A DNA stretch of 63,995 nucleotides, the filler included, from Intoshia linei (Eukaryota > Animalia > Orthonectida): NCBI GenBank assembly GCA_001642005.1. It is 5 parts of 5 records of this genome, joined end to end, with 100 filler letters (N's around TTAATTAATTAA, not from the genome) between each part and the next. Parts side by side here need not be neighbours in the genome. Positions count along the whole stretch, not along the records: positions 1 to 27,870 come from LWCA01000436.1; 4 more parts are not named here. One strand, 5' to 3'. Under the pieces are notes generated by a model, which saw only the letters and a program-made list of their open reading frames with translations, was not told where the DNA came from and made no database searches. The translations under genes were made by a program, and so were the position numbers. Position 1 is the first letter of the stretch. Each line of letters starts with the position of its first letter. Below, in pieces: positions 1 through 63,995 of this stretch.

Positions 1-357
1 GAACCAATGCTCTAAAGTACATATGACTTCCGTTATTCGCTTGATCTCCATTTTGGGCGAATAACAAAGATTATACTGTAGCTAAAAAATATCTCAACCA
101 ACTTCCAGGGCCTGCTGAATAAATTCGTCTCTAAAGGGTTAAAGAAATTAAATTCTAAAAATCTTTTTTTTAACCATTTCAGTTCTCAGGTTTTACAAAA
201 TTTTTATGAATATTATCCTGGAAGGCGCAATATATTCATTTGTTTGAAAGCACAACCAGATTATTAATAAATTTAATTCATAATAATAATCCATTGAATT
301 ATGATATGAATGGTTAAAATTCTATATACATTTGTATATTATTAATTATAATTTTAG

Positions 358-890
358 TTTTCAGAATGTGTACTCTAAAAAATACATTAGTAACAATTCA
401 TACCAGTAATATTAATGTATATTTATAATTAAAATGAAATATTAGACCTGCTGAAATTCAATTTTACTCATGTATATTTGCAATTTTGTTAAATATTCCA
501 ATTATTACATTGTACCTATGCTATATATACGTTACTCACCATGAATCATTGATAACACATGAATTTGGAAATGATTTTATATATCAAAATATTATATTTC
601 CAAAAATAGATTTTGTTGTTTTGTTGATAACTAGCGGATTGTTTAATTATACTCAAACTATGCTTTCTCTAATTTTAATTTCAAAAATCTCATCGATAAC
701 ATATAGGTTGTTTCTATTTAGAGTGTATATAACTGGTTATTTTAGTGTGTCAAACACAGTCAAACGTATTTTTAATAGTTTACTCTCCATATTAGTATTT
801 CAAAATACGCTGTCCGGCTTTTCAGCCTTTGGGATGCTTTGTGTTACAGTGGGAGTTTTGCTGTATAATAAAAGTATTGAAATAATTTGA
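358..890 (+). CDS. SLC35E2: 3' exons of an SLC35E2-like solute carrier (triose-phosphate transporter family); exons 358-405, 446-706, 746-890; 5' part outside the window
   Basis: Spliced translation FQNVYSKKYISNNSYQPAEIQFYSC...SITYSVSNTVKRIFNSLLSILVFQNTLSGFSAFGMLCVTVGVLLYNK matches the SLC35E2 motifs LQNVFSKK, PELQFY, SVASTVK and VTVGVLLYNK. GT-AG introns are 40 and 39 bp. Confidence 0.85.
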
Positions 891-1561
891 TTAAATTAAA
901 ATACATGTACATCTAATAAAATTTTAATCCGTTTTATTCGTATTCCAGAGATAATCTTTCCTTTTCTATATTTGAGTTCTAAAACGGAGATAATACTATT
1001 AAAATTAAACTTTAATGAATTAATTATAGAATTAACGATACATATAGATATGTAAAACGTATTTATAAAGCATGATACAATACATAAATGAAAATTAATA
1101 TTTACTATTTATTTGCTACTTTAATTTTACGAAGAGTAGTATTCATAAAACAATACAACCTGCACGACTTTTATAACAATTCGTACAATTACACCAGGAC
1201 AATTTAAATTATATAAAACCGAAATTATTGTCAACGAAAATTTAAATTAACATTGAATTAGATAAATTGTAAATACCAATATATGAGCATTCTCAATATC
1301 CGGTACTTTTAGGTAAATTTTTATGTTTAGGAACTTTGAATCAATTTTATATAAATCCATTATAATTGTATTTATTACCAAACTACACTAATTTGTTTTC
1401 GATTCCCCGGTATTTAGTTTGAATGGAAAATTTTACTTTTCTTGTTCCAATGATTTATTTACAATCGTTGCATAATGTAATTCAATGCATAGTATGGATT
1501 TGACAATTTTACATTTTTGTTTTTAATTTTATTGATATTATTTATTAATTTAGTTTAGAAA

Positions 1562-4500
1562 ATGAAAAATAAAATGTACATGTTTCTGTTACTCTTTTTA
1601 TATTTTTGTATGCATTTTGTAAAATGCCAGTTGGATCAGGGTAAACTTATATTCAAATAGTTAATTATTATTTTATTAATTATATATTTCATTATATTTT
1701 AAATATCTTCCTAGTTTGTACTTTATCAAAAGATGAAGGTACATGGAACGGAAAGTGGAAATATAGATATTTTTATGATGTTAATATTAATAAATGCACC
1801 GATTTTTGGTACGCTGGAGCAAACGGAAATCCCAACAATTTTTTAACTCTAGATGAGTGTCAAGCGAAATGTCATACAAATTCACAAAGTATGATTTTAT
1901 ATAATACTAGGTTGACTGTTATGTACTACGTACAAACAGCACCTAGCTCTGCTGAGGACACATTTTTTTCTACCAAAAAAATAAATTCACGTTGAAAATC
2001 TAACTTAAAAATCATACTATTCACCATTATCAATCCTTTCAAGGAGTGATTCCCAAACTTGTTTCAGGTGGGACCGTCATATCACGTTACTTTTTACTTT
2101 AAAGTAAATTATTCCATTTTAATTTTTTGTTTGTTAACATTTGCGTAAAGAATTTTAAAACCAATTTTTATCCCATTTTTTTAATTTATTAGACAGAATG
2201 TGTGTATAATGTTAAAAATAAAGTAAAAACAGTCTAATCCTAAAAATTGTCATAAATAGCATAAATTTCAGAAAAAATAAAATTATAAACTATTTTGTTA
2301 TTTTGAGTGTGATGATATACAAATTAATTTAATTATGATGATATGTATATTTAGTACCAATTTAATAAATACTTAAAAATACCAATTATGTATCAATAAT
2401 TAACGGAATCATCACTTTATAAACATATTTCAGGCGAATTTTACCAATATTGAAAAGTATTGGTTGATAATATATTGAAAATTATTTTTCACCGGAAATG
2501 CGTAGATTTCTGGGGTTAAAATTTTGTACTTATATCAACTGGAATAAGATGCATCAGAACAATCTTTGTTTTTATTTGTATAACCGTTAATTATTTCAAA
2601 TATTTTGTTTTTCTAAAATAATAGCAAAATAAAAAAAAATAAATACTAAAATGTTTTTGACCATGAAGGCGTCACTTTGTGAGATTGAAATTTTTTCTGT
2701 TTGTTAACTGGATACAACTGTATAAACTGTATTTTTTTGAAATTCTAGGGCTATTTTTAATAAAAGAGTAATATGGGATTTGATCGTAAAAATGCAAATT
2801 TTTGGATTTTTGATTTATGATAATGTTTATTATTTTAAAACATAACCAAAATTTATGTTGTATAAAATTCTATGACTTTTCATTTTTACAAAAAATGGTA
2901 ATTTGTGGTTTATTCCGAGAAGATATAAGATTTTGAAATTAAAAATTGAAATTTATCATAACTTTTTTATGCTAGGCCCACTTTTACTCTTAAAAAAATC
3001 TTAGGTCCACTGAAAAAAAATTCGAGCGAATTATAATAAAATAATGATAAAAACAATAATAATGTATTTATTTTTTAGAATTAATGAGACGATTGAGCTT
3101 GACGATTCTGACAGAGTTTATTAATATTAGATACTAATGTGGTAAGCTTTAATCGTAGATTTTCCCTTTTTGAAATTTGTAGTCTATTTATTTTTGTGTC
3201 AGTAAATCTAAAACTGCACTAAACCAACATTCTTCTAAATAAGAGGATGGAAATGGCAACAAAGCAATTATAGCAAAAGTAGTTAAAGTCGGATTATTGT
3301 GCTATAAATTTGTAATATTTTCCAGGCCACACCAAAAAGTCGTAGGCCCCACCAAATTTCCAATATGCCACCAAAAATTTCGTCATGCCCCACTGGTGGG
3401 GAAACACTGATTAACATGTAGTATTATAAAATAATAATTATGATAAATGCAATATTGACGAGAATACAATTTATGTGTTTTAGCTACTATCCAGTCGTTC
3501 AATAGATGTTTGTTGGAGCAAGCTAGGGGTAGCTGTGATCAGTGGATGTCGAGATATAGTTACGATTCTAACACTAAAAAATGTAATCAATTTTGGTACG
3601 GAGGATGTAATGGGAATGAAAATAGATTCGAAACCAAATCTGAATGTCTAAGTGTCTGTAATTCCTATCAAAACACCACTCCATCTCTATCTCCAGGTAT
3701 AATTAACATTGTTTTTATCTAATAATTACAGCAATGATTCCAAAACTATATACCGTGATGTATTAGAGCGTACCTTCAAGATGGTTTGCAAAAATATAAT
3801 GAATTTTGAGTTTATGGACCCATTCTAAGTAAAAACATCCTAGCAAATACAATACTTATAAATTACGTTACAATTTTAACATATATTTTAACTATGCAAT
3901 TTTTAATTTTATAATTTTTATATTAGGGTGTCCACTTTCGACACTTTTTGTTGAATTAGAAAAAGTATATTTTACTGAACATTGGAAATGTAATTTAGAA
4001 CATAAATATCCAAGACCAAATTCCAAGGTCTATAGTTTATTCCACCTGAAAATTTTTAAAGCTTTTTAAAAAAACTAACTTTATTTAAATTTATTAATTA
4101 AAATTATTGAATTTAGGCAACAGCTTAGAACATTTTTTTTGAACCAAAATTTTAAAGGGGGCTTTTAGGAAATTTTTTTGAACCAAACTTTTAAGGTGGG
4201 TGTCGTGAAAAATTTTATAACTATCAATTGAACGATAATTGATATTAATATAGAAACAGCATTACACTAACAAAACAAAGTAATTAAGCAGTGTATTTTA
4301 AGCCAGATTAATTTAGGTCACATTTCAGTGTGTAAAATGAATAAAATTTACATTGTTATGAGCCAAAATATCTATTCAAAAAAAAATTATCTAAAAACCA
4401 CCCTTGAAATTTTGGTTCAAAAAAAATCTTAAAAACCTCCCCTTGAAAGTTTGGTTCAAAAAAAATTACTAAAATCCAATATTAAACTAAAATATAAATG

Positions 4501-7500
4501 AAAGTTTTACACATTCTACGACTTGCCCGTGGAATGTGTACATTTCAGTTTTAAACATTCTATACGAAATATATAAAAAATTTCATGTTTGTTATTATTT
4601 AAATCAGAGGGGGAAGCATTTACTGTTCTAAGGACGCACTAACGTCCCCAAAAAATTTAAAAAGGCCCACCTTTATAAATAAAATTTAATCAAATACAGC
4701 AGTTATTCTCATGGTGACTGGTCACACCAAGGGTTCAATACGAAAATTTAAGATGATTGGGGTGAATGATAAATTTTTAACACATTTTATTCAATTTGGT
4801 AAAATCTTATGAGAAAAAATCAAAATTTTACCAACCCTTAAGAAAAAAATCCACTTTTACCAAAAATTTATATTTAATTAATAATTTAAATTATTCACAA
4901 GGCCGCATCAAATCGTCAATAAGACCGTACTTTCACCACTTATGATCTAAATAATGAAACAAAAATCCAATAATTTAATAATTATAAGGAATTTTTATTT
5001 ATTTTTACAAATCTAAAATTAACATAAAATATTTAGTTTCATGTGAAAAACATGACATTACAATCTTTTTGGATGCATCTATTACTGAATCTGACATATG
5101 GACGAAAAAATTAGACATGGTTGTTGATATTATAAAAAATAATAAATTTGGAAATGATGATTTGTCGAAAACGCGATATAGTTTGTATTTGTACTCTAAC
5201 GACATTAGCTCGGAAGTAGTCAATATGGGAGAAAAATTTTCTACGTTTGATGAAAGCATTATAAAAAAGTTGGTTTACGCTAATACCGATACTGCCGATA
5301 TAGCCAATGTTTTACGTTTTTATAGAAGTAATTTATACGATAATGCTAATAAAGGATACAGAAAGGAGTATTCAAATATTGTGCTGATAATCACTGATAG
5401 TGTGGACGATAACACCATTTCAAATGATATTTTAAATGAAATAAATTCTACAAAATCTATAGCTAAATTAGCTGTAATTGATATTCAAGACGGGCAAAAC
5501 AGTAATGCTATTCGATGGTCTAATTTGGCCGATCTCACAATTAAAACAGAAAAATACAATGATTTTAATGAAGCTAATACAAACATGGCTAATCTTGTCT
5601 GCAATTCGCTAAAAAGTAATTCACATTATCATGTTAGGTTTATTAACGATTCGCTATTAGCTTTATATTTTAAATTTTTTATTCACACTTAGATTCCACT
5701 AAATTAATTTTTTCTAGACTCTTGTGATAATAGATTTTTTGACTTGACTGTCATTGCAGTGTCATCTCAAAACGATGGAGATTTAGAAGAAAATGCTATA
5801 TTATATGGAATATACAAATCCATGCATCAAGGAATGTTTGGTGCAATTATGCCCACTGGTACGCACATGGCTATGATAAATTCTCCTGAAACGGTTACGA
5901 ATTTTAATTTGGATTTTATAAATTACTATAACCAAGAAGCTTTATATACAAATATTCTTTCCACTACATTTTCGAGCTTTATTCCAAATATTGAACAAAG
6001 TTTATCGATTGCAACAAATTTTTATGTTTCGCAAAATACACGGAATATTAATGATCGTAGCAATTACAATAATGTGGTTATTTTGTTGGTTAATACGAGT
6101 CCGGCTTTGAACTCATTAGCTGGAATTGGTATTGTCACTGCTGCCAACACTTTAAAAAGATATGCATCCATATATGTTATCAGTGTTCCACTTTTTATTA
6201 AATCTGTAGACTATGATAGAGATTTGCTTATACAGATTTCCTCAGATGGCCACGTCTATGAAGCTTCTAGTTATGATAACATACATAACGCATTTCAAAT
6301 ATTACAATCCAAATTATGCTCCGATATACCCACAACAAGTAATTTTTATATAAAAGTATTGATACAATTAATTTTAATAATTATTTTATAATAATAAATT
6401 GTACAATGTATATTAGGTCTATTTCATTTCCATTTTTTATAATATCGAAATATATAACATATATAGATAACTAGTTGACTGTTATGTACTACTTACAAAC
6501 AGCATCTAGCTCTGCCGAGGAGACATTTTTATTCCACCAAAAAAATTATATAAACCTATTTTGTAATTTTTAATGTGATGATATATATTCAGTACCAATT
6601 TAATAAATACTGAAAATACCAATTATGTATCAATAATTAACCGAATCTTCACTTTAAAAACATATTTCAGTCGAATTTTACCACTATTGCAAAGGATTGT
6701 AATAATTTATTATAATTACTAATATAATAATATATATATATATAAAAATGATATTAACAAAATTGATAGCTTTTATTTCGTTGTTGTAGTTTCTATTAAA
6801 ATTTGTATTCTTTATTGGAAATGTGTAGACATTTAATTCACATTTTTTTTGAAATTGTAGGATCAATATTTACATTTTCAATTTTTATTTTATGTTAAAC
6901 AAAATATTTGAAAAATATTGGTTGGTAATATATTAAAAATTATTTTTCATCGGGAATGCGAAGATTTCTCGGGTAGAACTTTTGTATTTATATCAACTGG
7001 AATAAGCTCTATCAGAATAATATTTTTTTTTAATTTTTTGACAGTTAATTATTTCACATTTTTTGTTTTAATAAAATATTTCGGAAACAAAATATATGAA
7101 TACTAAAATACTTTTTTGACCGTGAAGTCGTCACTTATTCGTATTGAAATTTTTTATGTGTGTTAACATAATACAACTCTATCACCTGTAAATTTTTTTA
7201 ATTCTAGGGCAGTTTTCATTAAAAAAAGGTAATTTGTGGTTTTGGCCCTGAAGATTTTTTTAAATTTAAATTTATGATAATGTTCATGATGTTAAAATCC
7301 CCATCAGCGTATATATTTTTTTAAATTCTTCAACTCGTTTGATTTTCAAAAAGAGGGACAATTGGGGTTTTTGTCCCGTAAGATGTGAGTTTGGGCGATT
7401 GACATTTATTTTATTATACGTCCTGAAAAAAACTGTAATTGAAATGTGGACTTTATAAAATTTTAAGACTGGTAGTTATTTCAATAAAGTGGGACACACA

Positions 7501-10500
7501 CACATACACAAACAAAAATAGCGTAGCATATTATATAAGTTAGGATGAGCGCCGTTTAAAGGTTGTAAAATGATGCGAATAATTTTGATTTTGACATAAA
7601 AACTAATGATGCGATTCCAAATACTTTTGAATGATACTATTTGTGTGATTTTTATTTGTTTGATTTAGAAAAATTACCAAGAATAAACGAATTTATAGAA
7701 CTACGAAATAAACGACTAAGAAACTATAAATTATAAACATAATAAAAATGCTTAAAGTTAATTAATTAATATTAAATTAATGTCAGAACCAAATAATTTT
7801 AAATTATAATGTTACAATTTGACCTTCCACCAGTTGTACCAAACATTCTATTTGGTTTGGGTGAACAGATAAAACCACAACCCTGAAAATTATTAATCTT
7901 TCAATTGAAGAATGAGGCGAAGATAAATATTGTTTTACAAGTAAAATAATATTCGGAAAATTTAATTTGATTTATTTTATTGAGGGATAATGCATATTTA
8001 ATTAATTTTAATTTAAAAAAACTGATATTTTTTGCAACTAATTTTTTTTTAAAATAGTAGTAAATAATCGGAATTGTAAAAATCCTAAAATTTTGCCAAT
8101 TCCGTTTTTTTGTAATCGTCGCATCACTAATCACTAACCCCACGTCTTTTGCAGTGGCAGATCTAGGATTTTCAGCTAGGGGCAATAATTATTAAGGGAT
8201 AAACTTATATACTGTATTTAAATTTTAATTTTTATATTATGTTTATTATTATATTTCATTCTACTAAATATTTCAACAGCTGCATAGAAATTGAAGTTAA
8301 ACTCCGATAACAGATTAATATAAATATAACGTAAAAATGATAACAATCATAATTTAATAAATGCAATTTTATGAAAAATTAAAATCCTAGAAATTTTTTT
8401 TTATTTTACACAATGTTAATATACAAATTAAAATATTACGCCAGGGGGGAGGGCGGCCTGCACCCAATTAGATTAGCTACTGATCTCTTATTTCCCCACT
8501 TTCTTCTAGCAGTTATAGATTATTTCTAATTAATTAATTATGTATTGGATATACTGTATGATGGACCATGTGACGCTAATTCTGCTAACTAAAAAAAACA
8601 AAAAAAATCCAATACTATATATCAATACATATATTATACATATATATACAATAATATATATTAATACAATATATATACAATAATATATATTAATAAAATA
8701 TATATATATACTATAATATCGACGCAGTCCATGTTAAAAATGTTGAACCATTATTGTCATTGTTATTGAAAAAATAGTGTCAATTTGGATGAATCAATAA
8801 ACAATATTTTAATGCCCCACTTTATTATTTTTTTTATGACTATTTAATAACAATGATAATCTAATATACATTGCAATTTATTTTAAAGTACAATGCATTG
8901 TACTCTAAATAAAGCTTTCACACGAACTCCATAAACCAATTTAATTAAATTTATTATAAATTATTATTAATTAATTTAAAAATGGTTTTACTACTAATCT
9001 TTACATGTTTTTTTTAAGGTTATTTTTCAATAAAATAAAGAAATGTATTTTTAAAGTAAATAAAAGATGTGTTATTAGAGATATTTCTGATTTAGCAAAC
9101 TTTGAAAAGTTTTTTAAATCTTATTCAGGTAGGTCAAACCCGTTTATATGTTAAAGTATTAAATTCACTTTTTATTGCTGAATGATATCTATTTTAATTT
9201 AGCAACACTGAAACCAAATACAGAAAAAGGAAATAAGGGATCACCAGGTTATTTTAAAATAATTTGAAATATTGCGCATGTTCACTGAAAATTCTTTAGG
9301 TGTCATTTGATAAAAATGCTATATAGGGTGTTTTTATTGAAATTTACAATTAATTATAATTATTATTATTATAAAAATTAAAAAATGTAAGGTATTCAAA
9401 CTATGCACTTTGTAAGTTTTTTATTTTTTCCCAATGTATTTTGTTTTTATTTTATAATTATATAAATGTGTAAGAATATATATATTATATAATGTGTATA
9501 TAATTTTTATGCATTGTAACTTACAGTAAGTGCAAAAATAGAAATTTAATGTAGTAATTAAAGTTTAGTGTAGCGTTACCCAACTGCCTACACCGCATAA
9601 TTTTCCATGGTCTCAGAAGTATATGTATAAAATATGGAAAAACGATCCTTAGAGATCGGGACTATTTACATACTATTACTAGGGAAAATTTACATACACG
9701 TCAATTTATTTTTCTCATTTCACTTTTCTTAATAAAAATGTTAGGAAACGCTGGTTTAGAATCTAAACTTGAGATTACACTATAGATGTTTATTTTTTGG
9801 TTTTTTCGGTTAAATGTCAAGTAAATAAAAATTTTTAGGTGAACGAGGTAGAGATGGGGAAATGGGTTTAAGAGGATTAGCTGGCGAAACTGGTGCAACT
9901 GGTTTTATAATTACTTTTTGTTGTTAATTTTATTAGGAAGTAGAGGATTGCAAGGCATAAAGGGAGAAATAGGATCAATGGGAATTAAAGGTACCAATTT
10001 AAATTTAATAAATATACTAAAAAATACAATAGGACAGCAAGGAACATTAGGTTTTCCAGGTCCACAGGGGCGTAATGGATTGCCAGGTTTAATGAATTAA
10101 TAATTATCTATTTATATCTAGGAACTAACGGGTTTACTGGATTGCAAGGACCCAGAGGTATATTAATTACTAAAAATAAACATTTATTTATAGGTCAAAA
10201 AGGAGAAATTGGCAATGGAGGATTTCCTGGAATAGATGGAAAAGCTGGATTAGACGGATTATCAGGCATTCCTGGATTACCCGGAAAAAACGGTGTGAAA
10301 TTAATTTATTTAAAATTTTTTTTATTTTCCTGATAATTCCATTCTAAATTATACTTTATTTTCAATTATATTTCTTTTATTTCTATTTTTTTTATATTTC
10401 TAATTACTTATAATTATAATTAACAACAATTTCTAAAGCATTTCAACCAAACTAAAAACATTTTCCGTTAGTTTAATGTTATAAAATAATTAAGATACAG

Positions 10501-13500
10501 TAGTAATCTCAAAGATTACCATTAGAGCCGAACGTAACATAATTTCAGACCTTATTCGTAAGCGGGGCGCCGTAAAGTTCATTTTTCAGAAATGATATTT
10601 ATAAAAATTATACACAAAAAATTATATATATCTATTCCAGATTCTAGGATATTGTGGACATGAACAGATGTGACTAGATCTATATGATATTACGCAACAT
10701 GTGAACATTTGTTTGTACCTATTTTTTATTTTCAGGTTAACCTATAGTGTAGTAGGGTCGGCTCTTTTGACTACCGCTAGGAATAGAACCAACTTAAACT
10801 ACTTTTTATATAAATTATATGAGTTTATCTAATTTTTTAATATCTTCACTAAAAGTGACCAGTTCAAAAAAGATTAGTAGTTTTTACAATTTTGAGACTA
10901 AAAATGTAATCCAAATTGACAGAAATTAAATAATATAATTTAAAATCCTGGAACATGGATGAAATTGACGAGGAGGACACATAAACAAATAAAAAAGGAA
11001 ATTTAATTTGTGAGTCAAGAGTCTTGACTCAAGACCCATGAAAAATGTTAAAATTCTAGGAAATGTGAACCTATTGACAAATCAGATATAATTTATATTA
11101 AAATTTAGGTATTGACGGGATAAATGGTTTGCCTGGTTTTAAAGGAAGCAAAGGGTTAGATGGACAAATTGGGATACCTGGTTTTCCAGGTACAAAAGGA
11201 AATAAAGGTATATAAATCTCATAATTCCTAGTTGATATATTAATGAGTATATTGGTTAAATAGTGTAATCTCTAATATTTAAATTTTTAATATTATCAAG
11301 GTGATATTGGTTTGACTGGATTATATGGACCGAAAGGAGATAGAGGAGTAAAAGGAAATTTGGGACCAATTGGAGTGAAAGGCGTACCTGGTTTTCCTGG
11401 TTTGAAAGGTAAAATTTAGTATATAAAGATAATTAAAAAATACATAGTGTTATGTCATAATAATAATAATAAATAATTTTAATTTTACTAATCATTTAAA
11501 ACAGGAAATGATGGATTAATTGGTAAAAAAGGAGATAGTGGCATACCAGGAAGTATTGGTCCAATTGGTTCTCCTGGGCTGAAAGGTATTTGTATAATAA
11601 TTTTCTAGAAAATAATTCTGGGGTAGTGTTTCTCAATTTCTTTTGCTGAGAGTACAATAACAACATATTGAAATTTTGACAGCACATCATGAAAAAATAA
11701 ACATTTACAGAAGTTTTACTAACCTCATTTGTGTTATTGGTCTTTTTATAATTTTTTTCAAAATAGACCAATGGTCTATCTTAGAATCCATTTTAGAGAA
11801 TTTAAAAAATTTTTAATAATTTCGATGAAGATTCTATGACATTAAGTGAAATTAAATTGTTTAAATTTCTCATAAATCAAACATTAACCTAATGTCTAGG
11901 GCAGTTTTTTATGGCAAAATGCCATTTTTTATATGATAATCAGCACGAAATTACAAGCATTATGATATCAATATCATGTTTATTAATTAGCTAATTAACA
12001 ATTTATAAAGTCAATAAATGGCATAAAGTCAAAATTTTTATTAAAGGATATTCGACTTAAAAAAATAATATTTATGATATAATGAACAATAAAATTGAAC
12101 AAATACCACTTTATCTATACAATTTATTAAGAAAAGCGACATCTACCACAAATAGTGTTGAACGGAGTTTCAGTTTGTTAAAAAAATTGCTAACTAAACA
12201 GAGGCAATTTTTACTAGTTAATGTTAAGAAGTATATTATTATACTACCACAGGGGTCGTCATAGATGGTCGATTTGTTTAAAACTAATTAAATTTTATTA
12301 AAAAATATAAAAATACATTTAAATTTTAAATGTAATTTGAACTTCAATGAAATATAAAATATTATATTATGTCTAAAATTTATTTGTTGGCGAACTATTT
12401 CATCTTAACCAATTAAAAAAGCTCATAAAATGTAAATAATAATGCTAATAAAGGTCATTTTGTTAATAAGAATGAATTTAGATAAGAAAAAAATTTTGGG
12501 GGTCAATTCAATACTAAAATTTTTTTGGGGTCGATTGACTAAAAGTCGTGACGTCCTCTGTACTACAATGAACATTAATAATTTTTAACATCTCTAATCA
12601 CACAATGAGATTTAAATCGTTTTTTTGATTCGGGGCCTATGAGAATATTAAAATAAAGATGTTTAAATATTGTATTGATTTAATTTAAGGCCTACGATAG
12701 GAAGGTTTGGGGTACAATTCAGTTGGTATTAACCATAAAAACAAACAAAAATTTTAAAGTCAGATAAAGTCAGTAATTTCATTTTTAGGTCAGTTTTTTT
12801 GTTATTCTATAGGTCAATAAAAAATTGCCCTACTAATGTCTGAAAAAAAATAATTGAGAAAGTTAAAATATGATTTGATTTAATTTAAATAATTATACAA
12901 GAAATTATCACGACACCTCCAAATCTCAGGCGGTACACCATTGTCCATAAAAAAAGTTTGATAAACACTTTTCTGGGTATGGTGGAATGGCCATCGAATA
13001 TCGATAAAAATTTTTATTTTTATTTGTTTTCAAATTTATCAAAATATTTTTTTAACCTTCAAAAATTGACCCATTTTTCTGAAAAATTATGGGATTTTTA
13101 GAATTGGGATTTAATAGTATTAAAAATATCGATTATAATTATTAATCAAAATATTTTAGGAAGTTTCGGTTCTAAAGGTAAATATTACATATTTTATTTA
13201 TTTATAAATGTTTTAATTATATTTTTGTAGGGGATAAAGGAAACAGAGGTATCTAAAATATTTTGTATTAATATACAATGTATTAGGTGATATGGGATTT
13301 AACGGTAAAGATGGTAGTAAAGGTGATAAAGGATTACTCGGGTTAAGAGGTAAATATTTTAATACATTTACTATTAATATTATTATTAATAGGTTATCCA
13401 GGAGTCAAGGGAGACAAAGGTGAAAGAAGTCAAAAAGGTTTATATAAATAAATTCAATTATACTAAATCTAATTAGGAGAAAAAGGTGTAATAGGTTCAC

Positions 13501-14461
13501 TGGGAATTAAAGGAAGTCATGGAAATGATGGAAATCCTGGTTTATAAAAGATTTAATATCATAAAAAATTCATATAGGTCAAAAAGGAAACCAAGGCGAG
13601 CGTGGTATTATGGGACCTTCTGGTTTAAAAGGAAAAGATGGAGGTAAGGGAGGAAAGGGCGATAGAGGGAATTCAATAATTGGTCCAAAAGGTGATATAT
13701 AATGATATATTTTAGTCTTGCATGTGTTTTTTTGTTATTATCATTTTTAATAAATTAAAATAAAGGTGAACGCGGTCTACATGGATTTCATGGAAATAAA
13801 GGAAATGAAGGAAGAGCTGGACAACCAGGATCTAAAGGTACGTGAGATCTTTACTTTGATGGATTAATTCGAAAATGAATATAAATTTGTAGGAAATGCA
13901 GGTGAAATGGGTAGAATTGGTTTAAGTGGCCCAAAAGGAGAAATGGGCGCAATAGGCTCACCTGGATTATATGGATTACCAGGAACACGGGGAAAAGATG
14001 GTTTGAATGTATATTTTTTTTATAATTGTGAAAAGGGATTGATGGAAAAGACGGATTAAATGGGGCTAAAGGTTTTAGAGGATTTCCAGGTGTCAAAGGA
14101 GAGGAAGGAAAAATTGGTTTGTATCATAATATAACTATTATATTGAATATTAGGCCCTCAGGGAGTTGAAGGTAGGATTGGACTGGACGGATATCCAGGT
14201 ATTTTTAAATTTTAAAATGATTCTTGATTTCGTATTTTATAGGTTCGCCTGGAAGAAAGGGAGATAAAGGTGTTGAGGGGATGTAATTTAAATAATTATT
14301 ATTTATAAACAATTATATTTTTAGACATGGATTACCCGGATCTAAAGGTACATTTGAATATATAAAAACAACAAAAATAATATTTAGGTGAACCAGGCCA
14401 ATTGATAAGAGAAATTCCAGTTAAAGGCTATAAGGGATCTAAGGGCAATATTGGCGCGTAA
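1562..14461 (+). CDS. Secreted Kunitz-Kunitz-vWA-vWA-collagen protein, about 1038 aa, 28 predicted exons
   Basis: Signal exon 1562-1640 ([22 protein letters not shown]); Kunitz exons 1715-1888 and 3484-3696; vWA exons 5037-5615 and 5718-6338; linker exons 9081-9128 and 9203-9247; 20 Gly-X-Y exons 9839-14347; last exon 14388-14461. Junctions are GT-AG and phase-compatible (phase 1 except one phase 2); total 3117 nt in one frame. Confidence 0.75.
1907..2960 (-). mobile_element. Non-autonomous Helitron copy (3' end intact, 5' end truncated) in intron 2 of the collagen gene
   Basis: CTAG terminus and subterminal hairpin (ctgttatgtac-tac-gtacaaacag); internal sequence shared with the 6471, 34526 and 42102 copies. 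Confidence 0.75.
4133..4466. repeat. Foldback-like inverted repeat with tandem subunits
   Basis: Two TTTTTGAACCAAA(A/C)TTT(T)AA(A)GG units on the left face two CCCTTGAAA(T/G)TTTGGTTCAAAAAA units on the right. A similar arrangement occurs at about 38866-39003. Confidence 0.55.
4700..4945. mobile_element. Degenerate piece of the hAT MITE family seen at 20077-21129
   Basis: Shares ccaaggg...aatacgaaaattta(a)gatgattg, aatcttatgagaaaaaa and ttttaccaacccttaag with 20360-20540, plus a GCCGCA-type subterminal motif. Confidence 0.6.
6471..7545 (-). mobile_element. Full-length non-autonomous Helitron (1075 bp)
   Basis: Minus strand reads A|TCCTAACTTATATAAT...(GT)n...hairpin...CTAG|T: 5' TC, 3' CTAG, inserted between A and T, no TSD. 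Confidence 0.85.
8152..8482. mobile_element. hAT-type MITE
   Basis: Imperfect TIRs CAGTGGCAGATCTAG / TAGATTAGCTACTG; degenerate 8-bp flanks gtcttttg/atctctta. Confidence 0.5.
10525..10764. mobile_element. MITE of the AGAGCCGAA-TIR family
   Basis: AGAGCCGAACGTA ... TAGGGTCGGCTCT. Related termini at about 19440-19730, 33100-33497 and 41262-41493. Confidence 0.45.
11897..12832 (+). mobile_element. hAT deletion derivative carrying a C-terminal transposase remnant (12082-12249)
   Basis: TIRs TAGGGCAGTTTTTTATGGC / GTCAATAAAAAATTGCCCTA; perfect 8-bp TSD CTAATGTC; peptide [19 protein letters not shown] matches the hAT SxxxERxFS motif. Confidence 0.85.
12250..12560. mobile_element. Innermost hAT MITE of the nest
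   Basis: TIRs CAGGGGTCGTCA / TGACGTCCTCTG; TSD tactacca/tactacaa; it interrupts the transposase remnant. Confidence 0.75.
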
Positions 14462-14852
14462 TATTTATAATATACAGTGTATATTAAACACTAAAAATAT
14501 TAAATACTGATATTCCTAGTATTTAAAAAGCACAAATTGTACAATGTACAATTTTACTAAAATTAAATGTTTTGTACAACAAATGGTTTAAAATTTAATC
14601 ATAATTAGAAGTTGTCATAAATTACACACAAGTGACTTTTTTTAAGAATTTTATAAATTTTAATTTTTAGCAGAAACTATCAATACACAGACAAACCTTC
14701 ATATTGGATGTTTTCTGTATTGATAGTATAGTTAAAATAATTAGAAAATTGTTGTAAATAGAAAATTAGATTAGGTTGAGATGTCTAAAAAAGTTTTAAA
14801 ATTTTTTAAATAAATGATAAAATACGATATATAGTGCGTTTTATAATGTTAA

Positions 14853-14940
14853 CTAGCTTGGCTGTTTTGTACTACGTACAAACAGCACCTAGCTCTGCTG
14901 AGGGTACTCGTTTATTATACCAAAAAAATAAATTCACTAC
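14853..14940 (-). mobile_element. Helitron 3'-terminal fragment, followed by a hAT-like MITE (about 14950-15831)
   Basis: CTAG plus hairpin gctgttttgtac-tac-gtacaaacagc; MITE right end GGTTGGAAAACACTG at 15831. Confidence 0.65.
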
Positions 14941-15943
14941 AACATACTACTATGCTTTTCAACCCATTTTGGTTGGCGACACACATTTCAATCTGAAAAC
15001 TTTTTGCGACACACCAATCTAAAAATATACTATTGATTCGTTGAAACGAAATTTTCACATTTTGAAAAATTTAAGATATCGCGACAACTTTAGTATACAG
15101 GTCGTGTAGTTTTCTATATAAATTACCATGGTGAAAGTATTTTTTAATAAAAAATTGTATTGAAGTGGGGCACACCATTTGAATATTCTCATGCAAATAT
15201 CTTATGTAAAAATTAAAACTGATCTTCATTTAAGAAATTATTCATTTTTGACGATATCTATTGTCAACGTCTTTTGGTGTGATCCTCATGTTTAGCTATG
15301 TAAGCCAATATTTTAAATTATACCAAAACTCAATTTTTATGGAGGTTAATTATGATGAAAAATATAGTATTTTTGTAATATTCGTAAGAATTGCATCACG
15401 ACTAAAACTCAAAATAAAGAAATCTAGTCTAAATTTAAATAATAAAAATATATATATTAACAACATGGACCAATAGAAAAAACCTGTTGTCATACATAAG
15501 TTGGCAAGACATTATTTCGTCTGATTATAATGAGACAACATTTTACTTATAAGATATGGCTATCATATAATATATTATATTAAATTTGAAACAGAATGAT
15601 ATATCTCATTATCTCAAGGTGTTTAATTATGAAATTTAATTAATTGATATTTTTCATGGGTAATAGCGAAATTTGATCTAAAAAATAGTACATTTTGTAT
15701 TCATAATTATTATTAAATTGTTATGTCTTATTCCAAAATGTTGTTTAAAAAATGAAGTGGGTAATATCAAAATAAGTACAGTACATGTACTGTAATATGG
15801 GTAATATAGTAAAAAAGGTTGGAAAACACTGCTCTAACCTCAGACCTTCTCTACCTACTTACATACATACTAATACTTTTTTATCTCTCGCAATAAAACA
15901 ATATACAATTTATTATAAAAGCAATTGTAAGTATACAATGTTG

Positions 15944-16773
15944 TTATAAAGTACGAACAAGTAATTGTAGTTGATTTTCATTTTTCGTTAAACGAAATGC
16001 CCTTTTTATTTTAGCTATTGCTCTTTCTGCTGGATCATTGACTACGGGCGCATCTCCTATTGGTGTCAAAAATAAATTCAAGTACACGTTATATTTAGAA
16101 AATCTTTGAATTGCAACGGAGGATATAGTTTTCAAGGAATAAATATTGTATTCCATTAATTCATTGAATCTAATTTATATAATATAAAAAAACTAAAAAT
16201 ATTTTAATTTACCTCTCAATCGTTTTTTTGTCATTATTTATTGCACGCTTAGCTGAAGCTGCATCAAGCCAAAATATCAAGTATCCATAAATAACGAAGA
16301 CTATGAAACTTCTGACTTTTTCAGTATTCACAAGTTTTAGAATGAAAGCTTTAATAATATACAGTATCCTGCCCATCCATCTTGCTTTAGAAACCGATCC
16401 TGATTTCTTTAATTTTACTTTTGTACCATTTACAATAGCCAACGCCAATACAAAACATTCTGCGTAATTACCTCGACTATGATTTAAACCATCCTTAAAT
16501 TTTAGTATTGTGCATGTCATGTTGATGTCATTAAAGGTGTTAATATTTGGAGCAATTTTAGGTTTATAATATATATCATTATGGTCGATGTAGTATTCTT
16601 GAACCTTTTTGACTTCATACACTGTAATGTCAGAAGATGTGGTGTCGCCAAACAATGCTCTAAAACCATGCGTCAATATTATTTCAAATATATGATGACG
16701 ACACGGCAAATTGAGTATATCATGTAACAAATTGGTCAAAATTTTGACACTACCTATGTTTTTAGAAGTATTT
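15944..16773 (-). mobile_element. hAT-superfamily (hATm-like) transposase, C-terminal part, copy A, with a 43-bp intron at 16170-16212
   Basis: Motifs LPCRHHIFE (CxxH), ARWM and VVNDPAERAI (catalytic Glu). The two ORFs join in frame across a GT-AG intron. Confidence 0.7.
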
Positions 16774-17140
16774 NTATATTATATTAAATTTGAAACAGAA
16801 TGATACATCTCATTATCTCACGGTATTTAATTAGGCAATTTAATTAAAATTTAATTAATTGATATTTTTCATGGGTAATAGCGAAATTTGATCTAAAAAA
16901 TAGTACATTTTGTATTCATAATTATTATTAAAAAATTTTATGTCTTATTCCAAAATGTTGTTTAAAAAATAAAGTGGATAATTTCAAAATAAGTACTGTA
17001 ATATGGGTAATATAGTAAAAAAGGTTGGAAAACTCTGCTCTAACCTCAGAACTTCTTTTAATATACTAATACTTTTTTATCTCTCGCAATAAAACAATAT
17101 ACAATTTATTATAAAAGCAATTGTAAGTATACAATGTTGT

Positions 17141-18080
17141 TATAAAATACGAACAAGTAATTGTAGTTGATTTTCATTTTTCGTTAAACGAAATGCCATT
17201 TTCATTTTAGCTATTGCTCTTTCTGCTGGATCATTGACAATGGGCGCGTCTCCTATTGGTGTCAAAAATAAATTCCTGTACACGTTATATTTAGAAAATC
17301 TTTGAATTGCAACAAAGGATATAGTTTTCAAGGAATAAATATTGTATTCCGTAAATCTAATTTATATAATATAAAAAAACTAAAAATATTTTAATTTACC
17401 TCTCAATCATTTTTTCGTCATTATTTATTGCACGTTTAGCTGAAGCTGCATCAAGCCAAAATATCAAGTATCCATAAATAACGAAGACATGAAACTTCTT
17501 ACTTTTTCAGTATTCACAAGTTTTAGAATGAAAGTTTTCATAATATACAGTATTCTGCCCATCCTGATGTTCATGAGGATGCTGCTTTAGAAACCGATCC
17601 TGGTTTCTTTAATTTTACTTTTGTACCATTGACGATAGCCAACGCCAATTCACAACATTCTGCGTAATCAGCTCCACTATAATTTAAACCATCCTTAAGT
17701 TTTAGTATTGTGCATGCCATGTTGATGTCATTAAAGGTGTTAATATTTGGAGCAATTTTAGGAGTATAATATATATTATTATGATCGATGTAATATTCTT
17801 GAACCTTTTTGAACTCATCCACTGTAATGTCAGGAGATGTGGTGTTGCCAAACAATGCTCTAAAACCATGCGTCAACAACCACGTGTGTAACACACACAA
17901 CACGGCAAATTGAGTATATCATGTAACAAATTGGTCAAAATTTTGACACTACCTATGTTTTTAGAAGTATTTGAAGGGGTGGTATCATAAAAACAGCCGA
18001 TTACCTCCGACGTCAATTTGTAATCGTGAAGGAGATTATACACAGTATTTGCTGTAGTGATACCTTTTCTTTATCATGAG
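17141..18080 (-). pseudogene. hATm-like transposase, copy B, frameshifted
   Basis: Near-copy of 15944-16773 that extends further 5' through GCFYDTTPSNT (a catalytic Asp motif). The CRHH and ARWM motifs are destroyed by local sequence replacements. Confidence 0.7.
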
Positions 18081-18455
18081 ACATTATAACAATTTCTGTA
18101 GAAATTAATCTAAAAAGTTTTATAACCTTATCGTGTTTTTATGCCAAAATTCTTTTTAATACTTGACCATTAGTTGGCAAATTTTTCTGGTTTATAATTA
18201 ATTATATTATTATTTATATTATTATTAATTATTATATTATTTAAATTATTTTAAATTTTACATGACATCTTCAATTAGCATAAATACTATAATTTTGTAT
18301 ACTATAATTAATAATGTAAAAATTTTTTATAATCGAAACCAAAAAAAATATAAAAATAGCTTGGAAGAAAATAAGTTAAAAACCATGATTTATTGAATAA
18401 ATAAGAAATAGTGATTCGCGACCATTTATAACCAAAATGTTAAACTTTAATTTAG

Positions 18456-21400
18456 GAGCAATTATCAATGGATTCATTTCAACATCAGTAACAACATTGG
18501 AAAAGCGTTTCTATCTAAGCAGTAAAATGACTGGCTTTCTATCGGTATTTTATGATATTGTTGTCGTGTTCTTATTGATTCCAGTCAGCTTTTACGCAAC
18601 TCAATTTCATAAAATTCGTATAATTGGTATTTTATAAATTATATACATTATTCAATTAAAATTAACACCAAAATATGTAATCCTCAAGTAGTGATTAATA
18701 TATTATTAACATTGTAATGATAGTTAAAAATTATGTATTTACATAATTTCTAACTTTTTATGCTCGTGTTATATGTACTACAGTACCATTGTGCAGTGTT
18801 TAATTTACAAGATTGATGGATTAGTTTAATTTGAAAATGTACATGAATGATCGAGTTCTCCATATCTAGTGGTAAATGTAATTATGAATATATTACATTA
18901 ATTCAATATATGTGTGCGGTTTTGACCACGATGTTTGTATTTGATTTTGTAATTAATATCACGGAAATGATTGTAAACACTCCTGCAGTAATCGCAAAAC
19001 TATATAGTATATTTATGAGTCTTGTATGATTCAAATAAATGCATTATATGTAATTATAAATTTTTTAATTTAGCCATCAGCATCACTATTATGGGAATTG
19101 GATCGATATTGTTTTCAATGCCACAATTTTTTTCATCTTTATATCATTCTTTAAACTTGAATGATTCTTCTCAATATACTTGCTTACCAAGTAATGTTAT
19201 GATAATGGTTGGTTAATTTGTAAGAGTTTTGGTTTAGTCTTAATATTTAAATTTTAAAAATCAACGCATTATGGTATAATAGTATGTCATTCTTTCATAC
19301 GTATGCTTCATCATATACATTCATTATTTTTGTAATACCCTCTATTTTTTGAAGAATTTTTTTAAAAAATAGTAAAAGTTTCGAAAAAGAAAACATTTTC
19401 AATCAATAAACTTTGATATATATTTTTACATTGAGTGCATACTCTCAGTGCCAAACCTACGGTACCGAGCATCTCTTCAAATAAACTCGAAGAAATTTTT
19501 GTATAACAGGGACCTTATTTTTCGAAATTGAAAATTACAAAAGTATACCTATTTTTTTTGTTAAATTTAAAATTTAAACGGCAAAGTAAAAGATCCTTAG
19601 AGAAATGGATACGGGTATATTCCACTACGCTTATGATACCACTACCGTTGGTATAATTTTTTTTAGAGGCTTAATTTTCATTTCCGGTAGCCTTGCATTG
19701 CCCATAGGTTCGGCTCTACAATGGAGAGTCTGCATACATTAGATTTATATTGTAAAATTTGTAATGCATTATTTATATAAATTTGATTTAATTTAGAATC
19801 GGCATTCACGAAACTTGGCAAAATAGACATATTTAGTTATTCAATATTTCTAATTGCGCAAGGGCTTCATGGCATTGGATGTTCTGCATTGTTTACAGTT
19901 ACATATGTAACATTGGATGAAAATGTATCCCAAAAACAATCATCAATATATACTGGAATCCTATATGGATTCAGTGTATTTGGGCCAGCCATCGGATATA
20001 TTATTGGTGGAATGGCTTTAAATTTATACGGAGATTTCTATCGTGTTTCAACGTAAGTTTTTATTGTTAACTAGATCAGGGGTGCACAACCTTTCCACCA
20101 ATTCAGCCACAATGCTACTTTTCTCATTGATACTACGACCACACAAAATTTACTTCGACATTGAGAAAGTTTTCTCTGGATCCCAGAGTCTGGACCTAAA
20201 TTTTAGGTCTAATAAAATAATTTTGTTTAAATTTGAATATCAGCAAGTTTTAATTAATAATTTTCAATTGAATTAATCCTTAATTCACTCATAAATTAAC
20301 ACCATATTTGTCATTTATCTGAATCAGAATAAATAGCAATAGTAGGATTAATGCAGTGCTTCTCATGGGGGTGACCCCAAGGGGTGAATACGAAAATTTA
20401 GATGATTGTAGGCGAATCTACAATTTGCAACTTAAAATTTAAAAGTTGTACAATTTTCAACATATTTCATTAAATCATCCAATTTAATATAATCTTATGA
20501 GAAAAAACCAATATTTTACCAACCCTTAAGGAAGAAATCCCTTTTTACCAATATTTTTTTTTAAAAATCCATTTTTACCAAAATTTTAGAATAAAAACTA
20601 CCCTATCTGATTCCAAAAGAAAAAACCAAATTTTACCCACCCTTAAAAAAAATCGCTTTAACCAATATTTTTATGAAAGATCCCATTTTACCAAATTTTT
20701 AGATCAATAATTCTTCTGACTGATTCCATAAGAAAAAATTTAACAAATATCCTTTTACTAATATTTTTTTGAAAAAACATTAATCATTAATTTTTCGGAA
20801 AATAATTAATAATAATTGGACAACAAAAAAGAGTTCTTTTAAAAACCGATTTGTTGATACATTAGAGTGGAAGATATAAAAAAATATGTAAATATTAATA
20901 ATGACATAAAAAAACATATCAGTGACTACCTTGATTTTGTGTACCCTTCGCTAACATTTGAGAAACTAAGGCAAAGTCAAGAATGTAACTTTTTGATTAA
21001 AATATTTTAAATAGACCTTGAATAAAATCTCATTTTAACTTTTCAATTTGAAGTAAAATGATATATTACATTATGATCAGATGTATTGCCCACAGCCGCA
21101 CATAAACGCTCTCATGTTGTGCACCCCTGAACTAGATTGAGTGATATGTATTTCGTACAAATGACAGCTAGCTCTGCTAAAAATTCTATTATAAATTGTG
21201 ATTTTTTAAATTATAAACAGTAAGTGTTATTATTATTAGTGTTATTAACAGTAATTAAAAGTTTAAAGTGTAGTGTAGTGTAGTAAAAAGTGTAAATAAA
21301 CTATAACAGACAAACAGACACTCTCACGCAAACATTCAATTTATATAAGGAAAAGATTAATACATATATATATATATATATTTAATTTTTAGACCGAAAG

Positions 21401-24400
21401 GTATCGACATCAACAATAAAAATTGGTATGGTGCATGGTGGATATCATTTTTAGTTGGTGGTATTATATTACTCATTTCGAGTGTTCCAGCTTTTGGTTT
21501 CGGACATCATTTGCCACGTATTATTTATTTTTTATATTTTTGAAATTGTGCTCTACCAGGCTTGTCAGTCCGGTTAGACTCTAGAAACCCATACCCACAC
21601 AAAACTTTATTATTTGGAACTCATATTCCGTACAGTCTATTTTGTTACAAAATAATTTAATCGCGTACTACCTATCACGTTTTCAAGTACGTTTTTTGAT
21701 AAAGAAAACAAATTTCAATTTCAATAATAACCGTCATGGTACTCTTCCCATTGAAGGTAATTTACGGTACCGATGCTGTAATTTTTAAACTAAAATACAT
21801 AGTTACCTTTTTGGTAATAATAATAATGATAATAAAAATATCGTCCAGTTTCAAATCACAATTAAGCTTAAATTTATTTTATCAACTTAAATGATTTCTT
21901 CGTTCACTGATAACACTAACGTTCCATTTATTATTACTATTGTACTATTGTCCATTGTACAATTTCATACCATGAAACACCCAATAAATATACATATTTA
22001 GACTACGAACGGATAAAAAATGAAAGGATATCAGAAGCACACGGTTGTAATATAAATGAGGATTGTGTAAAAATATCTTTTGGTCGAAATTTATCAGAAT
22101 TACCGAAAACAATGCTTCGATTATGTAAAAACTCAACATATGTATTACTAATATTATGTGATTCATTCGATGCTTTATTACTAAATGCTTTCATAATATT
22201 TGCTCCAAAGGTTATGGAAACTCAATTTAATCTGTCTGCAAGTAAAGCATCCATTTTATGTGGTGCAGCTTTAACTCCGGCTGGAGTAACTGGAACCATT
22301 CTCAGTGGGTATTTGATTCGAAATATGAATGTAAAAAGTAAAATGAAATTTGGAGCCTTGATGTTTATTATATCTATACCGTTCATCCTTGCATTTTTGC
22401 TCAATTGTCCATCAACAAATATAATTGGAATACACGAAAAATATAAAAATAGGTATTTCAAAAATGGAATTGTTAACGAAAAAAAGCGTTATTGAAATAG
22501 AATTTACAGTGCGCGATAGTATGTTCAGATCTTAGACAAATTTCGAAAAAATTAAGTTATTTAAATAAAGCTGAACACACACACATATAAACAAAAATCG
22601 TGGAACATACTATATAATTAGGATGTATGGATGTCATCTCTAGCAAATTAAATGATGGTTACTTAGACGAAATCGATTTATAATTTATGATAATAAATAT
22701 ATGATAGGTTTATTTATTTGGTGTTTCGATTTTGCGTTTTTTATATTAATCTTTTTTTTACGAACTATGAAATATCCATATCTACTGAGAAATTTATATA
22801 TTAGAATGGGATCTGAACGTACTGTCAATTCACTAATTATTTGTATAAAATCGATAAAATTTTTTTTTTGTGTCTGGTGTACGTTACCATTTATTTAACA
22901 AACTAAGACTACTAGAAATTTTATATACTGAAATTGTAAGATAGATCTTTCTGGTTTTTCAATCTAAAGAGTCGGAACGATCCCAATCTAAAACGTAATT
23001 TACCATTATCAGTAATATCACTTAAATAACTTAAAATCTTTGAACACCCCCTTAAATGTAATGACAAATAAATTTAACAATTATGACAACTGGAAATTGT
23101 TGAGTGATCACTGATAATTATAATAACCCTTCAAATGTCATTAGAAAAATTTCATGTAAACTATCTACCCGCCTGTATCCCTTCGTCAATATTTAAAAAC
23201 ATGCTTTGTCCGCGCGTAACCGTTGTAGAATTCGATTATGAATCGTAAATGAGTGGGAAATATTATTTTTAGTTTGATTTTAATTAGTTAAAATTTAATT
23301 AATTTTTATTTTTATCAAATATTTTATATTTAACAGTACGAGCATCAATTTAATCGACAAATGCAATTCAAAGTGTCAATGTTCTGTAGATTATCAAGAG
23401 TATATATGCCAATATGACAACAAAACTCAACAATTGTACACATACGCTTCTCCATGTTTTGCAGGATGTTCAACGTCTTATTCTTCTTCGGTATATACTT
23501 TTTAAATCACATCTTATTATGATAGAAAGATTGTGCTTGTCTAGACCCAACATTACCACTAATGATGAAGGAAGAATGCAACAAACTGGTACCTAGTTGT
23601 CGCTCGCTTTATCCATTCTTAGTTATGATATTTATTGTAGTATTTCTTACTTTTATGGCCGCAACTCCGACTGTGCAAGCCATTATGAGGTAGTATAGTA
23701 TAATACATATAAAACATCATTAGATGTGTATTATTTACAGAGAGGTCCATCGCTGTAGGACTAGGCTGGATGGTTGCTCGCATTGTAGGTATATTTTAAT
23801 TGATAATTCTAGTTAGTTAATTGATTTTCTAAAAGTTGAGTTATATAAGTGAGCTTATCAGTTTTGGTTAAAAGCAGATTTCGGAACTTAAATTGTCGAA
23901 TTATAAGAATATATATAATATAATTTTTTCGGTATTCATTTCTGTTTATCTTATTTCTATAAAGTAAATATTAATTACAAAAAACATTAAAAAGTCACAG
24001 ATTTAAGTCATGGATACAATTAAAAGTTTTATTTAAATATATTATGGTTCAAATAACTTTTATGAATCCATTAAAATAAGACTACCAAAGATGTATTACC
24101 GTACTATTAGATTTTCAACGTGAATTTGTTTTTTTGGAATAATTAATGAGACATCTCATCTTAATTTTGGCGTTTTTTCTTGTGAATGTTGGTTTTCTTT
24201 TTCTCATTTTATTTCAAATTTCAATGAGTAAAAAAATAACGTTTTCAGTTAGTATAAATTTAATTTTATATTTTATATTACGTTGCTGTAGTGTCATAAA
24301 TTAATTAAAGTTTACAAAATTTTTTGAAAATTCAAATTAAAAATTCCGAAGGAATGAATTATATAGATTTTCACCCATATGTCTTTACTGGAAATGTGTA

Positions 24401-25541
24401 GAGGTTCAATACACACTTTTTTGAAATTGTAGATTTAAATTTTCAATTTTAACAATTTTTGAATTTTGATAATATATTAAAAATTATTTTTCACCGGGAA
24501 TGCGTAGATTTCTGGGGTTGAACTTTTGTATATATCAATTGGAATAAGCTCTATCAGAATAATTTTTTTTTAATTTTTGGACTGTTAATAATTTCACATT
24601 TGGTTTTAATAAAATATTTCGGAAAAAAAATATATGAATACTAAAATACTTTTTTGATTGTGAAGTCGTCACTTATTCGGATTGAAACTTTTTATGTGTG
24701 TTAACATGATACAACTCTACCACCTGTAAATTTTTTGAAATTTAAAAAAGGAAGGGAATTTGTGGTTTTGGCCATGAAGGTATAATTTTTTTAAGTTTAA
24801 ATTTATGATAATGTTTATGATTTTAAAATTCATATCAGCATATATATTTTTTTTTAAATTCTCCAACTCGTTTAATTTTCAAAAAGAGGAACAACAGGGG
24901 TTTTTGACCCTTAAGATGTGAAATTGGGAGGTTGAAATTTATCTTATTATACGCGGGGAAAAAAACTGTAATTGAAATGTGGTCTTTAAAAAATTCTAAG
25001 AATGCTAGTTATTTTAATAAAGTAGGACACACACACAGACAAACAAAAATCGCGTCTCATTTTGTATAAGTTAGGATTGCATATTATAATGAAATTAAAT
25101 GTAACTTTATTTTATTAATACAATTAGTTTTTTAATAAATACCTGGAAAATGGTATATATAAAAAAAATTTTAGCCACCTGATGCCAAGAGCTGAGGCAT
25201 ACATGAAATTATAATTAGATAAAATAAAACATCATAATATGTTTAGATTTAATATGTAATATTAACCTTTAGGGACAATACCAGGTCCAATACTATTTGG
25301 TTACATGATTGATGCAGCATGTTTAACAGATAATAAAAGAAATTGTTTATATTATGATTCACAGAAATTAGCTAAAGATATTATTATCGTTGGAGTTACG
25401 CTAAGAACAGTTGCATTTTTCCTTATACTCATAGCTAGTCTTACATATAAATCACCAAAAAAACATAGAATTGAATCTGATTATACTGACTCAACCGACA
25501 GTGACCAAGAAAATGTAATTAAACCGAATAAATTAAATTAA
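18456..25541 (+). CDS. Organic anion transporting polypeptide (OATP/SLCO, SLCO4-like); first exon not found
   Basis: Exons at about 18456-18626, 19073-19190, 19797-20052, 21393-21517, 22002-22452, 23336-23490, 23526-23689, 23724-23788 and 25273-25541. Motifs: NGFISTSVTTLEKRF, LDENV, GPAIGYIIGG, the OATP signature WYGAWW, Kazal-like CNSKCQC...YASPCFAGC, and GTIPGPILFGYMIDAAC. Confidence 0.93.
20077..21129. mobile_element. Buster-type hAT MITE (1053 bp)
   Basis: Perfect 14-bp TIR CAGGGGTGCACAAC; perfect 8-bp TSD AACTAGAT (nnnTAnnn); internal repeated TTTTACCAA motifs. Confidence 0.92.
21132..21356 (-). mobile_element. Mini-Helitron (225 bp)
   Basis: CTAG end with a degenerate hairpin (gtatttcgtacaaa) and agctctgct. 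The other end reads TCTTTTCCTTATATAA...(TGTC/TGTT)n on the minus strand. Confidence 0.7.
23980..25076 (-). mobile_element. Helitron copy (5' end intact) in an OATP intron; a further 5'-end fragment lies at about 22565-22623
   Basis: Ends acacacagacaaacaaaaatcgcg...tataagttagga|t; body homologous to the 34526-35677 copy. Left boundary approximate. Confidence 0.8.
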
Positions 25542-26429
25542 ATTATTTCTCAGTATATTAATTAAATTTGTTAAACATTTCACCATTTTTCGAAAACTTT
25601 AAATATAGACTTTTCTAATATATAATTGTGTAGCTGGTACTCTTCTGATTAGAACGATGTGGATCCCTGTATCTGGTCAGATAGACGGCTCGAGATATTG
25701 TGTTTTTGATCACGTTTCTACTATACTGTAATTGTAAACCACGAATGGCGATAATGCCGTACTAATAAAAATAGTATTTTTATTGCTTAGAAACAAAATG
25801 TTTTTGATTAATTTTTGATTAGAAAAATAAACATTTAAGTTAAATTTCAATTTATAAGTTTATTTACTACGATAAAGTACGACTTTTGTCGTACTTCTGG
25901 TCGCATTAGATAATGGTATCATTAAATGTGTTTAAATGCTGTCACAATATCATAACGCCGTGATTACTTCCAAATAAAAATATTTTTGAATAATTTACAC
26001 TGAAACCTGTCTACAATACAGCGTAAAACCTTGAACAAAATCGACAGTATATACAGAATAAATAATTAAATATAATAATATTTTAATTATTAGATAAACG
26101 TTTAAATAATTTTAAAGAAAGAAAGCCATTTATTCGATTAAATTAGTATTAATAAATTGTACCATGTATTAGTAATATGTTAAAGGAATTAAAAACTCTA
26201 GACTTATTTTTTTATTTTGCTAATTATTATATTACATATGTACACTTTAATTTTGTTCATTTTCATCTTTTTCTACAATTTTATTCCAATCAAGTATATT
26301 ACTATTACAACATTCGAACCAAATTTCAGAGTTTAACCCTACAATTCAAAAAATTATAATATTAATTAATATTTATAAAGTACATATTTATTTATTATAA
26401 AAGAAAGTGTAGTAACATTATATTATCAT

Positions 26430-27736
26430 AGTACAAGTTTCTCTCTCCAACTTGCCATCCATTTTTTTGAAAACATTATTTTATTAACAGAGGCATGAGT
26501 GAATGAAAACATTTTTATACAAATTAATACTATTGAATTTGGTAACTTTGATTATTTTTCCTCGATTTCACCAAATTCTCTACTATGAAAAAAGCACGAC
26601 ATGTCCAATATTGTAGAACTATATCGAGAATACTTTATGTCAAAAATCGGGTACACTATATTTATATGCCACTATTTTTGCAAAAAATAAATATTTTTAA
26701 GTTTAATTTATTTTTATTTACCATTTTAATGGTCTAACGTTTTTTACCTCACCACATTTTTGGAAATCCCAAAAATAGCTAGTTGCAGGGAGATAACCGT
26801 ATTTTATTATTGTTGTGATTAAAGTTTATATAATTTTATAAATTAATTATTGGACAATGTACAATGTAAATCTTTTCATACATCTACATTTACTGTATTT
26901 ACATTTTAATCAATTATCTCATAATACATTTATTAATACATCTACATGTATTAATAAGTAATCTCAAAATTTAAAATATTACAATTTACATTCGTTTTTT
27001 TTTCTATAAAAGTTACATTTCTTGAGATACCTTCATATACGTCTTCTTTGAAATCAATGAAACTATTACTTTTAGGAATTCCAACTTCGACATAATATTG
27101 TTGCAAAATCTTTTTCAACATTTTACTCAATAGTTCAAAACAAGGTTTCACAATATACGTTACAAAACCTGTAATAATAGAATAGAATAAACGGTTCATA
27201 GAACCATAAATTGATTAAAACAAAACTTAACAAAAATATGCTGAAATTTTTTAGATAATTATTTTATATATTACCTATTTGTGATTTGGCAATGTTGCAT
27301 GTGGATTCATTACATAATGGAGAAATGGGTATATTTAATTGCTTTTCCTTTTTTCCCTATAATTTTACATATTAACTAATTTTCTATGTTTCTATGACGT
27401 AAATACATTAACTATCTTTGTTGAGAGAGGTAAGGAGGTTCTCGGATATGTTAATTCCTCTTCTGTATCTTCAATACTTTCAATGTCACCTGGGTCACTT
27501 AGTTTATTCGATAAAAACGAGTCTAATTTATATTCTGTACTCTCAAACCATTTACACAATAGCTGTATTTTTACCTGATTAAAAAATTCCTTGGTTAGCA
27601 TTGTACTCCATTTACTGTGATATTTCCAAATTTTTGCGGGATGACTATGAAATATTTAATTAATGAAATTATATTTACCAGTTACCTGATATCCGCCGCA
27701 TGTAAAATCATTGATAGCGCCTTGACAGTTGTTATT
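26430..27736 (-). CDS. PDE1: Cyclic-nucleotide phosphodiesterase, PDE1-like, C-terminal catalytic exons; 5' part not found (gap at 27871); 3' end uncertain
   Basis: Exons 27736-27686, 27644-27575, 27356-27275 and 27168-about 27030 translate to KALSMILHAADISHPAKIWKYHSKWSTMLTKEFFNQGKKEKQLNIPISPLC...IAKSQIGFVTYIVKPCF, which matches the PDE1 catalytic C-terminus. Confidence 0.88.
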
Positions 27737-27870
27737 CTTAAAATAGATAATAACTACATGCTGATACTAATCATATAATACTAAATAATAATGGTACTGA
27801 CTTTATAATATTGTTTTCCATGTTTAGTTATACAGTTTATTTTTTTAAATTTTTTTCTAGCTCAATTTTT

Positions 27871-27969
27871 NNNNNNNNNNNNNNNNNNNNNNNNNNNNNN
27901 NNNNNNNNNNNNNNTTAATTAATTAANNNNNNNNNNNNNNNNNNNNNNNNNNNNNNNNNNNNNNNNNNN
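27871..27969. other. Scaffold gap with an artificial TTAATTAATTAA six-frame-stop spacer (also at 51654-51753, 56147-56246 and 62276-62375)
   Basis: The same 12-mer sits in the centre of four ~100-bp N runs. Confidence 0.95.
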
Positions 27970-28964
27970 NACAAAACTTGTTCATGCACAATTTGCCTAT
28001 CATAATTATCATTCAATTTCAATAGTAATAATGGTGTTTCTAAAATTAAAAAACGTAATTCTTTTGGACGTCCAAAAACAGGAGTTAGTGATTTTGAAGT
28101 GTCAAAAAATTTATTTATTCCCGAGAATTACGAAAATGTGATAAAAGTTTGGAGAAAATTAAACATTGAAACAAAAAAACTGAACTATTGATTACAGAAT
28201 TCAACTGTCCAAAAGTAGAATTTATAAAAGCTTTGAATGATTTCAAATTAGTTGTCCAAGCTTGTTTTGGCACTGTCTTAGCAATAGATTACAAAATAAA
28301 AATTGAAAATTTTCGAAAGAGTTACCTGAACTTAAACATAAGAATCACACCAAAATTACATGCTGTATTTTTTCACATAGCAGATTTCTGTGACCAAAAA
28401 AATTCAAGTCTTAGCTATTGGTCTGAACAAGCATCAGAGGCAGTACATACAAATTTCAACGTGGAAACGTGGAATAAATACTCAGTTTCTCAAGTTAATG
28501 TGGATAAATATGGTCAGCAGCTCCTAAAATCAGTACAAGACTATGCTAGCAAGCATATCTAATAATTTTCTTCTACTAACTATAAGTTTTTTTAAGTTGA
28601 AATGTTAATAAATTTTTTGCTCAATATTCACTGATACTGAGATTATCTATATATTATATTATACATATATGCCATTTCAAATAACTTTTACAAAATGTTT
28701 AAAGTCTTTTAAAATTAAAAAAATTTGAATTCAAAAGTTTTAAGACATTGAAATCTCCATCTATTTAAATTTTTGTAGAAAAATATACATTTTTGACCTC
28801 TACTCAAAAACGGTACTAAGAATTTTTTTAATTTTTTTTTAAAATAGTCCTGAAAGTGTGCCAAATCAGAAAGTATTGAAATTTTGTGTGAGTTTTAAAT
28901 TCCACCTATAATCGCCATCCGCATGACTCTGCATATAAATTAAGTCTACTTGGCCTCTACAGTG
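27970..28964 (+). mobile_element. 3' part of a Transib/Chapaev-like (RAG1-related) DNA transposon; ORF 28188-28562
   Basis: C-terminal motif TPKLHAVFFH...SEQASEAVH; right terminus ...GGCCTCTACAGTG, which reads CACTGTAG on the minus strand (CAC-type end). Confidence 0.65.
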
Positions 28965-29299
28965 GTAATTTGATCGTAAAAACACTCGTCCATACATACA
29001 TCAAAATTGTAAAAGTAACTTTAAATTTCTAGATAGTATGATAATATATTTATTTTCTGTTTAATAAATAAAAATATTATACATTAAATCTACTAGTAAT
29101 AATGTTAGACTTTTCAGTTGGTGTCAACAATTTTTTTTTGCTGTTATCTTTTTTAGTTGTCACTTTTAGATGATAAATTATTTTAGGTATGTATACTATC
29201 TATTATAATGAGTAATATTTATTACATTTAAAAATATAAAATTGCAAAAACAAGTAAAAAATTGCGTTAATAATAAATTTAATTAACTAATTTTTAATT

Positions 29300-29845
29300 T
29301 ATTTTTGAAATCATTACAAAAACTAATCTCTGAATCCATATCAAGTTCTTGAGACAACTTAATCTAAGATTAAACGTGATCCAATGCCAACTTGATAGTT
29401 TCCTGTTTATAGCTAGGTTACGTTAGCTCTGCATTTTCAAAACTACATTCCGACTCAGTGTCTACATCAGGCATTGAATTGTCGCCATCCATCAAAAATT
29501 CGCGGTAAATTTGTTGTAGGAAATTTGTACGCTTTTTGTCGATAAATTGATATAATTAATGATCTGGGTGTACCCATCTTATCTGCAACTTTTCTGTACA
29601 ATTTTACAGAATCTATTTCTTCAATAATGGAAACTTTATCAAAAATAGAAATTGAAATTCTTTTTTGTTTATAATTTAATATGCTGTTTTTAAATAATGC
29701 GCTAAATTTACTTTACAATTTAGTGAGAAGAATTTTTCATTTTTATTGGTTCATATGAGAACATCAATTTACTTTCTACGCACTGCAGTGCGAGAATAAT
29801 TACTTTCTATTACCGCGTTAATATAGAAACCATATATCAGTGTAT
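29300..29845 (-). pseudogene. Highly degraded pogo/Tigger-like transposase remnant
   Basis: Minus-strand KRISISIFDKVSIIEEIDS resembles the N-terminal psq HTH; acidic tail with stop codons. Confidence 0.35.
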
Positions 29846-31091
29846 AGAATAATAAAGTTTTTGAAAATAAATTATTTATATATTTCAACATGCAAAAATT
29901 GAAATTTTGATTCAATAGACTAAATAGTAAAAAAAAATTACGTCATAGCTTATAATTTTCACACTTTTACATTACGAGTTTGGCAGAATGCATGAAATAC
30001 ATTTTAATGATTTATTATGTTTACCAACACATCAATAGAATTAATTTTATTTTCACCGTATAAATATTTAGAGTTTATTAAACTTTTTAGATAAAAACAG
30101 GACCTAATTTTGTTAAATGTGTATCTTTTTCAAATCAAATGATGCCGGGTACATTTTTGATATTTAAATGTGTTTATTTTACATAATGTATTTAAATGAA
30201 ATTTTCGAAAATGTTAATTCTAATAAATATTTATTAAATATTACTCTTACTAAAATTTACAAAAAGAAATAATGCTGAGATTTTTTCTGGCTTGTTAGAT
30301 GGAAATTTCTCTGAAGAAAATTTTTTCGTTATATCAAATGGAGAAAACAGTCTAATTATATATATTTTAAATGCTAGGAATTAATTATAATTATTAATTT
30401 AACGCTATATAAATTTTTGGAGATCTAGCCAGAATATCATTCCTAATACAGTATAAGGTACACATTTTGGGGTACATAGAATATATTAAAATGTTCTGCT
30501 CTTTTCAAAAAAAAAAACAATTTTTTTTAGTGAAAGGTCAGGGCCAATTATAAATTCGACGCTATTTTATATTTTTTTTGAAATTATATTTTCAAACGGT
30601 CACAAAATTGAATTTAACATCAACTTGAATGTAACTTAATTCTATATATTATGTAAATTTCCTTATATATACACTTTAAAAATGAAATATGTCAAGATTA
30701 CGATCTAATCAGATAGAATCACACACGTTATTCGAATCCTGACAGTGTTATTGAATATTTGATCAATAATTTGCAAATATTGGGTGATGAAATGTAATTT
30801 GAATTCTTTACCATGAAAATGCAAAATATAAAAAACACAAATGGAAAAAACGTAGAATTTCTGCATTTTAAGAAATGAAGGTCTACATTTTATGTAGTGT
30901 TAAAATAACGAGTAACACACATTCAACTTTATGTGTTATGATTTACTTAAGCATACATTTGATGATAAAAAATAAATTAATTTTTTTATACACCTTCCTG
31001 CATACACATGATAATCTATGCTTCGTTTAAGAATATTCATTTTGATCTAATGATAAATTTTTTAAATTTTCGTTTAGATAAAATATCTGTT

Positions 31092-31377
31092 ATGTCCGAT
31101 TGCCTAAAAAAGCGATTTCCGCGTGCAAATGTACAAATAGACGATATTTCTGGAGGATGTGGTTCAATGTTTTCTGTATTTGTCAAAACCGATGAGTTCA
31201 AAAATATGTCGCTATTAAAACAACATAAGAGTGTTAACCAAGTATTTTAAATTCTTTGCCACTAATATTACATCATATTTATTCATGATTACATAGTATA
31301 ATTTTTTATTAATTTTTTAGACCTTGAAAGATCACATTAGAGATATGCATGGAATACGCATTAAAACTTCTCATTGA
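31092..31377 (+). CDS. BOLA3: BolA-like protein 3 (mitochondrial Fe-S assembly); exons 31092-31241 and 31321-31377; an upstream exon is possible
   Basis: VQIDDISGGCGSMFSVFVKTDEFKNMSLLKQHKSVNQTLKDHIRDMHGIRIKT carries the SGGCG and MHG(L/I)R signatures. Confidence 0.93.
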
Positions 31378-31488
31378 TGTATATAATAAAAATTTTCAAT
31401 TTTCTGAATTTATGATGTGCATGGGAAACGATAAATATTATTATTACCAGGGTGTCTTTATAAACAATATTTATAAACCTTTTTATAA

Positions 31489-34400
31489 ATGTATCCTATT
31501 TTGTTACTTTTATTGGTATTATCAAAATTTAAATGTCAAAACACAGAAACAACCGTCGCAACAGTTTCAACCACATCTACCCTCAGCGCTTCATTGGCAT
31601 CTACAGTTCCATCAGAAAATGTAGATTTACAAGATAGTGGAGAAGCGTATAAAGGAAAAACGCACTTGTCTAATATGGTGAATGATAAAACTATCGTAAT
31701 TGTTGATAATAGTACACATCCAAGAGTAATGGCTAAAAAGAATATAACACGTTAATAATATATGAAATATAAACATTTTTTATAGGTAGTATTTGTTGGT
31801 GTGATCTGACCCGTGGTTCATGTGATACAAATTGTTGTTGTGATCCAGAATGCTCGAATGGCGATATTAAATCTTTCACTACATGTGTCAATAAGGCATC
31901 AGCGTATGTGAATCAACTTTCATCAATTTGTAATATTTAGAGTACCACACTCATGCTATTATCAAGACAATATTATGTTCAACAACACTGATTATATGGG
32001 GAAAAAAGTTTTGAACCAACTGCTTTGTTTATACAAGGACAACTGTACGTCTATGTTTTAATAATTTATTTATTTAATGCAAATAGACCCGAAAAAAGAG
32101 GAATATGATGATGTTTCCGTTATTGATGATGATACCATTTTAATAGATTATATTCATTCACAGTCAAACTCATTTCAATTTTCATTGTCACAATCTAATG
32201 AAAATCTTGTATATAAGGTATTTTTAATATTTTATATCCAATCATAATGCTCTAAATAGGTTGGTGATCCTTTGTATGTGGTTGATAAAAATGGTTACAT
32301 TATGCATTTGTCTTTTCCCACAACTACAGTTTACGCAAACTGTCTTGATAATGGAGATATTTGTAATTTTTATTAAAATTATGAAATAAGATTCCCATTT
32401 TTAGCATATTTGTTGAATCGAGAGGTTAAATGTATTAGACAATTGAAAGATACTTATAAGCAATGTAATACCCTTCCAGCATTAAATCCACTCAAATATT
32501 ACGGTGGTTTTAAATTTATTAAGGTAATATCAATTTATAAAAAATAAAAAATACTTTAGAACTTGGAATCCATACAAAATATTACCCATTCGGGTAAATT
32601 TAAATTTTATATAATTATTCGATAAAATGAGATGCCATTCATACATGGTACATCATTATAAATTACTAATTTCTATACACTTTATCTATTATAATATAGA
32701 TTTTTTCTTAATCATTAAAATTAATGAGATCGCGGATATTTGTCATTTTTATTTGTTATGAAAAATCAAAATAAATATATTTTAACCCAGTGTAAAATAA
32801 AGATATATAAAAATTAGAGATTATTCCTATATTTCAAGAGGGTACCAAAAACCTATATTGTTAAAACCAACTTCTAACTGAAATCTTTAGCAAATTTGTA
32901 TAATGAACAAAATTCAACAATTGATATATCAATAAGTAACAGTATAAGATGCCGGGATATTTATGGTAATAGTAGAGAATGCCAATTTGGAAAATCAAGC
33001 ACACTTCAATTTGTTAATCCGATAATTGTTGAACATAAAAACGACACAAGTATTCCAATATACTGTCAAAATGTCGTAAAAGATGTATGATTTAAAATTT
33101 TTGTAAAATGGTGCCCTCATATTTCCAAATTGAACATTAAAAAACTTACATTCTTGAACATTCTAACTACATTATGTATTTTGTGTGTTAAATTTAAAAT
33201 GTCAAGAAAAGAGTCTTAGAAAAGTGGCCACGGCTATATGACACTATATTATTTCACTTTCAATTTGATAACAAATGACAACCGATGCGTTAATTTCTAA
33301 ATTCAATGTGATATAAAATATGTTGATAAAGTGTTATATTATCACTTTGGATTTAGCTACATCGTTTATCACATTATTTTTAATTATTATCCTATCGAAA
33401 GTGAAATGGTATAGTAGTGTCACCCTACACATCGCTTGTAATTTTTTAGAGGCCATTTATCATTTTCGGGTGGCCGAACTTCGTAGATTCGGCTCTGGGT
33501 GAGATATAAAGGTGTTAATCACTATAAATATATTTTTATCCCTACAGGATTTGATTGGATATTGATTTTTAATTAATATTCATAATTTAGGTACATTATG
33601 TATTTATTTATACGAATAATGGGAAAACTATATCGTTTACTGACGTTACTGTTAATTTCGTTTTTATGGATTTGCTCATTGAAGAAAAACATTTTCAGCA
33701 GTTTTTCAAAGTAACATTCCAACAGGTATAATTATTTTTATAAAATATTTCTGATTACATATACAATGTACATTATACATGCGTTATATTGTTTCGAGCT
33801 GCGTAACAGAGTTATATTAGAGTCATACAATCAGCGACATTTCCAGATTCTTACCACTGTCCGTGTCATAATTTTGCATTAACATCCCTTAAAGTTTATC
33901 ATTGTTTAAGGCTTAAACAATGTTATCCAACATTAATTTTTGATATATCATAATACATATGGTATATAATTTAAATTTATCAAAATTACCAATGCGCCAC
34001 CCTGTCCTAATTAATAATAATGCTGAATACATATATAATCTATATACATTTGAAGCATCTTAAATGGAATTATTATGTAGAAGTCAGATTTACTCTTGGA
34101 GAAAATTGAATTGAGTGGAAATCCAGGATATATTATTGGTAAACCCTTAGTAGCTGGAAGTTTGATTAAACACGCAGATGTGGACAATATCATAAGGTAT
34201 ATACAAAAAAATAAATATTAAATTGTTTTACAGGATAGCCATTCAATTATTAAATGATCCTCATATAAGGTTTACTGTGTTAAAGAGTGACTCTAACAAT
34301 CAATGTATCAATAATGTTATAATGAGAAAATCAATTCTATTTGGTGAAAATTTACGCAGTGGTTGTTATATAACGTAATTATGTAGTTTAATTTAGTATA

Positions 34401-36699
34401 TTACTCTTTCACATAAATCATGACCCAAACTTTTCCTCGTGGATCCACATTTTCAGAAAATAATTCCCATTGACACTAAGAAATAATAACTCAAACACAT
34501 GTAAATGTACAATAATATATAATTACTAGCTTGGCTGGTTTGTACTTTGTACAAACAACACCTAGCTCTGCCGAGGGCGGATATATCTAATTTTAGCATT
34601 AAAAAGTAAATCTATTATGGTTGAAATCACTTTTGCGAAGCCATTAAAGTAAGGCTACAAAAATGTATTACCGTAGATCATAACTTCATATAATTTTACT
34701 GAAAATTTTCCTAAATGTATATCACAATGAATACATTATGATGATTAATCACGGTTGTTGTTTTATTTATTTTATAAATACGTTGCTGTAGTGTTAAAAT
34801 TTAAGTAAAGTTTATACAAAATGTTTTGAAAATGAATACTTGAAATTTAAAAATTGTGTAGCAATGAAAAAAATTCCGAAGGATTGAATTATATAAATTT
34901 TCACCCATATTTCTTCATTGGAAATGTGTAGACGTTCACTGCACATTTTTTTTAAATTGAGGATTAATCTTTACATTTTAAATTTTTATTTTAATCATAA
35001 TTGAAAAATATTGGTTGATAATTATTTAATAAATTATAATTTATAAAAATTATTTTGCATTGGGAATGCGTAGATTTCTCGGGTTCAACTTTTGTATTTA
35101 TATCAACTGGAATAAACTCTATCAAAATAATCTTTTTTTTAATTTTCGGACTGTTAATTATTTCACATTTATTGTTTTAATAAAATATTTCGAAAAAAAA
35201 TATATGAATACTAAAATGCTTTTTTGACCGTGAAGTTATTCTTGTTGTATATTAGTCGTTGACTTATTTGGATTGAAATTTTTTATATCTGTTAACAGGA
35301 TACAACTGTACCGCCTGTAATTTTTTTGAAATTCTAGGGCTGTTTTCAAAAAAAGAAACAGTAATTTGTGGTTTTAGCCCTGAAGATATATTTTTTTTAA
35401 ATTTAAATTTATGATAATGTATATGATTTTAAAATTCTCATCAGCGTATATATTTTTTAAATTATTCAACTCGTTTGATTTTCAAAAAGAGGGACAACTG
35501 GGGTTGTTGATCCGTAAGATGTGAAATTGGGAGGTTGAAATTTATCTTAATATACGTCATGAAAAAAACTGTAATTGAAATGTGGTCTTTAAAAAATTCT
35601 AAGACGGGTAGTTATTTAAATAAAGCTTAACACACACACACAAACAAAAATCGCGTAGCCTTTTATATAAGTTAAGATATTCAAGAATGAAAAAGCATTG
35701 GTATTTTTGGTAATAACAAAAATGTAATATTTTTTATTTTTGCATTGATATTATAAATCACGTTATTTATCTCTTTCATTTTTGATACACCACTAGAATA
35801 CTTTTCGTAACATTAATCTATTAAGAACGTAAATATTACGTGTATTTTATTATTATTACAAATGATAATGATTTTGAAATATCAATTTTTTAATACATTT
35901 TCAGTAACACTACGTCCTATGTAAGAAACCATGCTCTAAATATTTGATAATGTTCGAATGTTCCCTAGAAGTTACAGTAAAATATATTATATTGTATTTT
36001 ACAGTACTCTAAAATGAACTGTAACATTATAATAAATTATAACGACATTAGACTCAAATAATAAGTTTATAATCATAAAATATCGCTGGTATGATTAAAA
36101 TAGCAAATGGGTCGATTGTGCACATCCTGATTTACAATTTACAAATATATTATTATATATTAGACTTCATCAGTTGAATGTAACCAACTCTTGCCAAATG
36201 ATACAAAACGAAATAACAGCACTGCTGATAGGAACAGAATTTCCCAAATACGTTGCTTCTTTCGGAAATTCTGCCGTAGAAAATGTCGGTGATTGGATAG
36301 AAATATTTATGGATTCTAGCCCCCAAGATGCATTTGTATATTTTAATAAATATTTGTTTATAATTTAAAATTTAGGAAGATGCAACTATACCATATACAT
36401 GTTCCAATATACATACGGGTATAAATATAGATGTTATATATGGTAAAGAAGGAAGAATTGACGAATCACAAAACAAAATTGTTGGTGTTGCCGTGAGATA
36501 TACGGAACCAGAAAATATACGATTTAATTGCATTTCAAATTCTTGTGATGGATCTAACGCCCACAATGCCATCAAAAAAATCCAAATAAAAACGGCAGTT
36601 ACGTTTACAAACATTAGCTTAAAACCAAAAATGCTGTTTGCTGATATTCCGGCATTGAAAATTTACGTACCAAAAGATTTTCTATACCCCTTTATGTAA
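31489..36699 (+). CDS. TCTN1: Tectonic (ciliary transition-zone protein), TCTN1-like, multi-exon
   Basis: Signal peptide and Thr/Ser-rich stalk; CWCDLTRGSCDTNCCCDPEC; SGNPGYIIGKPLVAG; FGENLRSGC; PKYVASFGNS. The C-terminus PKDFLYPFM has no TM helix, as in TCTN1. Confidence 0.9.
34526..35677 (-). mobile_element. Full-length non-autonomous Helitron in a tectonic intron
   Basis: A|TCTTAACTTATATAA...CTAG|T on the minus strand with a subterminal hairpin. Confidence 0.85.
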
Positions 36700-37016
36700 A
36701 TTTTGATAAATCTTTCTTTCAAGAAAATTTATTTTAGTCTTTGCATATTATCATATAATATTATTTTTGTATAACCTATATTTCTTTTTAATCGATAAAT
36801 GTACTTATAATTAAGTCGCTTTATGAGGATCTATCTCCTATATGAAAAATTATAATTGTGTAGATTTTGGTCGTACAAATTGTGTACAATTCAATTAGTC
36901 ATTGATTCATAAAAATATAAAATTGACCTATTTTATAGGTGAAATAAATGTAAAATGTACATATTTGTTACCAACATTAGTGTAAATAAGAAAAATTGGG
37001 ACCATAAAAATTGATA

Positions 37017-37722
37017 ATGAAACTCTATTACGAAATATTAGTTTTAACAAAAAATATTAAAAGTGGAAGTGAACTCGTAGAAAATTTTATGTACAAAAAA
37101 AGGCTGACACCAGATAATATCGAAAATGTGCATATATCAAAATTGCATATAAAAACTCTGTCAAACAGTAAAATGCAGAGTTTGATAAATATTTCAAAAA
37201 TTTTAAAATTGGAAAATATTGAAAGAGTCACAAGTAAAGATGAATTTTATTTGATAAAAAGCAATAATTATACTTTGGAAAGTTTTTAAATTATTATGTA
37301 TCAATAATCAATTTTTAGTAACAGAGTCTCAATTGAATGAAAAAAACTTCCTAAGAAATACTAAATATGACATAATCATAATTGTAGTAGATACAATTCA
37401 AAGCTACAATACCATTTCCAATATCTTAAAAGAATACAAACTAAACGAACCCTAGTAAAAATTTACAATGAGATGTATATATTTTCAGTTATTTATCGAA
37501 AATTTTGGTTATAATCAAAATGGGCATACATAAAACTAATGAACCCATTATCGAATTAGAAAATGTAAAATTTTTGGAATAAAATAAAAAAAACTTTTAG
37601 ATTAAAACTATCATAGCAAACACTGAAAACCACAACGAATGTGATGCTGCATTTTCTATTGCAATTGATTTAATTCAAAGGTATAATATATCTCATTATT
37701 TTGTGCTTTAGAAAATTTTAGG
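37017..37722 (+). CDS. Small multi-exon uncharacterised protein, possibly a GTPase-like fold (CENP-M-like)
   Basis: ORF 37011-37289 is followed by probable short GT-AG introns and open exons (TKYDIIIIVVDTIQSYNTISNIL; LFIEILVIIKMG; IKTIIANTENHNECDAAFSIAIDLIQ). The family guess is weak. Confidence 0.45.
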
Positions 37723-38018
37723 GTAAATAATGTGTACCCAATTGGATTGGATTAAAATTATATACTTAAAGGGAGTTATGTCAAATCACAATGAGTTAAT
37801 TACCATTTTTAATGATAATCCATTTAACCTTTACAATGAACTGACTATACAAAGTAGATTAGGGTGCCAAGTCATTTTTTTCTAGTAACATCTTACCTTG
37901 CTGGTACAGCACGATCGTATTAGGGCCTAAAGTATATCCATAATAATTTATTTAGAAATAACAAAATCACCGAATCCCAAGTACAAAGCTCCAAAATATG
38001 TTCAATATTTTAATAAAT

Positions 38019-38445
38019 TTAATCATTATCTCTTGACAAACTATTTATCATTTGTTTTATATTTTCAATTTCACTCTTTAATTTATTCAAAGCAAAGTAT
38101 TTGAAATTGATATCATCCTTTAATTGCATATTTTGTAAGGCCACAGCATGCTCTGATTTTGGATCTTTTGCCAAATCCAATGCATATGACGAAAAAAAAG
38201 AATTGAGTTTCTGACTATGATGTGATATTTCAGCAATCAACTCAGTCACAGCTAAATTGTCATTTGAATATTATCGCAATTAAAATTTACGCATAGTGCA
38301 ATTATCAATTTCGTTTGTTGGGTTTAAGCTACATTTTATTAGATTCTATAATTTATTAGTTTAAAAAATATTCTATTTTTACCGATGTAGACTTTACAAA
38401 ATCTTCATACAGTTTATGCGAAGTTTCACAAAGTGTTTCATTCAT
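38019..38445 (-). CDS. Mediator subunit 28-like coiled-coil protein; exons 38445-38383, 38345-38291, 38251-38019
   Basis: In-frame splicing over 37- and 39-bp introns. The helical pattern VTELIAEI...LNSFF...L..L...LKDDINFK..LNK aligns by eye with the MED28 core; divergent. Confidence 0.55.
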
Positions 38446-39409
38446 TTTGGTATATTATCGCTCTAAATATTTAACATTAATTTTAGTTTCTTGTAGTTAT
38501 TGTACTATACTGCTTGATGGAATAGATTATGCGTGAGATATATTCAACGACAAATATATTTGATATTAATTGGACTCTTTAAAAAATATTATCCAGGAAT
38601 TTCCATACTTTTCTGATCACGGGAAAAGATCCCAAAAAGACAAAGTTGGAATTCCAAACCTACTGAACCGAGACCTCTTCTAGGCCCAGACGAAATTTTT
38701 ATAATATGGGGGCTTCATTTTTCCAAATTAAGCATTTTAAAATGAATTATATTTTTGAATGTCATTGCTATTTTGGGAAAAGGTAAAGTCTCATCATGAG
38801 ACTTATTAAATCATGTAAATAAATTTCAATTTTCATATTATAAAAATTAAATATTATGAACACATTTTTTACCAAACTGAAAAAGGGAATTTTCAGAATA
38901 TTTTTTACAAAACCTTAGAGGCACCTTGAAAAAAAAATTTTCAAAAATAATTAAAAAATTCCATTTCAAGGGTTTGGTAAAAAAATTTCTGAAAAATTCC
39001 TTTTGCCTATTCATAAATGTAAATAATATATTGAAAAATGAGATCTAATTAGTAATTAATAAATATAAATCAATTTAAAATCAGACAATCAAATGGATGA
39101 TAACCATTCATTCCCAAATGTGTACAAAAATATTTAAAATTATTAAATAGGGTATGATCTGTGGAAAAATTGATCCGTATGTATGTCCGTAATGTACGGA
39201 ACGAAATAAATTAAAAAATTTTATTTTTAGTGAAAATAATTTATAAGATTAATCATCATAATGTGAAAAATAGCAGATGTTGTTAAGATACTATTTCAAA
39301 AAATAATGAAAATATGTTTAAATAAATTATAGAGATTAAATTAGTTTTGATATTTAAAAAAATTTCCAGTAATTTACCAATTCGTTTAATTAAAAATTTA
39401 TTCTGTAAA

Positions 39410-39605
39410 TTGCCAATTTTTTGAAATTTTAGGGCTGTTTTCATTAAAGAAAAGAAGGGTAATTTGTGGTTTTGGTCCTGAAGATATAAAGTTATGATAA
39501 TGTTTGTGATTTTAAAATCCGTATCAGCGTTTATATTTTTTAAATTCTTCAGCTTGTTTTATTTTCAAAAAAAAAGATTATTGGAGTTTTTGACCCGTAA
39601 GATGT
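39410..39605 (-). mobile_element. Internal Helitron fragment
   Basis: agggctgttttcattaaa...gtaatttgtggttttgg...ttttgacccgtaagatgt, in the same orientation as the other copies. Confidence 0.7.
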
Positions 39606-39778
39606 ATTCTATTTCAAATATGGAGTAATGAAGATTTGACCTAATGTTGTACATAATGTTAAAAATTTATTCAAAAAATTAAAAACATTTAATGAAACTT
39701 TTAATTAAAATTTTAACTATATTGTTAAAGTAAAGTTAAACGTGAATAAATTATAAATTTATTGTCTTATTATCGGTT

Positions 39779-42700
39779 TTAACAAAATTCATCCAAAAGA
39801 GTATTAACGACAGACATGGCTTCAAGTTTATCGGAGAATTCAGAAATGTCTAAAACATATGGAGAATTTGATTGACTGGCTATTCTTTCTAATTCTTCTT
39901 TGTCATAGTTTTTTCCTAACCCCACAGTATATATTTTTGTATCTGCCCTTTTTAAAGAATCGGCAGAAGGTAATGTGTTTAATATTTCTACGTTTGATTT
40001 TCCATCAGTAATAACTACAGCATAATTTGGATAATTGTACCTATCTCCATATTCAGCTCTGAAAACTCTTTCATTAGCCAAAGTTATCGCTGCCTGTAAA
40101 TTTGTCTTTTCATCGTCTTTTTTTATTCGAATAGCATCTACTATAAAATGAACATTGCTGTATTTTTCCAGATCAAAGAGAAGTTCTAAATTGCATATAT
40201 AAATTAAATATTAAATTAATTGATATGTAAAGTAATTACCCGCTTCATCTCCATAAATTATAACTGCCACTCTAAACCTATCATTGGAGTAGTTTAATCC
40301 GTATATAATTTGCTTCATAACATAAAGTGAAATATCATAATATTCTTCAATGCTTCCACTTACGTCCAATATGAAAACAACATCTCCATTACCAGACAAA
40401 CAAGTTCGTTCACAAAATTCACCCGTAAATCTAGAATGACAATCACAAGTAAAATGTCCAAAATTATCAGTACATTGACCATCATTTTGACATATGATAC
40501 TATCACACCCTCTTTCAGATTTGCACATAGATTTAATTAATCCATTGAGCTGATCGTTTAAATTTCCATATCTCTTGGCGAAGGGAATTTCGAGTTCAGA
40601 ATTTTTCGAAATTATTGCTTTCAGTAAACTGACATCTGCGTCTTCACCGACAGCTACGGATATAATGTGAATACCATTAACGCGTAAATTTGTAGCAGCT
40701 TTTATTGTATCCTTCTCACGTATATTGGCATTTCCATCAGAAAACAAAATGAGCACTTGAGGGTTTGTGGATCGGTAATTACTAAATAATCTTCCCACTT
40801 CATCTAAACCACCAGCTATATTTGTTCTACCGCCGATATGTTCAATTGACAATATTGCATGTTGGATGTCTTCAATATTCGTGTATTGTCCTATATCAAA
40901 TTCTTTTTTTGGTCGATCTGCAAATGAAACTGTTCCAATATTGACAGATAATTGGGAATGTAAATTTTCCAAAAAATTTGCAAAGAACAATTTCACGCTT
41001 TCAAAATTTTCTATCCTGGTTGAATGAGAAACATCAATTAAAAATACTAAATCGTAATTGTCGTTTAAACATCCTAAAAGTTTATATAAAAAAAATTATA
41101 TATATTTTACTTCTATCACAATATCTTCCTATGTAGTCAGGTTCACAGCTACACATAAAACTATTAAATGTATTTGAACAGAATCCATTCACACAAGGAT
41201 TATTATTACATTTTTTATTGTCTAAATTTATTATTAACAGCAAAAATTAATTAATATATACGGAGTCGAACCTAACGTACCGTTCCCAAAAAGTGGTATC
41301 GACAAAATTTTTGCAAATTGGGGATTGATTTTTCCAAGTTGAACATTAAAAAAATTACATTTTTAAATATCAACAATTTTTTTTTAAATTTAAACTGTAA
41401 AGTTCAGATTCATTGAGAGGGGCTAGGGCCACATGTAATTACGAATCTTTTTCGAAAAAAATTTTTGTCTTCAAGCATGGTAGTTTCGGCTCTAAATCCA
41501 AATAACAAAATGATTACTATTGCAAACAATGTCCAATAATTTTGAATTATCATTGTTGCTGTTCATATTCGTATAATCTATAACTGGTAAGTATGTATCC
41601 TTATATGGGAAAGATACTATCCCTCTCAAAACTGTTAAAGGTGTATTAATTCCGAATGCAACAATTTTAACATTATCTTCTCTCAATAATCTGGCTTCTT
41701 CCCATACATTTAATTGGTCGTCCATTTGATTGTCGGTAAAGAAAATCATAATTTTTGTATTATCATTTATTATAGAGTTAAATAAAAATATTTCAGAGCG
41801 TGCCTGTTTCAAAGCAGCTTGCAAATTAGTGGAACCCATGTCATGCAAAATTGAATTAATAACAGACAAAACTTTAGGTCGATTCGATGAAAAATCCAAA
41901 TGATATGTTGCATCATTAGAATAGCTTTGAAGTGCAATATTTGATCTTAAAGGTAAATTAATAACAAATGAGGTAATAAAAGCTTTCATCAAGTCAAAGT
42001 TTTTTTGGCTTATACTTCCAGATTTATCTATTGAAATCAGTACATCTGGTGCTTCAGAACATTCTAAATTTAATTAAAATATATAAATATATTATAATAT
42101 ACTAGCTTGACTGCTATGTACTACGTACAAACAATACCTAGTTCTACCGATGGCACATTTTTATTATAATTAAAAAATAAATTCACGTTTAAAATCTAAC
42201 TTAAAACTCCTATATACTATTATCAATTCTTTATAAGAGTGGTTCCCAAATTTGTTTTAGGTGGAACCATTATATCACATTTTACTTATAAGTTAATTAT
42301 TTCATCTTAATGTTTTGTTTGTTAACACTTGCGTAAAGAATTTTAAAAACAATTGTTGTCCCATTTTTTTAATTTATTAGACAGAATGTGTGTATAATAT
42401 TAAAAATAAATTAAAAACAGTCCAATCCTAAAAATTGTCATAAATAGCATAAATTCCAAAAAAATAAAATTAGTCCAATACTAAAAATTGTCATAAAGGT
42501 GTGAGTTTTGGAAATTGAAATTTATATTATTATATGTAAAAATTGTCATAAATTCCAAAAATAATATAATTATAAAAACCTTAAACTTAACTTAACCTTA
42601 TAAAAACTTTTGTGATTTTCAATGTGAAATATATATTCAGTATCAATTTAATAAATACATAAAAATACCAATTATGTATCAATAATTAACGGAATCAGCA

Positions 42701-45700
42701 CTTTATAAACATATTTCAGATGAATTTTACCAATATTGCAAAAGATTGCAATAAATATACAAATTATAATAACAAAGTTGTATTACTTTTAATAATCGTT
42801 GTAGTATCAATTTAAATTATAACAAAATGTTCTCGAAATGATAATTTGAGATTTAAAAATTGCGTAGCAATGAAAAAAATTTTGAAGGAATGAATTATAT
42901 ATATTTCCACCCATATTTCTTTATTGGAAATGTGTAGACGTTCAATGCACATTTTTTTGCAATTGTAGGATCAATATTTACATTTTTATTTTAATGAAAA
43001 TATTTGAAGAATATTGGTTAATAATATATAAAAAATTATTTTTCACCGGAAATGCGTGAATATCTAGGGTTGAAATGTTGTATTTATATCAACTGGAATA
43101 GGTTCTATCAGAATAATATTTTTTTTAATTTTGAGATTGTTAATTATTACATATTTTTTGTTTTAATAAAATATTTTGGAAAAAAAATATATGAATACTA
43201 AAATACTTTTTTGACCATGAAGGTGTCACTTATTCAGATTGAAAATTTTTGTGTGTTTTAACAATATACAACTGTACAACCTGTAATTTTTGTTAAATTC
43301 TAAGGCTATTTTTATTAAAAAAAGGGTAATTTGTGGTTTTGGCCCTGAAGATATATTTTTTTTAAATTTAAATTCATGATAACATTTATGATTTTAAAAT
43401 CGGTATCAGAGTATATATTTTTTTAAATTCTCGAACTGGTTTGATTTTCAAAAAAAAGGACAAGTGGTCTTTTCGATAAGATGTTAGTTTGGGAGGTTTA
43501 AATTTATTTGGCTAACACCCTCGGAAAAAACTGTAATTTAAATGTGGACTTTATAAAATTGTAAAAGTGGTAGTTATTAAAATAAACGGTAACACAAACA
43601 CAAACAAATATTGCATAGCATATTATATAAGTAAGGATTATTATTAAACATTTACCAATNATAAATGGTATAAATTCCAGCAAAATAAAATTATAAAAAC
43701 CTATTTTGTAATTCTCAATGTGATGATATATAATCAGAACCTATTTAATAAATACTGAAAAATATCAATTGTGTATCAATAATTAATTTTACCATTATTG
43801 CAAAGGATTGTAATATAAAAGTGATTGATATTAAAAATGTGTCCATACTTTTGGCCTGTTTTCTTGTGAATTTTAATTTTCTTTTTAGCATTTTCAAATT
43901 AAGTTAGTACAGTGTTTCCCAACACTGTTAAAAAAATATATATTTTTAATTTTTTTCAACAAAATTAAATTTTCAATTTTATCAAATAAAAAAAAATTGA
44001 ATTAAATTATTAAGAGTTATACAATATAAGTTATCTAACACCAATTATCTGTGTAGTAAGTATGTTGCCTTTTATATTTTAATAAAATTTAGTTATGCCT
44101 GCTTCTAAAAATTATGTTCGTGTATATTCTACCGATTATTTAAAATTTGGTTATATCGAATCTAGTGTTTCGAAACAATTACCGTTCTGTTTGTTGTGTT
44201 ATAACTTATAACTCATAAGACATTGTCAAAAGAAGGTATGAAACCATCCCGCCTATTATATCACCTTAAATCACAACATCCAAATAATGTGAATAAGCCA
44301 GCTACATTTATTGAAGACGTCTATCAAAAATTTTAGAACCGTCATATTAGTATCTACAATATTTAAAAACCAGCATATAAAAAATAAAAATGGATTAATG
44401 CCATCTCATCGCAAAAGCCGGCAAAGATCATACTGTTGGAAAAAAATTGATACTAATTTGTATTGAAGAGTTTATAACTACTGTTATGCACTCAAAATGT
44501 CAGTTGGTATTTAAAGTCGTTACCACTTAGTAACAATACCGTGTGTCGACGTATCGATGAAATGGGAAATTATATTGAAATTCAATTAATAAATATTATA
44601 AGATCAACTAAATTAAAGTTTTATTTTTACTGGGCGATAATGCAAAATGAGTTGGGAAACACTGAGTTAGTATCAAAACTTTTATAAATTCGTTGCCGTA
44701 GATGTTGTTCAAAATGTTTGGAAAATGAAAATTTGAAATTTAAAAATTGCGTAGCAATGAATTATATAGATTTTCACCCATATGTCTTGACTGGAAATGT
44801 GTAGACGTACAATTCAAATTTTTTTTGAAATTGTAGGATCAATATTTACATTTTTGATTATAATCGAAATATTTGAAAAATATTGGTTGATAATATATTA
44901 AAAATTATTTTTTAACCCGGGAATGCGTATATTTCTGGGGTCGAAATTTTGTATTTATATCAACTGGAATAAGCTCTATCAAAATAATTATTTTTTTAAA
45001 GTTTCGGACCGTTAATTATTTCATATTTTTTGTTTTAATAAAATATTTTGGAAAAAAAATATATGAATACTAAAATACTTTTTTGACCATGAAGGTGTCA
45101 CTTATTCAGATTGAAAATTTTTGTGTGTTTTAACAATATACAACTGTACAACCTGTAATTTTTGTTAAATTCTAAGGCTATTTTTATTAAAAAAAGGGTA
45201 ATTTGTGGTTTTGGCCCTGAAGATATATTTTTTTTAAATTTAAATTCATGATAACATTTATGATTTTAAAATCGGTATCAGAGTATATATTTTTTTAAAT
45301 TCTCGAACTGGTTTGATTTTCAAAAAAAAGGACAAGTGGTCTTTTCGATAAGATGTTAGTTTGGGAGGTTTAAATTTATTTGGCTAACACCCTCGGAAAA
45401 AACTGTAATTTAAATGTGGACTTTATAAAATTGTAAAAGTGGTAGTTATTAAAATAAACGGTAACACAAACACAAACAAATATTGCATAGCATATTATAT
45501 AAGTAAAAATTATTATTAAACATTTACCAATGTAGTTTACATGGTTTAAGATGATTAATAGACACCTGAAATCAAAAAAATTTTATTTTATTTATTAAAA
45601 TTAAATTTATTAACTATTTAATTATATAAATTATTACATTATGCTAAATACATTATACAGATACAACTTGCGGCCCACCGCGACTTGGTAAATTAATACT

Positions 45701-48700
45701 TTTAATATATTAATATAAATGTCAAAATTTTCATAAAGTCACCGCTACAGAAGTAAAAACTTGCCAGCCTTGGAAATATTGTTCTTAAGTAATTCTTTCA
45801 TATTTATTTTAAAAATGCAGAAGAAAAAATCTGTGGGTACATTTATTTAAATGTATATCGCGTGACTTTTGACTATTTTTCTGGGCACATACTAACACAT
45901 ACTGGGAATAAATTTTTTGATATAATGATAGTTTTCGAATGCCATGCAAAAAAATCTGTGACCCGTCATTGATGAATAAGTTCATATTTTAAAAATGTGC
46001 CCTTTGTTATATGTCATATACATAATTAAACATCTTACGTAAATCACAATGAATTCCACCATAATTTTCTCCACATCTACAGTTTTTGAATCCAATATGA
46101 TCTTCGCAGATACCATTGTTTATACAACTGTCCATACATTCATCTACATCTAAAAAAATATAATTTATCTTGCATATAAACATGTAGTTGTTGGTAAATT
46201 TTGAGATATTTATAATTTTTTTGTTATACATGTACTTTTAACTTTGAAATCTTTGGGATATTTGAAACTCTGTCTTATACGTTTTTTGAAAATCAAATCT
46301 GGTATTATGTCACTGATAGTGATTATTTATAATTTTATTAATTTTTCAATTATTTAAAATAAGTATTTTAGTACCTTATTTTTTATAAAATAAAATGTTC
46401 TATTTTTGATCCCTTTCTTTAAAATTTTGTACCAAGTGTAATAGAAATTTAAATTTGAAAATCTGGCTTAACTGTCTAACTTAAATACATGAGATACGAC
46501 ACTTATCTAATAATTTTATAGGTTTTATTGAAATTTTATTCAAAAGAGTTTGATTATAATTTTTTTGACGAATATTTAGTTGAGCGACATAATCATCGAT
46601 TTTAATAATTTATTATATTATCAAATATAATGTCAATATTAAGATGTTTCGCTCTAACATTACACCGTTCAAAGGAATTTCGCTAAAATGAATATAGCTC
46701 AAATGAATATCGCTCTAGAGCAGCGATTCCTAACCTTTTTTACTACAGCGCCCAACAGCGTCATAAAAATTTTCCAGCTCCCCCTTAAATTGTTTTTGTT
46801 ATACACTTACCTAAAAATGTGTATGTTATAACTAGAGCATTTTTTAGTCAATAAATCAATTTTTTCGATGTAGAATACGATAAAATAAGTTTTAAACACA
46901 TTTTATCACTTGTAAGTTTTTTTAAATTTCAATGAAATAGGTTTCGGATAGGTTCTGTTCTGCTAAAACTTTTCAATAAATAAATTTGGATGGATTTACT
47001 CGATGGAATTTATCTGTAATCTTACTAACCTTCTATTTTATCATTTGATTAATGTGATGGTTAAATTTGAAAAGTCGTCTTTTGTCAATTGTCACATAAA
47101 AACAAAACATATTCTCATTATTGGCATTACACCAGGAAAGAACGACTCCAAAAGCCTAAAAGACAAAGTAAAGGTGGTAGTATAATGGTATGGTCATCAT
47201 TTTTGGTATGTGGAAAAACATCCATGGTTTTTTTTGATGTAAAAATTTAATTTTGAATAATCTCTGCTATACAGTGTACTAATTTGATATATCAGTAAGA
47301 TAATGCGCACATTTATGTGTCAGATCGACAAATATTTTAAAGTGGTTAATATTTCATTTTTACTATTGCGTCCTATGTAACCCCACCTCAATCTGGTCGA
47401 AAATCTATAGGGTATTATATTGAGAGCTGTATATAAAAACACACATTATTACTCTATAGAAACCTTAAAAACCGCCATTAGAAATCACATGGATGGTGTT
47501 TCGCTTATATCTCTTAAAAAACTGGCCAATTGTATGAATGACAAGATTTTTAGATTGATAAACACCAATGGATTTTTTTGGGTTAATATTAAATTAATAG
47601 TTTGTAAATATTAGATATAATTTAGTTTTTATAAAAGTCGCGTTATTTTTGAAACACGAATATTGTTGTACAAAACATTTAATTTTGATAAATCTTCTGT
47701 TTAATTACATTCATTTTTAATTAATATTATGGGCTAAAAGAAAATTTTATTTTTTTGTTTGAAATTTAGTAACATTGTATTTGTATAGTTTCACTGTGAT
47801 ATTAATACCACAAAATTTTTTGAGAGCCTTAAAAAACTGAAATATCGAGTCGCGTTATTTTTGAAACGGAGTGTAAATCAATAAAAAATATTAATAATAT
47901 AATAAAATACCAAATTAAGTCAGCGCCTTAAAACTTAAAAAATTTTATACCGTCCCAGGTAGCTCCAGCGCCCTTAGGTGGGCGCGACCGCTCACGTTAG
48001 GAATCACTGATATAGAGAATATACGTCAATTTAATTTAGAAAAATTTAGACCAGAGTTTCTAATCCCTTTTGTATTATTGCAAAAGTTTACCATTTGATT
48101 AGAATTAATTTTTTTTGATTACCCAGATGATAAATAAGTGCAATGCATAAGGTCATAAAAAAACTTAATTAATAAACTTAAAAATTAATTCTACATTTTT
48201 ACATTAATTGAGCGTTAAGACATTTTATGTAAATAAGGGATTGTGAATGTTTAAATAAAAAAGGGGAGTAATTAATTTTTCAGTATTTAATTAAAATACT
48301 GACAGTTTTTAATATAAAATTTTCTGTATTTTCCACATAAAATTGTCAGTATAAAAAACTAAAATGTCAGTAATAAAATGTATTTTGTCAGTATTCAATT
48401 ACATATTTGTCAATTTTTAATTGTTTTCTTGTCAGTACATAATTGCATTTTTGTCAGTAAATATATTAACTAGATCAGTATTATCGAAAATTGTAAGTAA
48501 CTCAACAAAAAAATATATAGAAATAAACAAAAATTTTATAAAATAATATTTTGTCAGTAAAAAAATTGAATTGTAAGTTTGATGATTTTGGAGTGTCAGT
48601 ATAAAAATTAAAAATCTAGTTTTAGAAATAATATATCATCCACTACAGACCCAAGTTTAAACTGAAATATTAAGATACCATATTATACCTACAAACCATA

Positions 48701-50762
48701 TTACAAAAATATTAGAAATATTTTATGGTATTCACACTAGAGAATATTATTTCCATATATTTTACCAAAGCATTTTTTGTCAGTTTCATTTTATACAGAA
48801 CATTTAATTTAAATACTGAACCTTGTCAACTGGCACTTAAAATACTAAAAATCCATTATATCAACTGACAATTCAATGTTTCTACCGACAAACCATCTAC
48901 AATACTGACAAATTAAAAATTAAAATACTGACGCGATAAATACACGCCAATAAAAAATAAAAGTTAAATTACTATTGCATATTAAATTCCTAATTTTATC
49001 TCTTTCCTCAGCTAATGTATTAAAAAATGGACTGTAAATGCTATTCATATTTTCTGGATAAGATGACAATGCATACATGACGTATGTGTTAATATCCTGA
49101 CCAATTCCAATTGATATCATGTGAATATTTTCACTTTTTAAACGTATCGTTTCATAAAGTGTCTTTTTAAGATCATCTGGAATTCCATCAGTTATAGTTA
49201 GAACGATATGTCTTTCGTTGACTGAATTAATGTTTAAATCCTTATTTAAAGTATCTAAAGCTATTTTTAAAGCATCTTTCATATTCGTTGTGCCAGGTTT
49301 ATATTCTAAATTTTGTATGTGTTGAATCACGTCAAAAACATTATCATATCTGGCATGCCTAAATTCCATTGTTGCTGTGTCTCCAAAAGTGACGAGTGCA
49401 ACTTTAATCACACCTTCTGTAATGGGTAAATCAGCCATTAATTTAGTTAGTTCATTTTTCGATTCAGTGAAATCGCTTTCTCCAATACTGCCTGAGGTAT
49501 CAAGTAGTATGGTCAAATAAGAACCATGATCACAACCTATAAAAAGAATAATTACATTTATAAAAAAATAGTATGTCTAATAAACATTTTTTATATCTAC
49601 GCTTCACCAAGGGTTTAGGATAAACTTCTCTTAGTGAAATATAACATATGGAATATTATACTAGTATAATAGTTTCATTGAAATATTAAAGTGGGAAAAT
49701 TATATTCGAATTGTAAATTAAAGCATTCCGTGAGTGGAATGAAAATTCATCACCCACTGATTATTACTGTGAAAATCTATCACTTAAAATACTCGCGGAA
49801 AATTTAATATACGACTTTCTATGATTAATTAATAAATTAAATTATTTATCATAACTATGCATAAATTACGGGGTCAGTGAGAAAATGTTTGAAATTGATG
49901 GGAAACTAAATTGGACATATTTATATATTAATATTTAGGAAGCCCTGACCCAGATAATGAATAATTATAATATTATTACGCGAAGCGCGGCTAGCAGTTG
50001 TTGAAACGGTCGTTGTTGTTTTTGGAGTAGTAATAATTTCATCACATGTTTTATGTATAAGATTACTGATAATATCTGACAGAGAATTAAAATCAGGTGA
50101 AACAAAATAATCTACATTTAAAACCTTTAACCCTGTTGACATTCCTTTCAATACGTCCACATTTACAGCATCAGTGATACCGACTGAGAATATTTTAATA
50201 CCCTCATTTTTCGCCTTTTCGGCTTGATCTAACCAGTCATTCTTTCTGATGGTTGGATTTCCGTCTGTTAATACGATTACAACATTAGGTTCTGATGATC
50301 TATCGCCATTTCTTGAAGTAAACAATTCTAATCTCATTGTTTCTATCCCTCCAGCTGTGTTTGTTCGCATACCGGTATATTGTATATCCAAAATTGCTTG
50401 TTTAAGGTCATCCGGGTTATAATATTTGTTGAGGGGAATTTCCAATATACCCTCTTCAGAAAAAGACACTACACCTATTCGAACCTCATCACCACCCACA
50501 TTTAAAGCATCTACTACTTTCGTTAAAAATTGTAACATTAAATTCCAGTTATCAAAAGATCCGTCGGATGGATTTTGATCCCTAATACTACCCGATGCGT
50601 CAATTATGAAAGCCAAATCCATTTTAGATTTACAAACTAAAATGTAATATATAATACACATATAATATCCAGTTTTATATAAAATACAATATAATCGTTT
50701 TTACCATAGTCAGCTTGAGGTTGAACAAATTTTAAAATTGCTAATAAAAGTAAAAATTTCAT
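39779..50762 (-). CDS. Secreted vWA/EGF extracellular-matrix protein (vWA-vWA-EGF-vWA-EGF-vWA-EGF-vWA; matrilin/collagen-VI-like vWA domains)
   Basis: Signal exon 50762-50705 (MKFLLLLAILKFVQPQA); exons 50636-49980, 49536-48973, 46149-46039, 42063-41518, 41221-41111, 41073-40240 and about 40185-39779. MIDAS motifs DASGS, DTSGS, DKSGS, DVSHS and DVSGS; three 6-Cys EGF domains. Confidence 0.9.
41262..41493. mobile_element. MITE of the AGAGCCGAA-TIR family in an intron
   Basis: GGAGTCGAACCTA / TAGTTTCGGCTCT; internal similarity to 33100-33200. Confidence 0.5.
42102..43637 (-). mobile_element. Full-length non-autonomous Helitron (1536 bp, the longest copy)
   Basis: A|TCCTTACTTATATAAT...hairpin...CTAG|T on the minus strand. 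Confidence 0.85.
43661..45509 (-). mobile_element. Helitron copy interrupted by a Buster hAT element
   Basis: Homologous body on both sides of 43910-44664; the last ~500 bp are almost identical to 43150-43659. Confidence 0.75.
43910..44664 (+). mobile_element. Buster/Charlie-type hAT deletion derivative with a BED-finger transposase remnant
   Basis: TIR CAGTGTTTCCCAAC; perfect TSD AGTTAGTA; degraded peptides RVYSTDYLKFGY..PFCLLC..MKPSRLLYHLKSQHP..PLSNNTVCRRIDEM. Confidence 0.92.
46721..48009. mobile_element. hAT MITE containing a nested Tc1 remnant (about 47150-47873, + strand)
   Basis: TIRs CAGCGATTCCTAAC / GTTAGGAATCACTG; TSD ctctagag/atatagag. Degraded PHLNLVENL*GIILRAVY is SPDLNPIENLW-like, and there is a Tc1-type end GAAACGGAGTG|TA. 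Confidence 0.75.
48295..48935. repeat. Array of oriented TGTCAGT / ACTGAC motifs, probably a transposon subterminal region
   Basis: About eight TGTCAGT copies at 48343-48785, then inverted ACTGAC copies at 48864-48932. Confidence 0.5.
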
Positions 50763-51753
50763 TTCAATAATTTTTTTATTTAAAATATAACAAATTTTTC
50801 AGTGAAAATTCGCAATGATACGGTAAAATAATCATTTAATATTAATTATTATACATATCCAAGATAAATGTATACTGTCTCAATTATTTATAATTTTAGA
50901 GACAATTTTCTTTTGTAAATAATATTCAAATTGTAGACAAATTGTATATTCTATGCAAAATGATTTTATAAAATTCCAAATATTTCAAACAACTTCACTC
51001 TTATTATGTATTGTTTATACATTTATTATTATAATTGATCAATACAAATCTTAATAAAAATCTAAGAAACCAATGATTGTTATACAATTAATTGTTAGAC
51101 TAACTATTTTTTATTTTTGATATACAATATATTTTTTTAATTCAATTGTTAAGTCAATAACTCAATGTTTGTTGTACTATTCTAGAATACAGTAGAATCT
51201 CTTTAATCTAAAGTTCTATTTTGATTCAATACAAAGAATTCTTTAACTTCAGTAATTATTTACAATTTTTAATTTGACGTTTTTATGACTAATAAAAATA
51301 AATTTATATTTTTAATATATTTATTCCAAATAACTTTTAACAACAGCTAAATCATTAAATGAAATGCGATGTAACATAATTATGTCGATATTAGTAAGAT
51401 GACTTGCATTATGTCGAGATGAATGGAATTAAATTGAAGTGAACTTGAATTAAATTTATTTATATTAGAATAAAATCACCGTAATCGTTCAAGATAAATA
51501 ATATTACAAATAACCTATTAAGTTAGAATTATATTATAATCAAAATTTATCAATATCAAATAAATAAATAGTAAATAAGCATTAAATTAAGAGTTAAATT
51601 TAAGTTAATTATTAGCACTTAAGATTATTTTGTTAAAATTTGTATAAATAATTNNNNNNNNNNNNNNNNNNNNNNNNNNNNNNNNNNNNNNNNNNNNTTA
51701 ATTAATTAANNNNNNNNNNNNNNNNNNNNNNNNNNNNNNNNNNNNNNNNNNNN

Positions 51754-52288
51754 TTAACCGAATCTTCACTTTATAAACATATTTTAGTCGAATTTTACCA
51801 AATTTGCTAAGGATTGTAATAAATATAAAAATGATATTAACAAAGTTGTTTTTGTTTCGTTGTGTAGCGAGTTCAAGAATGCAAGAGTAATTAGCGCTAG
51901 TGGTTGACTTAAAGAGTTTAACAGAATAAAATGAATGTTAATGTTTAATAAATAAATTTGGTTATTTGCCAATTTATATTTTCACAATGAAGTTCTTCCT
52001 TGAATACATCATCGTGGTAATTTCACGATGATGTAAGATCTCCCCTCAAGATTATTTGGAGAAAGGTATTCTTCTTAACGCTAACTACGTATAGATAGGA
52101 ATAAATTTTACATTTTTACTAAATGTAAAATTAAAAATAAAATATTTGAAGTGAAGTAACTATTCATTCCAAAAAAATAAAAAATTTAGTGGTTTTTAAA
52201 AAATTCTAAGAGTGCTAGTTATTTTAATAAAGTAGAACACACAGACAGACACAAACAAAAATCGCGTCGCATATTATATAAGTTAGGA
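51754..52288 (-). mobile_element. Helitron 5' portion next to a gap; further fragments at about 54750-54960 and 55175-55445
   Basis: Ends acaaacaaaaatcgcgtcgcatattatataagttagga|t. Confidence 0.75.
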
Positions 52289-53830
52289 TATTTTTACCAT
52301 CTTTTGATTTATGATTATGTGATTTTACGATATTTTGATAGTGCGCCGGGAGACTCAATGCTTATCAGGCATAATTAAAATTTATGTTTTAAGTAGTAAA
52401 ACATGTTAATGTACCAATGTATATGATACTATTAATAAAAATTTGAGATAAAACGTAATAAATTGAGTTCTAATTAGTAAAAATTTTTCACTATTATTTC
52501 GCGGATTGGTAAATAATTTTCACAGTTTAGCATTGGCGAAACGTTGTTAGAATGTATCTATGTCGTATAATAACTCTAAAAATCAGAAAGATTGTTCTGC
52601 GAATTTACTAATACGGGCTAAGCCAAATATATTTTTTCACATTTTACTTCTTTAGAAACATGTACGCGGGTACCCGTTGTAAAATATTTTATTGGAAGAT
52701 ATTTAACAAAGATTGAAATTTCGAGATCTATGCATTTTCAGTCTGATTTAGTAAATCATAGCTCAAGAACTCTATTATATATTTTTGTAAATTAAATTCA
52801 ATGTTATAAATTTTGCTTTGAAACGCATTGTAAGGAAATTATCAAAACTACCGTGGAATATGACACATTTAAATCACGCCCAAATCTGAAAAAAGTAATG
52901 CATTCCTATCAAATCGAACGAACAAATTTGACATTAAAGAGTATTCTTTTACCAACCATAGAGAAAATGTAAAGTGGAATTATCTTCAATTAAAAAATGG
53001 CATCGAACACTGCAGCTCAGATATAGAAGAATTACCACCTTTCCATTTATCAAAAACAGTGTGGTTACCTAAAATTGATTTCCAATACATTAATATATTG
53101 TTGGATCAATACAACTGTGTAGGAAAAAATTGTTGTCTATAAGAGACTTTAAGAAAAGAAAGATACGAAAAGATTAACTTTTTTTGCGATTAGAAATGTT
53201 CCTCTTTGTGTCTTGCCAAAAAGAAGCAAATGTTGCACATGTTTTTTAAAAAACATTTATATTTTTCGGTACCATTATTGACATTGACAATTAACTAGTC
53301 AATGATACAATTAATAAACTTATAAGTATATAGAAATCATAAACAATCGTTCATAATATAATGGGTGATTTTTCAATATGAAAAGTGGCTGGAGTTTTTA
53401 TATCATTATATTAAAAAAAATGTATCCGGTACTAAATTTAATTGTGTAATTGACTTTAATTTTGTTGTGAATGCGTGTTTAAATTCTAGTATTTTATTGC
53501 AATAATTTTTAAAACTAGCAAAACCGCCTAAAATTTAAATTCATCAAATAATAAAATTTCGTATTTGTTTGAAAAACAATAAATGTTTGATAAGTTTAAA
53601 AATCGTCAATGGATATGAACACAATTTGACTGTTGGATAAAATTACTGGTTGTTATGAATAGCGACTACTGTATTTGAATTTAAATAATAATATTTGACT
53701 GTGGATTAGCTATTTTGACTGAAATACAGTTATTTGTAGTATGCATTTAATTTGTAACGATTTTATTTTAAATGTATAATTGAATTGTCAGCGCAATATA
53801 ATTTTATCGATTAAATGTAAATTATTAAAA

Positions 53831-54379
53831 ATGGAAGCTGACTATGAAGAATTTTTAAAGACTACAAAAACATTGTACGGTACAAACTAAAATATTAAAT
53901 TTATTAAAATATTTTAATAGATATGTGCCACCAATTTGAAGAAATTGAAAAAATTTATTTAAATCTGTTTAAAGTTGTAGCAGTTGCAAAATTATTATGT
54001 AGCCATTACTATTCATATTATAACGTTAATTAATTAATTTTACAATTTGCAACTGCGCTAACAAATATACTCTTGTCAATTGTCTGTAATTTAAATAAAA
54101 ATTAATTTAAGGCACATTTATTCAAGTGTTACTACATTACTACATTAATTTAAATTAAAAATTCACATCTTATTTCAAATTTTAATAATCTGAGTTTGGA
54201 TGAATTAGAAGAGTATTTTGAAAGAAATAAACAATTGAAATTTGATCAGGAATGTAAATTACAAGAAAAGTATCGAAAAGAAAAGATTATTGTAGAATCT
54301 ATTAGATATTATAAGAATTGGATCAATGTCGATGATACTTCTTATGTTATATGTACATCAGTTATTGCAGAATTTATCG
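53831..54379 (+). CDS. Possible uncharacterised spliced gene
   Basis: ATG exon MEADYEEFLKTTKTLY joins in frame over a 41-bp intron to DMCHQFEEIEKIYLNLFK. A later open segment LSLDELEEYFERNKQ could not be joined cleanly. Confidence 0.35.
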
Positions 54380-55899
54380 GTATATTTCATAATGTATGTT
54401 AATAGGTCATATAATTGTTTAACCCATAAATTACAGTTCAATATCATTTTTTTGAGCAATATTTCATTCAAATAAAAAATTATTTTATTTATTTTTAGCT
54501 CTTATCCTCATGATTTATTGTTTACAATATATGGCATGATATATTAAACTATTGAACTTGTTAAATCTTAAATTAAATATTTTCAATTATATATTTATTT
54601 TGGTTAAATTCAGAGATATTTATTAAAAAAGAGGTACCATGTTTAATATTTTCAATATACAGTAAAACTTTTGTTATTTGCTTGGTTAATTTATATTAAT
54701 ATAGTAAAATTCTGTAATTCACATAAAATTTTTCATATTTTTCATAATAAATTTATATGAATACTAAAATGCTTTTTTGACCGTGAAGTCGTCATTTATT
54801 CGGATTGAAATGTTTCGTGTGTGTTAACAGGATGCAACTGTACCACCTGTAAATTTTTTTAAATTCTAGGGCTGTTTTCATTAAAAAAAGAGGCTAATTT
54901 AGGGTTTTTGACCTGTAAGATGTGAATTTGGGAGGTTGAAATTTATCTTATAATACGTCCATAATGCATAATGACGATTTTCACAAATTGCTAAATTAAA
55001 TTATATGAAGTATTTTTACATTCTTACTTTTTTTCTCATCTTTAACTATATAGTTTGGCCAAGTAATATTTATGTGATATGCTGGTTTAGTTACTACGCC
55101 CTGATCCGCCGAATAGCTGATTTATTATAAATACTAATACCAGAGTTATTGTACAAATTTTTACTTATATAAAGTTACTTGATGTTATGTACTTCGTACA
55201 AACATCATCCTAACTTCAAAAGGCAAACTTTTTTAATTTTTTAAAAAAATAAATTCAATAATAAAATCTTAATTCAAATTGTTACAATCACTATTATAAA
55301 TCCTTCAAGTGGTTCCTAAACTAGTTATTTCACATTACCTTTTAAATTGAATTGAATTGTACCCACTTAATTTTATTTGGCTAGCATTTTTACAAAGAAT
55401 TTTAGAAACAATTTTGTGATCCCATTTTTTTAATTTAGTAAAGAGATTATTAGACTTATTATTAGATTAGACTTATTTATTGATTTGTTTCAATTTATTT
55501 AAGAAAATAAGGGGAGTTGAATTTTACAAATTTCATATTCTTATAACTGTTTTTCCAGAGTGATGTTTTATCGCAATTTCAATTTCTAGAAATTAAGATA
55601 AAATAATTCACTTTAACCCTTACGAGCCCTAATTTGATTGAATTGAACAAAATTTAATTTTTTATTAACACATGTGTTTGTTTGAAAGAATGAACACCAA
55701 GAACGCTACTTTATTGATTTAATTTAATATTGACCATATACTATTAGGTGATTCACAAAGTTATGTCGTTTTTATTGATACAATTGATTAGAAATGCTTT
55801 ATCACCGATAAGATTTCACATATTTGTAAATATAAAATATTTTTTAACAATTATGTGTACGACCACATCAGATGAGAACGTAATTTATTTAAATCTACA

Positions 55900-56146
55900 T
55901 TTATTCAATCGCCATTGGACGAATTATAATGATTTTGAGGGACATTTACATTATATTTTACTCTATGAGTACTTTAAGGACCTTAGTGCAGTGGTAGCTA
56001 CCAAAAATATATGTGCTGTATATGGTACGGATGTTTTTAATGATTGAAAATGTCAAAGATGGTTTAAAAGATTTCGAGATAAAAACTACATTCTAATGGA
56101 TTTCCAACGTTCCGGTAGACTTTCAACTGTTGATATTAATCAAATA
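55900..56146 (+). pseudogene. Mariner transposase N-terminal HTH remnant, cut by a gap
   Basis: HYILLYEYF..SAVVATKNICAVYG..*KCQRWFKRFR...QRSGR. Confidence 0.85.
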
Positions 56147-58371
56147 NNNNNNNNNNNNNNNNNNNNNNNNNNNNNNNNNNNNNNNNNNNNTTAATTAATT
56201 AANNNNNNNNNNNNNNNNNNNNNNNNNNNNNNNNNNNNNNNNNNNNATCTGTTACAAGTCACCGAATTACAAAAAAAAATAAATATTTTGGCTAGATCTT
56301 CAGTGTATTACATAGCTTTATATGATTTGCCTAAAAATTTAATACAGTGTGTATATATAAATTCTGTTAACAAAAAATTTTATTTTTTAAAACATTTCAT
56401 GTTTTACATTATATTAAAGAAATTACTATTGAAGAAACTATATTGAAGGAACAATTAGTCCAATTAAAATTTTAAGATTATGATGTTTTGAAATTATAAT
56501 TTAAAAATTATAATCATAATTGTAATAAAATAGTAGAGTTAACCGTAGAATAAATAAAAAAAGACTCAAAGTAGATAATACAATATGCGAAAAATAACAA
56601 ACATTAGAAAATCCGAAGTTATCAGAATATTCAAAATTAATTGAAAAACTAAAAATAACAACATAACGGATTTCACCATCAGGTCTAATGACGTTTATGT
56701 AAAGTGGCCAGAAAAATACGTACTATTACATATAGTTTATTTGGAATAAATTTTAAGCCGAAAATTTTTATCAATATTACACACTCAAATATTATATACA
56801 TTTATTATAGTGTAATGTTAATACCATTTAAATGATGCGGCAATTGGTTTTTGATTGATTCTGTATTCCTAATATACATTAATAATATAATAACTTGCAT
56901 TTTAAAATAAAATGATACCGAGCGAGAATGTGATTATAACCTATTAAACTTATCGACTTGTTGCGTTAAATCAACGATTCGTACAAATTGTACAATGTAC
57001 ATTATGTTGTCTCAAAAAAAATTAATAATTATATTTTTGAACATTCTTAGGTATATTATTATCAAGTATAAAAAAATAACATTTTCAATATATTAATCCA
57101 TTTCAACGAATATTGAAAATAGCCTGGGCATTTACATAAAACATAATATTTACAATGAAAATTTATAATAATTATAAATATATTATTAGTTTAGGATATA
57201 ATGTTTGGAATTTCTTTTTAGTAATGATATATTTGTGTAACGCGCGCTCTGACATATAATTAGAAGCCGGTACTTTACCAATAACTTATTAAGACTTTAA
57301 TTGGAATATGTATCACATATTTTACATTTATCTTCACCTTCTGTAACCAAACCGGTTATACTGTCGTTGTATTTTAAAATTTTCCATTCTCTATCGTTCT
57401 TGGCAATATTCTGTGTCGTAGGAGCATCAATCAAGCTTTATTTCAAAAAAGAAAGTATTTTTGTCATAACAATATAGAAAACATATAAATGGCCAGACTA
57501 ACTAAACCGTTGGGAATTGGTCAAAAATATTTTACAATATATATTCTTTTAGAGATACTATCATTTCAAACTCTAAAGATATTTTTACAACGACCCATGA
57601 GATACCTTAATGTATATTGTACAATCNNNNNNNNNNNNNNNNNNNNNGAATTGGTCAAAAATATTTTACAATATATATTCTTTTAGAGATATTATCATTT
57701 CAAACCCTAAAGATATTTTTACAACGACCCATGAGATACCTTAATGTATATTGTAAAATCTAGCATGCATAATTATTAGGGGTTTATTGATTCATACATT
57801 TCTACAAGGTTAAATATATGGTCTGTACGAAATTATTAATATCACCTTATTGAAAAAACTGGATACAATGGAGTTTGACTAATTTTATTAACGCGTGGAG
57901 AATAAGTAAAAATATATCAAATGTAAATCTAATTCTACAATTTCAGTCCCAAATTTAAGCTTTTTTTAACCTTTTGGTATTTTTGCAAATTTTAAAAATA
58001 ATTTCAACAAATTTTTTATATTTAAACACAAATTCTAATAAAAATTAAGGCCAAATTTTCTATAAAATGTTTCATCAGAACTCCAAATTATGAACATAAT
58101 TAAATTTTATACAGATACTGGTGATGTACATTTAATGTGATAACTTATTCCCAAATTCCCATAAGCATTTAATTATTATTTTAATTTTCGATTGATGTGA
58201 GTAAATAATGTATAAACCAGGGATACCTAACTTTGCCAATGTGAACCACCAGTGGTCTACAGCCAGATTTGAACATACAAATAAAATTCTTACTTTAATA
58301 TTTTTACACAATTTATTTTTACATATTGTGTAATGTTCAGTACACAATTATTACAACACTCTTAAAAATGT

Positions 58372-58435
58372 GTTACAAGTGAGATTCGAATTGCGAATGA
58401 CAAGATTACGAGTATAAGTCGTATACCACTCGTTT
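58372..58435 (-). pseudogene. Degenerate tRNA-like sequence (tRNA pseudogene or SINE head; possible Thr-CGT loop)
   Basis: Minus strand: CGAGTGGT (A-box-like), CTCGTAA loop, ATTCGAATCTC (B-box-like); the stems pair poorly. Confidence 0.35.
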
Positions 58436-58998
58436 TAATAAAATTTTTTGCTAGTGAAAATTATGCAGTAGTTCACAAATAATTTATTATAGACCTTGTG
58501 GTCCATAGGTTTAAACGTTTGAGCATCCCTGGCATAAACAATTTTGTATTACAAAATGTCAAATATCACAATTTGCGAAACTTGTTTTTATTTTTCTGTT
58601 TTGGAAAAATTGATACATTTTTAAATATACAAAAATTTAGTAACCTGAACTTGCTTTTTCAATTCAAAAATATAATTTCCTTCATTTTTTACTATTTGAT
58701 TATTTAAAATTTTTAAATCAATATTAGTTTCTTCTATATATATCCGTTGATTTTTGTGGTTGGTTAATGCGAGTTTACATATATCGACTGCTAATTAAAA
58801 CGTAATTAAATGTATATATTGGGTACAATTACAATTTTGGATTAGCAGGCAACGTTTTTTAGGTGGTACCACTACGTCATCGTTATTAACTCGTTTCTTC
58901 ATTTAAATTTAGCGCGAATATAGATATTTATTCTTTGATCGATATTTCAGTTTCTGTGGAATCATTGCATAAATACACGTTGCATTTAGTTTAAAAAT

Positions 58999-59794
58999 AT
59001 GGAATTCAACAAAATATATTCTTTGTGTTTTTTAATTTTAGTTTTTCATAACTGTTCGTGTCTTTATTTTATCATGAACAAAGACGATAAAAAAACATTT
59101 CTGGAGGATGTACCTATTGGAACGTCGATTGTCGGTAATTTTGTCTACATTTAGTACAATTGTATTTATCTTAATTTTTCATACACCATGTATAACTTTG
59201 CTAAACTATTTATTAAGTTAATTCATTGAATTTTGGAAGCTTGTGGCGCTATTAGATTTAACACAATTTACGTAACACATTTCCAAATTTACATCAGTTT
59301 ATATCAGTGTATATTTTTAATGAGTAATATACCATTGAAATTTGAATATACAGTCAAACCTCAATTTACTCAACATTAATGTACATACAGCTAAATTAAT
59401 TCAAATATTTAATAATGATCGAAAATTTTTCTATGGGTTAATATGTGAATTCCAACTCTACTCAATCAGTTGCATTAACACGCAAATACACTTATTGTCA
59501 TAAATGATGTTTAGTTTACTAACAACATATTATAATCAAGATGTATATAATACAGGCTAATTTTTCGTTAACTGAATTTTTAGTCGTGAAAAAAATCTCA
59601 TTCCGTTAACGAGGAATTAGCTGGTACTATCATTATACAGAAATTTTTTTTAACTTACTATCCATTTTATAACGTTTGTTTTAGGTGTTTATAGTCTGGA
59701 AACTATGGTTCCAGGTGGTAAAAGCTCTGAAACCTCAAAATACAGTATACACGTTGAAGTTATAAATTCTGAAGATACATCAATATTATCTCGA
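58999..59794 (+). CDS. First two exons (58999-59134, 59685-59794) of a secreted or membrane protein, probably cadherin-like
   Basis: Signal peptide MEFNKIYSLCFLILVFHNCSC, then FLEDVPIGTSIV (cadherin xEdxPxGT motif); the phase-1 splice is in frame. Confidence 0.5.
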
Positions 59795-60437
59795 GTTTTT
59801 ACATTTATTATATATTTTCATAGTCACATTTTGTAAATTTTGTATTTGAAATCTATTTTTATTATTAATAATTTGGCGTATAGTTAACAATGTGAGTGAC
59901 TTGCATTACAAATTATGAACATCATTTGTGTTATCGTTTAGTTCAGAAGACTCAAAAATGATACACATCTACAGGACCGTTGATAGATACCATATTATGG
60001 GCCTACTATTCTAATTAAATAGGTAAAAATAGAAACAATTTTGTATCGTGGGCGAAATTTTTTTATATTATCAGTGTTACGCTGAAGAGAAAAAATAGAG
60101 GCAACCTTTTGGATTTATTAATGGATAGTGAAACCGGATTTTTTAACAGGTATATAGAGGGCCCTACAATTGTCTTGTCCAGTCGCACTGTTGATTTTCC
60201 ACGGCCCTGTATATGTACCTCATATTCATTCAAAAATTTGATAATATGGCAGGTACTTGGAAGCGTTTCATTTTTGGTATTTAAAAATGAAATATTAGAT
60301 ATTTAATCCATTTACGAAGTAATTTTTTACGGCTCATAAAATTCATTTATTGGAAATGAGGTCCCCGACTGTTGTGTTAATATAAATAACATTGTGTCGC
60401 ATATATATTTTTGATATACCTGTGGTTAAATTATATA

Positions 60438-61096
60438 CAGGTTATTCTCAATTTTTTGACAAAAATATTTGTTTAAATAATCGCGAATAACTATAACAAT
60501 ATAATTCACAATATTTATATAATAACAATTATATAATTATTTGAATTTACAATTTTATTTTTCATAATAATTGGACATTATCGAACAATGTATAACGAAA
60601 AAATAATTATTTTTTCATTATAATCGAGTTTTTCGGTATATCATATTTAAGCAAAATCCATACTTTGTAAATTTAAAAGTAATAATGAATGATATCGACG
60701 AAAAACAGTATTAATAGCCTAATTTAAAACTAAAATAATATAACTGAAATCAAAGAGATAAAATTTACACTATACTACACAGGTTAGATAAAAGTATTTA
60801 TTTTTTACATAATTTATATCTTAATTCACGAAGCATGACTGTCATTTAAATTACAATTATTGAATTCTGCATAAGTGATGCATTTAATAAGTTATATAAA
60901 TTTAAATATGGACGGAAATATAATTAACGATAATGATAACGCAATTTACGTAAACAGAAAATTAAAACAATAATTTTACTGTACAAATTGAAAATTTTTC
61001 AAAAACTTAAAAAATGAAGTTCAGATTTTGTCAAATAATTGCGAATAATTTGACATTTTGTCAAAATATCGTGTGTAAAATATCGAGAATAACCTG
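60438..61096. mobile_element. Tc1/mariner-superfamily MITE (659 bp)
   Basis: TIR CAGGTTATTCTC / GAGAATAACCTG, flanked by TA on both sides. Confidence 0.8.
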
Positions 61097-61299
61097 TATA
61101 TATAATTAAATAACCAATAGACGAAACTAAACAAAACTTTACACATAATATGTTGAACCGCCATTATCACTAATAAGAGCATTTAATATTCTAGGCATCC
61201 CAATACTCCACTCTTTCGATAATTTTTTTATTTTTGAAGAATGGTTCTAAACCTTGTGTAATCGATCAATCAATAGTGTTTTTGTATTAATTTCTACTT

Positions 61300-61660
61300 T
61301 ATGAACTTCATTATTCAGAATTGTACGATAGTACAGTTCACTGTTTTTCTTGATTAATTAGTATTTTTGGTTTTAAGCTTTGATACGATTTCATTGTATC
61401 TGGAATTTCTGTTTTCCAAAGCGGTTCTAATAGTCTATCAGTTCTTTCATCTGTCCGATTTTTCCTATCACAGTTTTTCATTTTGGATACATTGAATTTG
61501 TTGTTTTTGAGTTACTTTTTTTAGCAAAGATACATATTGCGATACACCAATTCTATCAGCAATTTTTTTTAGCTGCAATTAAATTTTCAATTAAACCAAT
61601 TATGATAGATTTTTTTCAGACGAAATGTCCTGTTTTTTTCTCATAATAGATAAATAAACG
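61300..61660 (-). pseudogene. Degraded Tc1-like transposase N-terminus
   Basis: Minus-strand KIADRIGVSQ and TDERTDRLL peptides with frameshifts. Confidence 0.4.
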
Positions 61661-62375
61661 TGCAGAAGTATAACAATGATAGCATTTATATTTAAACAAT
61701 ATTAGCACCGATTACATGAACAACAAAGAGAAGTTAATATTTTTGTTCTCTATAGTGGTAATCTTAATACGCAATATTTTAGATGCGCATTTGAATTATA
61801 ATTAATTATTTTTTGGATTAATGCTTAATAATACATTTTATAAATGAATGAAAATTCATCTTTTACATTCGCTCTAAATTATAATCTAATGTTAAAATAA
61901 AAGATATAACCATATTTGCAATTTTTTACGAATTATTATAATTATATGGCCAATACTGTATATATATTTGTCATGTTTTTAATGAATCAAAATAGTTGCA
62001 ATAAAAATAAAAATGTTAATCACAATAATTTGGTAATCCTCGTATACAACAAAAATTATTTTAGAAGGTTTCATGGGCTTGCATATTTATGATCCCCTAA
62101 TTTAACATTTGTTTTAAATTTATATTTTTCATACAATTTGACTTAAATATACAGTGCACGCAATAAACATAGGTCCAACTAATTTATATTATTTTTTGGT
62201 ATATTAACATTAATTTTTATAAATATTTCATTTCTATTAAAAAAGGTATTAAAAAGTACGCTTGTTGATACCATTNNNNNNNNNNNNNNNNNNNNNNNNN
62301 NNNNNNNNNNNNNNNNNNNTTAATTAATTAANNNNNNNNNNNNNNNNNNNNNNNNNNNNNNNNNNNNNNNNNNNN

Positions 62376-63995
62376 GTGACACAAATTTGATATAAAATTT
62401 AACTATAATACACATTATAATATAACACAAATCATTTACGATTTAAATTTTATCAAATTATAAGTAACATTACATTTTAATAGTAGGTAAAAAATATAAA
62501 ATATTATTTAAATCATGTCACACAAATTTGATACAAAATTTAAGACTTAAAATAAATTGAGCTGTAAAATATATTATAATGTAATACATAAATCATTTAT
62601 GATTTAAATTTCATCAAATTATATATAATGTTACAATTTAATAGATGGTAAAAAATATACAACATTGTTAAATTAATAGGTCGTTTCATAAGTAATGTTG
62701 TTTTTTTAACAAAATTAAAAAGTTTATTTGATTACATTAAAAATAAAGTTATTATATAAAATATTATCCATTGCTTTCCACAGTATTTTTCCAACGTTCC
62801 GGTAGTCTATTTATACCATTAGCATAAAAACTCGCTTTTTTTATTGGACAAAAACTTTTCTATGTCCAATATTAACTCTTCATTTGAAGTGTATTTTATA
62901 CCATAGTAATGGTTACTCATAGCTTTAAATAGGTAATAATCAGATAGGTGCTAAGTTTGGTGAATACGGTGGATGTGATAATACTTCAAATTATAACTCT
63001 TTTAGAAGCTGAGAGGTTTTTTTAGAAGTGTGAAGTTTAGCATTGTCTTGTTGTAGAATAATATTGCCTTTAAGAAACTTTATTGGTCTTTTCAGGTAAA
63101 TATTGTGATTTAATTTTTCTAATTGTTCACAGTATTTATCAGAATTAATGGTTTCTTGGTTTTTTACAAATTCATGATATACCACTCTCTCCATATCCCA
63201 CCATATGCATAGCATAATCTTTTTACAGTGTAAATTGGGTTTTGGAGTACATAATGGGAATTTATTTGGTGAAAACCATTGTTTTTTCAATTTTGTGTTA
63301 TCCCATAATACCCATTTTTCATCTCCTGTGATAATTTGTTCTAAAAATGATTCATTTTTAAGCATTTCAAGTAGTGATTTGCAAGTATTTGAACGATTTA
63401 ATTTGTGTTGATTAGTCAATATAAATGAGAAATCCAAATACCACATCTATTCGATTTATTCATCATTTAAGAGCTTGATGTACACTTGTTCTTAAACAAC
63501 CATCAACATTTGATAATGACGTACATGTTTGAATTGGAGATTTTATCAAATCCTCTTTAATTTTGTCTTCATCTACTAGACTAGGTCTACCGGAACGTTT
63601 GACATTTTCTAAATTATAATTGTTTTTTCTAAACTTTATGAACCATCTTTGAGTTTTTCATATGTTGATAGCATCTTTGCCATAAACATTACATATATTT
63701 TACATAAAATTAACATAAATTTAATTAAAATACATATTATAATATATCACATAAATCATTTACGATTTAAATTTCAGCAAATTATAAGTTATATAACATT
63801 TTAATAGACAGTAAAAAAAATAAAAAATAATTTAAATAATAAGTGACACAAAATGTATTTATAATATAAAAATTAAAATAAATTTAATTATAATACATAT
63901 TATAATATAACACAAACATCATTTACTATTTAAATTTTATAAAATTATAAGTTATATAACATTTTAACACGAAATATAATATATAAAAAATAATT
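62376..63995. repeat. Tandem repeat with a ~140-160 bp AT-rich unit, at least 4 units, split by a mariner
   Basis: Unit gtgacacaaa...tataatataacacaaatcatttacgatttaaatttt..caaattataag begins at about 62376, 62517, 63700 and 63843. Confidence 0.85.
62676..63700 (-). mobile_element. Mariner (DD34D) element with a degraded transposase, 5' end missing
   Basis: ITGDEKW, KIMLCIWWD, QDNAKLH, HPPYSPNLAP with a stop and frameshifts; TIR-like ATAGGTCGTTTCATAAGTAATG at the left end. Confidence 0.92.

Follow-up and report, generated by a model that had tools for sequence, protein, structure and literature searches.

Collagens VI alpha3, VII, and XXVIII carry a single C-terminal Kunitz domain that is cleaved off in maturation (PMC10381214). 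FACIT collagens place a TSPN domain between the vWA domain and the helix, contain several short helices, and use a GXCXXXXC motif for trimerisation (PMC10381214). The taxon-specific vWA-collagens of Hydra and choanoflagellates have layouts unlike those of the vertebrate types, and no function has been assigned to them (Hynes 2012, PMC3308698; bioRxiv 10.1101/2021.10.08.463732). The window analyzed here is a 63,995-nucleotide stretch of DNA, filler included, assembled from five parts of five records of the orthonectid Intoshia linei (GCA_001642005.1), and its first part (positions 1 to 27,870, LWCA01000436.1) contains the gene described below. With a probability of roughly 0.7, we posit that this is one expressed gene encoding a secreted collagen of about 1022 aa, composed of a signal peptide, a Kunitz pair, a vWA domain, a degenerate vWA domain, a linker, and a triple helix.

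The gene resembles those of collagens VI alpha3, VII, and XXVIII in combining vWA and Kunitz domains with an imperfect triple helix and in encoding its modules as single exons. The helix exons of collagen VI genes are reportedly multiples of 9 nt that start in a split Gly codon, and those of the I. linei gene likewise start inside a split Gly codon and have sizes that are multiples of 9 nt. In contrast to all three collagens, the I. linei gene has two leading Kunitz domains, both encoded ahead of the vWA exons, nothing after the helix in the genomic reading, and a helix free of Cys. Collagens VI and XXVIII have vWA domains after the helix and collagen VII has FN3 arrays, whereas this gene has neither; no vWA or FN3 domain was found downstream of position 6338 in its contig. 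The FACIT collagens (XII, XIV, XX, XXI, and XXII) share N-terminal vWA domains before the collagenous part, but the I. linei gene is without TSPN, several short helices, or a GXCXXXXC motif. The Hydra and choanoflagellate proteins, compared here by their descriptions, share the vWA domain and Gly-X-Y repeats but have no reported Kunitz domain. Two other vWA-collagen genes are present in the same genome, one (contig C2865) with the order signal peptide, vWA, helix, and C-terminal membrane anchor and the other (contig C315) with the order helix, vWA, EGF, and membrane anchor. Both are written in the same genomic style, in which each vWA domain occupies one exon and Gly-X-Y is encoded by phase-1 mini-exons; unlike our gene, they are Kunitz-free, and neither matches exon 4 or exon 5 at E ≤0.01. 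Given the known vWA-collagens of Hydra and choanoflagellates and these two other odd ones in the same genome, the gene is a variant within a known, plastic vWA-collagen group, not a new kind of protein, although its domain order is unusual. We found no description of a collagen with N-terminal Kunitz domains, or of Intoshia collagens, in the literature.

The gene lies on the + strand and consists of 27 exons, the first starting with ATG at 1562 and the last ending with TAA at 14459–14461; 26 GT-AG introns chain them into a single open frame of 3069 nt, or 1022 aa. Exon 1 (1562–1640) supplies the ATG and a signal peptide, called by eye from a hydrophobic core followed by VKC/QLDQ, and comprises 26 codons plus 1 nt before a phase-1 donor (GTAAAC). 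It is followed by Kunitz domain 1 (exon 2, 1715–1888; Pfam PF00014, E 2e-14), Kunitz domain 2 (exon 3, 3484–3696; PF00014, E 6.8e-19), vWA domain 1 (exon 4, 5037–5615; PF00092, E 1.5e-8), a 206-aa domain (exon 5, 5718–6338) that is probably a degenerate vWA, and about 148 Gly-X-Y triplets. Each of the four domains is a single phase 1-1 exon, and exons 4 and 5 are both flanked by Cys. Exon 6 (9203–9247), identified from an RNA joint and the sequence, holds a short linker (TLKPNTEK) and the first triplets. Introns in orthonectids are typically short (PMC6543705), and the short introns of this gene measure 35–45 nt; its long ones owe their length to dispersed repeats. The gene is single copy in a genome of 41.6 Mb (quoted as 41.6 Mbp in PMC9218549) with 25% GC. 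We rejected contamination from the nemertean host, because the gene has this same GC content and introns of 35–45 nt.

A spliced RNA contig of 5543 nt from a public run, compared with positions 3650–9649, matches the gene at a depth of 112 and contains three in-frame GT..AG joints, 3696/5037, 5615/5718, and 6338/9203. It covers exon 4 without mismatch and also covers exon 5, so that one transcript runs from Kunitz 2 through both vWA domains into the first part of the helix. The gene is real, expressed, and animal. Upstream of 5037 the contig has 474 nt, which corresponds to exons 1–3 (466 nt) plus 8 nt, and we infer the junctions 1640/1715 and 1888/3484 solely from this 5′ length. At 6338/9203, 47 letters match on the far side, and once past the donor at 9247 the contig no longer follows the genome. 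The preliminary description of this locus had proposed the order signal peptide–Kunitz–Kunitz–vWA–vWA–helix in one frame, which the open frame and, from Kunitz 2 to the helix start, the transcript bear out, as the contig does the 3696/5037 junction. It had also joined 6338 to 9081 and arrived at about 1038 aa; in the contig, however, 6338 leads directly to 9203, and the in-frame 48-nt candidate exon at 9081–9128 (+ strand, AG/GT ends) is absent, so the product is 1022 aa rather than 1038. The depth of the 9050–9249 bin (26.3) is the value expected from the 47 matching letters at 9203 by themselves, and 9081–9128 is at most an unused or alternative cassette. As to the domains themselves, Pfam recovers both Kunitz domains, the vWA of exon 4, and the collagen repeats, whereas the second proposed vWA is supported by weaker evidence of other kinds. 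The further claim that the exons are phase 1 holds for the domains and fails at one intron, 14283–14324, which is phase 2.

The two Kunitz domains are the only ones in the 41.6-Mb genome, where a genome scan recovers both, Kunitz 1 at C54:1714–1872. Kunitz 1 has only four Cys, with Trp and Ala standing where Cys14 and Cys38 would be, and an additional residue ahead of the RYFY strand; as read from the sequence, its loop would be lengthened and unclamped. Conkunitzin-S1 is a Kunitz domain with two disulfides, and such domains are free toxins. Kunitz 1 appears similar in retaining Cys5-Cys55 and Cys30-Cys51 without Cys14-Cys38, but it is part of a collagen head. Kunitz 2 has the canonical six Cys (C-8-C-15-C-7-C-12-C-3-C), with Asp at P1 and Gln at P1′, whereas trypsin- and chymotrypsin-type inhibitors require a basic or large hydrophobic P1. 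Given the lost loop disulfide in one domain and the Asp at P1 in the other, the pair may serve as binding or shielding modules and not as trypsin-type inhibitors.

Exon 4 exceeds the Pfam VWA threshold (35.5 bits, cut-off 23.8) and aligns by hhalign with 18 vWA domains from its own genome (E 5.5e-6, probability 86%). Its MIDAS-like D-x-S-x-T ... D signature, which reads D-A-S-I-T plus a later Asp, predicts a near-complete metal site. Exon 5 is harder to place. It does not match Pfam VWA even at E 1, nothing was found for it in a search of PDB sequences, and a phmmer search of 1.84 billion representatives returned two bacterial repeat proteins only, which we judged spurious. Alignment with vWA domains puts Val, Asn, and Asn at its MIDAS places, and hhalign against the vWA domains of its own genome, though in register (P 3.9e-4), gives a probability of only 35%. 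These results would fit an unrelated alpha/beta domain of no assigned family, which would make the head Kunitz-Kunitz-vWA-X. We regard this as unlikely, however, because VWA is the family of all 10 of the 10 best family-assigned matches in the ESM Atlas (top score 0.93), its weak resemblance to exon 4 and to the genome vWA profile keeps register from end to end of the domain and takes in the Cys pair that flanks it, and the exon matches the adjoining vWA exon in size and phase. A MIDAS is not obligatory for the vWA fold. An AF2 model built from the own-genome vWA alignment, which itself biases the model toward that fold, reaches a pLDDT of 77.5 and shows a vWA topology with TM of ~0.7 to collagen VI, integrin I, and VWF A domains; a single-sequence model was uninformative (pLDDT 31). 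In a Foldseek search with the former, the top matches are vWA domains and the best is collagen VI alpha3 N5, a likeness at fold level only. Exon 5 is thus probably a degenerate vWA lacking a metal site, and the vWA pair may bind other matrix or cell-surface partners. Neither exon 4 nor exon 5 has a significant match among PDB sequences, collagen VI included, in what is a fast-evolving genome. With exon 4 as query, a word-indexed search returned no protein of 105–336 aa, a range outside which full-length relatives fall. Since our homologue searches used single exons of an AT-rich, fast-evolving genome as queries, their blanks do not amount to novelty.

Only about 10 residues link vWA 2 to the helix, with no Pfam match between them, consistent with the contrast drawn earlier to FACIT collagens, which have TSPN there. 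Gly-X-Y runs of at least four triplets number 17 on the + strand (9838–14280) and 0 on the − strand. Exons 7–11 (63, 54, 54, 36, and 99 nt; 9839–10292) have AG/GT ends, are phase 1, and are separated by introns of 35–42 nt, and exons 12–14 (99, 108, and 81 nt; 11109–11585) include Pfam Collagen matches; in the helix exons, matches to PF01391 are at or above the cut-off. Exons 15–18 (18, 18, 63, and 45 or 27 nt; within 13160–14461) and exons 19–27 (63, 114, 72, 108, 81, 45, 40, 23, and 74 nt; up to 14461) follow. These, including the two 18-nt micro-exons and the choice between the donors 13419 and 13437 that sets the 45- or 27-nt exon, were called from sequence alone. The helix region comprises 458 residues and reaches almost to the stop codon. 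Its longest uninterrupted run is 83 triplets, it holds about 148 triplets (roughly 145 in the preliminary description), and its three imperfections, [14 protein letters not shown] and [10 protein letters not shown], sit in the C-terminal half.

All junctions after 9247, as well as the stop at 14461, come from genomic sequence without RNA, and in this reading the frame ends ...GNIGA before TAA. The RNA contig holds ~2466 nt more after 6338 than the model needs, so the 3′ end and the absence of a C-terminal domain, which the preliminary description had also noted, rest on the genomic reading; there, neither TSPN nor a C-terminal domain was found with Pfam. The surplus could mean that the chain continues past 14461, through the GT donor at 14458 (GC/GTAATA, which looks like donors elsewhere in the gene) or another, into exons for a C-terminal noncollagenous domain, the apparent lack of which would then be a modelling artefact. 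We consider this quite improbable, however, because the next two AG acceptors at short-intron distance lead to a stop within 3 codons, further Gly-X-Y runs are absent from the genomic contig, and an unspliced tail or a contig chimera accounts equally well for the extra length. The + strand open frames at 14.8–16.7 kb were rejected as a C-terminal domain, as they match no Pfam domain and are part of repeats, and the next gene downstream encodes an OATP transporter.

That these are two genes, one for a secreted Kunitz-vWA protein and one for a collagen, joined only by the splicing prediction, as the repeats filling the 2.9-kb gap 6338–9203 might suggest and as one RNA contig, not in itself proof of a single full-length mRNA, would permit, is largely refuted and extremely improbable, since the contig joins the two sides in frame, exon 6 already begins the Gly-X-Y run and uses the 9247 donor, and no second ATG with a signal peptide was found before the helix exons, as first reported.

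Single symmetric phase 1-1 exon modules are a structure that permits exon shuffling (Hynes 2012, PMC3308698), and we hypothesize that this collagen gene arose in this way within the vWA-collagen group. The preliminary description went further and suggested a lineage-specific class made by exon shuffling; the symmetric modules agree with the shuffling, but one single-copy gene in one genome does not make a class. Three chains would assemble into a rod about 130 nm long, with a globular head at its N-terminal end and three flexible imperfections in its C-terminal half. The mature chain contains 14 Cys, all within or flanking the Kunitz and vWA modules and none beyond residue 549, and no trimerisation domain or element was identified in it. 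Given this distribution and the lack of a C-terminal domain, association would most likely be nucleated at the N-terminal head and zip from N to C, and the trimer would be without interchain disulfides, with Cys pairing within domains. A long helix that neither leads to a C-terminal domain nor carries interchain Cys lends itself naturally to testing whether collagen folding can be nucleated at the N-terminus. A more specific proposal, which we view with considerable doubt, is that this is an orthonectid-specific collagen, lacking a C-terminal trimerisation domain and interchain disulfides and folding from its vWA head, in which the Kunitz pair is a shield or docking site at the parasite–host interface, for example, in the matrix that surrounds the plasmodium or lies beneath the ciliated epidermis; if true, it would be a collagen adapted to living within the tissue of another animal.

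Few animals are as reduced as orthonectids, and the matrix proteins they have kept or invented bear on the simplification of the body plan. Even with roughly 9,000 genes, this parasite makes and expresses a large, modular collagen, in which standard phase-1 exon modules are reused in an order unseen in well-studied collagens and to which the only Kunitz domains of the genome are tied. The value of this case is comparative and, as it concerns one gene, modest.

A genome scan run without a positive control did not find a P4Ha_N domain, and the genome has one 2OG-Fe(II) oxygenase domain. The helix contains 37 Lys in the Y position and 7% Pro, a Pro content that is low for a stable helix.

The domain order signal peptide-Kunitz-Kunitz-vWA-vWA-helix, reported in a preliminary description of the collagen gene at window positions 1562-14461 (+ strand), is real, and its core is joined by a spliced RNA contig. 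The vWA exons were found in one public run, X1 (kind unrecorded), whose contigs we compared with window positions 3650-9649. One of these contigs, record 2 (5543 nt, word depth 112), matches 5037-5615 and 5718-6338 without mismatch and has GT..AG joints at 3696/5037, 5615/5718, and 6338/9203; therefore, splicing joins Kunitz 2, the two 200-aa domains, and the helix-start exon in frame. Record 2 diverges from the genome immediately past the donor at 9247, which is the expectation of splicing to 9839 because the next exon also begins with GT. The junction originally proposed at 6338/9081 does not stand: record 2 skips the 48-nt exon at 9081-9128, and the 26.3 depth of the 9050-9249 bin is just what 47 letters at depth 111.8 give when averaged over 200, which leaves no other X1 coverage of this bin or of that exon. 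Upstream of 5037, record 2 has 474 nt, 8 more than the 466 nt of exons 1-3; this agrees with the modeled start but is no proof of it.

The assembly comprises 41,603,068 bases in 3520 contigs, and the Intoshia linei genome is quoted as 41.6 Mbp (PMC9218549); the window piece carrying the gene is ~25% G+C. Between 9838 and 14280, the + strand has seventeen runs of at least four Gly-X-Y triplets and the - strand none; each run has AG ahead of it and GT behind, with the glycine codon split behind its first base. The full chain of 27 exons and 26 GT-AG introns yields a 3069-nt open frame of 1022 aa. Sequence reading places a typical signal peptide between the ATG at 1562 and a phase-1 donor at 1640, followed on the + strand by Kunitz 1 at 1715-1888 (Pfam Kunitz_BPTI, E 2e-14), Kunitz 2 at 3484-3696 (Kunitz_BPTI, E 6.8e-19), the first vWA domain in exon 4 at 5037-5615 (VWA, E 1.5e-8), the domain of exon 5 at 5718-6338, and, by genomic reading, a TAA stop at 14459-14461 after ...GNIGA. 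All database searches were made with single exons, the joined protein being used only for local computations. The proposed phase-1 joining of exons holds for 25 of the 26 introns; the sole exception, 14283-14324, is in phase 2 and preserves the Gly-X-Y repeat (GVE-GIH-GLP). Introns fall into two size classes, 35-102 nt or 0.6-2.9 kb, and introns of orthonectids are known to be short (median 57 bp; PMC6543705). The longest (1595 and 2864 nt) contain copies of a dispersed repeat present elsewhere in the contig. Copies of this repeat, at 1895-2840, 6460-7546, 14839-14937, and 24466-25077, fill the long collagen introns and one intron of the next gene, and over them run X1 has word depths in the thousands and many variant contigs.

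Kunitz 2 has canonical C-8-C-15-C-7-C-12-C-3-C spacing with Asp at P1, and Kunitz 1 has four cysteines, Trp and Ala in the places of Cys14 and Cys38, and a loop longer by one residue; judged from these residues, neither looks like a trypsin-type inhibitor. Of the two vWA domains claimed, the first is confirmed by its Pfam match and carries D-A-S-I-T plus the later Asp of a MIDAS site. The second has no homologs among 1.84 billion representative proteins, PDB sequences, and Pfam, and the evidence for it is weaker. BLASTP against exon 4 places β-strand motifs in register (E 0.11), and in the ESM Atlas all ten of the ten best matches having a family are VWA (top score 0.93). Against a profile of 18 vWA domains from this genome (17 from the arrays of contigs C65 and C2084 plus that of contig C315), hhalign gives P 3.9e-4 over columns 58-183 for exon 5, and E 5.5e-6 for exon 4. 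MAFFT aligns exon 5 across the whole vWA domain with the flanking cysteine pair in common, and an AF2 model (pLDDT 77.5), biased by the vWA alignment supplied as input, has vWA topology and best PDB matches to collagen VI alpha3 N5, integrin I domains, and VWF A3. We consider it likely, at about 80%, that exon 5 encodes a degenerate vWA domain without a metal site.

The helix region of 458 residues begins with 83 uninterrupted triplets, up to a Gly-to-Ser imperfection (GER-SQK, absent if donor 13419 is taken). The next 18 triplets end at an insertion of two residues (GNS-II-GPK), and the 44 after that at a break of seven (IREIPVK), beyond which come three triplets plus Gly-Ala. Proline makes up 7% of the helix composition, and lysine occupies 37 Y positions. 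The modeled chain has no cysteine beyond residue 549; all 14 cysteines of the mature chain lie within or flanking the four N-terminal modules, a placement consistent with intradomain pairs. Because genomic reading of the modeled chain reveals no C-terminal domain, cystine knot, or coiled coil for chain association, association most probably nucleates at the N-terminal head.

This C-terminal end, as read from the genome, is tentative. Downstream of 6338, record 2 has 3869 nt versus the 1403 required by the model, an excess of ~2466 nt. The excess may be an unspliced tail; if colinear, this would end near 16927, in the latter of two identical copies of an 86-nt segment. Alternatively, the contig may be chimeric or may read through toward the transporter gene at 18.4-25.5 kb. 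Additional exons after the modeled end are a further possibility, but the first two acceptors past the GT at 14458 lead to a stop within three codons, and the + strand open frames from 14.8 to 16.7 kb all lack Pfam domains.

Collagens VI alpha3, VII, and XXVIII have the same module set; however, they have one Kunitz module at the C-terminal end, removed by cleavage, whereas the two here are N-terminal, and they carry vWA or FN3 domains absent from this chain (PMC10381214). FACITs require a TSPN domain together with a GXCXXXXC motif (PMC10381214), neither of which this chain has. Hydra and choanoflagellates are already known to have taxon-specific vWA-collagens whose function is unknown, and a shared exon phase is accepted as the way in which such modules are shuffled (PMC3308698). 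We found no description in the literature of an N-terminal Kunitz collagen or of any Intoshia collagen. The suggestion of a lineage-specific class made by phase-1 exon shuffling is thus retained in part: shuffling of phase 1-1 modules fits, but class status is unsupported, and the gene is a variant within a known kind of protein.

The assembly has one copy each of exons 4 and 5, and a six-frame Pfam scan places the only two Kunitz domains of the genome within this gene. Collagen matches occur on eight contigs, and vWA matches number 40. Two further genes, both on the minus strand, mix vWA and Gly-X-Y in odd orders. The first, on contig C2865 (L003, 8921 down to 1616), starts with a signal peptide and a vWA domain spread over two exons; Gly-X-Y exons follow, and the hydrophobic segment at the C-terminus resembles a membrane anchor. 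The second, on C315 (L005, 6337 down to 3251), has Gly-X-Y exons and, after them, a canonical-MIDAS vWA, an EGF-like exon of the calcium-binding type, and a transmembrane segment; because the contig ends at 16748, the start of this gene is missing. Six-frame genome scans, made without a positive control, gave no match at E 1e-3 or better for C4 (collagen IV), COLFI (fibrillar), or P4Ha_N; one 2OG-FeII_Oxy_3 match lies on contig C2835. Single-exon, minus-strand vWA arrays on C65 (14-41 kb, at least 16 domains) and C2084 (11-23 kb) are probably parts of one or two giant matrix proteins with many vWA domains.

Downstream in the window, tandem 1.2-kb copies (90% identical) at 15571-16773 and 16775-17972 contain minus-strand ORFs, none with a Pfam match; the single N between them at 16774 suggests that the assembler joined two haplotypes or repeat copies. 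The next gene, at 18400-25540 (+ strand), encodes an organic-anion transporter (Pfam OATP, 1.3e-29 on 21920-22492) with a Kazal-type exon at 23299-23502. Upstream, a 134-aa open frame with hydrophobic segments (486-890, + strand) stops 670 nt short of the collagen start and is probably the last exon of a membrane-protein gene.
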